A DNA stretch of 64,000 bases from Terriglobia bacterium (lineage in GTDB: Bacteria > Acidobacteriota > Terriglobia > Terriglobales > Acidobacteriaceae), in NCBI GenBank assembly GCA_963742495.1, contig CAVULZ010000006.1, forward strand, positions 93,428-157,427, written 5' to 3'. Made by a program: the position numbers and the translations under genes. This document shows positions 1 through 64,000 of the stretch, piece after piece. The notes below the pieces were generated by a model. That model was not told the DNA's origin, did no database searches, and worked only from the letters and a program-made list of their open reading frames with translations. Each line of letters opens with the position of its first letter. Positions within the stretch are counted from its first letter, which is position 1.

Positions 1-246
1 CAGGGCTGGGTTCTTGACGGCTAAGTCCGAAAGCTGCGACACCGCCTCGTCATATCGTCCCTGCTGCAGCAGCCTTCGCGCGTCGGCGAAGTCTGTATCT
101 GTGCGCGCGGATTGCGAAGCCGTGCCGGGAATCTGGGGAGGAGGAACGGCCGGAGATTGTGCCCACACCACAAAGCAGCTGGTGCACAGGAAAGCCGCCG
201 TCCATCTGAACCATCTCATCGAAATCGTTGGGACCAGGAGGCTCAT
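1..246 (-). CDS. partial CDS: N-terminal end of a secreted TPR-like protein, running off the left edge of the window
   Basis: Own translation of the minus strand from ATG 246-244 gives MSLLVPTISMRWFRWTAAFLCTSCFVVWAQSPAVPPPQIPGT...DFADARRLLQQGRYDEAVSQLSDLAVKNPAL. It stays open for all 82 codons to base 1 and has a signal-like hydrophobic start. It is absent from the ORF track because no stop lies inside the window. Confidence 0.45.
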   Translation of the reverse strand, partial: MSLLVPTISMRWFRWTAAFLCTSCFVVWAQSPAVPPPQIPGTASQSARTDTDFADARRLLQQGRYDEAVSQLSDLAVKNPAL

Positions 247-345
247 GACAGAAGACATTAAATTGAATTATTGAAATTAGAACACAAAGATGTGAAGAGG
301 ACGCGATACGGCCCGGGGGAACCTCAATGCCTCGAGGCCGTGGCA

Positions 346-753
346 TCAGTTCCCACAATCAGGCGGGGTGCGATTCAATCTCCGTAAGGCATCTTTCGCC
401 GCAGCCATGTCGGGATTGAACTCCAATACTCGTAGCGCTGTCGCGCGCGCGTCGTCGAACCGTTTCTCGTCGCAGAATGTTACCACCAGGTTCATGCCCA
501 GATTGCTTCTGGCGGGCGCATGCCGAAAATCGCCCTGCCACAGTCCGACTGCCTGGCGCAGCTGTCCGCCCTTGGCCTCGATGACACCCAGGTTGGCGCC
601 GGCATCAATCAGGTCCGGGTCCAGACTGAGCGCTCGCCGGTAGAGTTCACTGGCCTGGCGGGTCGCGCCATGCCTTTGTTCGATGTAGCCCAGCGCGCTC
701 AAGACCTGCGGATCATTCGGGAACTTTGATGCTGCCGAGCGCAACAACTTCAG
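346..753 (-). other. TPR-repeat coding segment, out of frame with the cytochrome ORF directly upstream; probably the C-terminal part of one cytochrome-TPR gene interrupted by a frameshift
   Basis: The tail of ORF 346..1575 reads KLLRSAASKFPNDPQVLSALGYIEQRHGATRQASELYRRALSLDPDLIDAGANLGVIEAKGG...VLEFNPDMAAAKDALRRL, which is TPR-like. The rest of that ORF (754-1575) is an out-of-frame overlap of the cytochrome gene. Confidence 0.55.
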
Positions 754-2128
754 CCTGGGGATCCCCCGCATCCACACCTTCATTCTCCAGGGATTCCCAC
801 GCCAGTGCCAGATCGCGGACGTCCTTTTCGGCGTCGGGGGAATCCGGAAAGGGAACCAGGCGCAGCCTCTGGGGCGGAAACTTCGAGTCCCGCGATGCCT
901 GCTTCGAGGTTTCCGGAAAGCGGGGAATACGGTGGTCGTTCCCCTGAGTGTGCGCGACATCGGTACTAGCGGAGGCAGGCATGTGGCACGACATGCAGTC
1001 GGGCTGCGTGGCATGGTGCCTGGTCCCGAAATCGGCGCCATGGCAGGCCAGGCACTTTGCCCGGTAGTACGAGACCCGCTCTTCGGCGGAAGGCTGATAG
1101 TGGGGATCGTGACAGCTTGTACACGACATGCCATCCCCGGATTTTTTCTTGCAAACGCTCTGCGCCAGGGCTTCCACCTGGCTGACTCCTCCCAGCCGCC
1201 CGCCCTGGGCGCCAGCCAGAATGTAATAGCGAATGTACTGGGAAAGCGACTCGCCGGGCTGGAACTGGTAGGCATGGCGCCCCGGGCGCTCGATCGCGAC
1301 CTTGCCCTCCAGATGGCACTGCATGCAGACGGCGTCGCGGCGCTCGGGCGAGAGCCGGGCGGGATTGACGATCGAGCCAGCTGCGGCTGCGGTTTGCCCC
1401 GCCGCGACGTGGGCGGCGCCGGGTCCGTGGCAGCGTTCACAGGTGATCCCGGCGTAGAGGAAGGGCGGCACCGGATAGAGGTTGTCGGTTCCCTCGACCG
1501 GCGCCCGCATGCCGCTAACGTGGCAACGCAGGCAACTGGTATAGGCGGGCAGGTTGAGGGGCATTTCGCGCGCATTCTGATACGCGGGCGCCATGTCCCA
1601 ACGGCGCTCGTTGCTATACCAATTCACCGGCGATTCGAACAGGAACCCGTCCTGGGCGAACAGGTAGCTCAATCCGCGGCGTCCTGAGCCAATGTAGTAC
1701 AGCAACTCCCGTTTGCCCCGCACCGCTGGATCCCCCGGCCGTTCGAAGCTTAGCCAGACATGTCCGGCTTCGGAATAAACCCGGTAGTGCACACCTGAAC
1801 TGGGATGGACGAAATCGGCCGGAACGACATTTTCAATCGCCGGGCCGCTGGCGCGTGCCATGGGAGTACGCACGTACGACTGGTAGATCGCCGCATGGCA
1901 ACCAGCACAGGCCTGGTTGCCGAGATAGCCCGGTGCATCTTCCGGAATGGCCGAAGCTGGTGGTTGGTGGCTGCCGGTTCGTACAGACTGAGTGGACGGT
2001 TGTTCCCCGGCGCTAATCCGGGACAAATTGGAGAGCTGAGACTGGACCAAGGCAGAAGTGCAGACCCACAGAGCCGCCGCAAGGCCGATCCGCCTGACCA
2101 AGACAATCCTCGGAAGCAGCCCCAACAA
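713..2128 (-). CDS. multiheme c-type cytochrome (7 CxxCH motifs) with N-terminal signal anchor
   Basis: Seven heme-binding motifs are present: CAGCH, CLRCH, CERCH, CMQCH, CTSCH, CLACH, CMSCH. The N-terminus is hydrophobic (LVRRIGLAAALWVCTSALV). Confidence 0.85.
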   Translation of the reverse strand: MLGLLPRIVLVRRIGLAAALWVCTSALVQSQLSNLSRISAGEQPSTQSVRTGSHQPPASAIPEDAPGYLGNQACAGCHAAIYQSYVRTPMARASGPAIENVVPADFVHPSSGVHYRVYSEAGHVWLSFERPGDPAVRGKRELLYYIGSGRRGLSYLFAQDGFLFESPVNWYSNERRWDMAPAYQNAREMPLNLPAYTSCLRCHVSGMRAPVEGTDNLYPVPPFLYAGITCERCHGPGAAHVAAGQTAAAAGSIVNPARLSPERRDAVCMQCHLEGKVAIERPGRHAYQFQPGESLSQYIRYYILAGAQGGRLGGVSQVEALAQSVCKKKSGDGMSCTSCHDPHYQPSAEERVSYYRAKCLACHGADFGTRHHATQPDCMSCHMPASASTDVAHTQGNDHRIPRFPETSKQASRDSKFPPQRLRLVPFPDSPDAEKDVRDLALAWESLENEGVDAGDPQAEVVALGSIKVPE

Positions 2129-2199
2129 TTAGATGAGGCGCTAGTCGAGAAAGGTTTTCCAGCTATCTGCGGATAAATAAGGATGATGTAGAAATCCGG

Positions 2200-2233
2200 A
2201 AAAAATAAGGAGGGAGTCTATGACTCCCTCCTT
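2200..2233 (-). terminator. rho-independent terminator downstream of the TonB-dependent receptor gene
   Basis: A 12-bp stem aaggagggagtc / gactccctcctt (2207-2233) has a 3-nt loop. On the minus strand it is followed by a T6 run (A run 2200-2205 on plus). Confidence 0.7.
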
Positions 2234-2256
2234 GTAGAGCAGTACCCGCTTCTGTT

Positions 2257-5200
2257 CTAGAAGTCGAAGCGGATGGCAAACTGCAGCTGCCTCATGGTTG
2301 TGCCATTTTCCAGAGATGTAATCTTGCCGTTGTTGCCGCCCTGGCAATCGATACAGCCATTAGCTCCGTTGTTTGCACTGAAGGCATAGACGGGGTGATT
2401 GAAGACGTTGAAGGCATCCACGCGGAACTGCGCGCTGAGCCTCTCCGTGACCCGGAATTTCTTCACCGCAGAAAGATCGGAGTAGAAGCCCGATGGGCCA
2501 TGGTAAGTGTTGCGGCCGAGGTTGCCGAGGTTCCCGACGCCCGGATCCGTGAAGATTCCAGGATTGGTGACAATGTTCGCCACCGGGGTGAAGAAGGTAA
2601 TGGTATGCGCGATCGGGTCAAGCGATCCCGCCCCAGTCTTGAGGGTGCCTTTGCCTTTGTTCGGTCGGCAGACACCTACGTCCTCCTCTGGACCGCATTC
2701 CGCGAAGCTGGGGGTCCAGGGCAAACCGCTGCTCCAGTTGGTGGTATTGGCTAACTGCCATCCGCCCACGACATAGTCCATGGCCCGGCTTGAGTTGCCC
2801 ATGTATTTCTTGCCTTTGCCGAAGGGCAATTCATAAACCGTGTTGAACACGAATACGTGGTTGCGATTGAAGTCAACCGGTCCGTACGCGATGGGATGAC
2901 TGATCGCGTAGTAGCCATCGGTATATCCGTTGGCATGCGCGAAGGTGTAGTGAGAAATGAACTGCAGGCCATTGTTGAACCGCTTCTCAACCTTCGCTTC
3001 GAATGCGTTGTAGTTGCTCGACGCATCGTTGCCGTAGAAGTTGCCCAAATCGAACGGAATCTTGGTGCAATTTCCCAGCGCGTCTTCTGGTCCGCACAGC
3101 GGTCTTCGCTGGTTCTGCGTATAGGTTACGCCAGTGACGGGATTGATCGCGTTGAAATTCACGATGGAAACCGGGTTCACGTCGTAGTTGGGTCCGTTAC
3201 CGGCAAAGCCGTGCGTTCCCTTGCTACCGACGTAAGCGACTTCCACGCTAACCGTGTTCGTGAGCTGGTGCTGCACGGTCGCATTCCACGAATCCACCAG
3301 CGGCAGAACTTGCTTCGTGGGACGAATGTGCGTACCTGAGACCTGGCCGCCCAGCGTGGCGAACGGAATGATGCCGTCGGAAGGCACGGCGGGGAAGGTG
3401 GCCGCGATCGGTCCGTCGTCCAAAAGGAAGACCTTGACTTTGTCCCCGGCAGCCAGTGGATTGAAATTGGTGGCATTCACATTCTGCTTTAACAGTACGG
3501 GCAGGTTCTGGGTCACCGTGTGTCCGAAGTTCGAGCCGAACACCCCGATGTCATAGCTCCGTCCGTAACCCATCCGCACGACGGTCTTCGGCGTCAGTTG
3601 GTACGCGATACCGAGGCGGGGAGCAAACGCGGTTAAGGTGTTATCCACGTTGCCATTTAAGCCGATTTTACCGAAGCCGGCGACGCGGATGGCGCCGGTT
3701 CCGCCGTTATCAATGATGTTGGCGAATCCGCCGTTGCCCTTGGCATTCACGGTTTCGGGGAAGTAGATTTCCCAGCGCAGCCCGTAGTTGAGGGTGAGCT
3801 TGGAAGTTACGCGCCAGGTGTCCTGGCCGTAAAAGAACCAGCGCTTCTGGCGTTCGGCTGCGTTGTTCGCGCCCGGAAGATCAGGATTGTTGACGTAGCG
3901 CGCGAAGGACGTGACCTGTCCCAGCAGGAACGATGCCAGGTCGAGCCCGCCAGCCCCGCCGTTCGATGTGGCTTCGGGACTGAAGTTGTATTCTCCCGTG
4001 CGATTGTTGTCGCTGGGGATACGCAAGTTCATGGCGTAGCGGATGTCACCACCGAACTTGATTTGATGATTTCCTTTCAATTTGGTCCAGTTATTAACGA
4101 ACTGGAACTGTTGCTCGCTTTCGGTGAGCGGACAATTGCAACGTCCCACACCCAGACCGTCTCCGAAACTGGAAATAACGCAGCCTTGGCTGCCACTGTT
4201 TGGAGCGCAACCTTGACCGCTGATCGGATCCGGGCCGAGCAGGAACGCCCCCAGGCCTGCCGTCTTGGGATCCGACGTGTTCGCGTTGGGAATCCCGAAG
4301 TCGCTCATCGGAGTGCCGCCGTCAGGCTTCTGGGTCTGGGGATTGTATTTGAAGTAGCCAAAACGGAAATCGGTCAACAGCGAAGTGCTAATCGTCTTGG
4401 TAAAGCCGCTGGCCAGGCTGTAGTTGTGGGTTATGGAACTTCCTGCCAGACCAAGCAAGCCATTGCCCGGCCCACCCACCGCACCCAACACGCCCTTGCC
4501 CGACAACTTGAAGTAGTCGAGGCTGAATCGTCCGAAGACATTGACGGTCGAGCTCGCGGTATAGTCAATCCGCGTGTCAAAGCTGTTCTGGGTGAACGGG
4601 CCCGAACCCGACCCGATCAGGTTATTGAGTACAGCGCCACTCTGCGGCGCAGGAAACGCCGCCAGAATCTTTCCCGCCGCCGGCGAAATGTCGGCAATCG
4701 GAATCTGGTTGTTGACAAACGCTGCACGACCGGCGCCGGTGTTGAGATCGCCGGTCGTGGGATCGAAAACCTGGCCGCCACCAGTGACGCCCGCCGTCAG
4801 ATATTCGCTCAAGTCGCAAGAGCCAGGGGTCGCACTGGTTGCGTTGGTGGCCGGGTTACAACTTGTCGCCGCCCGGGTGGTAGGAACGGTGAACGTGCCG
4901 CTTACGCCGTTAGTCTGGCGTGTACCCTGGTAGTCGCCGAAGAAGAATAACTTGTCTTTAATGATGGCGCCACCGATCGTGCCGCCGAATTGCGCCCAGC
5001 GAGAGGGCGGAATGAAGCGATGGGTGATGGGATCGCGGGTGGATTGCGCGAAGGGATCGCGGGCCTGCTGCGCGTCCGAGCGGCGGAAGAGGAAACCGCT
5101 GCCATGAAGCTGATTGGAACCTGACTTGGTCTGCGCGGTCACCACGCTGGAGACGGCCTTGCCGAATTCCGCGTCATAGTTCTGCAATGAGACTTTGGCT

Positions 5201-5877
5201 TCGGTCACGGCATCCAGGTTGGGATTCACCACAATAATCCCAAGGATAGGATCCTGATTGTCGGTCCCGTCCAGTTCGAAAGCGGTGCCGCTGAAGTGCT
5301 GGCCCTGGGTGAAGATTTGCTGGCTGCCCTGCGGATTCTCGGTGGCGGCGTGGCTCCAGCCCACCAACTTTTGCGAACCCGGCGCCATCAATTGCAGGGT
5401 GGTAAAGTTCCGGTTCAGGATGGGGACATCCTGAACGTACCTGTCATTGAAGGTGGTGGCGACGTCGGCTCGGTCTGTCGTCAACTGTGGGGCCTCCGAG
5501 GTGACTTCCACGGTTTCGGTGGATCCGCCAACCTGGAACTGCCCGTCTACGCGCGAGCCAGCGTCGGCCGAGACACTGATACTCTTGGCTTCAAACGCCT
5601 TGAACCCGCTGCCTTCGGCTCGGATGTTGTACAGATCTGGGATGAGGTGAGTGACGCTGTAATTGCCGTCGCTATTGGTGGTAGTTTCGAACGTCGTACC
5701 TTTGGACGCCGACGTCACCGTAACCTTAGCGCCTGCTACAGCTGCGCCCGAAGGATCGGTAATGGTCCCGAAGATACTGCCGTAGACCGCCTGCGCAGAC
5801 GCCTGGGGCGCCCCCAATGTGCCCAGAACAACGAACACGGCCAGAGCACCGAGCAGCACAAAAAACTTTGTCTTCAT
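2257..5877 (-). CDS. TonB-dependent outer-membrane receptor with N-terminal carboxypeptidase-regulatory-like domain
   Basis: ORF 2257..6009 was trimmed to ATG 5877, which has GGAGG just upstream and the signal peptide MKTKFFVLLGALAVFVVLGTLGAPQASAQ. The motif GTITDPSGAAVAGAKVTVT...NSDGNYSV is CarboxypepD_reg-like. A long beta-barrel region ends in the aromatic terminus ...FAIRFDF. Confidence 0.9.
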   Translation of the reverse strand: MKTKFFVLLGALAVFVVLGTLGAPQASAQAVYGSIFGTITDPSGAAVAGAKVTVTSASKGTTFETTTNSDGNYSVTHLIPDLYNIRAEGSGFKAFEAKSISVSADAGSRVDGQFQVGGSTETVEVTSEAPQLTTDRADVATTFNDRYVQDVPILNRNFTTLQLMAPGSQKLVGWSHAATENPQGSQQIFTQGQHFSGTAFELDGTDNQDPILGIIVVNPNLDAVTEAKVSLQNYDAEFGKAVSSVVTAQTKSGSNQLHGSGFLFRRSDAQQARDPFAQSTRDPITHRFIPPSRWAQFGGTIGGAIIKDKLFFFGDYQGTRQTNGVSGTFTVPTTRAATSCNPATNATSATPGSCDLSEYLTAGVTGGGQVFDPTTGDLNTGAGRAAFVNNQIPIADISPAAGKILAAFPAPQSGAVLNNLIGSGSGPFTQNSFDTRIDYTASSTVNVFGRFSLDYFKLSGKGVLGAVGGPGNGLLGLAGSSITHNYSLASGFTKTISTSLLTDFRFGYFKYNPQTQKPDGGTPMSDFGIPNANTSDPKTAGLGAFLLGPDPISGQGCAPNSGSQGCVISSFGDGLGVGRCNCPLTESEQQFQFVNNWTKLKGNHQIKFGGDIRYAMNLRIPSDNNRTGEYNFSPEATSNGGAGGLDLASFLLGQVTSFARYVNNPDLPGANNAAERQKRWFFYGQDTWRVTSKLTLNYGLRWEIYFPETVNAKGNGGFANIIDNGGTGAIRVAGFGKIGLNGNVDNTLTAFAPRLGIAYQLTPKTVVRMGYGRSYDIGVFGSNFGHTVTQNLPVLLKQNVNATNFNPLAAGDKVKVFLLDDGPIAATFPAVPSDGIIPFATLGGQVSGTHIRPTKQVLPLVDSWNATVQHQLTNTVSVEVAYVGSKGTHGFAGNGPNYDVNPVSIVNFNAINPVTGVTYTQNQRRPLCGPEDALGNCTKIPFDLGNFYGNDASSNYNAFEAKVEKRFNNGLQFISHYTFAHANGYTDGYYAISHPIAYGPVDFNRNHVFVFNTVYELPFGKGKKYMGNSSRAMDYVVGGWQLANTTNWSSGLPWTPSFAECGPEEDVGVCRPNKGKGTLKTGAGSLDPIAHTITFFTPVANIVTNPGIFTDPGVGNLGNLGRNTYHGPSGFYSDLSAVKKFRVTERLSAQFRVDAFNVFNHPVYAFSANNGANGCIDCQGGNNGKITSLENGTTMRQLQFAIRFDF

Positions 5878-6436
5878 TACAGCCTCCCACCTTATTTTTT
5901 CGATTGTCTTTTCACCGTCTCTTCGGGAAAGAGACGCACGCCCCGAGATCGGAGTCCATCGTGTGGCTAACTGTTTGGAACCTTCGGTCAGAATTTCCGC
6001 CCCATTCACGAAATCGATCGCTTTAGTACAAAACCACTAGGTCTGAGCCGAGATGTGCAGTTAGCGCGCCTAATCAAAAATCGCTGTAGAGTGTTGATAT
6101 CGTTGTGAGAACGGCGAATCGACGGTCGTCAGACACTATGACATTTGGAAATATGGCGTTGCCGTCCTATGAAAAAATAGAATCTGCCAGATCTATGATT
6201 ACTACCGTAATTTTGGTTGAATCACGCCAACTTATTGATTAATAACAAGTAAGCTAATACGAAGCGACCCTCGATGGGCCAGTCAAGAGCTCAAGCCGGG
6301 AATTCCACAGAAATTTTTTGGGTCAAAACATGTGGTTTTTTGACTGTTGCCCGCAGGTTTCATGAAGTTTGATACGGTTACAGCCGACAAGTCTTGGCAT
6401 TGCAGTTGGTATCCGAGCTTGTTACCCTACGTGACA

Positions 6437-7699
6437 ATGAACGTTACACGCGCACAGGTGCCGCAAAGGGAACAGTACCTGGCACAAATCGATCGGCTGC
6501 TGAACAGCCATGTCTTACACGGGTCGGAATCGCTGTGCAAATTGCTGCGTTACCTGGCTGAACATGCGCTGGATCATCCCGGCTCGCCGCTGAAGGAATA
6601 CCAAATTGCGACGGAGGTATTCGGACGCTCGCCGAGCTTCGATCCTCAGTCGGATTCCACCATTCGAGTCCAGGCGGGACGACTGCGCCTCAAGATTGCC
6701 GAGTATTACGCTTCCGAAGGAGCGAATGAACCCATCCAGGTAGAGATCCCGAAGGGGACCTACGTAGTGTCGTTTCACCGGCGGGAACCCAGCCCCGCCC
6801 GGCATCAAGCACTGTCGCAGGCCGCCCGTCCCGGCGGCCTGGCAGCCGAAGACAGGACGAAGGGCGGATGGAAGCTTGCCTTTCTCATTCTCCTGGCCAT
6901 GTTGATCGTAGGGGCGACCACGGTCGGGTTGTTGCTTGGGCGCAATCCCCGAACAACCGATCAGGCGTCGGAGCCGGTCCCGGCCGCATTTGCGACATTC
7001 TGGAAGGCCTTCGCCAACGGGCCGGAAGAGCCCTGGGTGATTTTCAGCAACGGCGCCTTCGTGGGCCGGCCGGAGACCGGGATGCGTTACTTCGATCCTG
7101 CCCGCGATTCGCGCGATGAAATTCTCGAGCACTACACCGGCGTAGGGGAAGTGCTGGCGGTGCATGCTCTGGACCACACCTTCGGATTACTGCACCGGCA
7201 GATTCGAGTGAAGCGCGGAAGCCTGCTTTCGCTGGACGACGTTAAGAACAACGACATGATCTTCGTGGGTTCGCCGGCCGAGAACCTTACCCTGCGCGAA
7301 ATTCCCAGCACGCAGGATTTCGTCTTCCACAACCTCGATTCGGGACCGCGCAAAGGCGACTTGGCCATCGTGAACGTCCATCCGGAGTCGGGAGAGCCGC
7401 AGTACTGGATTGGCACACCTTCCCACACCAACCTGATCGAGGATTACTCCATTGTGGCTCTGGTGCACGGGCTGAACCCCGACAAGTCGGTGTTGATTCT
7501 GGCCGGAACCACTACGCTGGGCACACAAGCCGCGGTCGAGTTTGTCTGCCAGCAAGACTCTCTCGAGGAGCTTCTGCGGCGGTTACAGGTTCAGAATGGC
7601 GGCGAGCTCAAGCCATTCGAAGCTGTGCTGCGGGTAAAGGTAACGCGCGGAGTGCCTGTGGAATCGGACATCGTGGCGCTTCGCCGCGGAAAGCCTTAG
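6437..7699 (+). CDS. membrane-anchored protein with N-terminal OmpR/CadC-like winged-helix-like segment (putative regulator)
   Basis: Trimmed to ATG 6437. The N-terminus reads ...LLRYLAEHALDHPGSPLKEYQIATEVFGR...TIRVQAGRLRLKIAEYY...IPKGTYVVSF. There is one TM helix (WKLAFLILLAMLIVGATTVGLLLG) and a ~230-aa C-terminal domain. The gene is divergent from the receptor gene. The functional call is tentative. Confidence 0.5.
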   Translation: MNVTRAQVPQREQYLAQIDRLLNSHVLHGSESLCKLLRYLAEHALDHPGSPLKEYQIATEVFGRSPSFDPQSDSTIRVQAGRLRLKIAEYYASEGANEPIQVEIPKGTYVVSFHRREPSPARHQALSQAARPGGLAAEDRTKGGWKLAFLILLAMLIVGATTVGLLLGRNPRTTDQASEPVPAAFATFWKAFANGPEEPWVIFSNGAFVGRPETGMRYFDPARDSRDEILEHYTGVGEVLAVHALDHTFGLLHRQIRVKRGSLLSLDDVKNNDMIFVGSPAENLTLREIPSTQDFVFHNLDSGPRKGDLAIVNVHPESGEPQYWIGTPSHTNLIEDYSIVALVHGLNPDKSVLILAGTTTLGTQAAVEFVCQQDSLEELLRRLQVQNGGELKPFEAVLRVKVTRGVPVESDIVALRRGKP

Positions 7700-7870
7700 A
7701 AGAAGCTGTCAGCTTTCGGCTGTCAGCTTTCAGTTTTTCCTCCCTCTCATGATGGGTCGTCCTGAGCTTGCGAAGCCAGCGTGCACGGATGTGCACCGCA
7801 CGGCAAGGAACTGAGCACCCCAGGTCCAGATTTACTGAAAGCAGATAGTTGATTGCTGACAGCTGCACCA

Positions 7871-9679
7871 TTATGGCTTCAACTGCGGATCGAGTTCCGC
7901 CGCTCGTTGAAATTCCTGGCCCGCCTCGGCCGCGGCGCCCTTTCTTTGCAAGGCTTCCGCCAGATGAAAGTGGGCCTGCGCATAGCTTGGCGCCAGAGCG
8001 ATGGCGGCGCGGAACTGCGAGATGGCTCCTTCAAGGTCCCCCACCTTCAGAAGCCTCATTCCCGAGTTGAAATCAAAAGTTGCCGTCTGCAGGTTGGTTT
8101 TATCCGCGCTGATCTGTGCTCCCAGGCGTCCTTCGCGGGCTGCGCCTTCCGTATCGCCCATCTGCCGTAATATGGCCGCGAGCGTGGTGTGGGCGCCGGC
8201 GAAATCAGGTTGCAGACGAATCGCCTCCCGGAGGGAATCCGCTGCCTCCGGCAGTTTGCCTTGCTGCTTCAATACTGTGCCCAAGGTATAGTGCGCCTCG
8301 GCGTAATCGGGCTTGGCTTGGATGGCGGCACGGAGAGCACTCGCCGCCTGGTCGAAATCGCCTTGCTGCCACAACGTGACCCCGAGTGTGTAGTGAATGT
8401 CGGCCTGATTCGGATCGAGCGCAGCGGCTTTCTTGAATTCAGCCACGGCATCCGGCAACTGATCTTTCAGTTTTAGCGCCAGTCCCAAGTCATAGTGCAG
8501 GGTCGCATCTTCAGGGGCGAGTTTCAGGGCGGTCTGAAACTGTGCAGCCGCGGCATCGAAATCGCTTCTCTGCAAGTATGCGGTCCCCAGGTTGGTGCGG
8601 TAACCGGTGTCATCCGGCCGCAGCCGCAGGGCGGCTTCGAAGGCGGGAATGGAACTGGTCGCGTCGCCCACCTGGAGCAGCGCCAGCCCCAGGTTGTTGT
8701 GGGCGTCGGGATCGTCAGGCTGCAGGTCCACCACGTGGCGGAACGCCGTGACGGCCGCCTGCGCATCGCCGGCGCGTTGCAGCAACAGGCCAAGCTGAGT
8801 TTGCCCGTCGGCGAGATTCGGTTGCAGCTTCACTGCAGTTCGAAACTCTTCGATGGCCTGTTCGTGGTGAGCGGTGTCTTCCAGCACGCGTCCGAGATAG
8901 TAGTGGGCCTGAGCGCTTTGGGGTAGGGCTTGAACCGCACGTTGCAGCAAGGGGAGCGCTTCGTCCATCTTTTTCTGCTGCCAGCGCACCACGCCGAGAT
9001 GCAAGGCGGCCTGGGCGTAACCGGGCTGCAGTCGCAACGCCTCGGAGAATTGCTCAGCCGCCTGGTCTAATTGTGAGCGCTGCGCCAGGATGGATCCCAG
9101 TTCGTCACGCAAGTCGGCTCTTTCCGGTTGCAGCTCCACCGCCTTCCCCAGTTCGGCAGTTGCGGTTTCGAGATCGGCGCGAAAGCTGGCTATTCTTCCC
9201 AAGGTGCGGTGCGCATCAGGGTCTTTCGGAGCCAGGCGAACGGCGGCTCGAGCCTGGGATTCTGCTTCGGTCAATGCGCCATTCTTGAGCAATGCATTGG
9301 CCAGGTTCATATGCGCCTGAGCGAAATCCGGTTGCAGGCGCAGGGCGATGCGAAACTGCGAAATGCTTTCAGCGACGTGTTCTTGCGCCAGGAGCACCCA
9401 GCCGAGAAGATTGTGCCCCTCGGCGTTACCGGGTGCGAGCTTTACAACCTGTTCGAATGCCGCCCGCGCCTTGACCAGGTCGCCGCTCCGCAACGCCGCC
9501 ACGCCCCGGCGATAAGGCGACTCGGCTAGGGAGGGACTGTTCTGGGTCTGAGCCAGAGCGAATTCTGCCAACAGGACGACGATCGCCGCCAGCATTACCA
9601 GTTGGAGTGAAACAAGAACCAAGGGACTGATGGCGCGCCTCTGGTCAAGACTGGACGGCTGATCTGGTTCGAAGCCCAC
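7871..9679 (-). CDS. TPR-repeat protein with N-terminal transmembrane anchor
   Basis: More than 12 consecutive 34-aa TPR-like units are present (A..Y.LG......G....A...F..A..L.P). An N-terminal TM segment reads LVLVSLQLVMLAAIVVLLAEFAL. Confidence 0.85.
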   Translation of the reverse strand: MGFEPDQPSSLDQRRAISPLVLVSLQLVMLAAIVVLLAEFALAQTQNSPSLAESPYRRGVAALRSGDLVKARAAFEQVVKLAPGNAEGHNLLGWVLLAQEHVAESISQFRIALRLQPDFAQAHMNLANALLKNGALTEAESQARAAVRLAPKDPDAHRTLGRIASFRADLETATAELGKAVELQPERADLRDELGSILAQRSQLDQAAEQFSEALRLQPGYAQAALHLGVVRWQQKKMDEALPLLQRAVQALPQSAQAHYYLGRVLEDTAHHEQAIEEFRTAVKLQPNLADGQTQLGLLLQRAGDAQAAVTAFRHVVDLQPDDPDAHNNLGLALLQVGDATSSIPAFEAALRLRPDDTGYRTNLGTAYLQRSDFDAAAAQFQTALKLAPEDATLHYDLGLALKLKDQLPDAVAEFKKAAALDPNQADIHYTLGVTLWQQGDFDQAASALRAAIQAKPDYAEAHYTLGTVLKQQGKLPEAADSLREAIRLQPDFAGAHTTLAAILRQMGDTEGAAREGRLGAQISADKTNLQTATFDFNSGMRLLKVGDLEGAISQFRAAIALAPSYAQAHFHLAEALQRKGAAAEAGQEFQRAAELDPQLKP

Positions 9680-9782
9680 CGAAAAATACTACTATGCCCA
9701 GCCATGCAGAACTGATTTTTCGGAGAGTCGTGCAGGCTGCCGGATCACCATCGAAGCCGGGTAATGTATCAGTTTGAAATTC

Positions 9783-9965
9783 TCAGAAGTCGGGAGCAAA
9801 GAGCACGCGGAGCAGGAACCAAAAACCCTCGTGGATGATACCGTAGATAAACCCAATCACTATGAGCAAACCTAAAATTCCCTTTGCCCAAGTAGGGAGT
9901 GGATCGACGATTTTATCTATTGCTCTTGAGATCAGTCCCATTAAGCGACGCTCTTCTTTCTGCAA
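9783..9965 (-). CDS. possible small membrane protein (60 aa)
   Basis: There is a hydrophobic C-terminal half (ILGLLIVIGFIYGIIHEGFWFLLRVLF) and no overlapping larger ORF. No family was recognised. Confidence 0.3.
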   Translation of the reverse strand: MQKEERRLMGLISRAIDKIVDPLPTWAKGILGLLIVIGFIYGIIHEGFWFLLRVLFAPDF

Positions 9966-10226
9966 GGACCACGCTTCGCGGACTGTGGCAGATAATTGTC
10001 CGCTATCTGGATAATCTCTTCAAGGCTCCAAACGTGATCGCTCAGGCCCGCCTCTTTGTGCTGGAGTGCAGCGCAACGTCTTGTGAATCCGGGCGAAGTT
10101 GTAATAGACGGAGTGAATCGCGACCATCGCCGCGTGATTCCACGGGACCAAATTTCAAACTGATACACTACCCGAAGCCGGCGCACCTTGACCCTCTCAT
10201 GTCCGCCCCCTAGTATCCAGGCAGTC

Positions 10227-11999
10227 ATGAATTTTTTTTCGCAGCCGTCTCGTGCACTCATTACGGCCGGCAGACTGGCTGCGTTTCTGGTCATTCTCGC
10301 TTTTCCGGCTTCCGCCGCCGACCCCCGGAATACTGCCCCCATCGCCAACTTCACCGATATCGCGGAAAAGGCGGGCCTGACCTTGTCCAATGTCTTCGGA
10401 GGGAAGGAGACAAAGAAATACATCATCGAGACCACCGGAACCGGCGTTGCAATTTTCGATTATGACAACGACGGTTGGCCCGACATTTTTCTGGTGAATG
10501 GAACCACTCTCGAGGGCTTTCCCGCGGGAAAGGGACCGGCGCCCAGCAATCATCTCTACCGCAACAATCACGATGGGACTTTTACAGACGTGACGGCGAA
10601 GGCCGGTTTGACGGCCACGGGCTGGGGGCAGGGCGTCTGCGTTGGAGACTACGACAACGATGGATGGGAAGACCTCTACGTCACTTACTACGGGAAGAAT
10701 CGTCTTTATCACAATCAGAGCGGAGTCTTCGCGGAGGTGGCTGACCAGTCCGGCGTTGCGGGGACGGGGAAATCCTGGGGCACAGGATGCGCCTTCGTGG
10801 ATTACGACCGCGACGGCCTGCTCGACTTGATGGTGGCGAATTACGTGGACTTTGACGTGTCCACCGCACCGGCGCCGGGGGAACGAGCGTCCTGCGTGTG
10901 GAAGGGAGTTCCAGTGATGTGTGGCCCTCGCGGGCTGACACCGGCCAAGAATATTCTTTACCGCAATCTGGGCAACGGCAAGTTTGAGGACGTCACCACG
11001 AAAGCGAAAATTGATCAGACCAACGGACACTACGCCTTCAGCGTCTCGACTCTCGACTTCGACGACGATGGCTGGCCTGACATTTATGTCGCCTGCGATA
11101 GCACTGCCAGCATTCTTTACCACAATAACCGCGATGGAACATTTACCGACGTGGCGGTCGTGGCAGGAGCTGCGTATAACGAGGATGGCCGCGAGCAGGC
11201 CGGAATGGGGTCAACCATCGCCGATTATGACGGCGATGGGCGCCTGGATATTTTCAAGACAAATTTTTCCGATGACACCTCCACCCTCTATCGCAACAAC
11301 GGCAACGGCACCTTCGATGATGTAACCTTCGCAGCCGGCCTGGGGCTCTATACCCGCTATCTCGGCTGGGGAACGATGTTCCTGGATTTTGACAACGATA
11401 GCTGGCCCGACCTGTTGCTGGTCAACGGACACGTCTATCCCGAAGTCGATAAGCAGAACCTGGGCAGCAGCTACCAGGAGCCGCGCATCCTCTATCACAA
11501 CAACGGGGACAAGACCTTCAGCGACATCTCCGCCCAGGCCGGGCCAGGAATCACGGCGGTTCGTGCCGGACGAGGGCTGGCGGTCGGCGACCTGTGGAAC
11601 GACGGTCGCATTTCGGCCGTGATCAGCAACATGAATGCACTTCCAAGTCTGCTGGTGAACCAGGTGCGCTCGTCCAACCATTGGATCGGACTTAAAGCCG
11701 TCGGAACGAAATCCAATCGGGACGGAATTGGCGCGCGGGTCACGCTGAAAGTGGGAGCCCGGTTGTTAGTTAACGAAATCCGCAGCGGCTCGAGCTTCGA
11801 CTCGAACAGCGACATGCGCATGCACTTCGGCCTCGCAGCCGCGACGAAAATAGACTGGATCCAGGTCCGCTGGCCCAGCGGGCTCACCGAACGATTCGAA
11901 AACGTTGCTGTGGACACAATTCAGACGCTGAAAGAAGGTTCGGGCGCAGCCGTCGCGACCGCCATAGGAATTCAAAAGGTTGGTACCTTCCCGAAGTAA
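10227..11999 (+). CDS. CRTAC1-family protein: FG-GAP/VCBS repeats plus ASPIC/UnbV-like C-terminus, secreted
   Basis: Trimmed to ATG 10227 (signal peptide ...LVILAFPASAADP). Repeated motifs include DYDNDGWPDIFLVNG, DYDNDGWEDLYVTYYG, DYDRDGLLDLMVANY, DFDDDGWPDIYVAC, DYDGDGRLDIFKTNF and DFDNDSWPDLLLVNGH. The C-terminus reads NRDGIGARVTLKVGARLLVNEIRSGSSFDSNSD. Confidence 0.85.
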   Translation: MNFFSQPSRALITAGRLAAFLVILAFPASAADPRNTAPIANFTDIAEKAGLTLSNVFGGKETKKYIIETTGTGVAIFDYDNDGWPDIFLVNGTTLEGFPAGKGPAPSNHLYRNNHDGTFTDVTAKAGLTATGWGQGVCVGDYDNDGWEDLYVTYYGKNRLYHNQSGVFAEVADQSGVAGTGKSWGTGCAFVDYDRDGLLDLMVANYVDFDVSTAPAPGERASCVWKGVPVMCGPRGLTPAKNILYRNLGNGKFEDVTTKAKIDQTNGHYAFSVSTLDFDDDGWPDIYVACDSTASILYHNNRDGTFTDVAVVAGAAYNEDGREQAGMGSTIADYDGDGRLDIFKTNFSDDTSTLYRNNGNGTFDDVTFAAGLGLYTRYLGWGTMFLDFDNDSWPDLLLVNGHVYPEVDKQNLGSSYQEPRILYHNNGDKTFSDISAQAGPGITAVRAGRGLAVGDLWNDGRISAVISNMNALPSLLVNQVRSSNHWIGLKAVGTKSNRDGIGARVTLKVGARLLVNEIRSGSSFDSNSDMRMHFGLAAATKIDWIQVRWPSGLTERFENVAVDTIQTLKEGSGAAVATAIGIQKVGTFPK

Positions 12000-12113
12000 C
12001 CTCGTGCTAGAATTCGCCCCTGCTTCATTAAGTGCGGTGCTACCCAGGAGTTCAGAGACGGGCGCAACTCCAACGCATCGAGCGGTATGCGACAGTTCAG
12101 AGTCGGTCATAAC

Positions 12114-14699
12114 ATGAAACGCCCAAGGTTCTCTCCGGTTGCGTTCCGATTGACCCTCGCGACCGCCCTGTTGACGGGTTTGGCCTTTCCCGCACATGCG
12201 GGCGAGCCGCCGCGCCCCATGGAACTCTCGCGGACCGACCGTCCCTGGGAGTTTCTGTCGTCCGTGGGCCAGCGCGCGGGACTATTTGGGAACGAGACGG
12301 GAAACGTCGAAGCCTGGGTTTATCCGCTGAAAATTCTGCGCGACTTCCATCTTCGATTCCTGGTGGATGGCCGCGTGATTCCGGCGGAAGCGCTGGCTCG
12401 CACGTTCACGGTGCGGCCGGAATCCAGCACGATTCTCTATGCCGGCGACACGTTCTCGGTGCGCGAAACTTTCTTTGTGCCGGTCCACGAACCCGGGGCC
12501 GTGATCATCATTGCCGTTGAAACGGCGCGGCCCCTCGATGTGCAGGTTGCTTTTGAGCGAGATTTCCAGCTGGAGTGGCCGGCTGGGTTGGGTGGGACGT
12601 ACTCTTTCTGGGATCCGAAGCTGGGGGCTTTCTACTTCGGCGAGGAGCAGAAGAAATTTTCCGCTTTCGTTGGCTCCCCCACCTCCGGCGAGGTCCATTC
12701 TGAATACGACACCAACTATTCCAGTTCGAAAGAGAACTCCTTCCATCTGGGCGTGACCAGCAAAGGTAAAGAGACCAAGGTCGTGGTGATCGCCGCCTCA
12801 GTTAAAGGCCAGGCAGAAGCGGAGGCCGCATATCGTCATCTCACGTCCGACTATGCGGCGCTGCTGAAAGAGTCTGCGGAGTATTACCGGGCGGATCTGG
12901 AAAACACCGTCAGCGTCGACCTGCCCGATCGTCAGTTGCAGAGCTCCTATGACTGGGCGCGGGTGAGCATGTTGCAAGGCCTGGCCACCAATCCCTTCCT
13001 GGGCACCGGGCTGATTGCGGGATATCGAACTTCGGGCGGAGGCCAGCGTCCGGGTTTCGCCTGGTTTTTCGGACGGGACGCGCTCTGGACATCGCTGGCC
13101 CTCGATGCCGAGGGCGACTTTGCCGCCACCCGCGTGGCGCTGGAATTTCTGAGCAAGTATCAGCGCGCCGACGGCAAAATGCCGCACGAAATTTCCCAGG
13201 GCGCAAGCTTCGTTCCGTGGTTCACCGACTATCCATATCCGTATGCTTCCGCCGACGCGACCCCGCTGTACATCATCACCATGAACGATTACGTGGTTGC
13301 GAGCGGCGATTTGGCGTTTGCCCAGCAGAAGTGGGACAGTTTGTGGAAGGCTTATCAATTCCTCCTTTCCACGTATGATGCGCAGGGACTGCCGCAGAAT
13401 TTTGGCATCGGTCACGGGTGGGTGGAAGGTGGCCCGCTGCTGCCGGTCCATACCGAGCTTTACCAGAGCGCGCTGGGGGCGGAGGCCTTGCGGGCGCTAT
13501 CCAGCCTGGCCCATCTGACAGGGAAGGAAGATCTCAGCAAGAAACTTGGCGAGGACTTCTTACGCCAGCAACCTTTGTTGAACAAAACTTTCTGGTCCGC
13601 GGAGAAGAAGCGGTTTGCTTTTGCTCTCGATCAGCAGGGTCAGCAAGTGGACGAGCCCAGCGTGCTGGCCACCGTGCCCATGTGGTTCGGCCTGCTGGAC
13701 GAGGAGAGGGCCACGGCGATGATCGCCGAACTCGCGGCACCCGAGCACGAAGCCGACTGGGGCATGAGGATCATTTCCTCGCACGCCGCCCGGTACAGTG
13801 CCGGCGGCTACCACTTTGGGTCGGTGTGGCCGCTGTTTACCGGATGGGCAGCGGTCGGCGAATATCGCTACCATCGGGCGTTGCCGGGCTTTTCCAATCT
13901 TATGGCCAATTCCCAGTTGGTACTCGATGGATCGCTGGGGCATGTCACGGAAGTTTTGTCCGGCGATTACTACCAACCCCTGTCCACCAGTTCTCCGCAG
14001 CAGATCTGGTCGGCGGCCATGGTGGTCAATCCGCTGCTGCGCGGGTTGTTTGGTTTGCAGGTAGATGCCGATTCGCATCGGGTTACGCTGGCGCCGCACC
14101 TTCCCGCGGACTGGACCTGGTTCACCGTCGATAACGTGCGCGTGGGTGCGGCATCATTGCGCATGGCATATCGCAAGACTACCGACGAGATTTCCCTCAC
14201 GGTTACGCGCAGCGGCAGTGGCGACTGCGCCCTGGAGTTCGCTCCCGCGGTGAGCCCGCGCGCCCGGATTATCGGGGTCGAGATGAACGGCCGACGAGTA
14301 CCGTTCCAAATCAAGAAGACCGAAGAGGACCAACACGTCGTTACACAATTTCCCGTCTCCGCCGGGGAGAATACTTTGCGCATTCGCCTCAGGAACGACT
14401 TCGGGTTAAGCCTCTCACCCGCGTTGCCGCCTCTGGGGAGCACGAGCCAGGGCTTGCGCGTGCTAGCGGAGTCGTGGACGCCCGCAGGGGACGCTCTCAC
14501 ACTGCAAATGGCCGGGGCGCAGGGCAAGAAGTATGAACTTGGGATATGGAATCCGGCGCAAGTGGCGTCCGTGGAGGGCGCAGAGCTGCTAAGAACGAGC
14601 CCAGAAAACGCCAGAATCATCGTCACGATTCCAGGGAATGAGTCCGACCCTTACCCTCGTGAGAGAATCGTCATTCATTTCACGGGCAAGGCGCAATAG
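12114..14699 (+). CDS. secreted (alpha/alpha)6-barrel glycoside hydrolase, glycogen-debranching/amylo-alpha-1,6-glucosidase-like (COG3408-type)
   Basis: Trimmed to ATG 12114 (signal peptide MKRPRFSPVAFRLTLATALLTGLAFPAHA). The core motif is GYRTSGGGQRPGFAWFFGRDALWTSLAL...LEFLSKYQRADGKMPHEIS. The exact family and substrate were not determined. Confidence 0.65.
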   Translation: MKRPRFSPVAFRLTLATALLTGLAFPAHAGEPPRPMELSRTDRPWEFLSSVGQRAGLFGNETGNVEAWVYPLKILRDFHLRFLVDGRVIPAEALARTFTVRPESSTILYAGDTFSVRETFFVPVHEPGAVIIIAVETARPLDVQVAFERDFQLEWPAGLGGTYSFWDPKLGAFYFGEEQKKFSAFVGSPTSGEVHSEYDTNYSSSKENSFHLGVTSKGKETKVVVIAASVKGQAEAEAAYRHLTSDYAALLKESAEYYRADLENTVSVDLPDRQLQSSYDWARVSMLQGLATNPFLGTGLIAGYRTSGGGQRPGFAWFFGRDALWTSLALDAEGDFAATRVALEFLSKYQRADGKMPHEISQGASFVPWFTDYPYPYASADATPLYIITMNDYVVASGDLAFAQQKWDSLWKAYQFLLSTYDAQGLPQNFGIGHGWVEGGPLLPVHTELYQSALGAEALRALSSLAHLTGKEDLSKKLGEDFLRQQPLLNKTFWSAEKKRFAFALDQQGQQVDEPSVLATVPMWFGLLDEERATAMIAELAAPEHEADWGMRIISSHAARYSAGGYHFGSVWPLFTGWAAVGEYRYHRALPGFSNLMANSQLVLDGSLGHVTEVLSGDYYQPLSTSSPQQIWSAAMVVNPLLRGLFGLQVDADSHRVTLAPHLPADWTWFTVDNVRVGAASLRMAYRKTTDEISLTVTRSGSGDCALEFAPAVSPRARIIGVEMNGRRVPFQIKKTEEDQHVVTQFPVSAGENTLRIRLRNDFGLSLSPALPPLGSTSQGLRVLAESWTPAGDALTLQMAGAQGKKYELGIWNPAQVASVEGAELLRTSPENARIIVTIPGNESDPYPRERIVIHFTGKAQ

Positions 14700-14740
14700 A
14701 GTCGAGCCATGCTCGAACACTAATTTATGCGGAGAGAGAC

Positions 14741-17323
14741 GTGATGCATTCATCTCGCAAGACCCTCTTTGTTTTTGTTTTTCTTTTCGGAGCGATTATC
14801 GCGGCAACCGGTTCGGCGTCCGCACAGGCCGCCCCGGCTTCGAAGAGCACCACTAGCCTTGAAGCGGTAACCAGCTCGCGACCGCTACGTGACGGCATCG
14901 AGATTAAGGCAGGGGCGGCGAGTTTGCGCATCACCGCTCTGCGGGACGACATCCTGCGCGTGCGCATCGCCCCAGAGGGCGCATTCCCGGAGGATTCTTC
15001 GTGGGCGGTTCTGCCTGGGCCGCACAGCAAGTCAGTCAACGTGCAGGCGATGAAGGATGCCGCCTCCGTCGGTTTCCGCACCGCGGCGCTGGACGTCCGG
15101 GTCGAGCGCAATCCCCTCCGCCTGGTCGTCCGCGATCTCGCCGGCAACGTCATTTCGGCGGATGCGGTTGGCCGCCCCACTGAGTTCAGGCTCGGCGGCT
15201 TCTCCGTCCACAAAGCCATGCCCTCCGACGAACACTACTTCGGCCTGGGCGACAAAGCGGGCACATTCGACCGCAGGAACCAGGCCTATACCCTTTGGAA
15301 TACCGATATAGGCACCCAGGAATCGATCGACCCTATTTATAAGAGCATCCCCTTTTTCCTGGCGATTGGCGGCGGGCGCAGTTATGGGCTATTCCTCGAC
15401 AACACCTGGCGCACCTGGTTCAATTTCGGCAAGCAATCCCGTGACTCCTATTCTTTCGGGGCGGAAGCCGGCCCACTCGATTACTACATGCTCTGTGGCT
15501 CGACCCCCAAGCAAGTGGTCGAAGGCTACGCTTACCTCACCGGAACCCATCCGCTGCCTCCGCTGTGGACTCTCGGTTTCCAGCAGTCCCGCTACAGCTA
15601 CACTCCGGAATCCCAGATTCGGGAGGTCGCCGGGCGTCTGCGCGCGGACAAAATTCCGTCCGATGTGCTCTACCTCGACATCGACTATCAGGACCGGAAT
15701 CGACCCTTCACGGTCAATCCTCAGACGTTCCCCAATTTCCCCGGGCTGGTCTCGGACCTGCGCCAGCAACACTTCCACCTCGTCCTGATTACCGATCTGC
15801 ACATTGCCCGCATCCCCAACCAGGGCTACACCCCTTACGATTCGGGCGAAGCCGGGAACCACTTCGTGAAGAAAGCCGATGGCAGCGAATTCGTCGGCAT
15901 CGTGTGGCCGGGCCCGGCTGTCTTTCCTGATTTCACTCGCGCCCAGACGCGCGACTGGTGGGGCGGGCTCTATAAAGAGTTTGTTCAGGATGGCGTGGCC
16001 GGCTTCTGGAACGACATGAATGAGCCCGCGGTCTTTGACGGACCGGGCAAGACCATGCCGCTCGATAACATCCATCGCATCGAGGAGCCAGGTTTTGCCA
16101 CCCGCACCGCGACCCACTCTGAGATTCACAATATCGTCGGACTGGAAAATGCGCGCGCCACCTATGAGGGCCTGCTCAAGCTGCGCCCCGACGAGCGCCC
16201 GTTTGTCCTCACCCGCGCGACTTTCGCCGGCGGACAAAGGTATGGATTCACCTGGACGGGAGACAATTCCGCTACCTGGAACCACCTTCGCCTTGCCACC
16301 CAGCAGCTTCTCAATCTGGGCCTCAGCGGCATCTCTTTCGTAGGGGATGACATCGGCGGATTCAATGGCTCGCCTTCACCTGACCTGCTCACTCGCTGGA
16401 TCGAGGTCGGGGCCTTCAACCCCATGTTCCGCGACCACACCACCAAAGGATCTCTGATGCAGGAAGTCTGGGTGCATGGCCCGGAGCAGGAGGCGATTCG
16501 CCGCCGCTACATTGAGACCCGCTACCGCTTGCTGCCGTACATCTACTCACTGGCCGAGGAATCCGCGCGCACCGGACTCCCCATGTTGCGTCCCATATTT
16601 CTCGAGTTCCCCGAGGTGTTCACGCCGCCATCCAACGGATTCGGCAATCTCGACACGGAGTTCCTGCTGGGCCCCAGCCTGCTGGTGGCTCCGCAGCCCT
16701 TCGCGGAGACCCTCGACAATTATGTTGTCTCGTTCCCGAGCGGTCTGTGGTACGACTTCTGGACCGGCCTCAAGACACCGATTCCTCCTCCAGAACCTTC
16801 CATTGTGCAAATTTCCAACGATATCGCCAAAAACGGACCGGGAACTCCCTACCCATTCCGGCCCTTCATTCACCCCACGCTGGACACACTACCGGTATAC
16901 GTCCGGGGCGGAAGCATTCTGCCGCTCCAGCCCCTGGTACAGAGTACGGATGAAACACCGAACGGCCCGCTGGAGCTTCGGGTTTATCCCGGCCCCCAGT
17001 GCAGCGGTTCGCTGTATCTCGACGACGGCCACACTTTCCGTTACCAACACGGCGAGTTCCTCCGCCAGACATTCACCTGCCAGTCCGACGGCGACTCGGT
17101 GCGGGTCAACTTCGGCAAACGCCAGGGAAGCTACGCCCCCTGGTGGAGCACGCTGGAGGTTGTGATTTACGATTGGCCGAATGCTCAAGCTGACGCCAAG
17201 CTATCCGTTGGCACATCGCAGCCCAAAACGTCCTATGACGCGCCAGCGAGCGCCCTTCACGTTTTGATCCCGGATATTGCCGGGGAAGCTGAACTGCGCA
17301 TCGCAAGCCGCCCATCTCACTAG
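14741..17323 (+). CDS. GH31 family alpha-glucosidase/alpha-xylosidase-like, secreted
   Basis: The nucleophile-region signature GFWNDMNEPAVF and the second acidic region FVGDDIGGF are present. The signal peptide is LFVFVFLFGAIIAATGSASAQA. GGAGAG lies upstream of the GTG 14741 / ATG 14744 start. Confidence 0.9.
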   Translation: MMHSSRKTLFVFVFLFGAIIAATGSASAQAAPASKSTTSLEAVTSSRPLRDGIEIKAGAASLRITALRDDILRVRIAPEGAFPEDSSWAVLPGPHSKSVNVQAMKDAASVGFRTAALDVRVERNPLRLVVRDLAGNVISADAVGRPTEFRLGGFSVHKAMPSDEHYFGLGDKAGTFDRRNQAYTLWNTDIGTQESIDPIYKSIPFFLAIGGGRSYGLFLDNTWRTWFNFGKQSRDSYSFGAEAGPLDYYMLCGSTPKQVVEGYAYLTGTHPLPPLWTLGFQQSRYSYTPESQIREVAGRLRADKIPSDVLYLDIDYQDRNRPFTVNPQTFPNFPGLVSDLRQQHFHLVLITDLHIARIPNQGYTPYDSGEAGNHFVKKADGSEFVGIVWPGPAVFPDFTRAQTRDWWGGLYKEFVQDGVAGFWNDMNEPAVFDGPGKTMPLDNIHRIEEPGFATRTATHSEIHNIVGLENARATYEGLLKLRPDERPFVLTRATFAGGQRYGFTWTGDNSATWNHLRLATQQLLNLGLSGISFVGDDIGGFNGSPSPDLLTRWIEVGAFNPMFRDHTTKGSLMQEVWVHGPEQEAIRRRYIETRYRLLPYIYSLAEESARTGLPMLRPIFLEFPEVFTPPSNGFGNLDTEFLLGPSLLVAPQPFAETLDNYVVSFPSGLWYDFWTGLKTPIPPPEPSIVQISNDIAKNGPGTPYPFRPFIHPTLDTLPVYVRGGSILPLQPLVQSTDETPNGPLELRVYPGPQCSGSLYLDDGHTFRYQHGEFLRQTFTCQSDGDSVRVNFGKRQGSYAPWWSTLEVVIYDWPNAQADAKLSVGTSQPKTSYDAPASALHVLIPDIAGEAELRIASRPSH

Positions 17324-17690
17324 TTTCTGAAGGCCTGACCTCTGGGAAGAGGCCCGAGGCGTCTCGACTGTAGCTCCCACATTGCCGTCTCTGGCCACTG
17401 ACTGCCAACTTTCCCGAGTACGCGATCGTCCTGGCGAGAAAGAGTTTCCGGCCACCGGTCTCGGTCACAGGTTCCCAGCGCCGCGCTCGATTTGGTCAGC
17501 CCAATTCGGTCGCTTGGTTGCAGTTGGAGACATGCTGCTGTCAAGGCGCCGCGTTCGCCTTCTTCGGATCAGTCAAGAGTGCGCGAAGAGTATGGAATGG
17601 CTGTTGACGGGCGAAGGTCGACAAATGAAGTGTGAGTGCCTGAGCCTTCTGCGAATTCTAGCCGGACGCAATGGCTTACTCTATATCGCC

Positions 17691-18614
17691 ATGCAACGCC
17701 TTGCACTGCTGCTTACACTGCTCGCCACCACCGTCTGTTTTTCGCAAGCGCCCGTTCGCGTCAAGGTCAACCTTGTAAACGTATCCTTCTCGGTAAGGGA
17801 TTCCCGCGGGGCGCTGGTCGAAAACCTGACCAAAGACGATTTCGAGGTTCTGGAGGACGCGGTTCCTCAGAAGATTGCTTTCTTCTCTCGAAGTTCCGAC
17901 GTGCCGCTCACCCTAGGATTGATTGTGGATGCCAGCGGCAGTCAGGATCATTTCTCCAAGCAGCACAAGCACGACCTGGAGGTGTTCCTGCAAGATGTTC
18001 TCGGGCCAAAGGACCGTGCCTTCATGCTGTGCTTCGGAAACCATCTGCGCCTGGTGAGCGACTTCACCCACTCGAGCGCCCAAATTCTGGATGGCCTGGA
18101 TCGCTACCAACACGATGGCGGGCATTTCCCGGACCTGGGCCCAAAAGAATCTCGCGACCTGGGCACAGCGTTTTACGATTCCATCTTTTACTCGGTAACC
18201 CAAAAGCTTGCAGATGAGGAGGGGCGGCGGGCCCTCCTGATCTTCAGCGACGGCGAAGATAACTCCAGCTCTCACGACATGATGACGACGATTGAAACTG
18301 CGCAGCGCGCGAACGTCATTTTGTTCCCCATCCGCTATACAGAGAAAGAACACGGCAAGCTAACTGCCCGCAATAAATACGGGATCGCCGTGATGGATCG
18401 TATCGCGAAAGAAACGGGCGGCACCACGTTTGACGCGGAAGACATCGACCCGCACACGTACTTTCATCAAATCGGCGAGGAACTGCGTAGCTCCTACGAC
18501 CTGGCTTATTATCCGAGCAATCCTGTCAAGGACGACTCTTTCCGCAAGATCGTCATCCGCCCCAAGCAAGATGGGCTCAGGGTTCGCTCCAAGACGGGAT
18601 ACTTTTCGAGATAG
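17691..18614 (+). CDS. VWA domain protein of the acidobacterial VWFA-related type
   Basis: Trimmed to ATG 17691 (MQRLALLLTLLATTVCFSQ). The N-terminal module is VNVSFSVRDSRGALVENLTKDDFEVLEDAVPQKIAFF. A MIDAS-like DxSxS motif is present (LIVDASGSQ). Confidence 0.85.
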   Translation: MQRLALLLTLLATTVCFSQAPVRVKVNLVNVSFSVRDSRGALVENLTKDDFEVLEDAVPQKIAFFSRSSDVPLTLGLIVDASGSQDHFSKQHKHDLEVFLQDVLGPKDRAFMLCFGNHLRLVSDFTHSSAQILDGLDRYQHDGGHFPDLGPKESRDLGTAFYDSIFYSVTQKLADEEGRRALLIFSDGEDNSSSHDMMTTIETAQRANVILFPIRYTEKEHGKLTARNKYGIAVMDRIAKETGGTTFDAEDIDPHTYFHQIGEELRSSYDLAYYPSNPVKDDSFRKIVIRPKQDGLRVRSKTGYFSR

Positions 18615-18629
18615 ACTCGCGCATTCGCA

Positions 18630-21209
18630 TCAAGGAGCCGCCCGGAAAGTAGCCACCTGCATCGCCCAGACACCCGACCTGTCAGTCGCCGTGGCGTTGT
18701 AGCTGCCCGTGGCATTGACCGTCTTGTCTTCCGCGATGTTGCCGTACAGATTGATCATCCGCGTGGTGAAGCCCGACCCCGCAGTCGTGAACGACGAACC
18801 GCTCGTGCCCGCCCCGAAGATCAGTTCGCTGGCCGCTGTCGTGCTCACACTGCCGCTGTTCGCCGCTGTTCCCGTCCCGGCCGCTCCCACTGTCTTATCC
18901 AGCGGCGCGCTTGGGTCCAGCCCGCTGTATTCCAGGATGCGTACATCCGGGTACGCTGCCGCCTGGTTGAACTTCACTGTCACCGTCGTGCTGCCCCCCG
19001 CGATGTTCGGGGCGAAGTAGATCGACTGCCTCAGCCCTGTCCCAGTCGTCGGACCCACAGCCAGCGTATAGCTGTTCAACTTGTTGTCGGTCACCGAACT
19101 GATGGTCGAGGTGGTGTCGCCCCAGCCGATGACCACGATGTTCATGTCCCCTGCCGTCTGCGCCACCGGATAAGTCACCGCCACTGTCGTGTTCGAGGCC
19201 TGGATCGTTGCCGGCCCTGAATTCGACTGCACAAACGCGATGCTTCCCCCTCCGCCGCTGGACGTCGTGTAGGTATACCCGTTGTTCAAGGTGCCGGTCT
19301 GAGCGTCGGTGTTCTTCACCACCACGCTCACCGCGCCCGCTGCGTGTGCCGGTGCCGTCGCCGTGATCGTCGTACCGTTGGCTACGGTCACGCCTGTCGC
19401 CGCCGTTCCGCCAAAGCTCACCGTCGCTCCCGCCAGGAAGCCCGTGCCGGTGATGGTCACGGGCGTTCCCCCCGCTGTCGTTCCCGAAGCCGGCGACATC
19501 GCGCTCACCGTCGGCGCCGGATTGGATGAACCTCCACCTTTGGCCCGGAACGTGGCCATCTGCATTACCCACGCGGTTGACGTTTTCAGGGGTGCGCTGA
19601 CACTGTAACTCCCGGCGCTGGTCACGACCGTGTCTTCGCCCAGGTTTCCGTAGTAGTCGATCAGGCGCAGCGCGAAGCCTTTGCCCGCCCCACTGAACGC
19701 GTTGCCATTCGTCCCCGCGCCAACAATCAACTCGTTCGCCGCCGTCGTCGCCGCGGCGCTGGTCGACGTCGTTCCTGTCCCCACTCCCGCCGCGATCGCA
19801 TCCAGCGGATTGCTCGCATCCAGCCCGCTGTACTCCATAATCCGCATGTCAGGATATGCCGCCGCCTGGTTGAAGGTCACCGTCACCGCGTTGCTGCCCG
19901 CGGCGATGCCCTTGGCATAGAAGATCGCCTGCCGCAGCCCGCTCCCCGTCGCCGTTCCTCCGGCCTGGCTGTAAATATTGCCATTGCTATCGGTCACCAT
20001 ACTCACCGACGAGGTGACATCTCCCCATCCCACCACCACCACATTCAGGTCGCCCGCAGTCTGGGCAATCGGATAACTTACCGATAGCGTCGTATTCTTC
20101 GCTTGCAGCGTGTTCGGTCCCGAACCCGACTGCACAAACGCGATCCCTCCTCCGCCGCCCGATGCAGAGGTGTAGGTGTAACCGTTGCTCAACGGTCCGC
20201 TCTGGCCGTCGGTGTTGGTCACAGTCACGCTCACAGTGCCCGCTGTGTGCGCCGGTGCCGTCGCTGTGATCGACGTACTGCTGGCCACCGTCACACCCGT
20301 CGCCGCGGTTCCGCCAAAGCTCACCGCCGCTCCCGCCAGGAAGCCCGTGCCGGTGATGGTCACCGGCGTCCCACCTGCTGTCGTTCCCGAGGCCGGCGAG
20401 ATCCCGCTCACCGTCGGCGCCGGATTCCCCGGGGGTGGCGGGGGCGGGTTGGTACCCGATTGCGAAAGCGGGATAAAACTGAAACTCCGCACGAACATGT
20501 AGCGAGTGATGTTGGGGGTCGCCAGACCACCCCAGCCGGTGCTGTTCGTTCCCCAGTGGTTGATCATGGCGTAGGCGGGGGTCTGGGGGACGACGCCGGT
20601 GTGCGTCGACACCAGGAGGCCGTCAACATAAAAGCTGATCGAACTCGGCGTCCACACGCATTTGTAAGAGTGAAAGCCCGCCTCGGGCGCGAAGGGCGCT
20701 TGCGACGAGGTCGATTGCTTCGTGTTCACGCTGCTCCAGGTTGTCCACCAGAGCGTACCGGGATTCTGTCCTTCAATCTCCGGGCTGTCGATCTCGGTCT
20801 GCGAGTTGTTCACATACACGAAGCCCGAGCTGATCTGGCCGGAGACGGTTACACCGGATCCCGTGGGAGTGCTTGAAGTGGAAGAAGCGCGAATGACCCA
20901 CTCATAGGTTCCGAAGCCGAGGGTCTGTTTGGACTGCAGTTCGCCGCCCACCGAGGCGATCCCGCCGCTCGAGTTGTAGGTCTGCGTGACTTTGATGCGC
21001 AGCATCCCGGTGGAGAAGTCGAGATTCGAAGGAACGAACGTGCCGCCGCCCGGAGCGCCCCAGTTGGAGGGGATCCATTTAGAAGTGTCGAGCGATCCAC
21101 TTGAGAAGTTATCGAAGAACGTCGCACCCGCCGGAGCCGAAGGCGCGGCGGCATGCAATGTACCGTGGACGAGGAAAAGGATTGCTAAGAGTAAAACGAC
21201 TATCCTCAT
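18630..21209 (-). CDS. secreted GH16-like glycoside hydrolase followed by two tandem [IPT/TIG + ~200-aa uncharacterised domain] modules
   Basis: Trimmed to ATG 21209 (MRIVVLLLAILFLVHGTLHA). The GH16 ExDxxE motif appears as TEIDSPEIEG. There is a poly-Pro linker. The IPT/TIG-like segments read ISPASGTTAGGTPVTITGTGFLAGA.VSFGGTAATGVTV. Confidence 0.8.
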   Translation of the reverse strand: MRIVVLLLAILFLVHGTLHAAAPSAPAGATFFDNFSSGSLDTSKWIPSNWGAPGGGTFVPSNLDFSTGMLRIKVTQTYNSSGGIASVGGELQSKQTLGFGTYEWVIRASSTSSTPTGSGVTVSGQISSGFVYVNNSQTEIDSPEIEGQNPGTLWWTTWSSVNTKQSTSSQAPFAPEAGFHSYKCVWTPSSISFYVDGLLVSTHTGVVPQTPAYAMINHWGTNSTGWGGLATPNITRYMFVRSFSFIPLSQSGTNPPPPPPGNPAPTVSGISPASGTTAGGTPVTITGTGFLAGAAVSFGGTAATGVTVASSTSITATAPAHTAGTVSVTVTNTDGQSGPLSNGYTYTSASGGGGGIAFVQSGSGPNTLQAKNTTLSVSYPIAQTAGDLNVVVVGWGDVTSSVSMVTDSNGNIYSQAGGTATGSGLRQAIFYAKGIAAGSNAVTVTFNQAAAYPDMRIMEYSGLDASNPLDAIAAGVGTGTTSTSAAATTAANELIVGAGTNGNAFSGAGKGFALRLIDYYGNLGEDTVVTSAGSYSVSAPLKTSTAWVMQMATFRAKGGGSSNPAPTVSAMSPASGTTAGGTPVTITGTGFLAGATVSFGGTAATGVTVANGTTITATAPAHAAGAVSVVVKNTDAQTGTLNNGYTYTTSSGGGGSIAFVQSNSGPATIQASNTTVAVTYPVAQTAGDMNIVVIGWGDTTSTISSVTDNKLNSYTLAVGPTTGTGLRQSIYFAPNIAGGSTTVTVKFNQAAAYPDVRILEYSGLDPSAPLDKTVGAAGTGTAANSGSVSTTAASELIFGAGTSGSSFTTAGSGFTTRMINLYGNIAEDKTVNATGSYNATATDRSGVWAMQVATFRAAP
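18633..20426 (-). repeat. intragenic tandem duplication: two ~0.9-kb modules (18633-19523 and 19524-20426)
   Basis: Both modules start NPAPTVS..SPASGTTAGGTPVTITGTGFLAGA and end W.MQ.ATFRA. They are 297 and 301 aa and colinear throughout, including IAFVQS.SGP..., AQTAGD.N.VV.GWGD, FNQAAAYPD.RI.EYSGLD. Confidence 0.85.
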
Positions 21210-21797
21210 TATAAGAACCTCTACAGGAGATGGGGATGGGCGAACCAATCCCTTATTGGCCAGAGGGACTGCGGGGCCTGGGAACGGTCAAATTTCCGAC
21301 TACTCAGTTCTTGAAGATTTACGCTCGACGTGCCAGTTCACTCAGCGGCTGTCTACCCGAAAGAAGGGGACTACTCCGCTCATCACTAACTTTGATGAAA
21401 ACTCAAACCCACGTCCATAAGGCAGCAAGACGTGGCTGAACTGGAATCCGAAGCGGTTGCTGCAAAAATGTTTCCCGACTCCGCATCAAGGACGCGGAGA
21501 CAGAAACCCTGGGTTCGACGAATAGCGGCCCGGGAATACTAACAAAACCGGAGCTAAAAGTCTTGTACCGGCAGCCCTGAATCCCGCACCCGGCGGGCGA
21601 TTTGGCCCATAGGGCAGCGGACGGCCTGATTCCGGAAGAACTGATCACCTTGCTGCCCTGACCGGCCGGGTCTACTTTAGGTCCACAATTTCCGGGGGAT
21701 GGGGTCGAACGGTTAGGAGTACAAAGGGGTATCCGTAGGAGTGCAACGGGAGTAGGTTAGACTCCGTCTGAAGCGGCCGTCCAGGAGGGAAGCCGTC

Positions 21798-22253
21798 ATG
21801 CGAATCAGTCCAATTTCCCAAAACGAATGCAGTGAGCTGTTGAAACGCGTATCTGTCGGAAGACTGGCATGTTCGTTGGACAACCAACCGTATGTTGTAC
21901 CCGTTCGCTTTTCGTATGAGCCTGACTGCATTTACATCTTTTCGACCGTCGGCAAGAAGATCAAGTGGATGCGGCAAAATCCCAAGGTTTGTCTGCAAGC
22001 CGACGAAATAGGAAATTCGTCGAGCTGGCTCAGCGTAATCGTGACTGGAACCTACCTGGAACTGAATGAGCCGCAGTACCACACCGCGCAGCGGGAACAT
22101 GCGCGGGAACTGCTTGCCCAGCAACCTGAATGGTGGCGAATCCCTCTGTCGGAAGCACGCGACAGATCGCTGGTTTCTTCGATTGAGACTGTGTTCTTTC
22201 GCATCGACATTCAGTCGATGAGCGGACTCCGTGCCATCCCGGAGGTAGTCTAA
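21798..22253 (+). CDS. pyridoxamine 5'-phosphate oxidase-family (FMN-binding split-barrel) protein
   Basis: The sequence LLKRVSVGRLACSLDNQPYVVPVRFSYEPDCIYIFSTVGKKIKWMRQNPKVCLQADEI...SVIVTGTYLEL is typical of the Pyridox_ox_2-like family. The 151-aa size fits. Confidence 0.75.
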   Translation: MRISPISQNECSELLKRVSVGRLACSLDNQPYVVPVRFSYEPDCIYIFSTVGKKIKWMRQNPKVCLQADEIGNSSSWLSVIVTGTYLELNEPQYHTAQREHARELLAQQPEWWRIPLSEARDRSLVSSIETVFFRIDIQSMSGLRAIPEVV

Positions 22254-22310
22254 GCCGGCCATTACACAGATTTTTAGGTACCGGTCGGTGCGCACAAAGG
22301 AGCGATTGCT

Positions 22311-24830
22311 GTGTCGAAAAGACCTGGATCACTTGTTTCCCGAGTAGCACTTGCCCTTATCACGGGCACGCTGATGGTCGCCTTGCCGTGCGCGGCCGAG
22401 CAATTAGCTAACGACAAGTTGTCCCTTACGGTGAGCGCGCAGGATGGGTCGTACGAGTTGGGTTTGCGGGGCACCCAGCCCGTGCTCAAAGCCCGTGTAG
22501 GAGCACAGGTTGACCACCAATGGCTGCGATCGAGCGATTACCCGCAGCGCCACGCTGCGGAGTCTGCCTTCAGCGATGGGCTCGGCTCCGGCCGCCAAGT
22601 GACGGTCACTTGCAACGGGCTGGATGGCAAACCTGAGCTGGTTTACATACTGCAGCTTTATGATCAGCGTCCCTACGGGACCGTCCAGGTAAAAGTGCAG
22701 AACAACACGGGGAACGAGGTAACCGTGCAGGCGATTCGGAGTGTGGACGCGATCGGTGAGCCGGTCCTCGATCTGGGCGGACATCAATCGGCGAACCGGG
22801 TCCTCTCGGACAGTTTCAGCGAAGATTGGCCGGACCTGTCGCTCTACGACCTCGGGGCCGCACCCGGCGGGCTGCATCGTGGTGTAGGGAGCCAACTCAT
22901 CTACAATCAGGAAAGTAAGCAGAGTTTATTTCTTGGCGCACTTACCTCAGACCGGTTTCTGACCCTGCTGCGTCTCCAGGCTGAGGGTATCGGCGCAAAA
23001 AGCAGAATCGCTTCCTATAGCGTGGAGTCCACCGGAACCACGGAAATCCAGAAGGCATTCAATCTGAAGAATTCGCCCGATGATGACCGGGTCGAATTGA
23101 GCCTTCCTCTTAAACCCAAAGAAGCCCTGGTTTCAGAGCGATTGCTGTTCGAAACCGGACCGGATTATCACGGCCAGCTCTTAGCCTACGGGGATGCCAT
23201 TCGGCTCTTGCACCACGCCCGCGTCTCCAGCGCGACTCCGATCGGTTGGTGGAGCTGGACTGCCTACTATGGCGCGATCAATGAAGGCGAGACTCTGGCC
23301 AATGCAGACTGGCAGGCCGAACATCTGAAATCGCTCGGATACAAGTATTTCCAGATCGATGAAGGCTATCAGTATGCCCGGGGAGAATACACTACGGCCA
23401 ATGCGGTCCAATTCCCCGATGGGTTGCGATTCGTTGGGCATCACATCACCGGGGAGGGCCTGACTCTCGGAGTTTGGACTGCGCCGTTCGAGGTGACCAG
23501 CCGAGCCTGGATCTATGAGCACCACAAGGAATGGCTGGTCCGGAATGCCAAGGGCGAGCCTATCCCCATTGGCAAGGTCTGGAATCAGAATACGGATGTA
23601 CTCTACGCGCTGGACACCACGCACCCCGGAGCGCAGGAGTACATGCGACAGACTTACAACACGCTGGTACGCGAGTGGGGGGTAAGGTTCATCAAGCTGG
23701 ACTTCATGGATACCACGGCGATCGAGGGTTATCGTTACCGGCCCAACACGACGGCCATGGAAGCACAGCGCATCGGCCTGCAAGTAATCCGAGACACAGT
23801 AGGCGATGAGGTAATCCTGGATAAAGACGGCAGCCCCATGCTCAACCCCGTGGGACTGGTGGACACGGGCAGGGTCTCCGTCGATACAGGGCACAGCTTT
23901 CAGAGGACAAAGAATGCCGCTCCTGGTATCGCTGCCCGCTTCTACATGCACCGCAATTTTTTCGTCAATGATCCGGACGCCTTCAATATCACCGACAAAT
24001 ACATCGTGGAAAGCAAGAACGCCGAGCCTTCCCTTTCGCTGGGCGCGGCCCAGGCGTCGATCGCGCTCTCCGCGGTATCCGGCGGCATGTACGAAATCGG
24101 AGATGACATGCTGGTGCTGGGTTCTGAGAAAGATCGATTGGCTCTGGTTGAGAACCAAGAATTACTGAATATGGCCAAAGTGGGGCGAGCGCATACTCCG
24201 GTTGATCTGATGACATACCTGCCGGAAGATGAACAGCCCAGCATTTTCTTCCTGCAGGAGAGTCAGCGCCAAGCCATACTGACTGTCTTCAACTGGACGA
24301 ATGCAGCCCGTTCGCACACGCTGAAGCTCGCAGGCCTCGGCCTTCACGCCGACCATAGCTTTGCGGCGACCGATGTCCTCAAGCAGGATGTGATGAAGCA
24401 GGATGTGACGAAGCAGGACGCGTCGTTTGCGATCGAGGGAGGCGGGATTCGGATTGAGAACCAGCCTCCTCACTCGGTGAAGGTGATCAAAATAATTGAC
24501 AGGAACTTTGCCGAGGCGGCTCCAACCATAACGACTCAAGTGCCCTCAGCGGCTGCCACGGGTGAGACGATCAGTCTCTCGGCGCAGGCTGGGGCGGACG
24601 GGGTGCCCGCAGTCTCGTATCACTGGGATTTTGGTGATGGCACCAGCGCAGACGGCTCCAAAACGTCTCATGCCTACACGACAGCAGGGGATTTTGCCGT
24701 ACGTCTGACGGTCGACGGAGTGGATGGCGTGCCCGTCCGGCAGACCTTCTCGATCAAGGTAACCGGCACTTTGAGGGCGCTGCCCAGCCTCAATGAGAAT
24801 CGGCGCTTCGTAGAGCCAACCGACCGCTGA
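22311..24830 (+). CDS. secreted clan GH-D (GH27/GH36-like, alpha-galactosidase-like) glycoside hydrolase with C-terminal PKD domain
   Basis: The GTG start is preceded by AAAGGAG and followed by a signal peptide (ALITGTLMVALPCAAEQ). TIM-barrel motifs include GWWSWTAYYG, YFQIDEGYQ and VRFIKLDFMD. A PKD-like SYHWDFGDGTSADGSKTSHAYTTAGDFAVRLTV lies at the C-terminus. Confidence 0.75.
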   Translation: MSKRPGSLVSRVALALITGTLMVALPCAAEQLANDKLSLTVSAQDGSYELGLRGTQPVLKARVGAQVDHQWLRSSDYPQRHAAESAFSDGLGSGRQVTVTCNGLDGKPELVYILQLYDQRPYGTVQVKVQNNTGNEVTVQAIRSVDAIGEPVLDLGGHQSANRVLSDSFSEDWPDLSLYDLGAAPGGLHRGVGSQLIYNQESKQSLFLGALTSDRFLTLLRLQAEGIGAKSRIASYSVESTGTTEIQKAFNLKNSPDDDRVELSLPLKPKEALVSERLLFETGPDYHGQLLAYGDAIRLLHHARVSSATPIGWWSWTAYYGAINEGETLANADWQAEHLKSLGYKYFQIDEGYQYARGEYTTANAVQFPDGLRFVGHHITGEGLTLGVWTAPFEVTSRAWIYEHHKEWLVRNAKGEPIPIGKVWNQNTDVLYALDTTHPGAQEYMRQTYNTLVREWGVRFIKLDFMDTTAIEGYRYRPNTTAMEAQRIGLQVIRDTVGDEVILDKDGSPMLNPVGLVDTGRVSVDTGHSFQRTKNAAPGIAARFYMHRNFFVNDPDAFNITDKYIVESKNAEPSLSLGAAQASIALSAVSGGMYEIGDDMLVLGSEKDRLALVENQELLNMAKVGRAHTPVDLMTYLPEDEQPSIFFLQESQRQAILTVFNWTNAARSHTLKLAGLGLHADHSFAATDVLKQDVMKQDVTKQDASFAIEGGGIRIENQPPHSVKVIKIIDRNFAEAAPTITTQVPSAAATGETISLSAQAGADGVPAVSYHWDFGDGTSADGSKTSHAYTTAGDFAVRLTVDGVDGVPVRQTFSIKVTGTLRALPSLNENRRFVEPTDR

Positions 24831-24943
24831 GCGAGGTCCGATGTGGGCTGAACCGGCGGCTTCACGTTCTCATGCCTGCACCAATGTTTGGTAGTTGACT
24901 CGGGAAAGATCCAGGCGTACGGTCGCCTCAAAGGAGTATCCCC

Positions 24944-25141
24944 ATGAGCGCAAATCCCCAGAAGAAATCGCCTACCAGCGTGACCAGCGAACCCCTAGAC
25001 ATCGGACTAGAAGACCAGATCCGCCTACGCGCCTACGAGCTCTACGAGGCCCGCGGCTGCCGGGACGGCCACGAGATGGAAGACTGGCTTCAGGCTGAAG
25101 CAGAACTCAAGGAAAAGAAGGTCCGCCCGATCGCGGCCTAA
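24944..25141 (+). CDS. DUF2934-family small protein
   Basis: The motif IRLRAYELYEARGCRDGHEMEDWLQAEAEL is characteristic. AAGGAG lies upstream. Confidence 0.7.
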   Translation: MSANPQKKSPTSVTSEPLDIGLEDQIRLRAYELYEARGCRDGHEMEDWLQAEAELKEKKVRPIAA

Positions 25142-25172
25142 TGCAACTTGTGCCCTAAACAACCCTGGCCCC

Positions 25173-25191
25173 GACCCCTCGGGGTCTTTTT
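25173..25191 (+). terminator. rho-independent terminator
   Basis: The stem is gaccc / gggtc with a cucg loop (25173-25186), followed by T5 (25187-25191). Confidence 0.55.
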
Positions 25192-25450
25192 GCATCCATC
25201 GCCTGCCCCCCGGCTCTTGCCGGCATCGCCCTCCGGTCTCACGAAGAAACTCTTGGCTTCACCGCCTATTTGTTGCGGACGATTTACGATGGTAACAATT
25301 TTGCGCTGGGTACAAATGGCATCAGCGACGCCCATAACCCGGGACAATGTCAGCGTGGTCGCTTTCCGCCGGCAGGTGACGTAAGGCATTGATCTGCAAG
25401 CCTCAGCATCTCCCGCCTCTCCGAAGGCATCTAATGAGTAGAGGCGCAAT

Positions 25451-25891
25451 ATGAAGCGATTTTCTCCCGCGGCGGCGATCTTAATCGTGGTGGCGGCAAT
25501 TTCCGCTGCGGCTGTACCAAGTTCCAGTACCGCGAACGTGCCAGCATTTCCGGGCACGCTGGCGAATGCCCGTTATGTCTATGTTGCCTCCTACGACGGA
25601 GATCAGTTTAGCCCCAACCTCCTGCCGGAAGATCGGGAGGCGATCGGCGCCGTACAAAGCGCGATACAGAATTGGGGAAGACTTACGGTCGTATACCGGC
25701 CCTCCGAAGCCGACATCATCCTGCTGGTGACCAGGCGACCTTCCGAAGACCTGCTGGCCGTCTACGACGCGCACGGGCCGCGGGGCACTTATCTCTGGCG
25801 GGTCATGGGCCGCGACGGTCTCGCCTCCGGCGAGACTCCGCTCGTCACGCAATTTGAGAAGGCCTTCGAAAGCGTGCAAAACCACAAGTAA
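25451..25891 (+). CDS. secreted hypothetical protein
   Basis: A signal peptide is present (MKRFSPAAAILIVVAAISAAAVPSSS). Terminator hairpins lie on both sides. No family was recognised. Confidence 0.55.
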   Translation: MKRFSPAAAILIVVAAISAAAVPSSSTANVPAFPGTLANARYVYVASYDGDQFSPNLLPEDREAIGAVQSAIQNWGRLTVVYRPSEADIILLVTRRPSEDLLAVYDAHGPRGTYLWRVMGRDGLASGETPLVTQFEKAFESVQNHK

Positions 25892-25918
25892 GAAGCACCT
25901 CGGATCTCTCCAAACAAA

Positions 25919-25947
25919 AGCCCCGCACCCATCCGGGGCTTTATTCT
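25919..25947 (+). terminator. rho-independent terminator
   Basis: A 7-bp stem agccccg / cggggct (25919-25940) is followed by ttattctt. Confidence 0.55.
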
Positions 25948-26013
25948 TGCGAGCGATGCTAATTAATCGGATTCCGTCATGCGTCAACCGATTGCGGAAG
26001 TTTCCCCAGCGAC

Positions 26014-27015
26014 TTAGTCGCTCGACCGGGATTTCCTCGCCGGTCCAGTCGCATGAGTCGACCTCGATTGGCTGCGGAAACGCGCGGGGGGAACAGTGAA
26101 CTCGCGCTTGAACGCCCGGTTAAAAGCGGCTTCGGACTCGTAGCCGACCTCGGATGCAATCTGTGCCACCGAATAACTGGTCGAAGCAAGCATCTGCGCT
26201 CCCAACCGAAGTCGCCAGCGCGTGAGGTAGGTCATGGGAGGCTCATTGAGGTAATGACGGAAGCGCTCGGCCAGCACCGAGCGTGACAGCCCCGCTTCTT
26301 TCGCCAAGGAAGCAATGGTCCACGGCCGCGCAGGACTTCGGTGCATCAGCGCCAGTGTCTTTCCGACCTCCGAATCGCGGGCTCCGGCCAGCCAACCGGT
26401 TTGCTCCGCGGGAAGTTGCGCAATGTAGGCGCGCAGTGTTTCCACAAATAGGACCTCCGACAGTTTGGCCAAGACTGCTTCTCCGCCGGCGCGGGAAGCG
26501 TCACCTTCATTCACTAAAAAGCGGATCGAGTTCTCCAGCCACCTGCCAGATGCATCATTACGAATACTAACTTTGAACAGCGGCGGGAGGCCGCTGAGAA
26601 AAACCTGGCTCAACCGTGGCTCGCACGCCATATAGCCACAAATGAATCTCGTGACTTCCCCTCCGCCACCCAGGCGGGCCAGCTTCAACCCCTGGGAAAC
26701 AATTCGAGCCAATTCCTTCGCTATGTCCACAGGCTTGGTCGGCCGGCCGTTTTCGATGAGGTGCGCATCACCGTGGGGAAAAATCACGATGTCACCGGCG
26801 TCGAGAGTTATGCGCTCGCCGTCCAGCAACCGCGCAGAGGCTCTCCCTTCCGTGAGCAAGTGATAAATGATCACGTGCCCGGCGCCCGGCGCCAGGCAGG
26901 ACGCCACTGCATGGGAGGGCGGCGAGCAAACGCTCCACGGCGAGGAAAATTCTCCGTTGTAGTACATGGCCCCCTGGAGCTTCACCACCTTCAGCACCTC
27001 GGAGAGCACATCCAT
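26014..27015 (-). CDS. AraC-family transcriptional regulator with N-terminal cupin-type sensor domain
   Basis: Trimmed to ATG 27015 (GGAGG upstream). The N-terminus MDVLSEVLKVVKLQGAMYYNGEFSSPW is typical of cupin_6-type AraC regulators. The C-terminal double HTH reads IASLAKEAGLSRSVLAERFRHYL...YSVAQIASEVGYESEAAFNRAFKREF. Confidence 0.85.
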   Translation of the reverse strand: MDVLSEVLKVVKLQGAMYYNGEFSSPWSVCSPPSHAVASCLAPGAGHVIIYHLLTEGRASARLLDGERITLDAGDIVIFPHGDAHLIENGRPTKPVDIAKELARIVSQGLKLARLGGGGEVTRFICGYMACEPRLSQVFLSGLPPLFKVSIRNDASGRWLENSIRFLVNEGDASRAGGEAVLAKLSEVLFVETLRAYIAQLPAEQTGWLAGARDSEVGKTLALMHRSPARPWTIASLAKEAGLSRSVLAERFRHYLNEPPMTYLTRWRLRLGAQMLASTSYSVAQIASEVGYESEAAFNRAFKREFTVPPARFRSQSRSTHATGPARKSRSSD

Positions 27016-27384
27016 AGATCCTCCCGCCGGACTCCCGGCAAACCTCTCCGGACTCCTGAGCAAATCATCACACGGCAACGCTGCCATGAGCAAGAAAGCC
27101 GGACGCGCAGGTAAGTATGCAGGCGAGACCTGCGCCATAGTGACCCTGTCGGGACAGGCGAACCGAGAATCGCCAGTCCTGAAGTGATCAGATTTCGAAC
27201 GCAAGAGGAGACCAGGATCGAAGCGGCGACATTCAGCTTGGAAAGGCGACGTTTTGTGGGCCCGAAGACCCAACCAGCCTTGACGTTGTTAGCGGAGTAT
27301 CGACCGGCAGCAATGAATACTAAAGCGGTCCAGCATGTGAGCCGCAGGCAAGAAATAGGAAACAAACAAAATTGAGGAGCAACC

Positions 27385-28101
27385 ATGAGTACTACTACGA
27401 CTGTACCGGAAATCGACGGTTTGAAGGCACGGCTGAAAGCAACCTGGATGGCCGGAGACTACGACCGCTTCTCGCGCTACATGGAACAGGGCGCGCGCAT
27501 TTTCTACGAACAACTCGATGTTCCCCCAGGATGTCAGCTGCTCGATGTGGCCTGTGGCTCAGGCCAGGTCGCGCTCTGGGCGGCCCGAGATGGTGTGAAT
27601 GTCACGGGCGTGGACATCGCGCCGAACCTGGTGCAGAGAGCGCAAGCCCGCGCCAGCGCGGAGGGTCTCAAGGCTCGCTTCATGGAGGGCGACGCCGAAG
27701 ATCTTCCGTTCGAAGATGCCAGCTTCGACGTCGTGACCAGCCTGGTCGGAGCGATGTTTGCCCCACGGCCGGAACTCGTGGCCCGCGAGCTGCTGCGAGT
27801 GTGCAGTCCCGGAGGCACGATCGCGATGGGAAATTGGACACCCGAAGGGTTCATTGGACAAATGTTCAAAACCTTCGCCAAGTTCATCGCTCCCTCAGGC
27901 ATGCCGGCGCCGGTGTTGTGGGGCGATGAGACAGTTGTGCGCAAGAGGCTGGGCCATGGGGTTTCAGACCTTACGATGACGCGGCGCCACTACATCTTTA
28001 CCTACCCCTTCCCACCGGCAGAGGTGGTGGAGTTCTTTTGTCAGTACTATGGACCCACCAATCGCGCGTTCGCATCGTTTCCTCTCACAAGACACAGATG
28101 A
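27385..28101 (+). CDS. class I SAM-dependent methyltransferase (3' end possibly frameshifted)
   Basis: Motif I is [19 protein letters not shown] and post-I is [11 protein letters not shown]. The ORF ends abruptly after ...[18 protein letters not shown], while an overlapping frame stays open to 28238. Confidence 0.8.
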
Positions 28102-28294
28102 GCATATACAAGAACCTGGAACATCTATCCGAAGAGAATCATAAGGCGATCTGGGGAACCCAGGAATTCTATCGCGCCTTCAGTCTGGTGAATGGCGGTC
28201 GCGCGCGCGAATCCGATCTGTTCGAAGGACTGCGCTGATAGGATTTGTGTGTCGCATCTGTCTTGAAGCGGACTTTTGGGGGTCTTTCATCGCG

Positions 28295-29791
28295 ATGAGC
28301 ACCAAGCTGGATACTTTGAAGAACCGGACGGCGCCGATCGAAATGGCCCCGGACGACTTTCGTGCCCTCGGTCATCAACTCGTCGATTCGCTGGCCGACT
28401 GGCTGGCGGCGATGCCGCAGGGACAGGTGACGCGAGGCGAGTCGGTTGCAGAAATCAGGCGCGCCCTCAAGAGCGAGCGCGGGCTTCCCGACAATGGCGA
28501 GGGAGCGGCGCAAGTGCTCAGAGAAGCTTCGAGCCTGCTGTTCGAGCATTCGCTGTTCAACGGCCATCCCCGCTTCTTTGGTTACATCACGTCGAGTCCG
28601 GCCCCGCTCGGAGCGCTTGGCGATTTTCTCGCGTCCATGATCAACCAGAATGTGGGCGCATTCCGGCTCTCTCCGCTGGCCACCGAAATCGAAGCGCAGA
28701 CCGTGCGGTGGATTGCTGAGCTCATCGGATATCCCGCCGGCTGCGGCGGCCTTCTAGTCAGCGGCGGCAACATGGCAAACTTTGTGTGCTTCCTCGCGGC
28801 CCGGGCGGCGAAGGCCACATGGGACGTGCGAACGAAAGGTCTTGCGGGCCAACCCCAGCTGCTGGCATACGCTTCAACCGAGACCCACACATGGCTTCAG
28901 AAAGCGGCCGACCTGTTTGGATTTGGCTCCGATGCCATTCGCTGGATTCCGGTCGATGCCGGACAACGGATGAAGCCTGACGCACTCGAGGCGCAGGTCG
29001 ATCAGGATCTCGCCCGCGGCGATCTTCCCTTTCTCGTTGTCGGCACCGCCGGTTCGGTCAGCACGGGGGCGGTGGATCCGCTGGCGGAAATCGCGGCCAT
29101 TTGCCGGGCGCGCCAGCTGTGGTTTCATGTCGACGGAGCGTACGGAGCGTTAGCGGCTCAGGCGCCTGGCGCGCCCGAGAGCCTGCGCGCGCTGAATGAA
29201 GCAGACTCGGTGGCGGTCGATCCGCACAAATGGCTCTACGCACCGCTTGAAGCTGGGTGCGTGCTGGTGCGGCGGCCCGATGATCTGCTGCGAGCGTTTT
29301 CTTATCATCCCGCCTACTATCACTTCGATGAAACCGCCATTAATTATTTCGATCAAGGCCCGCAGAATTCGCGGGGATTTCGCGCGCTCAAAGTGTGGCT
29401 GGCGCTGCGGCAGGTCGGTCGGAGCGGCGCCATCGGCATGATCGCCGACGACATGCGGTTGGCGCAGCATCTGGACGCGCTTCTCCGCCGGCACCCTGAG
29501 TTCGAGGCGTTCACGCAGCAGTTGAGCATCACGACGTTTCGCTATGTACCGCCGGAACTGAAGCCGCAGATTGGTTCGTCGACCGGTGAGAAGCGCATCG
29601 ATGAAATCAATCAGGCGCTGCTCACGCACCTGGAGAAAAGCGGTGAAGCGTTTCTGTCCAATGCCGTCGTCAACGGAAAATTCGCGCTGCGAGCCTGCGT
29701 CGTGAACTTCCGCACTTCGCTTGCCGACATCGAAGCGCTGCCGCCGTTGCTCTCCCGCCTCGGCAAAGATGTTTGCCGGAGTCTCTCGTAG
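28295..29791 (+). CDS. PLP-dependent group II (aromatic-L-amino-acid/glutamate-type) decarboxylase
   Basis: Trimmed to ATG 28295. The PLP-lysine motif is SVAVDPHKWLYAPLEAGCVL. Also present are HPRFFGYITSSPAP and GGNMANF. Confidence 0.9.
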   Translation: MSTKLDTLKNRTAPIEMAPDDFRALGHQLVDSLADWLAAMPQGQVTRGESVAEIRRALKSERGLPDNGEGAAQVLREASSLLFEHSLFNGHPRFFGYITSSPAPLGALGDFLASMINQNVGAFRLSPLATEIEAQTVRWIAELIGYPAGCGGLLVSGGNMANFVCFLAARAAKATWDVRTKGLAGQPQLLAYASTETHTWLQKAADLFGFGSDAIRWIPVDAGQRMKPDALEAQVDQDLARGDLPFLVVGTAGSVSTGAVDPLAEIAAICRARQLWFHVDGAYGALAAQAPGAPESLRALNEADSVAVDPHKWLYAPLEAGCVLVRRPDDLLRAFSYHPAYYHFDETAINYFDQGPQNSRGFRALKVWLALRQVGRSGAIGMIADDMRLAQHLDALLRRHPEFEAFTQQLSITTFRYVPPELKPQIGSSTGEKRIDEINQALLTHLEKSGEAFLSNAVVNGKFALRACVVNFRTSLADIEALPPLLSRLGKDVCRSLS

Positions 29792-29941
29792 CGCACGGGT
29801 CCAGGCCGGCTGAGCGCGCCTGGGCCGAGTCTCACTTATCGGCCGTGGAAAGAGCGACTTGCCGATATTGCCCTGTATCAGCGCAAGAATGTGAGCAAGA
29901 TGTGCAGGCTTTTGCCGACCCAGCCCTGGTAAGAGGCTTAA

Positions 29942-30151
29942 TATTCGCGGGTTGATGTCCAAAATCTTGTATTTGCCATCGCGAGCGTCATAGCGATAGC
30001 CCATATCGAGAATGCCTCTGTATCCGACTGCCGCCATAAAGGCGCGCGTGATTTTGTCGACTTCTTCATTGCGCAAACAGATGCCCAGGCTGGTGCTGCC
30101 GGTGTAGATGGGGGATTGCCGGATTTTCTTGCCGGTAAAGCCCAGGAGACG
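29942..30151 (-). pseudogene. remnant of a COG3919-type ATP-grasp enzyme gene (about 70 codons)
   Basis: Own translation gives FTGKKIRQSPIYTGSTSLGICLRNEEVDKITRAFMAAVGYRGILDMGYRYDARDGKYKILDINPRI. It is bounded upstream by an in-frame TAA (30152-30154). Downstream the frame runs antisense into the decarboxylase gene and loses family-like sequence. Confidence 0.5.
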
Positions 30152-30298
30152 TTATCTGCGCGATGGCAACTTGTCCCTGAGCCAGTGGTGGACCTCGTTC
30201 CGGGGAGTGGAGGAATTGGCTTACCTGGCGGGGGATGATCTTCTCCCGTTATTGCCGCTGTTTGTCACACGATCCGCGGAACAAATTCGGAAGGTCTT

Positions 30299-31225
30299 CT
30301 AAAGTGGTCCCCGCTTCCGGCGCAGCCGCACCGCTGCTGCCAGGCATGCCGCGGCGATTGCCAACCCGATCCACAGGCCCGGGCTGGCCAGGAATTGGCC
30401 CGGAGTGGCCGAGGTCAACGATGCCCTCGACATGGAGTTCCCGCTGGACGCGCCGCCTTCCGGGCCGCCGAGGAAGCGGTGCCCGAGCAGGGCGGCAAAA
30501 TGCGAGGTATTGAACGCGATCTTCTCGAGGATGCCGATTGCGAGCAGCGGCAAAGTTGCCCACAGGAAGGCCGCGCGCCGCGCCCAGGCCGAGACCAGCA
30601 GCAGCCAGCCCCAGAACGGCGCGTACCAAAGCGAATGCACCGCCAGCAGGTGGTAAAGGAGCAACGCCCACATCTGGAACAACGACACGTGCGTCCATAG
30701 CGTCGCACTCTGACCGCTTCCCAACAACCGGGCGCTGCCCAGGAGCAGCATGATCCCTTGCGTGACCACGGTGACCGCGAAGGTCACCAGCGGGAGCACG
30801 ACGAACGGAATACTCGCCTTCGCGAGCACGGTGGTGAGATCGGAGACCGGCAGCGACTTCCAGAACAGGATGCTGCGGTCGCGACGCTCGCGCTGCAGGG
30901 CCTCGACACAATAGAAAAGACCGATGAGGAAGGTGGAAAACATGAGCAGCATCGCCGCGAAGGTGTAGGGCTGCTCGATGAGTTCCTGCCGCTGCATGGG
31001 GTCGAGCGCCGGGTCACTCAGCTTGGATGGCAGGTGGATCATGCCGATCAACGATGCCACCAGAATCAGCGCTGCCACCGCTAGAGGCGCCAGATAGAGC
31101 GAGCGGTTCTCCCACAATTCGCGCCGCACCGACCAGTACATGCATCGAGGCGCCGAGATGACCGCGGGCGCGATGACCCGCGATTCGAGGGAAGACTCGG
31201 GCACGGCGTTCGATTGCGTATTCAT
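30299..31225 (-). CDS. ABC-2-type transporter permease (polytopic membrane protein)
   Basis: About 6 hydrophobic helices are present. The start overlaps the stop of the ABC ATPase gene (31222-31225), which implies an operon. Confidence 0.7.
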   Translation of the reverse strand: MNTQSNAVPESSLESRVIAPAVISAPRCMYWSVRRELWENRSLYLAPLAVAALILVASLIGMIHLPSKLSDPALDPMQRQELIEQPYTFAAMLLMFSTFLIGLFYCVEALQRERRDRSILFWKSLPVSDLTTVLAKASIPFVVLPLVTFAVTVVTQGIMLLLGSARLLGSGQSATLWTHVSLFQMWALLLYHLLAVHSLWYAPFWGWLLLVSAWARRAAFLWATLPLLAIGILEKIAFNTSHFAALLGHRFLGGPEGGASSGNSMSRASLTSATPGQFLASPGLWIGLAIAAACLAAAVRLRRKRGPL

Positions 31226-32097
31226 TGAGAAGCTCCGTCTGCCTGGCCAGTTTGATGGCTCATTACGGCAACGAACAGGTCGGCGATGCTGGGCGTGCGC
31301 GCTTCACCAAGCGCGGCCAGTTGCCGGCGGTCAGCGCGATCGAACAGCAGGATGCTGCGTCCGAACACCAGGCGCTCCCGGATCGGCTTGAACGCCCGCG
31401 CCGCGGCCACCTGTTCGGGACTCACCGTCACCTCCAGGAAGCGCGACTCGAATTCTTCCATGCTGCAATTGAGCACGATGCGACCGCGGTGGATGAACAT
31501 CAGATCGGTGAGGACGTGCTGGACGTCTTCCACCTGGTGGGTCGTCAGGACGATGGTGCGGCCGCCATCGAAGTAGTCATTCAGCAGGGAATCGTAGAAC
31601 TGCTTGCGATACAGAAGGTCGAGGCCGAGCGTGGGCTCGTCCAGCACCAGCAATTTCGCATCAATAGCCATGACCAGGGCGAGGTGCAGCTGGGTCACCA
31701 TGCCCTTCGATAATTCCCTGACCTTGCTGGCGCGGCGGATGTCCGTCTTCGCGAGAAAACCCTCTGCCTTCGTCCTGTCGAAGCGCGGGTGCACCCCGGC
31801 CACGTAGTCGAGCGCTTGCGAAACTCGCATCCAGCGCGGCAGCACGGCAACATCGGCAATGAAGCAGACGTCGCGCATGAGGCGATCGCGCTCGCTCCAG
31901 GGGTCGCGTCCGAGCACCTTCAGCTCCCCCTGAAATGGAGTGAGGCCGACAATCGCGTTGAGCGCGGTGGTCTTGCCCGCGCCGTTCGGACCGATCAGTC
32001 CCAGGATGCGGCCCGGCTCGACCCGTAGATCGACGCTGTCCAGCGCGACCGTTGCGCCGTAGGCCTTGCGCAGACCGCGGGCTTCTATACATGCCAT
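31222..32097 (-). CDS. ABC transporter ATP-binding protein
   Basis: Walker A is GPNGAGKTT, the signature is LSKGMVTQ and Walker B is LLVLDEPTLGLD. Confidence 0.9.
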   Translation of the reverse strand: MACIEARGLRKAYGATVALDSVDLRVEPGRILGLIGPNGAGKTTALNAIVGLTPFQGELKVLGRDPWSERDRLMRDVCFIADVAVLPRWMRVSQALDYVAGVHPRFDRTKAEGFLAKTDIRRASKVRELSKGMVTQLHLALVMAIDAKLLVLDEPTLGLDLLYRKQFYDSLLNDYFDGGRTIVLTTHQVEDVQHVLTDLMFIHRGRIVLNCSMEEFESRFLEVTVSPEQVAAARAFKPIRERLVFGRSILLFDRADRRQLAALGEARTPSIADLFVAVMSHQTGQADGASQ

Positions 32098-32101
32098 GGC
32101 T

Positions 32102-32515
32102 TCAGCCCTCCTCCTCCGGGGAATCCGGCTTCGCGGGCTTCGGGCGCGCGGCCGGGGGCGACGGCCGCGAGCCGTTCAGCAGCTCTTCCTTATTCAGGCC
32201 GAGCCGCTGGATGGTGGCCTGGATCCTCGGCCACTCCTCGCCGAGGAATTTCTGCCGCTCGCCCTGCAGCAAAAGGCTGCGCGCGCCGGCATTGATGAAC
32301 ATGCCGCGGCCGCGTCGCGTCTCGACCAGCCCCTCGTCCACCAGTTGCTGATATCCCTTCAGGACCGTCAGCGGATTCACCCGGTACTCAGCCGCGACGT
32401 TGCGTACGGACGGCAGCGGATCGCCTTCCTTGAGCACTCCGTCCAGGATCATCGCGACCACACGGTCGCGCAGCTGGCGGTAAATCGGCTGATTGTCGTT
32501 CCACTCACGGTCCAT
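32102..32515 (-). CDS. GntR-family transcriptional regulator, YtrA-like short subfamily
   Basis: The wHTH reads PIYRQLRDRVVAMILDGVLKEGDPLPSVRNVAAEYRVNPLTVLKGYQQLVDEGLVETRRGRGMFI. A short C-terminus and a downstream ABC ATPase plus permease are typical of YtrA-type operons. Confidence 0.9.
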   Translation of the reverse strand: MDREWNDNQPIYRQLRDRVVAMILDGVLKEGDPLPSVRNVAAEYRVNPLTVLKGYQQLVDEGLVETRRGRGMFINAGARSLLLQGERQKFLGEEWPRIQATIQRLGLNKEELLNGSRPSPPAARPKPAKPDSPEEEG

Positions 32516-32554
32516 CGGTTTTCCACGTAGACCTTAGCAGAAATACCGCGCGCT

Positions 32555-33121
32555 TTAGTTGGTCCGATGCAGGTCGAAGTGCGCGTGGATCGGCTTGTCC
32601 TTCATCATGAACGTCCAATCCTCGGTGTGATGGTTGGCGTCGACGAGGGTGAACACCGAATGGTGCATGTGATACTCCGTGCTCCCGCTAATGTCCTTGA
32701 ACTCGAAATCGATGGTCTTGCCGTCGGGCGACATCGTGCCGGTCATGCGCGGCCGGTTGCCCGCGTCGCAATAGTGGACCAGCGTGAGCTGGTCTCCGTC
32801 CACGTAAAGCATGGTGACCGGATGATCGTACTTGGTCGCATCCAACGGCGTTCCAGCTTCCTGAAGCTCGTGCACCAGCGCGTTCCCCCGCGAGGTCACG
32901 CGCAGCGAGACGTGGAGCGGTTTGCCGCCTGACATCTGCGGCATCTCCGGGACGGTGACCGGGCCTTCCCAATCTCCCGCCAGGCTTTTCATGGTTGCGA
33001 AAGACTTCTGCGCCTCGGACGGCGCAGCAGCCACGGAGGACTTCTGTGCATCGGACTGCGCGAAAACCACGGTGGACAGCGACATCAGAACCAGAGACAG
33101 CATAAAAAGAAGGGATTTCAT
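32555..33121 (-). CDS. secreted hypothetical protein (DUF1579-like?), first gene of the GntR-ABC operon
   Basis: A signal peptide is present (MKSLLFMLSLVLMSLSTVVFAQS). The mature part reads LAGDWEGPVTV...TMLYVDGDQLTLVHYCDAGNRPRMTG. The family assignment is tentative. Confidence 0.6.
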   Translation of the reverse strand: MKSLLFMLSLVLMSLSTVVFAQSDAQKSSVAAAPSEAQKSFATMKSLAGDWEGPVTVPEMPQMSGGKPLHVSLRVTSRGNALVHELQEAGTPLDATKYDHPVTMLYVDGDQLTLVHYCDAGNRPRMTGTMSPDGKTIDFEFKDISGSTEYHMHHSVFTLVDANHHTEDWTFMMKDKPIHAHFDLHRTN

Positions 33122-33208
33122 GTTTCATTCTCCTCAAGAAGTTCATTTGTTCTTTGCTCTCGGACGGAGGCGGCTCACTCGATTCGGACCAGCTCAAACG
33201 AATATTAC

Positions 33209-33232
33209 AGTGTTATAGTTAACTATAACACT
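33209..33232. promoter_or_regulatory. perfect 24-bp palindrome, candidate operator of the YtrA-like GntR operon
   Basis: AGTGTTATAGTTAACTATAACACT lies 88-111 bp upstream of the first operon gene (start 33121) in an AT-rich spacer. Confidence 0.45.
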
Positions 33233-33473
33233 AATCCACAAGTCAAGGGATTTCTTGTTTTTTTCTGCGACCGCCGCCGCCATCCGCATGAGGAGAAATG
33301 CTCATGGCCACGGCATAGACCCCTTTTGCGAAATGAAGCCAACAACTTCTTTGGATTCAGTGCTCCGCCTCATGTGCGAGGTCAGGAAGAGAGCCGGCAA
33401 AACACATGCCAGCCGAGACAGCAAGGGAACAGCCGGGGATGGATGGCGAGAGGGCCCCTGGCAAGTCAGGTCA

Positions 33474-34010
33474 TCATGGAAGCAAGGAAGCACACCACGG
33501 AGCTCCATTCGTTATCCCGGACGGGAGCTGCGCTGAACCATTTTCAAGCATCCGGACGTGGATGATGACCTGGCTGTCCTTGTCCCGCGGGTGGGTCTGG
33601 AATTTCACCCCCATCCAGCCGTGGCACTCGTTGGTGCCGTGATAATTGCGCGCCGCTACGGTGTCGGCGAAGGCGAAGAAGGCGGTGCTGCTGCCGCGCG
33701 ATGACTGCAGGCGCTCCAGATTCAGCCGGTGCTCGTAATCGAGCATGCTCTGCAGCCGCTCGCGGGAGACATAACGCTTGCAGCGGCCGTAGATTGCATC
33801 GCTGACCGCCATGTCATAGGCTGACATCGATTTGGAAATTGTGCCGGCGGCCGCCCCCACCTTGAAGAACCAGCGCGCTACTTCCTGTCCCGCTCCGATT
33901 TCAGCGAAGGTGCCGTAACGAATCGGATCGAGATTTATCTTCAGCGCCTTCTGGTTCGTGGTCAGCTTCGGTCGTTCATCGGTAAACGGAGTGTCATGTC
34001 TGTTCATCAT
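33474..34010 (-). CDS. conserved hypothetical protein, possibly 3'-truncated
   Basis: The N-terminal 150 aa look protein-like (KINLDPIRYGTFAEIGAGQEVARWFFKVGAAAGTISKSMSAYDMAVSDAIYG). The last ~25 aa are low-complexity and are followed by a 350-bp non-coding gap. Confidence 0.45.
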   Translation of the reverse strand: MMNRHDTPFTDERPKLTTNQKALKINLDPIRYGTFAEIGAGQEVARWFFKVGAAAGTISKSMSAYDMAVSDAIYGRCKRYVSRERLQSMLDYEHRLNLERLQSSRGSSTAFFAFADTVAARNYHGTNECHGWMGVKFQTHPRDKDSQVIIHVRMLENGSAQLPSGITNGAPWCASLLP

Positions 34011-34046
34011 CAGCGGACCATTTCAGCTGACCTGGGGTTGCCTGGC

Positions 34047-34817
34047 TCAGAACCGGTACATCATGGTGAAATCCAGAAACGGCGCCACCGACCGGTGGCT
34101 CTTTTGCATCGCGGTCAGCCCGGGATCGGTGGAAGTCACCGTCTCGTGAGAGCTGTATATCCCGATAGTTTCACGCCAGAACAAGTGTCCGGACGCGGCC
34201 GGCGAAGGAAGATAGAAGCTGATCATCGGACCCTGCAAATCGTTCGTGCATTGTCCGTTGGGAACAGAGCACCCCTGGGCATTGACGTGTTCGGCGCCCT
34301 TTAACTTGTAGTCGACCTGCAAACGAAAGGACCACTGGCTCACGCAGTCTTCTCCGGCGCACTCTTTATGGAAATAATCCTTTCCTCCGCCGACCGAAGG
34401 GTGGAAGTCCTGTTTCGTATAGTTGGTGGTCGACAGCTCGCTCCAGCTGGCGCCGCCTCCCACGAACCAGGTATTGGTAAAGCGGTAGTAGATCGAAGAA
34501 TCCAGGTATCGTTCATGCCCATTTTCATTGTTGAGGGTGTTGTCGTTCGACTTGCGCGAGTTGTCATAGGCAGCGCTCGCGCTCCAGATCAGGTGCGTCT
34601 TGTCGATGCTTAACCCGGCCCCCACTTTGCCCGCCAGCGGAGCGTAGCCTCCGCCGTTCAGTCCCAGTCCGCCATAGATGAATGGTCGTGGCCAAACCAT
34701 GTGCGGAAGCGAAGGACCAGTATCGGCGGTCGAGGTGGGCAAAACCTGGTTCTGCGCGAGCGCTGGTGCGCTCGCGATGCTCAACAGAGCAAGTAAGATT
34801 ACCGATGTGGTGCGCAT
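34047..34817 (-). CDS. putative outer-membrane beta-barrel protein
   Basis: Trimmed to ATG 34817 (GGAGG upstream). The signal peptide is MRTTSVILLALLSIASAPALAQ. The protein has alternating beta-strand-like composition and a C-terminal ...MMYRF. Confidence 0.55.
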   Translation of the reverse strand: MRTTSVILLALLSIASAPALAQNQVLPTSTADTGPSLPHMVWPRPFIYGGLGLNGGGYAPLAGKVGAGLSIDKTHLIWSASAAYDNSRKSNDNTLNNENGHERYLDSSIYYRFTNTWFVGGGASWSELSTTNYTKQDFHPSVGGGKDYFHKECAGEDCVSQWSFRLQVDYKLKGAEHVNAQGCSVPNGQCTNDLQGPMISFYLPSPAASGHLFWRETIGIYSSHETVTSTDPGLTAMQKSHRSVAPFLDFTMMYRF

Positions 34818-35280
34818 GATGGCAGCCTCCAAGTAAGGCCGAAACTCTCTTCGGCTCGAAACTTCAGGTGGCCTTTATCGGTACATCGATTGGGATTCTT
34901 CAATGAATGGATCGGGGGGTGAAACTATCGCTGGCCTCTCTAGGTGTCGCACAAGACAAGCCGAGTTTTCGTCGCGTGTAGAGGGACGGAGAACACGCAG
35001 GTGCCCGGCACGGGCCTCGCGGGTTCCACGGCAGGTTCGCCGAAATATCGGCTACCTCCCCCAGGGAGATGGTGCCGCTCGCCGAAACGTGTCTTAAAAG
35101 CCGGAAATGGCCCTATGGCGGCGAATCTTCCCACGGAACGTGCTCAGGGTCATCCCAATGCTGGGCCGCCATTGTCGTGCGCTCGTGCCAGCGAACCCTA
35201 GCACCTGCCTAGCACCACAGGAAAGTCCCAGATCAAGTCCCGTAGGGATGTGCACCAAATCCATATGTTTATTGAAGATT

Positions 35281-35326
35281 TGGTGAGCGCGGAAGGAATC
35301 GAACCTTCAACCTACTGATTAAGAGT
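35281..35326 (-). repeat. distal att repeat: displaced 3' half of a tRNA-Lys gene (anticodon loop to CCA)
   Basis: tggtgagcgcggaaggaatcgaaccttcaacctactgattaagagt is identical to 56734-56779 at 44/46 positions. The two differences (positions 13 and 27) are base-pairing partners in the T-stem. Confidence 0.85.
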
Positions 35327-35459
35327 AGGCCAGTCTGATCGGTTCTTCCATGCCTTAGCACCATTAAAAGTCAATCACTTACTGACAACCAAGCCCGCAC
35401 GGAAGCGATCTGCTCTGGTAGTGAAAAGAAGCGCTTTAGCGCACATGGGATCGAAGCGC

Positions 35460-35479
35460 ACGGCACACTTATGGCACAC
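35460..35479 (+). promoter_or_regulatory. candidate integrase arm-type sites (left arm)
   Basis: ACGGCACAC tt ATGGCACAC. The same tandem motif, ACGGCACAC ttt ACGGCACAC, occurs at 56669-56689 next to the other att repeat in the same orientation. Confidence 0.45.
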
Positions 35480-35659
35480 CTCGCAGGAGCCAACTCGTGC
35501 GGTCTGGACAACTGATGGGGGTCAGTCGGTCAAAAATCCGGCTCGTTCTGGCTAAACACCAGTTGAGAATGAAGTCTTGCGCACCGCAGCGGGTCACGAC
35601 CTGAGGATGGAGAAAATATTGTCAGTGCAAAATATGCGATCTTATCGTATATTTTGCAT

Positions 35660-36820
35660 ATGTGGATTCCGCGTGCGGTTGAACCCCGCCTGCAGCGCTC
35701 CGCGAAGACGCGGCCCGTGGTCGTGTTGACTGGAGCCAGACAGACCGGCAAAACCTCCACCTTTCTGCGTCTGTTCCCGAAGCATGTGTTTGTCTCCCTC
35801 GATCTTCCCGTCGAAGCCGAGCAAGCCGAAAAGGAACCGGGCACGTTCCTCCAACGTCATCCTCCGCCCGTCCTTATTGATGAGGTCCAATATGCGCCCG
35901 GCTTGTTCCGGCACCTCAAGGCGGCAGTGGATGCCCACCGTACTCGCAACGGACAATTTCTGCTTACTGGTTCGCAGAAGTTCAGCCTCATGAAGAATGT
36001 TTCCGAATCACTCGCAGGCAGGGCAGACATCGTGGAACTGGAAACCCTTTCCTTTGCCGAGATTCAGTCGGCATTGCCCAAAACCCGGATCGAGACAGCC
36101 GTCGTGCGCGGTGGTTTTCCAGAACTGTACGCCAACCCAGACATTGATTCTGTAGCTTTTTATAATTCCTATCTCGCTACGTATCTCGAACGCGATGTGC
36201 GCTCGTTGACTAATGTTGGCAGCCTGCGGGACTTCGAGAGATTTCTACGCGCCTGCGCACTCCGTTCTGCCAACCTGTTGAACAAAGCCGATCTGGCCCG
36301 CGATGTCGGGATTGCACCTTCAACGGCAAATCATTGGCTGTCCATGCTCGAAGCTTCCGGGCAGATCGTATTGCTTGAGCCGTGGTTTTCGAATCGAACC
36401 AAGTCCATCGTCAAGAGCCCAAAACTCTATCTCTCTGACACGGGTCTGCTTTGCGCCCTGCTGAATATTCGGACCGAGGAAGCTCTACGGCAATCACCCG
36501 CCGTAGGCGCAGTTTGGGAGACGTTTGTTTTCGCCCAGCTTCGGGACCGGGAACGCCGCGCAGGGCGCACGGGCAGCCTTTTCTTCTGGCGTGACCGAAC
36601 CCGCGAAGTGGACTTCGTGGTGGATACTGGTGGACGCTTGGAACTGTTTGAAGCGAAGTGGACGGAACTGCCAGATGTCGGCGATACAGTGAATCTCGAC
36701 TTCGTGCGCAACGTGGTGGGGAAATCACGGGTAGCCGCCGGTGCAGTCGTGTGCCGCGCATCGAGCGGCTTTCCGCTTTCGAATGGATTTCGGGCTGTAC
36801 CCCTGACTGAACTCAGATGA
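35660..36820 (+). CDS. AAA-family ATPase with C-terminal DUF4143 domain
   Basis: The P-loop is LTGARQTGKTST and Walker B-like is VLIDEVQYAP. The architecture is typical AAA_14/DUF4143 (...LLNKADLARDVGIAPSTANHWLSMLEASGQIVLLEPW...VDFVV). The ATG at 35660 is preferred over the TTG at 35654. Confidence 0.85.
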   Translation: MWIPRAVEPRLQRSAKTRPVVVLTGARQTGKTSTFLRLFPKHVFVSLDLPVEAEQAEKEPGTFLQRHPPPVLIDEVQYAPGLFRHLKAAVDAHRTRNGQFLLTGSQKFSLMKNVSESLAGRADIVELETLSFAEIQSALPKTRIETAVVRGGFPELYANPDIDSVAFYNSYLATYLERDVRSLTNVGSLRDFERFLRACALRSANLLNKADLARDVGIAPSTANHWLSMLEASGQIVLLEPWFSNRTKSIVKSPKLYLSDTGLLCALLNIRTEEALRQSPAVGAVWETFVFAQLRDRERRAGRTGSLFFWRDRTREVDFVVDTGGRLELFEAKWTELPDVGDTVNLDFVRNVVGKSRVAAGAVVCRASSGFPLSNGFRAVPLTELR

Positions 36821-36847
36821 ACTTACTTGATGGTGCTGTAGGAACAT

Positions 36848-36989
36848 CTGACATTCCCCGGATAAAGGAATGATTAGCTGAGGCCATTCAGGTCTGTGTC
36901 AAGACCGGGCGAAGCCCGCCGCGTAACGCGGCCGCAGAGTCTTGACACGGACCGGGCTTCGGCTACGCTCTCGGTATCCCGGGGATGGC
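36848..36989 (+). repeat. long-hairpin element, copy A (embedded -35/-10-like hexamers plus multi-stem hairpin)
   Basis: CTGACA-17 nt-TGATTA is followed by stem P1 gctgaggc/gcttcggc (36877-84 / 36956-63). Stem P2 is ggtctgtgtcaagac/gtcttgacacggacc (36891-905 / 36939-53). The small hairpins are cgggc-gaa-gcccg and ccgcg-taa-cgcgg. An outer pairing is cattccccggata / tatcccggggatg. It is colinear with copy B at 50016-50170. Confidence 0.6.
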
Positions 36990-37188
36990 GGTTGGGAATA
37001 GAGTTCAAAGGGACACTGATACGAAACAACTTACACGCGCACGGATGACACCTAAGCGACTGTAAGGTACTGCAAGGAACGCACCGAAGTCCCCAATTTA
37101 GTCCCCAGTCCACATTCAGTTCCTGGTTGGTATGAGCTCTCCATTTTCAGGTGGTTTATGTCGTAGTTTGAACGAGCGTTCCTTTTCA

Positions 37189-37611
37189 CTACTTCGTGAT
37201 TCTGTGTCCACCCGCGGCAGAATGAGCCTTCCGTTTTGTAACGCGACCCGATGTCTGACGCCTTCTGTCAACCCTGACGTGCGCAGTGGTGGGTTCAGAA
37301 GACCCGACAGCAGTAGCAAACGCAGCGGGATTCAGTGCGGTGAGCACAGCGGCTGGATTCCTGTCAATGACAGTGAGCAACGTGCGAGCCGGCGCTTCGG
37401 GGGTCCTCCGCCCGCCCTCCCAGTGCTTGATGGCATCCAGGCTGAACCCAAACGTGTCAGAGAATCTGGCTTGTGTCATGCCAAGTCGATTGCGGATCGC
37501 TTTTACGTCAACCTCCCGGGGCACATGCGCCCTGAATCCTTCTTGCTTCCCAGCAAGAAAAGCCTCAACGTCGTTAAGGCCATCCATCATCTGCTCGAAT
37601 TGCGTTTTCAT
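37189..37611 (-). CDS. higA: HigA-like antitoxin (XRE-type HTH)
   Basis: Trimmed to ATG 37611. It reads [22 protein letters not shown]...[54 protein letters not shown]. It lies directly downstream of the toxin gene (1-nt gap), which is the HigBA order. Confidence 0.75.
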
Positions 37612-37612
37612 G

Positions 37613-37963
37613 CTACCTCCCGTAAGTCTCGAAAACACTATCGGCACGTTTCTTCAGCGCGTTGCGTTCCGCCATCGACAGGTTTTCTTTCTCATTCTTT
37701 GGAAAAACCGTGATGAGAAAAACCGGAAATCTCTCGTTGCGCCAGATATACACAACCCGCGCCCCGCCACTTTTCCCCATTCCCTTGCGCGCCACCCGGA
37801 CCTTTCGAAATCCGCCAGTTCCGCGGATCACGTCTCCACATTCCGGGTCAGCCGCAACGAGTGCCACGATGTCCGCACGCTCCTCCTCGCTAAAGAGCTT
37901 GTTGGCAATGGCGAGGTAAGTGGGCGTCTCGACGACCGTCTGCACAATTCTCTTGTACTCCAT
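37613..37963 (-). CDS. higB: RelE/HigB-superfamily toxin (DUF1044-like)
   Basis: [58 protein letters not shown] is typical of this toxin family. It is 116 aa and lies upstream of the HTH antitoxin. Confidence 0.75.
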
Positions 37964-38306
37964 TGGACACCTTCAGGTCAAGTACGATTGTATGCCATTG
38001 GACACCAATGATTTCGGGTATCTTCCCTGAAAAAGCCCTACAGGCGGCAATTGAGATCCATACGGCGGCTGGTTTGCGATACTCTCGCTTACCGTCAGAA
38101 GCCTCCTATCGCATTCCGCACGTGTGCCTACGGTGTAAAAGGTATTGATTGGAATTACCCTATGTAGCTTATGCGACAAACGCTTACGTCTAGGAATTTC
38201 GGCAAATGGCTCCGAGCCCGGATGTTGAGAATGTCGAACCGAGGACTCTGCGACAGCCGGCAGAGTGAACAGCCAGGGATGAGATGAGTTTCTCTTAGCG
38301 CTTGGC

Positions 38307-39701
38307 CTACAGGAGGTCGGCGATCGCAGCGATACCTCGCTCGATTGTGCTCTCGCTAAGATGGCCGAAGCCGAGCACGAGCTGCGGCGGCCGGGTGCTT
38401 CCAGTTGAGCGGTAGTTACTCATGCCGTAGAGGCCGATGGCCCTGGCCCGAGCCGCAGAGATGACCGCCCGCTCTTCGACTGTGTCCGGGAGGTTCGCCA
38501 CTGCGTGGAAACCCGCTGCGAGCCCACGTAGCTCGACGTGGGGAGCATGCCGCGCCAGGGCCTCCGTGAGCGCTCGGCGCCGACCTTCATACAACGCACG
38601 CATGCGGCGAAGGTGTCTATCATAGCGCCCCGACTCGATCAGCCGGGCCAGTGCGACTTGGTCGAGGCCGGGGGATCCACGATCGTCCAGGTGCTTATCG
38701 CGGGCAATCGCTTCGGCAAGCCTAGGGGGGCAGACGATCCAGCCGATCCTCAGAGCAGGTGCGAGCGTCTTACTGACCGAACTCAAGACAACCACACGGT
38801 CCGGGGCGAGGCCCTGAACTTGCCCGACCGGTTGGCGGTCGTATCGGAACTCGGCATCGTAGTCGTCCTCAATGATAGTCGCGCCGCGCTTGTTCGCCCA
38901 TCCGAGGAGAGCGTGCCGTCGCTCGGGGGCCAGAACACCACCGGTCGGCGACTGATGAGCGGGTGTGAGGACCACGGCGCGCGCATCCGTAGCACCGAGC
39001 GCTTCAACGTCCACACCGTGCTCATCGACCGGGACAGGGATAGCTTCCAACCCGGCCCGGGTGGCGATGGAGCGGTTGTCGGGGTCTCCGGGATCTTCGA
39101 CCGCGATCTGGCGCACGCCTTCTCGGACGAGGGTGCGGAGCACAAGATTGAGGCCCTGTGCAAATCCCGAGCAGATCACCATATTCTGAGAGTTCGCGAC
39201 CGCGCCACGAACCCGGCGCAGGTAGGCGACAAGGACCTCACGTAACGCGATGCTCCCACGTGGTTCGGAATAGCCAAAGGCTTCCGGTGGCGCTCCGCGG
39301 GCAACCTCCCCCAGCGCCCAGAGCCAGTCGCGCCGTGGAAAGCTCGTGAGGTCGGGCACTCCGGGACGGAAATCGACAACAAGCCGCGGCGTGGCAGCGA
39401 TTCGGGGGGACAATTGTGGCACCGCCTGTGCGCTCGCCGCCACGCGAGTGGCGGAGCCCACCCGCGTGATCAAGTACCCTTCGGCCTGGAGTTGCTCGTA
39501 GCACTCCAACGCCAGGCCACGGGAAACACCAAGCTCGCGGGCCAAAGCTCTTGACGAAGGAAGGCGCTCGCCAGCGCTCAAGCGGCCCGAGCGGATCGCC
39601 TCCCGCAACTCCCGCTGGAGCTGCGAACCAAGCGTCTCGCGCAACCCACGGTCAAGGCGGAGGAGGATTTCTGGCCCCAAACCGGCCCACTGAATCGTCA
39701 T
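38307..39701 (-). CDS. MocR-family regulator (GntR wHTH fused to aminotransferase-like PLP domain), copy 1
   Basis: Trimmed to ATG 39701 (MTIQWAGL...). The wHTH reads LPSSRALARELGVSRGLALECYEQLQAEGYLITRVGSATRV. The AAT-like domain has SVSKTLAPALRIGW. The 200-aa N-terminal extension in the ORF track is antisense to the EamA gene. Confidence 0.9.
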   Translation of the reverse strand: MTIQWAGLGPEILLRLDRGLRETLGSQLQRELREAIRSGRLSAGERLPSSRALARELGVSRGLALECYEQLQAEGYLITRVGSATRVAASAQAVPQLSPRIAATPRLVVDFRPGVPDLTSFPRRDWLWALGEVARGAPPEAFGYSEPRGSIALREVLVAYLRRVRGAVANSQNMVICSGFAQGLNLVLRTLVREGVRQIAVEDPGDPDNRSIATRAGLEAIPVPVDEHGVDVEALGATDARAVVLTPAHQSPTGGVLAPERRHALLGWANKRGATIIEDDYDAEFRYDRQPVGQVQGLAPDRVVVLSSVSKTLAPALRIGWIVCPPRLAEAIARDKHLDDRGSPGLDQVALARLIESGRYDRHLRRMRALYEGRRRALTEALARHAPHVELRGLAAGFHAVANLPDTVEERAVISAARARAIGLYGMSNYRSTGSTRPPQLVLGFGHLSESTIERGIAAIADLL

Positions 39702-39771
39702 GGAATTGGATCTTACAATAGGCCAGCTAGTTCGGTACAGTTCGAAATCGGGAGACGCGGAGAACATACCA

Positions 39772-41319
39772 ATGAGCGACGAAATACGAATGGGGCCACA
39801 CGCAAACGCGGACCAAGGTCCTAGCGAATCGCCCATGAGCGCGCGAGCATGGGCCACTTTCGTGGCAGTGGCCGTCCTCTGGGGGATTCCGTACCTATTG
39901 ATCAAGATCGCAGTGGGTGACGGCGTCCCGCCGGCATTCGTTGCGTGGGTGCGGATTCTCCTCGGCGCAGCGATACTGCTGGGGTTGGCTTGGCGGGCGC
40001 GTGTTTTGGGCGGTCTCCGGGGCCGCGTAAAGTGGCTCGCTGCCTTCGCGGTTGCAGAGATCGCCGTACCATTTCCGCTGATCGCGGCCGGTGAGCAGCA
40101 TGTGACTTCATCACTGGCAGCGATTCTCATCGCGACAGCGCCGCTGTTCGTGGCGCTCCTTGCCCTTCGCTTCGACCCAAGCGAACGTCCCTCGCTCCGG
40201 CAGTTGGCCGGGCTCATCCTGGGCCTTGCAGGCGTTAGTGGGCTCGTGGGACTAGACATTGCGGGGCGGGCCGATGAGTTTCTCGGTGCGGCCCCGGTTC
40301 TCACTGCGGCCTTCTGCTACGCCGTCGGCCCGATGATCTTCAAGCGCCGACTGGCCGATCTCGACCGGCGGGCCTCAATGGGCGCGAGCCTCGCCCTCGC
40401 GGCGCTTTTCTTGGCCCCAGCGGCTGCGCTCCACCCGCCCACCGCGGTGCCCTCGGCGAGGGCCATTGTCGCGCTTCTCGGTCTCGCTCTGTTCTGCACA
40501 GCCGCGGCCCTTGTGCTCTGGGGCGCGCTCATCGGGCAAGTGGGAGCGGGCCGGGCGCTTGTTGTGACCTATGTGAATCCACTGGTCGCGGTCGCGCTCG
40601 GCATGGCGATCCTTGGTGAGCGGCCCGGAGTCGGAGCAATCGCCGGCCTGCTACTCATCCTCGGAGGCTCGTGGCTTTCCACCAACGGACACTTGCCGGG
40701 ACGACTCGATCGCTTGGCGATTCTCGCTTCACCTCGTTCGACATTTAAAGCAGAGCAGAGTTCTGGCTGGTCGAGATCGTCCCGAAGCCCAACTCTGAAC
40801 CCTAAACCAGGAGGAATGACAATGCGATTCATGACGACGAACAGGGCCAATAAAAACTCGGAAATGGACACTAGGCAGGATCATATGCTCGTTGCCGCAA
40901 TGGACATGAGGAAGACGACCATGCTGCTGTGGATCGTTCAAGGGCTGCTGGCGGTCCTCTTTCTGTTTGCCGGCGGAATGAAGCTAATCCTGCCACTCGA
41001 CGCGCTGACAAAGCAGATGCCGCTCCCCCTGCCAGGTCTGTTCTTGCGGTTCATCGGCTTGGCAGAGGTGCTCGGCGGGATCGGCCTGATCCTCCCCTCG
41101 CTCCTTCGCATCCGAATGGTTCTGACACCGCTGGCCGCCTGCGGGTTGGTGATCATCATGATCGGTGCAGCGGTGTATACGCTGGCTGGCGGTGGTGGCG
41201 CGGCGGCCCTGATTCCACTGGTGGTGGGGCTCCTCGCGTCATTTGTGGCCTACGGTCGCTGGCGACTGACGCCGCATCGAGGGTACGCGCATGCGTCGCC
41301 TCTCCATTCTGCTGGCTAA
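39772..41319 (+). CDS. EamA/DMT transporter continuing in frame into a DoxX-like membrane domain (fusion or lost stop codon)
   Basis: The 10-TM EamA-like part runs to about 40720 (...LLILGGSWLSTNG). An ~80-aa low-complexity linker follows. The DoxX-like part (MLLWIVQGLLAVLFLFAGGMKL...FIGLAEVLGGIGLILP) is preceded by an internal AGGAGG plus ATG at 40816/40822. The start codon is uncertain (39772, 39790 or 39835). Confidence 0.7.
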   Translation: MSDEIRMGPHANADQGPSESPMSARAWATFVAVAVLWGIPYLLIKIAVGDGVPPAFVAWVRILLGAAILLGLAWRARVLGGLRGRVKWLAAFAVAEIAVPFPLIAAGEQHVTSSLAAILIATAPLFVALLALRFDPSERPSLRQLAGLILGLAGVSGLVGLDIAGRADEFLGAAPVLTAAFCYAVGPMIFKRRLADLDRRASMGASLALAALFLAPAAALHPPTAVPSARAIVALLGLALFCTAAALVLWGALIGQVGAGRALVVTYVNPLVAVALGMAILGERPGVGAIAGLLLILGGSWLSTNGHLPGRLDRLAILASPRSTFKAEQSSGWSRSSRSPTLNPKPGGMTMRFMTTNRANKNSEMDTRQDHMLVAAMDMRKTTMLLWIVQGLLAVLFLFAGGMKLILPLDALTKQMPLPLPGLFLRFIGLAEVLGGIGLILPSLLRIRMVLTPLAACGLVIIMIGAAVYTLAGGGGAAALIPLVVGLLASFVAYGRWRLTPHRGYAHASPLHSAG

Positions 41320-41435
41320 GCAACAGGCGGAGGCCCCCTCGCCGTGGGGCTTTTGACGATTGCGAATTTGTCGATTCAACGCTGACTGCGTGATGTCAAC
41401 TCAAATAAAGTAGTCCGAGGAATGGAGGTTTTCTT

Positions 41436-41855
41436 GTGAGCAAAGATAGGAAGGTCGGGCACATGTACATCTCGGTAGTGACACTCTATGTTAATGATGT
41501 TGATCGGGCGATCAATTTCTACACAAAGAAACTCGGCTGGGAGAAGACCATGGATGCGCCGATGGGCGACGGCACGCGCTGGGTGACCGTGGCACCTCAG
41601 GGCGGGAAGGAGGCTGCGTTCACCCTGGCGAAGCGTTCCCCACACCGGTCGTCTGCTAAGGACAGCGGGTTCAGTGGCGTAATCATGGAGGTGGACGACG
41701 TCTACCAAACCCATAAGAAGCTCAAGAAGATTGACATTGAATTTACGGAGGGTCCACGGAGCGAACGGTGGGGCGGTTGGGCGATGTTCAAGGACTCGGA
41801 AGGCAACGTTCACGGGCTGCACTCACCAGTACCAGCAAACGTCCGTAGCAGCTAA
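41436..41855 (+). CDS. VOC-family (glyoxalase/bleomycin-resistance/dioxygenase fold) protein
   Basis: MYISVVTLYVNDVDRAINFYTKKLGWEK...RWVTVAP...GVIMEVDDVYQTHKKLKKIDIEFTEGPRSERWGGWAMFKDSEGNVHGL. Confidence 0.85.
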   Translation: MSKDRKVGHMYISVVTLYVNDVDRAINFYTKKLGWEKTMDAPMGDGTRWVTVAPQGGKEAAFTLAKRSPHRSSAKDSGFSGVIMEVDDVYQTHKKLKKIDIEFTEGPRSERWGGWAMFKDSEGNVHGLHSPVPANVRSS

Positions 41856-42048
41856 GAGCGGGGCGCCGCTCGAAACGCTCTTTCCGGTCATTTTCGGCGT
41901 GTTAATGTGGCGGAGATTTTGTTTGTGGACTGCGATACGTTTCCTCTGCGAAGTTAGCTCGCCTGAAGCTACGGGCTGCACTGGAAACAGAGCCACTGAA
42001 GTGTGCACCTATGACACAATTCAAGCTTCGACAACGAGGATCACGACG

Positions 42049-42903
42049 GTGACACGAGACCAGAAGTACGAGGCATTCCGGGCGCTCCATGAACGACCTG
42101 GCGCCTTTGTGATACCAAATCCGTGGAACGCAGGAACGGCAAGGATTCTGACGGCCTTGGGTTTCGAAGCTCTTGCGACGACGAGCGCCGGTTTCGCCTT
42201 CGCCATCGGACGCCGGGACTCCGCAGCAAGCCTTACACGGAATGAGATTCTGGAGAATGCCAAGGCCATTGTCGACGCAACTCATTTGGCCGTTTCAGCT
42301 GATCTGGAAGACGGATTCGGCCCTTCGCCTGAAATGTGCGCAGAAACCATTCGCCTCGCGTCAGATATCGGCCTGGTTGGGGGATCAATTGAGGATGCCA
42401 CAGGGGATGCGAAAGATCCCATTTATGAGTTCCAACTTGCGGTGGAGCGGGTCGCGGCGGCGGCGAAGACGGCTCATGATTGCCAGTTCATGCTGACCGC
42501 AAGAGCCGAGAACTTCCTTCATGGCCTTCCCGACCTAGACGATACCATACGGCGATTGCAATCCTTTGCCGAGGTTGGCGCGGATGTTCTCTACGCGCCA
42601 GGGCTCCCGAGCCTCGAAGCCATCCGAGACGTTTGCGCGTCGGTTTCCAAGCCCGTCAACGTCGTTATGGGCTTGAAGGGGGCTACGTTTTCCGTAGAAG
42701 AGCTGGCTGCTGCCGGAGTAAAGCGGATCAGCGTCGGTGGAGCCTTAGCCCGCGCCGCCCTGGGAGCATTTGTGCGAGCTGCGCGCGAAGTGAAAGACAA
42801 AGGAACTTTCATTTTTGCGGCGGATGCTCTTCCTCATGCGGAGGCGAAGGGCTATATGTCACATGTCAAATTAGACAGTCGGCTTCCTGGCCGTCTGGCG
42901 TGA
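42049..42903 (+). CDS. isocitrate lyase/PEP mutase-family protein (2-methylisocitrate-lyase-like)
   Basis: The start was set at GTG 42049 (GAGGA 8 nt upstream). It reads FRALHERPGAFVIPNPWNAGTARILTALGFEALATTSAGFAFAIGRRD...AVSADLEDGFG. The ORF-track extension to 41731 overlaps the VOC gene. Confidence 0.8.
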   Translation: MTRDQKYEAFRALHERPGAFVIPNPWNAGTARILTALGFEALATTSAGFAFAIGRRDSAASLTRNEILENAKAIVDATHLAVSADLEDGFGPSPEMCAETIRLASDIGLVGGSIEDATGDAKDPIYEFQLAVERVAAAAKTAHDCQFMLTARAENFLHGLPDLDDTIRRLQSFAEVGADVLYAPGLPSLEAIRDVCASVSKPVNVVMGLKGATFSVEELAAAGVKRISVGGALARAALGAFVRAAREVKDKGTFIFAADALPHAEAKGYMSHVKLDSRLPGRLA

Positions 42904-42919
42904 GGTCGCCGAGCGTACT

Positions 42920-43372
42920 TCATTTTTCCTCGTCAGTGTGCCAACCCGGATTGGTCCACCTTCCATGCTGCCAAACAAAGATCTCAGTCACTCGGCTTGA
43001 ACCGGATGATCGTTTCCCGTCAACCTCGATTTCCACAACATAGCTGCTCCAGACGATGGCGACATCGCCAAAGTGCTGCACCTCGGTGCGGGGGAATTCA
43101 AGCCGGAGCAGCCTACCGCCTTTGGCATGAAATTCGGTAGCAGTGCGAAGCACATCGGCTTGGTTCTTCCATTTGTCCTCGCCACCACTCATGACGATCG
43201 TCTCAGGTGGCACCAATTCCTCAAGTGTCTCTGTGTCGCCGGCAAACCATGCGCGCCAGACCGTTTCACGTACTTTGAGAAGCTCATCATCCGACGGGGA
43301 TGCTCCTGCCATCGAGATCAGTAACACCGGCAGAATGATGATGGCAACGCTAACTCGGAGAATACGAGGCAT
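42920..43372 (-). CDS. SnoaL-like/DUF4440 (NTF2 fold) protein, secreted
   Basis: Trimmed to ATG 43372 (AGGAG upstream). A signal peptide is present (MPRILRVSVAIIILPVLLISMAGA). It reads VRETVWRAWFAGDTETLEELVPPETIVM...FVWQHGRWTNPGWH. Confidence 0.7.
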   Translation of the reverse strand: MPRILRVSVAIIILPVLLISMAGASPSDDELLKVRETVWRAWFAGDTETLEELVPPETIVMSGGEDKWKNQADVLRTATEFHAKGGRLLRLEFPRTEVQHFGDVAIVWSSYVVEIEVDGKRSSGSSRVTEIFVWQHGRWTNPGWHTDEEK

Positions 43373-43425
43373 TCTCTTTCTCCTAGGTAGCTCGGCTGCA
43401 GAATGGGGCCACCGATTGGACGTTT

Positions 43426-44379
43426 TCATGATTCGCAACTCCGGGCGACAAGCGTCGACGACTGGCAATGTTCGACGTCAAGTTTCTGACTGATCTGCGG
43501 GCGGCGCATGAACCACGCGCCAGCCACGCAGACTATGCTGCCGAAGATGGAGAGCGTCGCAACATGCTCACCCCGTACCAGGATTCCGAGTAGGAGCGCG
43601 ACGGGAGGGATCAAGAACGCTGTTGACGACGCGCGCGTGGCTCCGACTCTCCCAGCGGCTGTGGCCAGCAAAACGAATGCGACTCCGGTCCCGAACGCTC
43701 CTAAGATCAGTAGCGAGACGAAGGGCACCAGTGTCCAGCGTGCAGAGAGCACATCGGGTACACCGAGCGGCGCGGTCAACATCACTGCGACAGTCTGTGC
43801 GCGAAGGATCACCGAAAGGGCTCCGTACCGCTGCTGCAAGGGACGGGCAAGATTCAATGCGAATCCGTAGGAGCTAACCGCCGCCAGGATCAGTAAGACC
43901 CCGACGACACTGCTATGACCTTCATGGATCGTCGGCAAAGCAAGCAGCCCGGCTCCCATCAATCCGATGGTCAAACCCGCGATCACTCGGCGTTCGGGAA
44001 CTCGACGGGCGATGGCGGTGGCAACGATGGCGGTAAAAAGGGGGACGACGGCGTTCAACATGCCGGTCAGGGCCGACGACACTCTCTGCTCGGCGAATGG
44101 GAACATACTCAGAGGGAAGGCAAACCACAAAACGCCCACCACAGCGATTCCCGGCCATGCTGACCACTCTACTGGCTTGCGCGCGGCGGGAAACAATGCC
44201 AGGGTTGCAAACCCGATGAACAGACGGACGAAGGTGACGCCGTTAGGTCCAATCGACTTCAATCCCTCGGCGATAAACAGAAAGGATGCGCCCCAGATGA
44301 GTCCGGGGATTGCAACCACCAGCCAGTCTGCGGACAGGACGATCCGGCTCCAACTCGATGCGTGTCTTAGCTCGTTCAT
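43426..44379 (-). CDS. EamA/DMT-family transporter
   Basis: The protein has a 10-TM profile and reads IPGLIWGASFLFIAEGLKSIGPNGVTFVRLFIGFATLALF. Trimmed to ATG 44379. Confidence 0.85.
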   Translation of the reverse strand: MNELRHASSWSRIVLSADWLVVAIPGLIWGASFLFIAEGLKSIGPNGVTFVRLFIGFATLALFPAARKPVEWSAWPGIAVVGVLWFAFPLSMFPFAEQRVSSALTGMLNAVVPLFTAIVATAIARRVPERRVIAGLTIGLMGAGLLALPTIHEGHSSVVGVLLILAAVSSYGFALNLARPLQQRYGALSVILRAQTVAVMLTAPLGVPDVLSARWTLVPFVSLLILGAFGTGVAFVLLATAAGRVGATRASSTAFLIPPVALLLGILVRGEHVATLSIFGSIVCVAGAWFMRRPQISQKLDVEHCQSSTLVARSCES

Positions 44380-44467
44380 ACTATGTCCACTCCTGTGCAC
44401 CAACCATCGCCATGGAAGTTAAGCTCTCGCGACACATACTTGCCTCTAGAACTCCCGCAGAATGTAT

Positions 44468-44956
44468 TCACGAGTTCGCCTCGGACTTCCGGTTCTGATA
44501 AAGCGCCAGCAACATCGCTCCTGCGGATGCGGAAAACACGGAATAGTCCATCGGAGATTTGACGCCGAAGGAGATCGCCATAGAGATGCCGAACATCGCC
44601 AACAACAGTGCGGCACCGAGGGCCACCCAGCGCGGCCAAAGACCAAGGATGAGCCCGATGCCAAGGGACGTTTCAGCCACTGTGGCTGCCCATGCCAGGA
44701 ATGGTATGGCGAATGCCGGCATGAAGGAATTGACTTCTGCCGTGTACTTCGTGAAATTGGCGAAGTTTCCCCAGCCACCATACTTGCCCCAGAGACCGAA
44801 GCGGTCGGCTACGGCGGACAGAAAGGCAGCGCCAAGCGCGATACGGGCGTACAGGATTCCCCCCCGCTCTAACACTTGCAGCCGTTCCGGAGTCAGAATA
44901 GGAAAGGCGTTAGCCGACGTGGGGTGGGACGGAGTCAGAGCTGCATCGGTCATCAT
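44468..44956 (-). CDS. DoxX-family membrane protein
   Basis: YARIALGAAFLSAVADRFGLWG...FLAWAATVAETSLGIGLILGLWPRWVALGAALLLAMFGISM. The start overlaps the stop of the upstream cupin gene by 1 nt. Confidence 0.8.
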   Translation of the reverse strand: MMTDAALTPSHPTSANAFPILTPERLQVLERGGILYARIALGAAFLSAVADRFGLWGKYGGWGNFANFTKYTAEVNSFMPAFAIPFLAWAATVAETSLGIGLILGLWPRWVALGAALLLAMFGISMAISFGVKSPMDYSVFSASAGAMLLALYQNRKSEANS

Positions 44957-45423
44957 TACTTACCTCTCTCGGTTTTGGAGTCCGGCACCGGCACGCTGAG
45001 CGGCGTGTCGTGATCACAAATCAAGTACGCGACCAACTTTGCCGGTTCCGTTGAACTTGCATTGGCGGAGACGAGATGAATGCCGTTGGGTGCCTCGTAG
45101 AAGCTCTCACCGGCCTTGTAGATCACCTCCGGCTCGCCGTTTACTTGGGTTCGGAGCGCCCCTTCGACGACGTAGCCAATGACTGCGCAAGGATGGGAAT
45201 GCGGTGACGATGCCTCGCCTGGGCCGTAGTTAACTTCCACCAGTACCGCCTTCAGGTGGTCGCCATCCAGTTTAGATAGCGATCTGGAGAGCACAATTCG
45301 CGCTCGATCTTTTGCCTGGGGGTGAGCACTGGTCTCTTGGCCTGATGCAAAACTTGCTGCGAACAACCCCCCGCAAAGAGTCACAGCAGCGACGCTGATT
45401 CGGCTTCTGATCGAACTCATCAC
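44956..45423 (-). CDS. secreted cupin-domain protein
   Basis: It has a signal peptide. The cupin motifs are GEASSPHSHPCAVIGYVVEGAL and GESFYEAPNGIHLVSAN. Confidence 0.8.
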   Translation of the reverse strand: MMSSIRSRISVAAVTLCGGLFAASFASGQETSAHPQAKDRARIVLSRSLSKLDGDHLKAVLVEVNYGPGEASSPHSHPCAVIGYVVEGALRTQVNGEPEVIYKAGESFYEAPNGIHLVSANASSTEPAKLVAYLICDHDTPLSVPVPDSKTERGK

Positions 45424-45502
45424 CCACCCCGCAAGGTGTACGATAAACTATGGTGGATCAGGTACAAGATCCACTTTCCGATTTTATGTATGTACCACTT
45501 TT

Positions 45503-47029
45503 ATGGCGAAACTGGCAGCGGCATTCGAACTTGCTCTTCCATTTAACAACTCAGGACTGCCGGCCTATCGCTGGCTCTATTCCTCCTTACGCGATGAGAT
45601 TCTGCATGGTCGCTTGCGGCCAGGGGCACGGCTCCCATCTACTCGCGCGTTGGCAATCCAGTACGGGCTGGCGCGAGGAACGATTGTCAATGCTTTCGAA
45701 CAGCTCAAGTCCGAGGGCTATATTGAAGGCAGCGTGGGGTCGGGCACCCAAGTCAATAAGGTCTTGCCGGAGAGACTGCTCCAGATCTCGCCCGGACCTC
45801 CAGCGTCTGAGCCTGCCACGAATCCCGCATTGCACCGAAAGCGGCAGCTCGCGATTTCAGATTACGGTCGACGGGCAAAGCTATTTGGGGGTTATGAGAA
45901 TCGTCCGACCCGCGCCTTCCGTGCCAACCTGCCAGCTTTAGATCTGTTTCCCGTGGCGCGGTGGACAAAGATCACGCTCCACTGCTTACGTCGACTTTCG
46001 AGACGCCAACTGATGGGATGCGATCCTCTGGGATACATTCCGCTTCGGCAAGCGGTGGCAGAGTACTTGATCCGGTCGCGAGGGGTGAGATGTATGCCAG
46101 AGCAAGTGGCAATAGTCTCTGGCGTGCAGGAAGCACTCGACCTGACCGCTCGACTGTTCTTGAATCCCGGAGATCGGGTGTGCGTGGAGGACCCCGGATA
46201 CCCTGGCGCAGTCATGGCGTTTCAGGCATTCCGCGCAAGGATCGTTGCCGCCGGGGTGGATGACGAGGGGATAGAGGTCCGTCGGCTTCCGTCTCAGGGA
46301 GTTCGGTTGATTTACACAACACCTGGGCATCAGTTCCCCTTGGGAACCACGATGAGCTTGGCGCGGCGACTGCAACTGCTGGAGTGGGCACGGAAGTCGG
46401 GAGTGGTAATTTTTGAAGACGATTATGACAGCGAGTACCGTTACTCGGGTCGGCCGATTCCAGCACTGCAGGGGCTCGATGACGGCGGGTTGGTTCTCTA
46501 TGCGGGCAGTTTCAGCAAGGTGCTGTTTCCCGCGCTCCGCCTTGGATATCTGGTGATTCCAGTCGACTTATTGCATCACTTCGAAGCGATCCTTTCGTTG
46601 ACCTCCCGTCACGCGACGCTGTTGGAGCAGCTCGTGCTCACTGACTTCATCATCGAGGGCCACTTCGGGCGACACCTGCGGCGCATGCGCGAGATATATG
46701 CTGAGCGTCTTTCGGTACTTTTGGAAGAGGCACGCCTGAGACTCGTCGGTTTACTGGAAATCTCAGAGGTCGAAGCTGGCTTGCAGACTATCGGATGGCT
46801 CGGTGGTGGAATCGACACCGAATCTGCGACCGCTGCTGCAGCAAAACGCAGTGTGGATGTGACTCCAGTGGATCGCTACAGCCAAGGCAGAGTCGCGACA
46901 CAGGGATTGCAGCTGGGATTTGCTGCGGTGGACGTGAAGGAGATCCGTCGCGGAGTTCGGGAGCTCGCGATCGCGCTGGACAGCGAACAGAAGGCCTTGC
47001 ATAGCGGCTCGCAGAAGTCTCGGCGGTGA
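45503..47029 (+). CDS. MocR-family regulator, copy 2
   Basis: The wHTH reads LPSTRALAIQYGLARGTIVNAFEQLKSEGYIEGSVGSGTQV. The AAT-like domain has SFSKVLFPALRLGY. It is divergent from the cupin-DoxX-EamA-DUF4440 operon. Confidence 0.9.
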   Translation: MAKLAAAFELALPFNNSGLPAYRWLYSSLRDEILHGRLRPGARLPSTRALAIQYGLARGTIVNAFEQLKSEGYIEGSVGSGTQVNKVLPERLLQISPGPPASEPATNPALHRKRQLAISDYGRRAKLFGGYENRPTRAFRANLPALDLFPVARWTKITLHCLRRLSRRQLMGCDPLGYIPLRQAVAEYLIRSRGVRCMPEQVAIVSGVQEALDLTARLFLNPGDRVCVEDPGYPGAVMAFQAFRARIVAAGVDDEGIEVRRLPSQGVRLIYTTPGHQFPLGTTMSLARRLQLLEWARKSGVVIFEDDYDSEYRYSGRPIPALQGLDDGGLVLYAGSFSKVLFPALRLGYLVIPVDLLHHFEAILSLTSRHATLLEQLVLTDFIIEGHFGRHLRRMREIYAERLSVLLEEARLRLVGLLEISEVEAGLQTIGWLGGGIDTESATAAAAKRSVDVTPVDRYSQGRVATQGLQLGFAAVDVKEIRRGVRELAIALDSEQKALHSGSQKSRR

Positions 47030-47165
47030 GCGATCCGCACGGAGACCGGATTCCGGGAGGTTTGTTTGAATGCTAAGTCTAGCGAGGAGCGCGTGGTGTA
47101 CAAAAGGCTGAACTCAACGGAACGTTGATTCAGAGAACTACCGCGGAGGCTCCTCAGCGGACACT

Positions 47166-47350
47166 ATGTATTACGTCGGGCTGGATGTTCACAAGAAGAC
47201 GATCAGCTACTGCGTCAAAGCGGGCGGCTCCCATCAGGAAGGCAAGGTGGGAGCGACGCGACGCGAACTGGATGCTGGATCAAGACTCTTCCACAACCAC
47301 GGACGATTCACCGGCTGGATCTACGATCATCTGCTTGCGCACGCAAACTC
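47166..47350 (+). pseudogene. IS110-family transposase N-terminal remnant
   Basis: MYYVGLDVHKKTISYCVKAGG...GKVGATRRELD...FTGWIYDHLLAHA matches the DEDD-type IS110 N-terminus. It is shortened internally and loses similarity after about 60 codons. No C-terminal domain is present. Confidence 0.6.
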
Positions 47351-47630
47351 CCGAGGCGCCCTTCGGATTGTTTTAGGACTGGCAGCGAACACAGACTCAA
47401 CCTTCGGTGACGTCCTTCAGGGGCCCGAGACAGCGAATGAATGTCCGCTTCTGCGAAGGCAGGAACCACCGCCGAGAGGCATACCTGCGAGCTGCGGATA
47501 CTGGCGAGTACGGTGGTGCGCGCTCCTCCGAAGCGCGCGTCAGGAGAACTGTGTTTTTCCCTTGACAAAGACTTACACGGATGTCGGCTAACCCGGACTC
47601 CCCCCGGGCCATTTGCAACGCGAAGGCCGA

Positions 47631-48005
47631 TCACGACTGTTGCTTGCTCTCGTTGTGGGTCAGGAAAATTAACTCATTACCATCGAAATCCTTCACAGCC
47701 ACCCATCGCTCCAGCGAAGACGAGTTGAAGCCGCGGCTGCCCTCCAATCCTTTTGCGCGTAACGCGGCAATCGTCTTTTCCAGATCATCTACCAAGACGC
47801 CTATATTGTTGGGTTGCCCCGAGGTGCCTGGGGCCAGGAGGTCGATGCAGATCGGGACGCCCGCAATCTCGATCTGCACAAATTCCTTGGGACTCTCTCG
47901 CAGAACTTTGCAACCGAGCACGGTAATCCAGAATTGGCGTGCTCGTTCCAGGTCTCGCGTGTAGATCGTCACGAATTCAAGCCGCCGGATCGATAGGTTT
48001 TCCAT
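47631..48005 (-). CDS. VOC-family (glyoxalase-like) protein
   Basis: RLEFVTIYTRDLERARQFWITVLGCKV...IGVLVDDLEKTIAALRAKG...VAVKDFDGNELIFL. It is divergent from MocR copy 3. Confidence 0.8.
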   Translation of the reverse strand: MENLSIRRLEFVTIYTRDLERARQFWITVLGCKVLRESPKEFVQIEIAGVPICIDLLAPGTSGQPNNIGVLVDDLEKTIAALRAKGLEGSRGFNSSSLERWVAVKDFDGNELIFLTHNESKQQS

Positions 48006-48237
48006 AGTTCCTTTCAGCCCTAATTAGGGGAGCTCAAATTCTCAGAACGATTCCAAAATCCTCCGAACACATCTCGCAGGAGTATTTGCAAAATCCATGA
48101 AATCACTGTAGTCGCGTACAATGGATATCCACAAGATCCATTTTATGTACTTGTGTTGGATCCATTGTGGAAACTGAATCGATCTGCAACCCATCTGGCG
48201 CGTCTCTCGCGAGTGGAGCCCAGTCGATCCTCGGTCT

Positions 48238-49725
48238 TTGAATATGACAAAGGTTGCAGTTGAGGTCAGGTTGCCCTGGCTCCGACTCGATGAACGCGAT
48301 CCAAGACCTCTCTCCCGCCAGCTCTACGATGGGATTCGTCAAGCCGTTCTGGGTGGGAGGCTGCGGCCCGGAAATCGATTGCCGTCGACGAGGGCCTTTG
48401 CCACCGAATTCGGAATTTCAAGAAACACCATCACAAATGCATATGAGCAATTGCTCTCCGAAGGGTATCTCGACGCACGAGTTGGCGCAGGTACGCGCGT
48501 AGCCCAATCGCTTCCGGGCTTGCTGGCCAAGAGTGCCCAAGCCTACTTGGAACCACGACGCTCAGAGCGGCACCTTCTGTCGAAACGTGGAAAAACGATA
48601 GCCGGTTGGCGCGTGAGGCCTTTGCGTGCGCCACATCAACCGAGCCCTTTTGAAGCTGGACTTCCCGACTCACAGATCTTTCCGTATGCAATTTGGCGGA
48701 GATTGATCAGTCGCCACTGGCGGCGGCCTCACTACGAACTCCTAGGGTATGGCGATCCCGCTGGATACCGACCCCTGCGCGAGGCCATCGCATCGTACCT
48801 TCGTTCAGCACGTGCTGTGAGGTGCGAAGCCGATCAGGTTTTCATTGTCAACGGTTCGCAGCAGGCGTTGAACCTGAGCGCGCAACTCTTGATCGACCCC
48901 GGCGATCCAGTATTGATTGAGAATCCAGGATATTCGGGGGCCGGCTTTGCTTTGGAGGCAGCCGGAGCGCGACTCGTCCCTTTGCCAGTTGACGACAATG
49001 GCGTCAGACTGCCCGGCCAACGCCAAATCGAAAGAAACGCGCGTCTCATTTTTGTCACTCCGTCTCATCAATTTCCTCTCGGAGTCACCCTAAGCCTGGC
49101 CCGCCGGCTGGAATTGGTGGAGTGGGCGCGTCGTCGTCACGCCTGGATTCTCGAAGATGACTACGACAGCGAGTACCGCTATCAGGGGAAGCCTCTGCCG
49201 TCCTTGCAGGGTCTCGACCAATCCGGGCGTGTCATTTATATGGGTAGCTTCAGCAAGACTCTTTTTCCATCGCTTCGACTCGGTTTCATGGTCCTGCCGA
49301 ACGACCTTGTCGAGCCGTTCCGGCGTGCTCGCTCGGTGTTGGATGTTCATTCACCCTTGTTCGAACAGGCAGTATTGGCGGACTTCGTGGCCGAGGGGCA
49401 TTTCGCTCGGCATGTCCGGCGCATGCGCTCCCTCTACGGGAATCGGCAGGCAGCCCTGCTCGAAGCGGCCAAAAACGAACTCGCCGGCTTTTTGCAGATA
49501 GAATCCGCCGACGGCGGGATGCACGTGGTCGGATGGCTCCCGAAGGGTGCAAGCGATGTGCGCGCTTATCAGAGTGCGGCGGCACACGGGATCTTCACTT
49601 GGCCCCTTTCCTACTGCTCGCTGCGAAAACTTTCCCGAGGAGGGCTTATGCTCGGGTACGCCGGGCTGAACGAGCGTCAAATACTTGACGGGGTCCGGAG
49701 GCTGGCCGCGGCACTCCACGTTTAA
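48238..49725 (+). CDS. MocR-family regulator, copy 3
   Basis: The wHTH reads LPSTRAFATEFGISRNTITNAYEQLLSEGYLDARVGAGTRV. The AAT-like domain has SFSKTLFPSLRLGF. Confidence 0.9.
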   Translation: MNMTKVAVEVRLPWLRLDERDPRPLSRQLYDGIRQAVLGGRLRPGNRLPSTRAFATEFGISRNTITNAYEQLLSEGYLDARVGAGTRVAQSLPGLLAKSAQAYLEPRRSERHLLSKRGKTIAGWRVRPLRAPHQPSPFEAGLPDSQIFPYAIWRRLISRHWRRPHYELLGYGDPAGYRPLREAIASYLRSARAVRCEADQVFIVNGSQQALNLSAQLLIDPGDPVLIENPGYSGAGFALEAAGARLVPLPVDDNGVRLPGQRQIERNARLIFVTPSHQFPLGVTLSLARRLELVEWARRRHAWILEDDYDSEYRYQGKPLPSLQGLDQSGRVIYMGSFSKTLFPSLRLGFMVLPNDLVEPFRRARSVLDVHSPLFEQAVLADFVAEGHFARHVRRMRSLYGNRQAALLEAAKNELAGFLQIESADGGMHVVGWLPKGASDVRAYQSAAAHGIFTWPLSYCSLRKLSRGGLMLGYAGLNERQILDGVRRLAAALHV

Positions 49726-50015
49726 GGTCCGCCCTATTTTCACAATCAATAAACATCGAAAATAGGCGATATTGACATGAGCTGGCGTCGGGGCAGTACA
49801 ACCACCGCCGGGCCGACTGCGAGACCGGGGTCAAGCTCCTGCAGTAGTATCTTCCCGGGTGCGCGTGCTCTGCGGGACGTTGAGATCGAGGACCTCGAGT
49901 GCCAGATCTCCTCCAACAGGACAGCGGTTCTTGCACTGTCTCGATGTGTAAGAGGACAATTGCCATTAACAGCGATTCATCTTGGGGCGGAGCCCGTTTC
50001 GTAGAACTAGAAAAA

Positions 50016-50170
50016 TTGACATTCCGCGGATAGCTGAATAATAAGCCGAGGCGCAAAGGCCAGTGTCAAGGCTCTTCGACCGCGAACGCGGCGCGCGAAG
50101 CGCGGCCTTGACACTGGCCGGGCCTCGGCTATGCTCTGGCTATCCGGGGCATGTCATTCGGGGAATTCAG
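50016..50170 (+). repeat. long-hairpin element, copy B (embedded TTGACA-17-TAATAA plus multi-stem hairpin)
   Basis: TTGACA (50016-21), a 17-nt spacer and TAATAA (50039-44) come first. P1 is gccgaggc/gcctcggc (50045-52 / 50122-29). P2 is ggccagtgtcaaggc/gccttgacactggcc (50058-72 / 50105-19). The inner hairpins are ccgc-gaac-gcgg and cgcgc-gaa-gcgcg. The outer pairing is tgacattccgcggatagc / gctatccggggcatgtca. The element ends 3 nt before the relaxase stop codon. Confidence 0.6.
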
Positions 50171-50172
50171 CA

Positions 50173-52935
50173 TCACAGGCCTAGACCGAGACCCTGACTG
50201 ATCTGATTCGTGTGCGTAGTTTGTGGTTCTATGTTGTGCGCTCCTGGCTCTTGCTGAATAGCAGGAGAATGGGACACGTCGCGGCTGAGTTCTTGCGCGA
50301 GCGTCTGTGCGTTGTTCGTATAAATCTGGGCGTCATAGCGTCCACGTGAGACCGAGACATAGGCCATGCGGCTGTTGAGCAGATCCTTGGCGCCCAACTC
50401 GGTGTCCACGTGAATGAGGACATGGTCGGCAGTCTGTCCCTGGCTGGAGTGGCTGGTCATGGCATAACCGTGGTCGAGATGCGGATGCTTGTGGAGGTCG
50501 AGTTCGACCGTGCGGCCACCGTCCAGCTGCAAGCGCAGCCGCCGGTCTCCGTCGATGCTCTCGATGGTCCCCAACTCGCGATTCGCAACTTTCAGTTCGT
50601 TGGCCGGCGCGGTGAATTGGATGCGGTCGCCCACTGAAAAACATCGCATCTCCTCGCGGAAGACCGAGACTCCCTGCTGCCTGCGCGGATCGTAAGTGCG
50701 CTCTGTGCCATCCTGCAGCTCGACTGTCAGCCGGTTCTTCGGAGCGTCAATACTCTTCACCTGTGCGTACGCGCGTTTCCCGATGCCGGTCTCCTTCGAT
50801 GCGCGCGAGTAGCGCAGCACATTGCCCACCTCATACCGTTCGGCCCATGTGCGGTCCGCGCGGGTGAGGTCTTGGCGCGGCACAAGCGTCCTGATGCGGT
50901 GCTCTTCGCTGCTGACGAGGCCACTCCGCTGCAATTCCGCATGGATGCGCTCATTGATCTCCATGCGAGAGCGATTATCGGGAGAAATCGCCAGCGTCTT
51001 CTCCGGTGATTTTGCGTAGTCCTTCGCAATCGCGGCGATGCGCTCGTCGCCGCCTTGAATCTCATGGACGCGGCCCTGCCGGCCAAGATTCTGTATTGCT
51101 TCGCGTACATCACCACGCGCAAGCTGCTCGACCACCTGTTTTAGTTCCGGGTCTTTCTGGCGCACGATCTCTTCGAGCCTCACCGTTTTCATACCGGCGT
51201 CCTGGAGCTGCGCGAAGGGCCGCCCGGCCTCAACGGCCTCATGTTGCCGCCGGTCGCCGACGAGCAACACACGGTCATTCGGATGGAGCCGGTTCACAAA
51301 CCCATGCACTTGCCGGGTCGATGCCAGCGAGGATTCGTCAAGCACATAGAGCCGCTTCTCCCCGCTATCCGGCTGCTGTCCACGTACCAGATGCTTCTGT
51401 AGCGTGGATGTCTCCAAGCCTGCTTCGCCGAGCTTCTGCGCCGCACGGGACGTGGGCGCGAAGCCTTCCACCCTGTAGCCCTCGGCCTCCGCGCCTTCGC
51501 GGATAACCGCCAGAGTTGTTGTCTTGCCCGCGCCTGCGATGCCATCTAAGCCGACCATCTTCTCACGCGAGAGAAATATTTCGTCTACTGCTTGGCGCTG
51601 TGACACATTCAACTCCGGGTGACGGTCTTCCGTGGCGATGCGAACTTGCGGCGAGACCAGCATGGGATCACTGTAGTCGCGCCGATTGCCTTGCTGCATC
51701 CGGCCAACGACCTCGCGCTCCATGCGCACCATCACGGCGGTTGTGAACTGTCTGCCAGCGCCAACGTGCGAGACTTCGCGGAACTCCCCGGCCTCGATCC
51801 GGCGCTCGAACTCCTCCCGGACCTGGGCATAGGTGGTTTCTCCAATGCCGCGCACCAGCGCTGCTTCAAGGATCGCGCGGCGGTCCTGCACCGCCGATCT
51901 CTCGAAGACATGATCGCGCGCCCATGTCACAGCCTGCTGCGCCTGCATCTCTGGCTCCGGCATCTGGTATTGCCCATGTTGGCGCGCCCGTACGACGACC
52001 CGGTCTGCCTGATGCCCGTACTGTGCGGCCAACTCGCGGTGCCGCTGTAAGACTTCTCCAGGCGACAGCAGTTCCTTGCGATCGCGAGTGTGGTGGGCCG
52101 CGATCTGTGCCGCCGCGGCTCCGTCGATTCCTTGTTCCCGGAGATGGTCTTTGATCTGTCCACGCCTCGGACTGGAAGCCTCCAGATATTCCTTCGTGTA
52201 GCCTTTTACTTCCGGCTGTCCATGCCTGCCGCGCTCCAGTTCGTAGCCCAGCTTTTCCAGACGCAGAGCCAACTCGGATCGGTAGACCGCTGTGGCGTAG
52301 CGCTGTGACACGAACATCTCGTGCGGCTGCAAAGCTCGCATCTGTTTTCCATTTTCGAGACCGTTCTCGGGCTCGGTCATGTTGAAGATCACGGCATGCG
52401 TATGAAGCTGGGGCGCAGCGTAGCCATCGACGGGCCGCGCGGTGTCGTGCTCGAAAGTGGCGGCGATGAATTTTCCGGTCGTCTCCGGGGCATGCACATT
52501 GCCGATCCGCGCCTGCGTGTACCGCTCAAGTTCCTGAAGCGCTGCGCGAACGCTCTCGCGATGGGCTTCCCGCACCCGATCATCGCCGCCCACAAGCGCG
52601 GTGATCGATACTGACTTCGGCGCGGAAAACGTTGCGTCCCATCCGGCTCGGTGCTCGGCGCTGGTCACTTCCTTGCCGAACTTCCCTTCATAGGTTCTAG
52701 AAACCTGATGCCGGACAAGCTGCTCTTCGCTGTGGGGATGCTGGCCTTCACTCAGCCGAGCAAAGTGCTCAGACTCAACTGGGCCAGTGAGCTTCCACTG
52801 CTCGGCGAGTTTGCCTTGCCATTCGCTATGGCCTTGCTGATCGCGGCTCCAGTAGTTCTGTTCCTGCGAGGCAAACTCCCGCACATGGTAGGTCTGCGCC
52901 TGGCTGGCTGACAGCGGTTTCGAGATCGTGAGCAT
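50173..52935 (-). CDS. conjugative relaxase, TrwC/TraI (MOBF-like) relaxase domain plus P-loop helicase domain
   Basis: The N-terminus MLTISKPLSASQAQTYH... includes FSAPKSVS. A histidine-triad region reads FEHDTARPVDGYAAPQLHTHAVIFN. The central P-loop is GIAGAGKTT, with a helicase-like C-terminus (YAMTSHSSQGQTADHVLI). Confidence 0.9.
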   Translation of the reverse strand: MLTISKPLSASQAQTYHVREFASQEQNYWSRDQQGHSEWQGKLAEQWKLTGPVESEHFARLSEGQHPHSEEQLVRHQVSRTYEGKFGKEVTSAEHRAGWDATFSAPKSVSITALVGGDDRVREAHRESVRAALQELERYTQARIGNVHAPETTGKFIAATFEHDTARPVDGYAAPQLHTHAVIFNMTEPENGLENGKQMRALQPHEMFVSQRYATAVYRSELALRLEKLGYELERGRHGQPEVKGYTKEYLEASSPRRGQIKDHLREQGIDGAAAAQIAAHHTRDRKELLSPGEVLQRHRELAAQYGHQADRVVVRARQHGQYQMPEPEMQAQQAVTWARDHVFERSAVQDRRAILEAALVRGIGETTYAQVREEFERRIEAGEFREVSHVGAGRQFTTAVMVRMEREVVGRMQQGNRRDYSDPMLVSPQVRIATEDRHPELNVSQRQAVDEIFLSREKMVGLDGIAGAGKTTTLAVIREGAEAEGYRVEGFAPTSRAAQKLGEAGLETSTLQKHLVRGQQPDSGEKRLYVLDESSLASTRQVHGFVNRLHPNDRVLLVGDRRQHEAVEAGRPFAQLQDAGMKTVRLEEIVRQKDPELKQVVEQLARGDVREAIQNLGRQGRVHEIQGGDERIAAIAKDYAKSPEKTLAISPDNRSRMEINERIHAELQRSGLVSSEEHRIRTLVPRQDLTRADRTWAERYEVGNVLRYSRASKETGIGKRAYAQVKSIDAPKNRLTVELQDGTERTYDPRRQQGVSVFREEMRCFSVGDRIQFTAPANELKVANRELGTIESIDGDRRLRLQLDGGRTVELDLHKHPHLDHGYAMTSHSSQGQTADHVLIHVDTELGAKDLLNSRMAYVSVSRGRYDAQIYTNNAQTLAQELSRDVSHSPAIQQEPGAHNIEPQTTHTNQISQGLGLGL

Positions 52936-52982
52936 ACCGAGGGTTCCTCAAGCGTCAAGTGGTGTTCTTGGCAATCTGTCTC

Positions 52983-53387
52983 TCATTCGATTCCCTTCGT
53001 TTTCTCCCAGGCGAACGCCTCTTTGGGTTTGGTCCCGCGCGCACCGAGGATCGAACCAAAGAGTGCGAGCATCGGCTGGGTAGGCTCCTTCAGCGGATCG
53101 GCGGGAGCATTTGCGGGCACTGATGGCGCTGGTTTCGGCCCGATCTCGGGCATCTGCCGCTGCGAAAATCTCGGCAGTCCGAATCGGATTCTGACCATCT
53201 TTATCCTCCATCTCTGGATCAAACTTGGCCGAGGTCGGCCCCATTCGATCTTTTCCACATCCCGCCATTTACGTGGGGATCGGTTCTGCAACACACTCCG
53301 CACAGCGAGTAACAAAAGGAACATCGCGGCTACCCAAAGCAATGGCGCCAAGAGCGAAGGGCTTCCGGGAAAAGACATGGCACTCAT
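52983..53387 (-). CDS. hypothetical small membrane protein in the mobilization operon
   Basis: One TM helix is present (LLAPLLWVAAMFLLLLAV). The start overlaps the stop of the MobC-like gene by 4 nt, and the ORF ends 48 nt before the relaxase start. Confidence 0.4.
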   Translation of the reverse strand: MSAMSFPGSPSLLAPLLWVAAMFLLLLAVRSVLQNRSPRKWRDVEKIEWGRPRPSLIQRWRIKMVRIRFGLPRFSQRQMPEIGPKPAPSVPANAPADPLKEPTQPMLALFGSILGARGTKPKEAFAWEKTKGIE

Positions 53388-53812
53388 GGCGTACGAGCTC
53401 TTTCCTTGCCCTCGCGGGCGAAGAAGTCGTCAAGGAGTTTGCGCGCCTGCTGAAGCTTTCGTGCGTCTGCCTGGTCGCGAATCTTGAGGACGGAATCAGG
53501 CGACAATTGTCTGCCTTCCGATGCCGCTTGAGAAGCTGCATGGAAGAGATTCAAGAGCGTGTAACGCACCGCCCAGATTTCGGCCAACATCAGTTCGCTA
53601 GGATCGGCGGGCCGCTTGCGCGCAGAGCCGAGCGCGGTCTCGCGCAGCCACTCGGAGAGAGCCTGCCCCGCGCCTTCAGCGGCCGCTTCGATCTCGGCCA
53701 GTTCGTCTGGAGTCAGCCGGGTGGCGGCAGTCTTGGTGCGGAAGCCGGGCTTCGCCTCTTCTCCGAACGGCAAACTGGACTGAGGATTAGCCTGAACGCG
53801 GGAATTACTCAT
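53384..53812 (-). CDS. MobC-like/ribbon-helix-helix relaxosome accessory protein
   Basis: TRLTPDELAEIEAAAEGAGQALSEWLRETALG is the typical MobC/RHH motif. The gene lies upstream of the relaxase. Confidence 0.6.
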   Translation of the reverse strand: MSNSRVQANPQSSLPFGEEAKPGFRTKTAATRLTPDELAEIEAAAEGAGQALSEWLRETALGSARKRPADPSELMLAEIWAVRYTLLNLFHAASQAASEGRQLSPDSVLKIRDQADARKLQQARKLLDDFFAREGKERARTP

Positions 53813-54104
53813 TGGACAAACCGCCTTGTTGCACTACTGCCCTTAATTCCAATGCGACTAAACTTCGCAATTGTTAGTTCACATCAAGTTCTTGCGCTTC
53901 AACGCGTTTACGTGATCGACGATGGGCAGCGCTTTGTCGCAAACAAAAATCATTGTTCGACATCGCAGTCACTCAGCAGGCGACGAATTTTGTTGATGCA
54001 GCGAAAGTTAACCGGCGTAAACATCGAAGCGCTGTCTGGCGCGCCGCAGTTCCCAATTTGGGGGTGACGTGTCCACCCTTCTTCCGGTGCGAAGCACCGC
54101 GTTC

Positions 54105-55274
54105 TTACAACTCGCCATACTCAAGAGCCAGCACGTCCCACAGGCGGCGTACTTGCGGAGCCTGCCACGCGCGTCGAAACAGTTTCTTGATAGACTGCCA
54201 GTCTTCGCCACGAAAGTTGAACGTAATTCCGTTGTCACGAGCGCGAAAATTCACGCCGATTTCGTCCTTCTCGTCTGCCCCCGTATACGCGAGAAAATAG
54301 CGCCCATTCCAGGAGATCAACACCCGCCTTACATCGAGCTGTTCCAGGATCGTCCTGAATTCCGAAATCTTTGGGTATCCCTCCACGGGATAAAGTGGCG
54401 AAAGTCTTCCTGGAAAGGACAACCAAACGGAAAAAACTTCGCTCGGCGAGCGCACGAATTCGAGACGGTACTCGCCTTCTTCAAATTTCGGTAATGGCGG
54501 ATTCAACGGAGCGCCCATCCCCCCTGCCGAAGAGTTCGGATCTTGCAAGGGCTTACCATAGTGAAAATAGTGGCCGCGGGCGCACACGCGCCACAGGGTC
54601 GGCCAGTACGGCCGAAGCGCCTCGTTTAACCTCTCGATATTGGGGAACTCTAGCTCGTCGAGGAGAAAGTAAAGGTTCCGGGCGACAAAGATGGGTCTCT
54701 GCCGCTCTTCTGTCGGGTTTCTTAGCATCCGAATGGCGTGGGTGACAGCGCGCCGAACATCGTCGCTTCCGATCTCTTCCGGCTTCTTCGCTTCGGCTTG
54801 CCGATCGGGCGGGAGATGTGCGACGAAGAAAGAGTCCAAATGGGTCTTGTTTGGTTTGCGAAGCAATCCGTAAACCGCCTGGAATGCCTCAAGGATTCCG
54901 GTAAGAGATTCATATGAAATCTCCGTCTGTGCGGTGTTGGCAAATCTCTCCACTCCGTGCAGACAGAAATAGGCAACGACGGTCCATTCCGCCTGCGAAA
55001 GCGGGAGCTTTGAGTCCGCCTTTCGGCGAATCATCAGCAGAGAATCGGTTGGCTCGGTAAGCAGACTTACCAGCTCAAGTCGTTCTTCTTTTGAGGACTC
55101 AAGAAGCTGCTTTGCCGCCTCCGATGTGGAAACGGGTTCGCCGCTCTTCATGGACATGAGCACCTTTAAGCCCTCAAGCTTTAAACGCAGCTCCTCGGAA
55201 ATACGAATGGAGATCACTGGCTGCTGCACTATCGCTGCCTTCTCCGTCGTGAGCTCTCTTTCGGCCAATTTCAC
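54105..55274 (-). CDS. hypothetical protein (389 aa), N-terminal RHH-like segment; no family recognised
   Basis: The ORF has a protein-like composition. Its N-terminus reads ISIRISEELRLKLEGLKVLMSMKSGEPVSTSEAAKQLLE. The start is GTG 55274 or TTG 55268, just after AGGAGG. Confidence 0.6.
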   Translation of the reverse strand: MKLAERELTTEKAAIVQQPVISIRISEELRLKLEGLKVLMSMKSGEPVSTSEAAKQLLESSKEERLELVSLLTEPTDSLLMIRRKADSKLPLSQAEWTVVAYFCLHGVERFANTAQTEISYESLTGILEAFQAVYGLLRKPNKTHLDSFFVAHLPPDRQAEAKKPEEIGSDDVRRAVTHAIRMLRNPTEERQRPIFVARNLYFLLDELEFPNIERLNEALRPYWPTLWRVCARGHYFHYGKPLQDPNSSAGGMGAPLNPPLPKFEEGEYRLEFVRSPSEVFSVWLSFPGRLSPLYPVEGYPKISEFRTILEQLDVRRVLISWNGRYFLAYTGADEKDEIGVNFRARDNGITFNFRGEDWQSIKKLFRRAWQAPQVRRLWDVLALEYGEL

Positions 55275-55386
55275 CTCCTGCCATCTGTAACGATACAGCT
55301 TGACTATATGTGTACGCCTGCGCTACCGTCAAGGGCAATGTCGTCCACGAGGGGCGGATGAGTCTCCCCTCAGGAGTAGATGAACC

Positions 55387-55635
55387 ATGCCCCAGCCAAT
55401 CGTGATGAAAAAACCAGCCATGCCTCAGCTCGTCAACACGCGCAACGCCGCTGAGATTCTCGGACGCTCAGCAGCAACTTTGAAACGATGGCGCGCCGAG
55501 GGAGTCGGGCCGAATTGGATAGAACTGCAAGGTCGGGTTAGCTATGATGTGAATGTTCTTTTGGAATACATCCAGAAGAACACACGAGTTGCTTCCGTGC
55601 GGGCTGCAATGGAGGAAGCTCGTGAAGCTGTTTAA
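55387..55635 (+). CDS. xis: excisionase/AlpA-type helix-turn-helix DNA-binding protein
   Basis: LVNTRNAAEILGRSAATLKRWRAEGVGPNWIELQGRVSYDVNVLLEYI. AGGAG lies upstream. It lies immediately before, and overlaps, the integrase gene. Confidence 0.7.
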   Translation: MPQPIVMKKPAMPQLVNTRNAAEILGRSAATLKRWRAEGVGPNWIELQGRVSYDVNVLLEYIQKNTRVASVRAAMEEAREAV

Positions 55636-56665
55636 GAAAGCGAAGTCCAAGTTTTACTGGTATGACTTCACGGTACGCGGACAACGCTACCGTGGGTCAA
55701 CGAACGAAACAAAAGCGGCCAGGGCGGCAAAGGTTGCTGGTCTGAAACTCGCAAGAGTGGTCGAGAATACAGATCTGCTTCCGAAAAGAGCTCCTGTGCT
55801 GCTGGAGTTTTCCCGGCGCTTCCTGGAATGGCTGGATAAGGTCAGACTGGAAGACAAAACGAAAACCTATTACCGCGATGGCTGGCGACTCATAAAGACA
55901 ACGACCATCGTTGGCATGCGACTGGATCAGATCACGAGGGATGTTATCGAGACTCTGAGGTTTTCCGGCGCATCCTCGAATGCCAATTGCGCGCTGAGAA
56001 CGTTAAGAAGGATGCTGCACAAGGCGGAGGAGTGGGCTCTGATTCGTCATGCTCCAAAACTCAAACTGATGAAGGAATACGGACGTTCACTCAGGCTTGA
56101 CGATGAAGCGGAAAAGAAATTGTTGGCCGGCGCTGCTGCCTGCAACTGGCGGAAACGCAGCCTTCAGCTTTTCCGAGACATCATCATCTTGATGCGCGAT
56201 ACCGGTATGCGGAACGAAAGAGAGCTTTACCGGATGCGCATCGAGAACCTAGATTGGGAAGGCCGCGTGATCTTCGTGCCGGACAGCAAGACCGAAGAAG
56301 GAAGGAGACGCGTGCCGATGAGCAATCGCGTCTTTGACATTCTTAGACAGCGGTGTGAAGGAAGGCACGCAGGGTGGGTTTTCCCATCGAAGCGCGCCAA
56401 GTCTGCTCACCTCACCACAATGGCCAAGAGATTTCAGGAAGCCAGAGTCAAGGCTGGGCTACCGGAAGATCTTGTCCTCTATTGTGGGCGGCATGACTAT
56501 GGCACTCGGATTCTAAAGAGAACCGGAAACCTGGCTGCCGTCATGAGAACCATGGGACACAGGGATGTGAAGACTGCGATGCAGTATCAGCATCCCGAGC
56601 TAGAGATCGTGCGCGCTGCGCTCGATCATGACACAGCAGTAGAGAAACGGGTGTCGCCGGATTGA
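55622..56665 (+). CDS. int: tyrosine-type site-specific integrase
   Basis: The start was set at GTG 55622 (KLFKKAKSKFYWYDFTVRGQRYRGST is a typical N-terminus). Catalytic-region motifs include MRDTGMRNERELYRMR, HLTTMAKRF, CGRHDYGTRILK and MGHRDVKTAMQYQH. Confidence 0.9.
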   Translation: MKLFKKAKSKFYWYDFTVRGQRYRGSTNETKAARAAKVAGLKLARVVENTDLLPKRAPVLLEFSRRFLEWLDKVRLEDKTKTYYRDGWRLIKTTTIVGMRLDQITRDVIETLRFSGASSNANCALRTLRRMLHKAEEWALIRHAPKLKLMKEYGRSLRLDDEAEKKLLAGAAACNWRKRSLQLFRDIIILMRDTGMRNERELYRMRIENLDWEGRVIFVPDSKTEEGRRRVPMSNRVFDILRQRCEGRHAGWVFPSKRAKSAHLTTMAKRFQEARVKAGLPEDLVLYCGRHDYGTRILKRTGNLAAVMRTMGHRDVKTAMQYQHPELEIVRAALDHDTAVEKRVSPD

Positions 56666-56668
56666 GTT

Positions 56669-56689
56669 ACGGCACACTTTACGGCACAC
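56669..56689 (+). promoter_or_regulatory. candidate integrase arm-type sites (right arm)
   Basis: ACGGCACAC ttt ACGGCACAC lies 3 bp after the int stop and 45 bp from the att repeat. It matches 35460-35479. Confidence 0.45.
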
Positions 56690-56733
56690 CTGGAAAAATC
56701 GGTTTGCAAATCACCGGTAAGTGATTGAAAAGA

Positions 56734-57069
<336 letters not shown>

Positions 57070-57516
57070 CCAAGGACAACCGTCTTCCGGCTTGACCAAC
57101 TCTGGCGTCTCCAGTCCCACGGCGGCGCACGCCCGCCCTTCGGGTCCGCGCCCTGCTGTAGACCGCTGCCCCACAGGTCAGAAAACAGCAGCGCCAATGC
57201 TGGCAGAAACAACCAACACCATGGAAGCCCGGTGGCTAGTGATCAGTTCTTAGTTGTCAGTTCGCATTCCTCGGGCGCTGATGCCACTGCCCTTGGCTGT
57301 GCCGTCGATCGAGCTCGGACACTCATCGCCGAGAGACAAGTCTTGCGGAGCGTTGCTCCGCTGGACAGCCCCACGCGGCTCGTGCCGGCTCCGGGAAGCT
57401 TTCGACTTTGTTTCTGCCTTCGAAAATGAAAGCAGGCAACGCCGCTTGAATGACGGCCGTTTCGGTGAGCGATTTCAAATTCCTGACTACTCGATCGCAG
57501 ATTTACCAGCGACCGG

Positions 57517-57903
57517 CTACGACCGGCGCTCTGCGTTGGAGAGATCGGCGGCGAACGGCGACACCCGGGTCGCTCCCGGCGCAGGCGCGACTGGCGTCTG
57601 CGCGATGGGCGGGCGGCGCTCCAGGGTTCCGAGGATGGGGGCTTCCCATCCATCTGGTTCCGTGGGCGCCACGAATCGGGGATCCACACACAAGGCGTCG
57701 ATCATGCGGCGTTGACGCGGCGTCAACACCTGCAGGGGCAAGACCTTGAAATTGCGGAAAATCCACAGCAGGTAGATGCGCTGTGCCAGTGCAGGCCTGA
57801 TGTAACGCGCCCCCAGCGGCGTGAGCACGCGCAGCACGCCGGCCAATAATTTTTCAATCCACATAGCCCGGCCATCCAAAGCCTTTGAGATTGTGAACGC
57901 CAA
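57517..57903 (-). CDS. hypothetical protein
   Basis: This is the most protein-like of several overlapping ORFs here (MWIEKLLAGVLRVLTPLGARYIRPALAQRIYLLWIFRNFKVLPLQVLTPRQRRMIDAL). No family was recognised. Confidence 0.35.
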   Translation of the reverse strand: MAFTISKALDGRAMWIEKLLAGVLRVLTPLGARYIRPALAQRIYLLWIFRNFKVLPLQVLTPRQRRMIDALCVDPRFVAPTEPDGWEAPILGTLERRPPIAQTPVAPAPGATRVSPFAADLSNAERRS

Positions 57904-58142
57904 CAGCGATCGCCGGAATCAGCGACTTCTATGGTCTTGCATCGGCTGAATCCGAGATTCCCTTGAACCAGAGCATTTCAGGGGTCTGCAATATTGCACC
58001 AGAACCGATGCAGTTGTCATTAGGAATTCCACGGAATTCCACATATTCTTTGTGGATTTTTTCGACCGTGGACCTGGTCCCTGCCCGCGAGGTCTGCCGC
58101 GGACTCCCCCGGGTTAGGTGCAAGTTATTTCCGATCATATAT

Positions 58143-58475
58143 TTAGCTGGGGATTTCGGGCAGGATCTCGATGCTGCGGATGCTGGCGGCTACACCAAAA
58201 TCTCCGCCGCCCTCGCTATCTTCTACTCTCAGCACGGACGCCCGGCAGCATACCCACTGTTTTTCCCCGTGGGTGAGTTCCGGCGGCAAAATCAGGACCA
58301 TCTCCAACTCGCTGCCGGCGACGATACGAGAGTCGGTATAAAGAAAAATGCCGCCAGTATTCAAATCGCGCGTGAAACCGGTGGCCTCGACCTTTCCCTT
58401 CCGGCTCTTAATGGAAACCGGCAGGCGCGCGGCCACACGAGGCCCGGAACGGCGTTCGCGCTTGATGTCCATCAT
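58143..58475 (-). CDS. PilZ-domain protein (c-di-GMP-binding type)
   Basis: The RxxxR motif is RRSGPR and the D/NxSxxG-like motif is DLNTGGIF. The 110-aa size fits a stand-alone PilZ. Confidence 0.8.
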   Translation of the reverse strand: MMDIKRERRSGPRVAARLPVSIKSRKGKVEATGFTRDLNTGGIFLYTDSRIVAGSELEMVLILPPELTHGEKQWVCCRASVLRVEDSEGGGDFGVAASIRSIEILPEIPS

Positions 58476-58633
58476 GAGAAGTGGAGCCTACCACAACTGC
58501 GCGGCCGCGATCAGCGATTCTCGTGGAGGCGGGAGGCGAGACGAGGCGTCAGTCGTCAGTCTTCAGTCGTCAGCTGAAGACTAAGAGTGGCGGCTGACGA
58601 CCGACGACTGAAGACACCGACGACTGTCGCAGC

Positions 58634-60094
58634 TTACTCGCCCTCGGGACGCCTCGAGCGAACCGCGGTTACAACCAGGGCCTGTTCCATGGTGGGCGCA
58701 TTACTGGCTCGTAGTTTGACTTCGACGTCGTGCCTTTTGTCGCTGGCTCCGGTGATCGAGTAGGCGCGGGACAACAGTTCCAGCGAGTAGGGATTATCTT
58801 CATCTTCTTCCAGGTGAGCGATCGCTTCCGGAACCTTCTGCTGACTCATCAGCAATGTCCCGGCGGCGCCATGGTACGAACTCTGCACCACGGCGCTGCG
58901 CGTGCTGCCCGCCATGGCCTCGAGTTGGTGCAGAGCCTGGGTCGCCAACTCATGGTTGCCGGCATGGTCAGCGCGGACCACCCGGTAGCGCAAGATCCGG
59001 GCGCGTTCGTCCTCACGGTCGGATTGCGAGATGCTGGAGCCCGGGTGGTTGAGCGCGTCTTCCGCCGATGCCAGGTGCTTTAAGGCTTCCGCGTCGTCAG
59101 CCTGGTAGAGGCTCATCATGCGATGGGCTTGTGCTTCGGTCAGGTCGAACCTCAGGGCGTGGGCTTTCTCGGCGACCGCGGCAAAAGCTTTATCGGCTTC
59201 GGGAAAATTGTTCTCGCGCACCCAGGTAGTGGCGCTCTGCAGAGCGTAGGACAGGCGGTCCGCTCCCGTTTGCGCATGCTGGATGGCCTGGTCGTACTCC
59301 TCACGCGCCTGCGCCTGGTTGCCCATCAGGGCATAGGTGTCCCCCAGGCCGAGCTGAGAATAGTCGAACCAGGGATCGATTTTCAGCGCCGCCTGGTAGT
59401 GCTCGATGGCGGCATCGAAGTTGCCCGACATGCGCAGGATTTCGCCGTATGAATCCTGGGGATTGGGCAGAGTCGGCAGCACCGCAACGTAGCGCTCCAT
59501 GACTTCGAAGGCTTTCGGATACTCGCCGCTGTAAGCGTAGCAGTAGGCCAGGTCGTTGAGCGCCGGGGGATAGTTCTTGTCGATCGCGAGCGCTGCCTCC
59601 AGCGTTTTTTGCGCCTGCTCGTAGCTGTTCTGTCCCATCAACCAGTTCCCTGCCAGGTAGGCCAGACGCTTGTCTTTAGGAAACATCTCCAGCATGTCGT
59701 TCATGGCAGAGATGCCGGCGATAAAATTGTTTTCCTTCACGCCGGCAATCCACTGGATGAGCAGACGCTCTCCGGGCGACGCCTTGGCGGCCAGCAGCTT
59801 GGCCTTTTCCCGCGCCGTATTCGCCTCCGCCGGGTCGCTGCTGTTGTAGGCGATAAAAATGTAGGCCAGGGCGAAATTGGGATCAGCCTGTACAGCCGCA
59901 CGCCAGCCGATGTTGGCCCGCTCCAGATAAAGATTCTCGTAGTCAGTCAGGGCGCGATCGAACAGTTCCCGCGCTTTGGGCGAAGACGTGGTTGCCGGCA
60001 TCGTCTTCGACGCGCTCTCTTTGATGTGATGCGCCTGCAGAGGCAGAACCAGCGCGAAGCCCAGCAGTAGAGCTGTAAATGTAATCAGGCGCAT
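58634..60094 (-). CDS. secreted TPR-repeat protein
   Basis: A signal peptide is present (MRLITFTALLLGFALVLPLQA). There are multiple TPR-like units (AL.DLAYCYAYSGEYPKAFE, AIEHYQAALKIDP, ...). Confidence 0.85.
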   Translation of the reverse strand: MRLITFTALLLGFALVLPLQAHHIKESASKTMPATTSSPKARELFDRALTDYENLYLERANIGWRAAVQADPNFALAYIFIAYNSSDPAEANTAREKAKLLAAKASPGERLLIQWIAGVKENNFIAGISAMNDMLEMFPKDKRLAYLAGNWLMGQNSYEQAQKTLEAALAIDKNYPPALNDLAYCYAYSGEYPKAFEVMERYVAVLPTLPNPQDSYGEILRMSGNFDAAIEHYQAALKIDPWFDYSQLGLGDTYALMGNQAQAREEYDQAIQHAQTGADRLSYALQSATTWVRENNFPEADKAFAAVAEKAHALRFDLTEAQAHRMMSLYQADDAEALKHLASAEDALNHPGSSISQSDREDERARILRYRVVRADHAGNHELATQALHQLEAMAGSTRSAVVQSSYHGAAGTLLMSQQKVPEAIAHLEEDEDNPYSLELLSRAYSITGASDKRHDVEVKLRASNAPTMEQALVVTAVRSRRPEGE

Positions 60095-60387
60095 CGGAAT
60101 CTCAACTGAAGTGTTGAACCTCTGGCGAACCTAGCACGGGCCCACAAGGGGTCAAAAGTGCCAGTCGAGGTAACTCCGGCTATCCTGATTGCTTATTGAG
60201 ATATGTTTTTTCATATACGCTTCCAATTTTCCGTCCCGTACCGCATATTTCGAGGGCGTGATCAACCTCGGCAATGCATTGCAGACAATGGATGTTACGG
60301 GATTATCGGACTTTGGCCCCCAGCGTGACACAGATTGTTCAACTCGGGACATCACTAAGAAATGTTGGGGACAAAAACGGAGGCGGT

Positions 60388-63300
60388 ATGCGGCAATTGC
60401 TCAGATCTGCGGTAGTTGTTTTATTGCTAGCGGTTATCAGCCATGCACAGACGTTTCGGGGAGCGATTAACGGCACGGTCGTTGATCCATCGGGAGCGGT
60501 CGTTGCCGGGGCCCAGGTAAGAGCAATCAACAACGGCACGGGGGTCGCGCTTACTACGGCGTCGACCAGCGAAGGCCAGTTTTCGTTCCAGGACCTGCCG
60601 CTGGGTTCCTACAAGATCACGGTGAATGCGTCCGGCTTCCAGCCGGTGAACGTGGACAACGTCGTGGTCACTGCCGGGTCGGTTTACACTTTGCCGGTCA
60701 AGCTCACCATGGGACAGCAGACCACTGCGATTGAAGTTTCCGCAGCCTCGGTTTCCGTGGATACGACCACGTCAACCCAGAGCATGACTATCCCCGCCAC
60801 CGTGGTGCAGAACGTTCCTCTGAATGGACGGGATTTCACCCAACTGATCTCGACTGCGCCCGGCTACGGCGGATATTCCGTGGGTGGTTACGGTTCGCTC
60901 AACGGGACGCGCGCCAACCAGATGAACTGGCAAATTGACGGCGTGGACAACAACGACTTCTGGCATAACATTCCCGCGGTCAACCAGGGCGGCGTCTCCG
61001 GAATCGCGGGCGTCATTATGCCGATTGACGCTACCGACGAGTTTTCTGCGCAGACCCAGTCGAGCGCCGAGGCCGGACGCAATGCCGGCGGCACAGTAAA
61101 CCTGGTGCTCAAATCCGGCACCAACAGTTTGCATGGAAGCGCTTACTACTACAATCGGAACGAATTTTATGGCGCGGCCTCACCCTTCTTCCAGCCCAGC
61201 GCCACGGTTACCAGAGCGCCGGCGCTACGCAACCAGAATTTTGGATTCAGCTTGGGCGGCCCGATCATCAAGGACAAGACATTCTTTTTTGTCACGTTTG
61301 AGAAGCAGAACTACCTGATCGGTTTGTCCGGGTTGGCCACCGAACCTTCTTTTGCCTGGCAAACCCAGGCCCTGGCTTTGCTGACCGCCCACGGAATTAC
61401 GCCCAGTCCACTTTCGCAAACCCTGATCGGCAATCCGGTAACCAGCACCAATCCCATTCTCTGGCCGTCGCTGATCAATCCCCTGCCGGCAAAAACCGGC
61501 AACTTCTTCAGCCCGATTGCCTCCACCGGGTACAGCTACAACGGGGTGGCCAAGATCGATCACAATTTCAACGAGAAAAACCATCTTTCAGTCCGCTGGT
61601 TTGGGGGACAGGGAAGCCAGACTGCGCCGCTCGGTGGCAGCCCGGCGTTGGGCACAGCCAGCTCCAATCTGCAGTTTTACTTCGAAAAAGCGCCTCTCCA
61701 CGTCTACAACTACGCGGCCACGCTCAATACGGTGATCTCCCCGCGGATGACGAATCAGCTGCTCTTCGGAGTCAACTACTTCAACCAGACTTTCAGCGAT
61801 GCCAACAACAGCTTCAACACCAAGGCCCTGGGCTTGTTCCTGAGCCCGGACGCGACCATCAAGGGACAGCCCATTCTAGGCGCCCCCAATATCGTGATCG
61901 CGAATCAGAATGGAGGGGCAAGCTTTGAGCAAATCGGCCTCACGCCCCCCGAAGGCCGCAACGACGTCACTGGGATGCTGGCCGACATCGTCTCCTATAA
62001 CGTCGGCAGGCACCAGATCCGTTTCGGCGGTGAAGTCCGACAGGGCCGGGTGAATGAGTTCTATCATCGCCGCGGAACCGGTAAATTCACCTTCGACGGA
62101 ACCCAGGGACCCTGGGCGGGAACCTGCGCGGCCGACGACCCCACGTGTGCGCTGGCGGATTTCCTCGCCGGCGACGTCTCCAGCTCCACGATTGCGGTCG
62201 GCAATCCCGAGCGCTTCGTGAGGGTCAATGGTTACAACTTTTTTGGCCAGGACTCGATTCAAGTCACCCGCAAGCTGAACCTGAATTTCGGTCTCCGCTA
62301 CGAATACTTCGGACCGCTGTATAGCAACAACAAGGACCTGGCGGTCTTTATCCCGGGCAAAGGCATGCTCATTCAGGGCAACGGGATCGACTCCATCTTC
62401 CCGCCGGACCGCAACAACTTCGCGCCCCGTTTCGGATTCGCTTACCAGCCCAGAGAGAATGGCGATCTGGTGGTGCGCGGCGGCATTGGCGTCTTCTACG
62501 ATCAGATCAACATGAACCCGTTCCTTGACTTCCGCCCGCCCATTTCCGGCGCGGATGGTTTGCAGGACAACCCGGTCGGGCCGGCTGCAGTTTCCAACCT
62601 AAGCCTGAATGGCTACAACTGGGACGCGGTACAGGCCGGGGGCGCGTCCGTTTTCCCCGGAGTCACGCTTTGCCCCACCCTGAATTTCAACACCGACCCA
62701 GGATGCGGCGTCCCCGACACCACCACCGGCGTCAATACCTACAACGTGTACTCGGTCAACCAGAACTTCCGCGCTCCCTACTTCTTTAACTACAACCTGC
62801 AGATCGAAAAGGGCCTGGGGAATTCGGCAGTTTTCCAAATCGGATATGTGGGCAGCGAAGGACGCAAGCTGAGCACCATGCTGAACATCAACCAGGTGGG
62901 CGCATCTCCGGTCGGGCATTTCAATGCCCAGTACCCCAATGCGGGATCCATCGTGCAACTCAACAGCACCGGTACGTCGAACTACAACTCGCTGCAGACC
63001 ACGCTCAGAATCAGGTCGTTTCACGGGCTCAGCACCCAGTTCGCTTACACCTGGGCGCACGCTCTGGACTTGATGAGCGAGTACCGCGGCGTCTTCCCGC
63101 TGGACAGCTATAACCTGAAGGCGGAATACGGCAACGGGGATTTTGATACCCGGCACAACTTCACCACCAGCCTGTCTTACGACGTGCCGGGCTCGTCGCA
63201 CGGCCCCAAGATCCTCACCCACGGCTGGCAGGTAAACAGCCTGTTGTCGTTCCACACCGGGCAGCCGTTCAACATCTCGGGTGGTTTCAACCGCCCGGGT

Positions 63301-63687
63301 TGCGACCTGGTGGGCGATCCGTTCGCCGGCGTCAACCATACCTTCTCCGCAGCGGCAGGAGGGGAACAATGGGTCAACCCGGCGGCTTTCAATTGCTCTA
63401 CTCCGACTACTTTCCTCGGCAACCTTTCTCGGAACAAATTCTATGCCCCGGGATATGGCTCCGTGGATCTTTCGGTGTTCAAAAACATTCCGGTGGGCGA
63501 GCGCTTCAGGGTGCAGCTCCGGGCGGAGATGTTTAACCTGCTGAACCGGATCAACCTGGCATCCGGCGGCGGCTCGGTCGGTTCCAACGGTTTCGTGAGC
63601 GACACCATCGGCGACTTCAACGGCGCCCCTGGCATCGGCCCCGGCGAAGCTTTCAACATGCAGCTCGCAATCAAGATCATCTTCTAA
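60388..63687 (+). CDS. TonB-dependent outer-membrane receptor with carboxypeptidase-regulatory-like domain
   Basis: Trimmed to ATG 60388 (GGAGG upstream). The signal peptide is MRQLLRSAVVVLLLAVISHAQ. It reads GTVVDPSGAVVAGAQVRAINNGTG...SEGQFSFQDLPLGSYKI. It is colinear with the receptor at 2257-5877 and has a C-terminal ...LAIKIIF. Confidence 0.9.
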   Translation: MRQLLRSAVVVLLLAVISHAQTFRGAINGTVVDPSGAVVAGAQVRAINNGTGVALTTASTSEGQFSFQDLPLGSYKITVNASGFQPVNVDNVVVTAGSVYTLPVKLTMGQQTTAIEVSAASVSVDTTTSTQSMTIPATVVQNVPLNGRDFTQLISTAPGYGGYSVGGYGSLNGTRANQMNWQIDGVDNNDFWHNIPAVNQGGVSGIAGVIMPIDATDEFSAQTQSSAEAGRNAGGTVNLVLKSGTNSLHGSAYYYNRNEFYGAASPFFQPSATVTRAPALRNQNFGFSLGGPIIKDKTFFFVTFEKQNYLIGLSGLATEPSFAWQTQALALLTAHGITPSPLSQTLIGNPVTSTNPILWPSLINPLPAKTGNFFSPIASTGYSYNGVAKIDHNFNEKNHLSVRWFGGQGSQTAPLGGSPALGTASSNLQFYFEKAPLHVYNYAATLNTVISPRMTNQLLFGVNYFNQTFSDANNSFNTKALGLFLSPDATIKGQPILGAPNIVIANQNGGASFEQIGLTPPEGRNDVTGMLADIVSYNVGRHQIRFGGEVRQGRVNEFYHRRGTGKFTFDGTQGPWAGTCAADDPTCALADFLAGDVSSSTIAVGNPERFVRVNGYNFFGQDSIQVTRKLNLNFGLRYEYFGPLYSNNKDLAVFIPGKGMLIQGNGIDSIFPPDRNNFAPRFGFAYQPRENGDLVVRGGIGVFYDQINMNPFLDFRPPISGADGLQDNPVGPAAVSNLSLNGYNWDAVQAGGASVFPGVTLCPTLNFNTDPGCGVPDTTTGVNTYNVYSVNQNFRAPYFFNYNLQIEKGLGNSAVFQIGYVGSEGRKLSTMLNINQVGASPVGHFNAQYPNAGSIVQLNSTGTSNYNSLQTTLRIRSFHGLSTQFAYTWAHALDLMSEYRGVFPLDSYNLKAEYGNGDFDTRHNFTTSLSYDVPGSSHGPKILTHGWQVNSLLSFHTGQPFNISGGFNRPGCDLVGDPFAGVNHTFSAAAGGEQWVNPAAFNCSTPTTFLGNLSRNKFYAPGYGSVDLSVFKNIPVGERFRVQLRAEMFNLLNRINLASGGGSVGSNGFVSDTIGDFNGAPGIGPGEAFNMQLAIKIIF

Positions 63688-63709
63688 CACTTGCGAGTAC
63701 TTACTCGGC

Positions 63710-63739
63710 GCGGATGCGCGAAAGCGCATCCGCTTTTTT
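63710..63739 (+). terminator. rho-independent terminator of the receptor gene
   Basis: A 10-bp stem gcggatgcgc / gcgcatccgc with a gaaa loop is followed by T6. Confidence 0.8.
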
Positions 63740-64000
63740 ATGATGTGGGCGCGAGCGTCCGCGCTCGTGCAAAAGCCGCCACCGTCGGTCTTTTTCGTCC
63801 ACCCCAAACGACGCAGGGGCGGACGCCCAGGGCCGCCCAGCGGAGTGAAGCTCCGCCAGCCGCAGTCTCAAATCGAAGCGGACGAAAGCAAGCGAAGGGC
63901 CGATGTATTCCGCCGGTGACTGAGCCCTCTCCGTCTTCAAACTCTGCCTGCAATCGGAGTCACGTGGAATCCCAGGTTTCAAAAACCGAAACCTGGGGCA

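Follow-up and report, generated by a model that had tools for sequence, protein, structure and literature searches.

A conserved multi-stem hairpin beside the relaxase genes of Acidobacteriota mobilizable islands: a candidate single-strand priming signal

What does a non-coding hairpin of about 150 nt do when it recurs, in one orientation, within an integrated mobile element? We addressed this question in a 64-kb stretch of DNA (hereafter the window), in which an initial annotation had described two copies of a multi-stem element. Both segments read as described, in the same orientation and with the same fold, which comprises an outer stem P0, a stem P1, a 15-bp stem P2 and two small inner GC hairpins. 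They are colinear on the + strand and 79% identical by pairwise alignment.

36848 to 36989, + strand: hairpin copy A, of the A-type lineage, with a weakened outer stem and two G.T pairs in P1
36891 to 36905 and 36939 to 36953, + strand: stem P2 of copy A, the equivalent of copy B P2
50016 to 50170, + strand: hairpin copy B, of the B-type lineage, ending 3 nt before the relaxase stop codon at 50173 to 50175
50058 to 50119, + strand: stem P2 of copy B, GGCCAGTGTCAAGGC / GCCTTGACACTGGCC, enclosing the two inner GC hairpins

The paired changes reported between the copies are all present. From copy A to copy B, P2 changes T:A to C:G, T.G to A:T and A:T to G:C, and the two G.T pairs in P1 of copy A are G:C in copy B. 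The order of the inner hairpins is swapped between the copies, and the 3' side of the internal loop reads TA[C/T]GCTCT in both. Folded as RNA, copy A reached -82.6 kcal/mol (z -7.2) and copy B -92.8 kcal/mol (z -8.9); in neither case did any of 200 shuffles do as well. A long hairpin also forms in a single DNA strand of each copy, where copy A folds at -39.1 kcal/mol (z -5.1) and copy B at -56.1 kcal/mol (z -10.3). Pattern searches of the window returned 2 matches against 0 expected. A covariance model run on the window with filters off scored 178 bits at copy B (50014 to 50169) and 125 bits at copy A (36846 to 37003), and the next best match scored 12 bits.

Both copies lie inside a mobile element and between convergent genes, as had been claimed. 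Copy A sits between a DUF4143 ATPase gene (35654 to 36820, + strand) and a gene for an MqsA/HigA-like antitoxin (37189 to 37647, - strand), and copy B between a MocR-type regulator gene (48238 to 49725, + strand) and the gene for a TrwC-type relaxase. The element is an island of about 21.4 kb whose boundaries are marked by a 56-nt repeat of the tRNA-Lys 3' end (35271 to 35326 and 56724 to 56779). No type IV secretion genes were found in the island (35271 to 56809).

35271 to 56809, no strand assigned: the whole integrated mobilizable element, its ends being the tRNA-Lys 3'-end repeat and tRNA-Lys(CTT)
36990 to 50015, no strand assigned: 13-kb cargo between the copies, with a HigBA-like toxin-antitoxin pair, MocR regulators, a PEP mutase, an EamA transporter, DoxX and a cupin protein
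50173 to 52935, - strand: MOBF (TrwC/TraI-type) relaxase-helicase gene (Pfam TrwC 3e-82; PDB matches TrwC and TraI; NCBIfam MobF above cutoff)
53384 to 53812, - strand: gene for a NikA-like ribbon-helix-helix relaxosome accessory protein (Pfam PF21983, 36.3 bits; cutoff 27)
55553 to 56665: integrase
56734 to 56809, - strand: tRNA-Lys(CTT)

To place the two copies among their relatives, we sampled the hairpin family with two DNA pattern scans, one of genomes and one of metagenomes; family counts here and below are among the matches listed. At least about 200 Acidobacteriota genome and metagenome loci carry the hairpin, in two lineages, A-type and B-type. A-type homologues include loci L006, L013, L027, L031, L047, L097, L113 and L215, and B-type homologues are 95-99% identical across dozens of species. 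At nearly all of the approximately 90 genome loci listed, the hairpin lies 10-40 nt past the stop codon of a MOBF relaxase gene and convergent with it. Each island carries one or two copies, in a single fixed position and orientation. Copies A and B are members of two widespread lineages, each normally beside a relaxase gene, and not a local duplication that diverged in place. Beyond these lineages the covariance model found no further divergent copies, apart from two weak matches of 28-29 bits in L173 and L182. A protein search with the relaxase gave at least 8000 clusters, and its family is so abundant that all of the matches listed were at least 90% identical; divergent sampling therefore relied on the two DNA scans and a plasmid match. 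The island family is also abundant in soil and peat metagenomes.

The fold itself is under selection. Across 84 and 103 distinct homologues among the matches listed, 93-95% of stem cells were paired, compared with 27-43% when partners were slid, and pairing in P0, P1 and P2 stood at 93-97%. Covariation was limited to 3-5 pairs; it is genuine in a few pairs of P2, where one position shows A:U, U:A, G:C and C:G. However, the proposal that a preserved structure carries a drifting sequence failed: among the matches listed, the median identity of B-type copies was 97%, as against 88-90% for the neighboring relaxase DNA, and P1 was nearly invariant. A promoter would not need this invariance of P1, which suggests that a protein may read the stem. 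Within P2, GTCAAG/CTTGAC forms a perfect palindrome that is invariant on both arms. A wobble-asymmetry test counted 24 G.T and 20 A.C mismatch types and favored neither strand.

The element carries a promoter-like motif on its 3' arm, which occurs in both window copies.

36942 to 36969, + strand: promoter-like motif of copy A, TTGACA (36942 to 36947), a 16-nt spacer and TACGCT (36964 to 36969), read from the sequence
50108 to 50135, + strand: promoter-like motif of copy B, TTGACA (50108 to 50113), a 16-nt spacer and TATGCT (50130 to 50135), 10/12 by consensus scan

Among the matches listed there were 194 distinct copies, all with a spacer of exactly 16 nt. The -35 box was TTGACA in 169 of them, TTGACT in 14 and TTGACG in 8, and the second hexamer had the form TAnnnT in 190. 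Neither box was sampled with bias: the genome scan left the -10 side free, and the metagenome scan the P2/-35 side. The 5' arm opposite measures 11 to 13 nt, depending on the copy. TTGAC was invariant in 101 of 103 copies listed; T, G or C can replace the sixth base, mostly with no compensating change (pair 69:126 had 23 unpaired cells). T1, A2 and T6 of the -10 box are preserved, positions 3-4 vary freely, position 5 is nearly always C, and two bases past the hexamer are also conserved. Neither an extended -10 box nor an UP element was found in the motif. The -35 box lies inside P2, a perfect stem, and the internal loop holds the -10 box on its conserved 3' side; both hexamers stand at promoter spacing on one arm that the fold makes duplex. 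The 5' side of the loop drifts (CTGAATAATAAG, AGGAATGATAAG, ATGAAGCCTAAG and others). Judged by sequence, the conservation profile fits promoter boxes, and the conserved 3' side of the loop reads as a -10 box 16 nt from TTGACA.

A second conserved block, distinct from the hairpin, defines the predicted transferred strand.

54046 to 54099, + strand: predicted oriT block, GGGGTGACGTGT
54052 to 54062, + strand: small hairpin CCCAATTTGGG in the nic block
54064 to 54072, + strand: F-like nic core GTGACGTGT in the nic block
54085 to 54099, + strand: hairpin CGGTGCGAAGCACCG in the nic block

Among the matches listed, the nic block was present at 52 loci. Its core (GTGACGTGT or GTGGAGTGT) agrees with the F nic site GTGGGGTGT/GG at 7-8 of 9 positions, and in the window (54064 to 54072) it carries the MOBF-wide G17, T18 and G22-T23-G24-T25. 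The block lies upstream of the operon that encodes the NikA-like protein and the relaxase, which is the usual place of an oriT; an operon so placed is transferred last. Wherever both elements were seen, the predicted nic site was on the same strand as the hairpin and to its right. The hairpin is a non-coding multi-stem-loop with a fixed orientation to both the relaxase gene and a nic-like block. If the block is correctly predicted, the promoter-bearing strand of the hairpin lies on the transferred strand. The nic block is the better oriT candidate of the two elements, and it offers a testable oriT prediction for these acidobacterial islands.

We consider that the hairpin is most likely a cis-acting DNA signal of Acidobacteriota integrative mobilizable elements that works when single-stranded. 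More specifically, we tentatively favor a single-strand priming signal resembling Frpo and sso elements, a reading to which we give somewhat under an even chance. The MOBF relaxase would nick the F-like site upstream of its own operon (at about 54072 in the window), and the + strand would be displaced or transferred 5' to 3' with the relaxase operon last. Once single-stranded, the hairpin region would snap into the P0/P1/P2 fold and rebuild a duplex sigma-70-type promoter, in which TTGACA would lie in the perfectly paired P2, P1 would hold the 16-nt spacer, TAnnnT would occupy a pre-opened loop and P0 would serve as downstream duplex. Host RNA polymerase could then start in P0 with the 5' arm as template and make a short RNA towards lower coordinates. 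This RNA would prime complementary-strand synthesis back over DNA that has already entered, and the island, now double-stranded, could integrate. In this scheme the fold, the motif with its conservation profile, and the constant position and strand are observed, and the nic site, the choice of transferred strand, the use of RNA polymerase and the priming are predicted. The reading also fits the retention of the hairpin in derivatives that lack the relaxase gene and the common orientation of the copies wherever two occur (the window, L009/L140 and L230).

Several observations count against the priming reading. The hairpin lies about 80% along the predicted transferred strand, outside the leading region in which Frpo elements occur, and in duplex DNA the same motif would be an ordinary promoter directed antisense into the relaxase gene. 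There is no excess of G.T over A.C, so strand-specific folding is invisible in the mutation pattern. The near-invariance of P1 also weighs against it, as do the near-constant C at position 5 of the -10 box, the conserved pair of bases past this hexamer and the lack of an extended -10 box or UP element. A further point against is that blastn found no sequence similarity to any plasmid, including the F-like plasmids that bear Frpo. Finally, the TAYGCTCT loop resembles the R388 nic 8-mer TATTGTCT at 6 of 8 positions.

This last resemblance underlies the main rival, that the hairpin is itself the oriT, with the relaxase binding the proximal arm of P1 and nicking after TAYGCTCT. The geometry is that of R388, an inverted repeat, 8 nt and then nic: after the P1 arm GCCTCGGC come TAYGCTCT and a G, and TATGCTCT matches TATTGTCT at 6/8. 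In this 8-mer T1, A2 and T6 are kept and position 3 varies; in MOBF numbering, the hairpin retains T18 and T23, varies at position 20 and has a purine after the putative nic. An oriT would also suit the invariant P1, a hairpin that is the most conserved non-coding stretch beside the relaxase gene, and its retention in relaxase-less derivatives. The two window copies would then be two oriTs flanking cargo, perhaps from relaxase-mediated oriT-oriT integration, for which the cointegrates that TrwC makes with two oriT copies are a precedent (PMC3264647). However, the hairpin is downstream of the relaxase gene, which would enter first, the reverse of the usual layout. It has C17 and C22 in place of the G17 and G22/GTGT core found in MOBF nic sites, whereas a block with the canonical core and position is present in the same module and equally retained. 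Relaxases of a second clade adjoin both CTCTG and CTGCT variants of the loop, and a pair of direct oriT copies would be vulnerable to deletion driven by the relaxase.

A plasmid comparison bears on both readings. The Granulicella plasmid pACIX904 has a relaxase 67% identical to that of the island, a NikA-like gene 39% identical and the nic block upstream of its mob operon, but the covariance model with filters off found no hairpin in the 18 kb around its MobF gene. A related relaxase with the nic block and without the hairpin implies that the relaxase does not need the hairpin. Neither copy matched any of 72,556 PLSDB plasmids by blastn in distant mode. Our initial model, built on the R388-like 8-mer, had taken the hairpin as oriT; it was demoted by the F-like nic block at the canonical position and by the hairpin-less pACIX904, and we now regard it as unlikely.

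A function at the RNA level seems more doubtful still. The element could be a terminator or 3'-end stabilizer for the relaxase operon on the - strand and for the convergent upstream gene, or a discrete structured non-coding RNA. Its place between convergent genes, just past the relaxase stop codon at nearly all loci, would suit either role, as would the very stable RNA fold and the AUUUUUC that follows copy B on the - strand. Yet a consensus scan for intrinsic terminators, short GC-rich hairpins with a T/U run directly after them, found none at either copy, and the U-tract is inconsistent, occurring in some copies only, on the - strand. Near-complete conservation that includes loop bases, with a loop conserved on one side, is unexpected for a terminator. 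The promoter-like motif lies within the 3' arm, so a transcript starting from it would not contain the fold. With Rfam 15 at gathering thresholds, the only match in the window was tRNA. At E<=10 no family matched the hairpin regions, including the Acidobacteria-associated motifs that had been suggested; both regions drew weak matches far under gathering scores, mainly to microRNA and snoRNA models. The annotation had left the choice between RNA and ssDNA open, and of these the ssDNA option is favored, while RNA, with no Rfam match and no G.U-type strand bias, gained no specific support.

It is improbable, by our estimate, that the element acts in duplex DNA as an ordinary sigma-70 promoter, as a palindromic operator, for example for the NikA-like protein or the g54105 ribbon-helix-helix protein, or as both. 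Its role might be an antisense RNA against the 3' end of the relaxase gene, or insulation of the cargo from the transfer genes. TTGACA-16-TATGCT does score 10/12 as a normal promoter, and the invariant palindrome described above could be an operator. The pair next to the palindrome often loses complementarity without compensation, which would be tolerable if the arms were duplex half-sites. On the other hand, P2 shows true compensatory changes, one pair taking all four Watson-Crick forms, and the consistent pairing of P0, P1 and P2, sustained over 150 nt, points to pairing within one strand. In the duplex orientation the promoter has no conserved gene or RNA downstream of it, and the DNA downstream differs in relaxase-less modules. 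A search for a small conserved gene downstream of the promoter gave no credible candidate, as the ORFs in that stretch look non-coding.

That the element is a site of recombination or cargo capture, or a self-spreading palindromic repeat of the MITE/REP type, is very improbable. The DNA to the left of the hairpin differs between loci right up to the outer stem, two direct copies bracket the 13-kb cargo in the window, and two-copy arrangements recur in L009/L140 and L230, again with both copies in the same orientation. Nevertheless, with one or two copies per island in a fixed position and orientation, no target-site duplications and no scattered genomic copies, the element does not behave as a mobile repeat. 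The annotation had named many copies, target-site duplications and varied context as marks of such a repeat, and the window holds only two copies.

Fusion of two related islands and subsequent deletion instead explain the two-copy cases, and copies A and B were brought together by such a fusion. In gene order, L215 has the ATPase gene, an A-type hairpin whose unusual right end is that of copy A and then the relaxase gene, with no cargo, and in L009 and L140 a relaxase remnant persists between the paired copies. We looked for a relaxase remnant beside copy A in the window and found none. The 13-kb cargo is likewise absent in L097, L113 and L115, in which, as in L215, the ATPase gene, hairpin and relaxase gene are contiguous. 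Natural variants of the hairpin (L005, L010, the L017 group and L034) break at assorted positions; we rejected the idea that recombination breakpoints fall at the putative nic, the breaks sharing no one site. It would be a long shot that the hairpin is a dual-purpose ssDNA site, used for priming and also cut and rejoined at the TAYGCTCT loop by the MOBF relaxase as a secondary nic, so that strand-specific recombination between the hairpins of different islands would make it a cassette-exchange point like an integron attC, although relaxase-driven; if true, this would account for variable cargo starting exactly at the left edge of the hairpin and for the two-copy arrangements.

Some islands have lost the relaxase gene and still retain both cis sites, which would allow their mobilization in trans and bears on gene flow in soil. 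Considered as an oriT, the hairpin resembles that of the IncW plasmid R388, in which the IR2 hairpin is followed by TATTGTCT/A (PMC4176350): both have an inverted repeat, an 8-nt single-stranded tract (6/8 alike) and then a purine, and the relaxase adjoining the acidobacterial hairpin is a TrwC homologue. They differ in that the position and polarity of the hairpin relative to the relaxase operon are wrong for an oriT, G17 and G22 are missing, a separate block in the acidobacterial islands carries the MOBF core GTG..GTGT at the canonical position, and the plasmid with the 67%-identical relaxase has no hairpin.

Considered as a priming signal, the hairpin has a close counterpart in sso1 of ICEBs1, which lies immediately downstream of the relaxase gene, spans about 200 nt with three stem-loops and is orientation-specific (PMC4595007). 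Like sso1 and the ssoA/ssoT-type single-strand origins of rolling-circle plasmids, the acidobacterial hairpin is a non-coding multi-stem-loop of roughly 150-200 nt just past the relaxase gene in an integrated element. By our proposal, it would likewise be orientation-specific and recruit a host polymerase for second-strand synthesis. In contrast, it belongs to another phylum and has no sequence relationship to sso1, and its island encodes a MOBF relaxase where that of ICEBs1 is Rep_trans/MOBT. The sso motifs RSB and CS-6 are not evident on the face of its sequence.

Further close counterparts would be the Frpo/ssi single-strand promoters of F-like conjugative plasmids, reportedly described by Masai and Arai in 1997. 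Sequence similarity to them was absent among the 72,556 plasmids searched by blastn, and the hosts differ, an acidobacterial mobilizable island as opposed to a proteobacterial plasmid. The acidobacterial hairpin is shorter, at about 150 nt, and its -35-bearing P2 encloses two small inner hairpins. Because it lies outside the leading region and has no gene downstream, it would prime DNA synthesis and not express early genes. Frpo hairpins mimic duplex -35 and -10 boxes (Samuel et al. 2024, PMC11541004), and in the acidobacterial islands a long imperfect hairpin on the predicted transferred strand would likewise rebuild these boxes. Both would work only when single-stranded, in a strand- and orientation-dependent manner, with several copies possible per element. 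The conversion of ssDNA to duplex before integration by islands lacking a primase or replicon is almost unstudied outside ICEBs1 and F-like plasmids, and this hairpin family provides a compact and sharply defined candidate signal in the Acidobacteriota, a phylum in which conjugation biology is essentially unexplored.

Copies A and B of the hairpin element both lie on the + strand and align colinearly at 79% identity, and our reading of the sequence matched the initial annotation of the two segments exactly. In each copy the outer stem (P0) leads through an internal loop to stem P1 and then to a 15-bp stem (P2), within which sit two small GC hairpins. RNA fold energies were -82.6 kcal/mol for copy A (z -7.2) and -92.8 kcal/mol for copy B (z -8.9), and ssDNA fold energies were -39.1 kcal/mol (z -5.1) and -56.1 kcal/mol (z -10.3), respectively. 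Pattern searches found two copies in the window versus zero expected, and a covariance model with filters off again found just these two, at 178 bits (copy B) and 125 bits (copy A). The element is asymmetric, since the opposite strands of the two copies scored merely 87 and 69 bits. The surrounding features are as follows.

Features of the island carrying the two copies
35271-35326 and 56724-56779: 56-nt direct repeat, the 3' end of tRNA-Lys(CTT)
36848-36989, +: hairpin element, copy A
37189-37647, -: antitoxin, HigA/MqsA/NadS-like
37613-37963, -: presumed toxin, a 116-aa ORF upstream of the antitoxin
38307-40304, -: MocR-type regulator (GntR + aminotransferase) in the cargo
45503-47029, +: candidate third MocR ORF, implied solely by the label mocR3 in the initial annotation
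48238-49725, +: MocR-type regulator (GntR + aminotransferase) in the cargo
50016-50170, +: hairpin element, copy B
50173-52935, -: MOBF relaxase gene
53384-53812, -: NikA-like gene
54046-54099, +: nic-like block
54105-55274, -: g54105, encoding a 389-aa protein

The tRNA-Lys(CTT) repeat delimits an integrated element of ~21.4 kb encoding a MOBF relaxase-helicase, an accessory protein of the NikA-like ribbon-helix-helix type, a tyrosine integrase, the g54105 protein and a further protein of 106 aa. The island lacks type IV secretion genes, implying that it is mobilizable rather than self-transmissible. No module variant lacks the g54105 protein (48-95% identity), which had no Pfam or NCBIfam match and resembles a ribbon-helix-helix protein at its N-terminus (…ISIRISEELRERLE…). 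Between the hairpins lie 13 kb of cargo, comprising a HigBA-like pair, MocR regulators, PEP mutase, EamA, DoxX and a cupin protein. The toxin-antitoxin pair (37189-37963, -) is immediately right of copy A, where the cargo begins, and the MocR genes adjoin those for PEP mutase, EamA, DoxX and cupin. This content suggests a small-molecule metabolic cassette, possibly phosphonate-related. Outside the island, two 300-nt direct repeats (18834-20036, 68% identical, 903 nt apart) are a repeat within the large protein encoded by an 872-aa ORF (18630-21248, -).

Homologues came from two pattern-ascertained DNA scans, and all counts are among the matches listed. The genome scan, anchored on the P2 core alone, gave at least 118 loci, nearly all in Acidobacteriota MAGs, of which 92 held full-length homologues (94 copies, 84 distinct sequences). 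The metagenome scan, anchored on P1 alone, gave at least 120 loci, including 8 chance matches in GC-rich coding DNA. Two inner-loop types, matching copies A and B, recur across many species. Loci of the genome scan were compared by tblastn with window proteins as queries, each locus being set in the orientation of its hairpin. In nearly every listed locus, a hairpin of either type stood 10-40 nt beyond the relaxase stop codon, in convergent arrangement. The 13-kb cargo is an addition, because a DUF4143 ATPase, hairpin and relaxase are contiguous in loci L097, L113, L115 and L215. The last of these also has the unusual right end of copy A, with the relaxase directly after, and in L009 and L140 what remains of a relaxase (93 aa) lies between the two hairpin copies. 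The window copies thus derive from two related islands that fused, rather than from a duplication with compensatory drift in place.

In L017, L054, L063, L064, L071, L084, L096, L173 and L182, the outer stem has unrelated sequence in place of its 5' arm (GGCGGATCATCCCATT, then AGCTG); L173 and L182 had a weak second covariance-model match (28-29 bits) on the same strand at a distance of ~1.2 kb, suggestive of an element split by an insertion. The same DNA pattern also matched an unrelated multi-copy, IS110-linked family (L011, L039, L050, L052, L056, L059, L060, L073, L075 at about 1100-1500, L076, L078, L082, L092, L099, L106) with two hairpins, one of them 20 bp long (GGTCGGGNCGGTGTCAAGGG/CCCTTGACACCGNCCCGGCC). 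Together they make up a conserved non-coding end of ~350 nt, immediately 3' of a gene for an IS110-family transposase (Pfam DEDD_Tnp_IS110 + Transposase_20); a single MAG has at least 8 copies. This end had no match in Rfam and may be a bridge/seek-RNA region.

The 3' arm of the hairpin element carries a promoter-like motif, TTGACA-16 nt-TAYGCT, which a consensus scan flagged in copy B (10/12 matches). Among 194 distinct copies listed, the -35 hexamer was TTGACA in 169, TTGACT in 14 and TTGACG in 8; the spacer was 16 nt in all 194, with the matching 5'-arm stretch ranging from 11 to 13 nt, and the second hexamer was TAnnnT in 190. TTGAC was unchanged in 101 of 103 copies of the sample whose pattern did not constrain P2, where the sixth base often differed, mostly uncompensated, and the sample whose pattern did not constrain the loop retained T1, A2 and T6 of the second hexamer, with positions 3-4 variable. 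The -35 box falls in the perfect P2 stem, the spacer in P1 and the -10 box in the internal loop, on its conserved 3' side opposite a drifting 5' side; P0 then provides the downstream duplex. The same architecture has been described for Frpo single-strand promoters (PMC11541004). We tentatively favor a single-strand priming signal, at somewhat under an even chance. A third hairpin family (L114 2662-2717 and L038 2470-2524) also has TTGACA in a stem, followed in L114 on the 3' side by 16 nt and TAAGAT.

The foremost alternative is that the hairpin is a second oriT, which we consider unlikely. The loop that holds the -10 box, TAYGCTCT then G, follows the inverted repeat by 8 nt, the geometry of the R388 oriT (inverted repeat, 8-nt tract, nic), and agrees with R388 nic TATTGTCT/A at 6/8 positions; the loop keeps T18 and T23, with position 20 variable. 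A promoter needs neither the invariance of P1 nor a C as fifth base of the -10 box nor conservation of the bases that follow, and these features keep this reading and that of a protein operator alive. Against the oriT reading stands a block with an F-like nic core in the intergenic region preceding the NikA-like gene. This block (GCAGTTCCCAATTTGGGGGTGACGTGTCC...CGGTGCGAAGCACCG, with GTAAAC repeats near) is found in the gap separating the NikA-like gene from the g54105 stop codon, the usual oriT place upstream of accessory and relaxase genes. It comprises a small hairpin (CCCA-ATT-TGGG, closing pair covarying), then GTGACGTGT or GTGGAGTGT, which agrees with F nic GTGGGGTGT/GG at 7-8/9 positions and has G17, T18 and G22-T25, the bases common across MOBF, and then a second hairpin. 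The block is conserved in 52 of the loci listed and in L239 (9001-9042), even in relaxase-less modules whose proteins are just 31-48% identical. A blastn match to its intergenic region was found on plasmid pACIX904 (Granulicella tundricola), whose MobF relaxase and NikA-like gene are 67% and 39% identical to the window's and where GTAAAC repeats like those of the island accompany the same block, ~260 nt ahead of the operon. No hairpin was found on pACIX904 by covariance model (filters off, 18 kb around the MobF gene) or blastn, so the relaxase family keeps the block and can dispense with the hairpin. Judging from sequence, the block is likely the oriT of both the island family and pACIX904.

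An RNA-level role is less likely again. The initial annotation had proposed a preserved structure with drifting sequence, of which the fold stood and the drift did not. Stem cells remained paired in 93-95% of cases versus 27-43% with partners slid, and B-type copies had a median 97% identity to copy B, compared with 88-90% for adjacent relaxase DNA and 86% for the intergenic stretch that precedes the NikA-like gene. Two-sided changes were common at three P2 pairs only (one pair has all four Watson-Crick types), and P1 was practically invariant; these counts reflect few events because most copies are closely related. G.T and A.C mismatch types were equally common (24 vs 20), and the suggested Rfam scan matched no model to the element. 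The hairpin element thus has a genuine fold but is a DNA site under sequence constraint rather than an RNA structure whose sequence drifts. Improbable, and ranked below an RNA role, is a duplex promoter or operator. A recombination site or MITE is very improbable, the MITE that had been raised as a possible refutation being excluded because each island has 1-2 copies, always in one position and orientation.

By analogy with F and R388, the strand written GGGGTGACGTGT would be nicked and transferred. That strand is the + strand of the window and the one with the -35/-10 arm, and every locus showing both features has them on one strand with the hairpin to the left of the block. Under the single-strand priming reading, RNA polymerase would start in P0 on the + strand, running towards lower coordinates, and its transcript would prime synthesis back across all DNA that entered earlier; g54105 would enter first among the genes on the predicted transferred strand. 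The nic site, the strand that is transferred and the involvement of a polymerase are all inferred. Relaxase-less derivatives retain both cis sites. Alongside the hairpin, two such groups share an integrase and a g54105-like gene; to these the L029/L067/L089/L111 group adds a NikA-like gene, and the L004 group a relaxase stub. Across the compact variants without relaxase (L004, L032, L035, L042 and L104; L029, L067, L089, L111, L133, L151, L153, L223 and L225), the hairpin, block, g54105-like gene and integrase are kept, some also having the NikA-like gene. Such islands are candidates for mobilization in trans by the abundant relaxase-encoding islands.

A close positional precedent for the hairpin element is ICEBs1 sso1, which is directly downstream of the relaxase gene, ~200 nt long, orientation-specific and formed of three stem-loops (PMC4595007). 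The hairpin element is not in a leading region. Nothing of this kind is known to have been described in the phylum, and our literature search found no earlier account. Frpo/ssi and sso are already known kinds of element; to these the hairpin would add a new family, unrelated in sequence and with an architecture of its own, carried by mobilizable islands of Acidobacteriota.

Follow-up and report, generated by a model that had tools for sequence, protein, structure and literature searches.

The window, that is, the whole stretch of 64,000 nucleotides analysed in this study, contained a mobilizable island of 21.5 kb located at a tRNA-Lys gene of a soil Acidobacteriaceae host. The island boundaries were set from the sequence by a 56-nt direct repeat, with the left copy at 35271-35326 (+) and the right copy at 56724-56779 (+) inside tRNA-Lys(CTT) (56734-56809, -). 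A tyrosine integrase was encoded at 55553-56665 (+; Pfam Phage_integrase, E = 1e-20), and a TrwC/MOBF relaxase-helicase at 50173-52935 (-; Pfam TrwC, E = 3e-82, and AAA_30, E = 4e-56). The gene at 53384-53812 (-), which is kept in 19 loci, was recognised by eye only, from its translation, and its product is presumably a ribbon-helix-helix relaxosome accessory protein of the MobC/TrwA-like type. Upstream of this accessory-relaxase operon was a candidate oriT (54045-54100, +), a block of almost unvarying sequence containing two inverted repeats (GGTGC-GAA-GCACC on the plus strand), which was present in 73 loci and also upstream of the MobF operon on the Granulicella tundricola plasmid pACIX904. 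The oriT/relaxase layout of R388 was used as the template for strand assignment, and if the island is laid out in the same way, the plus strand would be the transferred strand in the window.

Two co-oriented copies of a non-coding hairpin were present in the island, copy A at 36849-36990 (+) and copy B at 50017-50156 (+). Copy A followed an AAA_14/DUF4143 ATPase gene (35654-36820, +) that ended approximately 28 nt before the hairpin, a pairing that recurred in loci L018 and L087. On its other side was a gene pair convergent on the hairpin (37189-37963, -), which, from translations recognised by eye, we take to be a higBA-like toxin-antitoxin system. The open reading frame at 37132-37713 (+) was considered as a gene served by the hairpin, and was rejected as a spurious overlap of higA. 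Copy B lay between a GntR-aminotransferase (MocR-type) cargo gene (48238-49725, +) and the convergent relaxase gene, the stop codon of which (50173-50175) was 16 nt from the outer helix of the hairpin. As both copies in the window were located between convergent genes, no sense gene would be served in either direction, and priming fits this arrangement better than gene expression.

Structure and folding strand of the hairpin

Copy B was delimited by DNA folding, by a pair list, by the covariance model R1 and by covariation in 29 relatives. In the pair list for the plus strand, an outer helix (50017-50035 with 50138-50156) was followed by a bubble (50036-50043 opposite 50131-50137), a middle helix (50044-50054 with 50120-50130), an AAA bulge (50055-50057), an inner helix (50058-50072 with 50105-50119) and a branched apex (50073-50104). 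The apex folded into two mini-hairpins on the same strand, CCGC-GAAC-GCGG (50080-50091) and CGCGC-GAA-GCGCG (50092-50104), the second of which contains GCGAAGC. Copy A, identified by folding and by R1, had a weaker outer helix than copy B, and its apical hairpins in the pair list (plus strand) were CGGGC-GAA-GCCCG (36906-36918) and CCGCG-TAA-CGCGG (36919-36931). The DNA fold had an energy of -56.3 kcal/mol (z = -8.6) for copy B and of -39.5 kcal/mol (z = -3.9) for copy A.

The hairpin is a strongly non-random, real structure. Because RNAalifold recovered only the inner helices from the plain MAFFT alignment, the fold of copy B was projected onto that alignment and the pairs were then counted. 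Among the 29 diverse relatives, 81.5% of the cells were paired, compared with 31-42% when the partners were slid, and compensatory changes were present at 26 pairs. The covariation score was 0.241 against 0.114 in shuffles, and none of 500 shuffles reached the value of 0.241.

The plus strand, which carries the promoter boxes described below, was also favoured as the folding strand. R1 scored copy B at 158.6 bits on the plus strand and 88.2 bits on the minus strand, and copy A at 132.8 and 62.6 bits, respectively, a preference of about 60-70 bits for the promoter strand. Of the 29 relatives, 25 had a lower DNA folding energy on the promoter strand, and with RNA parameters this strand was the more stable in 23. 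G·T pairs outnumbered A·C pairs by 91 to 51 overall, and by 32 to 10 in helices that aligned well. The triloops on the promoter strand were GAA (63), GCA (9), GTA (5) and GGA (1), with none of the complementary TNC type. Copies A and B had the same orientation although the genes that they follow lie on opposite strands. The extra copies scoring at least 41 bits in loci L187, L155, L133, L160, L157 and L146 were all co-oriented with the first copy, and a weak extra match in L130 (31.9 bits) had the opposite orientation.

Promoter boxes on the two arms

The initial annotation had proposed a sigma-70 promoter on the 5' arm, and had likened the hairpin to the single-stranded-DNA promoters of the Frpo/ssi type. 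The boxes that it named are there on direct reading, TTGACA (50016-50021, +) and TAATAA (50039-50044, +) in copy B and CTGACA (36848-36853) and TGATTA (36871-36876) in copy A, with a 17-nt spacer in both cases; TGACAT (50017-50022) does pair with ATGTCA (50151-50156), and TAATAA does fall in the unpaired bubble. As a promoter signal this pair was not borne out. TAATAA lacks a T at position 6 of the -10 hexamer, and the promoter scan made no call. Among 82 distinct relaxase-anchored homologues, the outer box was CTGACA in 43, TTGACA in only 2 and not found in 31, and the hexamer 17 nt after it was TAATAA in 25 and TGATAA in 13 and never ended in T. Both boxes belong to the 5' arm and are directed towards the apex, the first being the outer helix strand on the predicted template side and the second the A/T-rich 5' strand of the bubble, opposite TATGCT. 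It was this TATGCT, on the plus strand itself, that had been missed when strand asymmetry was argued from a poor -10 across the bubble.

The conserved sigma-70-type pair was located on the other arm, the 3' arm of the hairpin on the plus strand. In copy B, the promoter scan, conservation and folds identified a -35 box TTGACA (50108-50113, +), which forms part of the inner helix by pairing with 50064-50069, and a -10-like TATGCT (50130-50135, +) 16 nt after it. The closing pair of the middle helix involves T50130 (position -12), and the remaining bases of the hexamer (50131-50135) are single-stranded. In copy A, the promoter scan gave TTGACA at 36942-36947 (+) and, again after 16 nt, TACGCT at 36964-36969 (+). 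For the 119 loci collected first, conservation of TTGACA is partly circular, because the search pattern required this hexamer. In 82 distinct hairpins found via the relaxase and not via the DNA pattern, a set free of this circularity but made up of close relatives, TTGACA was exact in 79 and the spacer was 16 nt in 75, and the -10 hexamer was TATGCT in 40, TACGCT in 29 and TACACT in 6 (consensus TAYRCT). The A at -11, the C and the T at -7 were invariant in alignment A2. The length of the spacer was fixed while its sequence varied between subfamilies.

When the 29 folds were examined, the -35 was paired in all of them, the spacer was nearly all duplex (mean of 1.3 unpaired bases), 69% had a paired base at -12, and the bases from -11 to -7 were unpaired in 55-76%. 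In these models the conserved boxes are a fork-junction, pre-melted promoter, with a transcript start predicted near 50141-50143 and an RNA beginning with 5'-AUCCGGGG.... The -35 lies beside the apex and the -10 at the stem/bubble junction, so that the promoter points outward through the base of the hairpin, as RNA polymerase would require in order to exit on the same strand along its 5' flank.

TTGACA occurred 21 times on the two strands of the window, and three of these occurrences had a -10-like hexamer of at least 4/6 at 16-18 nt, which is about the chance expectation on a rough estimate that was not computed; of the TTGACA boxes with a -10-like hexamer, only that at 50108 passed the A2/T6 test. 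A minus-strand promoter (TTGACA, 20-21 nt including a bulge, and a TATTAT-like hexamer) was considered less likely, as its spacing was irregular and its hexamer was not conserved in two subfamilies. The general idea that sigma-70 boxes are displayed by a hairpin in the single-stranded DNA of a mobilizable element, for priming or early transcription, remained the best supported one, with the wrong boxes chosen for it.

A hairpin family beside two relaxase clades

The hairpin was found directly after the relaxase stop codon, at a distance of approximately 3-16 nt, in about 130 loci and in two relaxase clades. In the second clade (type II; approximately 27% identity, 53 loci) it again followed the stop codon directly. 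The folding strand was antisense to the relaxase mRNA in type I, which is the clade of the window, and was the sense, coding strand in type II. The flipped type II hairpin points either to an opposite polarity of transfer, as in ICEBs1, or to a function that is independent of the transferred strand. One type II element is that of Telmatobacter bradus DSM 23630 (locus L056). A search with the type I oriT block gave nothing in type II loci. Two to three co-oriented copies were present per element, and several sequence subfamilies of the hairpin were distinguished. The neighbour on its far side in relatives was variable cargo in either orientation (40 vs 28), and the hairpin marked the switch from conserved backbone to variable cargo. 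It was absent beside the relaxase relatives in Bryobacteraceae and on plasmid pACIX904, and must therefore be dispensable for some relatives. The same core was also found in other phyla, with no relaxase found nearby, and these occurrences were kept out of the main claim because their contexts were heterogeneous.

Assembled metatranscriptome contigs spanned the 3' end of the relaxase gene and the hairpin. Their depth over the hairpin region was no lower than over the relaxase gene, although copy number or carried-over DNA may be all that it reflects. The contigs carry no direction and those of related elements diverge at the hairpin edge, so transcript ends are unreadable from them.

The position of both window copies between convergent genes, and of the family at the boundary between backbone and variable cargo, recalls intrinsic bidirectional terminators. 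The hairpin could accordingly be read as a terminator or insulator at this border, perhaps combined with an ordinary double-stranded promoter firing rightwards, which would be antisense to the type I relaxase and, in type II, would face the cargo. The RNA contigs are consistent with this reading, as are the semi-conserved tail that follows the stem in the relaxase sense (GATTTCTAG or similar) and type II locus L057, where an ABC-ATPase gene lies on the same strand approximately 160 nt downstream of the predicted start. The hairpin differs from intrinsic terminators in being approximately 140 nt long and branched, in its invariant promoter hexamers and in its weak or missing T tract. On the relaxase-sense strand the tail contains only 3-4 T among 8 nt, type II hairpins are without a T-run, and the terminator scan called nothing at copy A or B. 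The terminator of the initial annotation, formed by the hairpin and uuauuauu, is unsupported as written, because this run sits inside the bubble and not after the stem. Termination also leaves unexplained the invariant -35 and -10 with their fixed spacing, the unpaired -10, the GNA triloops on one strand and the co-orientation of copies behind genes on opposite strands, and a double-stranded promoter has no need for a covarying hairpin. This explanation was therefore considered rather unlikely.

A role as oriT, or as some other binding or cleavage site of the neighbouring TrwC-type relaxase with the bubble strand as the cleavage or recognition sequence, appears improbable. The association with a TrwC-family relaxase and a hairpin structured on one strand are shared with the MOBF origins of R388 and F, and the constant adjacency to the stop codon in two clades would suit such a site. 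The same holds for the strand asymmetry and for the conserved single-stranded motif next to a stem, which is a preference of HUH enzymes. Furthermore, the upstream regions of type II relaxases were alignable over approximately 70 nt only, with no oriT candidate found there. However, a MOBF oriT is a single site upstream of its operon, whereas the hairpin follows the relaxase gene and each element has two or three copies of it in one orientation. The inverted-repeat block at 54045-54100 fits an oriT better, and is common to pACIX904, which bears a relaxase and no hairpin. The relaxase relatives in Bryobacteraceae that are without the hairpin, and the occurrences of the core in other phyla without nearby relaxases, also argue against this role, and the conserved letters are exactly those of the -35 and -10 at promoter spacing.

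A low probability was likewise given to the structure acting as RNA, whether by stabilising a 3' UTR, as a site of processing or as a small RNA. The metatranscriptome depth and the preference of RNA-parameter folds for the promoter strand are in agreement with such a function. GNA triloops are a hallmark of DNA rather than RNA hairpins, which counts against it, together with the possible origin of the depth in copy number or DNA carry-over and the change of the folding strand from antisense to sense between type I and type II. In Rfam 15 only tRNA was above the gathering threshold, and in a focused scan the best E-value was 0.14, for unrelated families. There is also no conserved promoter upstream of the hairpin, because its left flank is variable cargo. 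Finally, it is very improbable that the hairpin is itself a small palindrome that moves, or serves mainly as a target of IS110-type insertion sequences. In favour of this, several subfamilies exist, the orientation is flipped between the two clades, and an IS110 transposase gene was found at 1-25 nt from the hairpin in four loci and at approximately 200 nt in L080. Against it, the position relative to the relaxase stop codon is constant to a few bases in about 130 loci, and among the matches listed by the pattern scan each contig, including two complete chromosomes, had one or two loci, which argues for few copies per genome.

A possible single-strand initiation site

The reading preferred here, to which a probability of roughly one half was given, is that each hairpin acts on the transferred strand as a single-strand initiation site or single-stranded-DNA promoter, much as do Frpo/ssi and the sso1 of ICEBs1. 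When the island becomes single-stranded during transfer or replication, the plus strand of the window would fold into the hairpin of approximately 140 nt and thereby rebuild an already melted sigma-70-type promoter, with the -35 TTGACA and the 16-nt spacer in duplex form. As TAYRCT starts at the stem/bubble junction, A(-11) and T(-7) would be single-stranded on the non-template (3') arm. The host RNA polymerase holoenzyme could then bind with no need for DNA opening, start near the predicted position, copy the 5' arm and leave through the base of the hairpin, heading to lower coordinates. The resulting RNA would prime synthesis of the complementary strand, and might also be an early transcript where the orientation of the cargo gene suits. 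Once the DNA is double-stranded, the bubble would be lost, and the G/C-containing -10 would then make a poor promoter. What was observed is the covarying structure, the conserved hexamers at fixed spacing and their place in the fold, the folding strand, the shared orientation of copies within an element and the constant position beside the relaxase gene; recruitment of RNA polymerase, priming by its RNA and transfer of the plus strand are inferences. A priming site would have no need to sit so close to the relaxase stop codon, which counts against single-strand initiation.

Single-stranded-DNA promoters have been described for the IncF and IncI plasmids of enterobacteria, where Frpo/ssi hairpins rebuild the -35 and -10 and the transcripts can prime synthesis (PMC12672017; bioRxiv 10.64898/2026.01.09.698686). 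Like the Frpo/ssi (ssp) elements of IncF and IncI1, the hairpin described here is long, imperfect, formed by one strand and carried by a conjugatively moved element. Boxes rebuilt at promoter spacing and pointing out of the base, as in Frpo/ssi, are found here in the 3'-arm pair and not in that of the initial annotation, and the outward transcription by RNA polymerase, the priming transcripts and the silencing in the duplex that are described for Frpo/ssi are predicted for the hairpin as well. The two have no sequence similarity, and blastn with the hairpin against PLSDB (72,556 plasmids, expected to include IncF and IncI) gave no match. Frpo/ssi elements lie upstream of leading-region genes that have the transferred strand as template, whereas the hairpin lies beside the relaxase gene and between convergent genes. 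It also differs in its Acidobacteriaceae host, in being carried by an integrated mobilizable island, in its branched apex with two GNA mini-hairpins and in the placement of the -10 exactly at the fork junction.

ICEBs1 is an integrative element with a functionally tested single-strand origin, sso1, which lies 6 bp after the relaxase gene nicK, acts in one orientation only and has a second region as backup (PMC4595007). Single-strand origins, including sso1, resemble the present hairpin in being non-coding, hairpin-forming and strand-specific, and sso1 also shares the position next to the relaxase gene and the existence of a second region. Unlike the hairpin here, sso1 is pTA1060/pBAA1-like and has three stem-loops. 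At ssoA-type origins, RNA polymerase makes a short primer. No sequence relationship with rolling-circle single-strand origins (ssoA, ssoT, ssoU or ssoW) was seen; the plasmid search gave no match, and direct reading of both strands of copies A and B found no TAGCG of the ssoA loop motif CS-6 (TAGCGT/A).

A more tentative proposal, possible rather than probable, is that pre-melted promoters active only on single-stranded DNA constitute an undescribed class in several phyla, used by diverse mobile elements to recruit host RNA polymerase on single-strand entry. Such a class would be marked by a -35 stem in duplex form (GCCTTGACAC), by an apex that branches into GNA mini-hairpins and, at the fork junction, by an exposed -10. 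In 17 hairpins from other phyla, GNA loops marked one strand, and an A2/T6 hexamer 15-17 nt after TTGACA was present on the GNA-marked strand in 11 of 17 and on the opposite strand in 3 of 17.

The hairpins form a conserved Acidobacteriaceae family with a clear logic of sequence and structure, found beside two different relaxase clades. The covariance model can be used to find further members, and the hairpin can serve as a marker of the border between backbone and cargo in islands. As a very clean natural fork-junction promoter, the hairpin would explain a shut-off after second-strand synthesis. If the proposed function is correct, the single-stranded-DNA promoter strategy would be widespread among integrated mobilizable elements, beyond the plasmids of enterobacteria.

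Promoter-like boxes in the island hairpins

The two hairpins of about 140 nt, copy A (36849-36990) and copy B (50017-50156), were the only copies in the window, and both lay on the plus strand. As the initial annotation had described, and as read directly in the sequence, copy B carries TTGACA (50016-50021) and TAATAA (50039-50044) separated by 17 nt, and copy A carries CTGACA and TGATTA at the same spacing. The TGACAT of the outer stem does pair with ATGTCA, and the claimed -10 sits within the bubble. As a promoter signal, this pair of boxes is weak evidence: TAATAA lacks a T at position 6, the promoter scan did not call the pair, and an equally good partner hexamer was present for 3 of the 21 TTGACA sequences in the window. 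Nor was the outer box conserved, being CTGACA in 43 and TTGACA in 2 of 82 distinct homologous hairpins, and its partner never ended in T. The pair that the promoter scan did call lies within the 3' arm of the same strand, with a 16-nt spacer in each copy: TTGACA 50108-50113 and the -10-like TATGCT 50130-50135 in copy B, and TTGACA 36942-36947 and TACGCT 36964-36969 in copy A. The initial reading as a single-stranded DNA promoter of the Frpo/ssi type thus appears right in kind but was attached to the wrong boxes, the conserved pair being that in the 3' arm.

Scanning with an inner-stem pattern gave at least 119 loci. Among the matches listed, every Acidobacteriaceae subfamily had, on one strand, TTGACAC and a YAYRCT hexamer exactly 16 nt past TTGACA; the spacer sequence varied between subfamilies. 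As the scan demanded TTGACAC, the -35 conservation in that set is circular, and the set was therefore re-derived via the relaxase protein. Relatives of the relaxase were encoded at 343 loci, and the best 80, scanned with 10-kb flanks, included 79 new loci. All but 2 or 3 of these 79 had a match to R1, the covariance model of the hairpin family, 3' of the relaxase stop codon and on the opposite strand. In the 82 distinct relaxase-anchored hairpins, TTGACA was exact in 79, the spacer was 16 nt in 75, and the -10 was TATGCT, TACGCT or TACACT in 75. This -10 retains A(-11) and T(-7) and has G/C at -9 and -8, so that a poor promoter would be expected once the DNA is duplex.

Structure and folding strand

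The DNA fold of copy B had an energy of -56.3 kcal/mol (z = -8.6) and that of copy A -39.5 kcal/mol (z = -3.9). Copy B consists of an outer helix (50017-50035 with 50138-50156), a bubble (50036-50043 opposite 50131-50137), a middle helix (50044-50054 with 50120-50130), an AAA bulge on the 5' side, an inner helix (50058-50072 with 50105-50119) and a branched apex of two mini-hairpins. When this fold was projected onto an alignment of 29 diverse members, 81.5% of the cells were paired, compared with 31-42% when the partners were slid one to three columns. Compensatory changes were found at 26 pairs, and the covariation score was above all 500 shuffles. When the 29 members were folded with DNA parameters, the -35 was paired in all, the 16-nt spacer was nearly all paired (mean of 1.3 bases free), position -12 was paired in 69%, and positions -11 to -7 were unpaired in 55-76%. 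The predicted combination of paired -35 and spacer with an open -10 is the fork-junction form, which is well bound by sigma-70 holoenzyme.

Four independent markers agreed that the promoter-bearing strand is the folding strand. The R1 score was about 60-70 bits higher on this strand, which in 25 of the 29 members also had the lower DNA folding energy. G·T pairs outnumbered A·C pairs (91:51 overall and 32:10 in well-aligned helices), and the apical triloops on the promoter strand were GAA, GCA, GTA or GGA 78 times and the complementary TNC 0 times, these counts coming from related sequences rather than independent events. GNA loops closed by C-G form unusually stable DNA mini-hairpins, which favours DNA rather than RNA as the folded molecule. 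In unstranded contigs of four metatranscriptomes from peat, permafrost and wetland, depth at the hairpin (49996-50215) exceeded that of the relaxase gene in two (X21 and X24) and was similar in the other two.

Island setting and transferred strand

The hairpins lie in an integrated element of 21.5 kb, bounded by a 56-nt direct repeat (35271-35326 and 56724-56779), the right copy of which is the 3' part of tRNA-Lys(CTT) (56734-56809). The element encodes a tyrosine integrase (55553-56665, plus), a TrwC/MOBF relaxase-helicase (50173-52935, minus), an AAA_14/DUF4143 ATPase (35654-36820, plus) and a higBA-like toxin-antitoxin pair (37189-37963, minus), whose translations read as a RelE/HigB-like protein (116 aa) with an HTH antitoxin. 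Three cargo genes for GntR-aminotransferase (MocR-type) regulators are present in this one island (38307-40304, minus; 45503-47029 and 48238-49725, plus). No type IV secretion genes were seen among the ORFs scanned, so the element looks like a mobilizable island. Among the matches listed in pattern and protein searches, almost all its relatives came from soil and peat genomes of Acidobacteriaceae/Terriglobales. Relaxase loci were often at contig ends (L120, L121, L125, L127, L128 and others) and several genomes had 2-3 copies: these multi-copy elements interrupt assemblies. Outside the island, the window also holds a 300-nt direct repeat of 68% identity (18834-19133 and 19737-20036, 903 nt apart).

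Both copies are flanked by convergent genes, copy A by the ATPase gene and the higBA-like pair and copy B by a cargo regulator gene and the relaxase gene, and transcription from them in either direction reaches no sense gene. Relatives carry variable cargo genes past the hairpin, on one strand or the other (for example metallophosphoesterase, TIG-domain proteins, transposases, a radical SAM enzyme), and the hairpin thus separates backbone from cargo. At least six loci had extra copies 1.3-9 kb farther along, and those scoring clearly were all co-oriented with the first; the R1 scan of relaxase loci with 10-kb flanks found none upstream of the relaxase. A gene-bound function such as termination would not demand a shared orientation of copies following opposite-strand genes; one bound to a single strand of the entire element would.

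A metallophosphoesterase gene (about 270-300 aa) lay directly past the hairpin and co-directional with the relaxase in L139 (12987-13793), L122 (12933-13844) and about 12 more loci, an orientation that would be right for reading from the predicted single-stranded promoter. Four loci had an IS110-family transposase gene starting at a distance of 1-25 nt from the hairpin (L138, 12929-14020; L135, L165, L152), and in a Vicinamibacterales genome one lay about 200 nt away from a similar hairpin (L080, 1437-2912). The hairpin may be an IS110 insertion target.

An ORF at 53812-53384 (minus) reads by eye like a ribbon-helix-helix relaxosome accessory protein, and the intergenic region upstream of it was conserved in 73 loci. 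This region, which precedes the accessory-relaxase operon, contains a near-invariant 55-nt block with two inverted repeats (54045-54100), a likely oriT. The same block was found ahead of the MobF operon of Granulicella tundricola plasmid pACIX904 (L199, 9001-9042). No member of the hairpin family was found in the 18-kb stretch of pACIX904 around that operon, or in relatives of the second relaxase clade from Bryobacteraceae, which sets the hairpin apart from the site that the relaxase itself recognizes. The order of accessory gene, inverted repeats and presumed nic resembles that of R388, and by this analogy the plus strand, which also bears the hairpin promoters, would be the transferred strand.

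The hairpin is also present in the second relaxase clade (type II; about 27% identity), where it starts about 10 nt past the stop codon in 53 loci (9 nt in L057) and occupies the coding strand of the relaxase gene. Both clades have in common the ACATTCCCC 5' arm and an A-rich 5'-side bulge, showing a true flip. Both transfer polarities have precedents, since the relaxase template strand is transferred in F and R388, and probably the coding strand in ICEBs1. No type II oriT was identified by searching with the type I block or comparing upstream regions. Second-clade elements carried arrays of 10-26 tRNA genes opposite the relaxase strand (L200, 1387-9622; L202, L203, L222, L233) and a lone tRNA-Glu(ttc) 2-6 kb past the hairpin (L200, 17404-17481), which is probably their attachment site.

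Proposed single-strand initiation

The best explanation, to which a probability of about one half is given, is a single-stranded DNA promoter, or single-strand initiation site, at which RNA polymerase primes on the plus strand. The hairpin would form on single-stranded plus-strand DNA, and holoenzyme would bind the paired -35 and spacer together with the open -10. Transcription would start near 50141-50143 and copy the 5' arm, the polymerase exiting towards lower coordinates, and the RNA would prime the complementary strand. If nic is near 54100, copy A would arrive once about 4 kb had entered and could turn the ATPase-attP-integrase segment duplex early, as integrase gene transcription and attP recombination require. 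On the transferred strand, copy B would immediately precede the relaxase operon, much as the single-strand origin of rolling-circle plasmids is usually upstream of the double-strand origin. With G/C at -9/-8, the predicted promoter would fall off once the DNA is duplex, similar to the self-silencing described for plasmid single-stranded DNA promoters (bioRxiv 10.64898/2026.01.09.698686).

The hairpin is alike in proposed function to Frpo/ssi promoters (PMC12672017; bioRxiv 10.64898/2026.01.09.698686) and single-strand origins (PMC4595007), but by sequence belongs to neither group. In ICEBs1, the start of sso1 is 6 bp past the relaxase gene; this origin functions in a single orientation and is accompanied by a redundant partner (PMC4595007). 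The hairpin had no plasmid match by blastn against PLSDB and no Rfam family match, and the ssoA motif was absent from both copies as read directly. Its branched GNA apex, exact fork-junction -10 and fixed place next to the relaxase stop codons of two clades distinguish it from the known systems.

Hairpins with the same core occurred in heterogeneous gene contexts in Burkholderiales, Vicinamibacterales, Actinomycetes and others, sharing the GTGTCAAGGC stem and the branched apex (L001, L012, L019, L041, L068, L073, L080, L114, L118, L119). GNA loops marked one strand in 17 of these other-phyla hairpins, and a -10-like hexamer was on that strand in 11 of the 17 and on the other strand in 3. This coincidence hints at a wider class.
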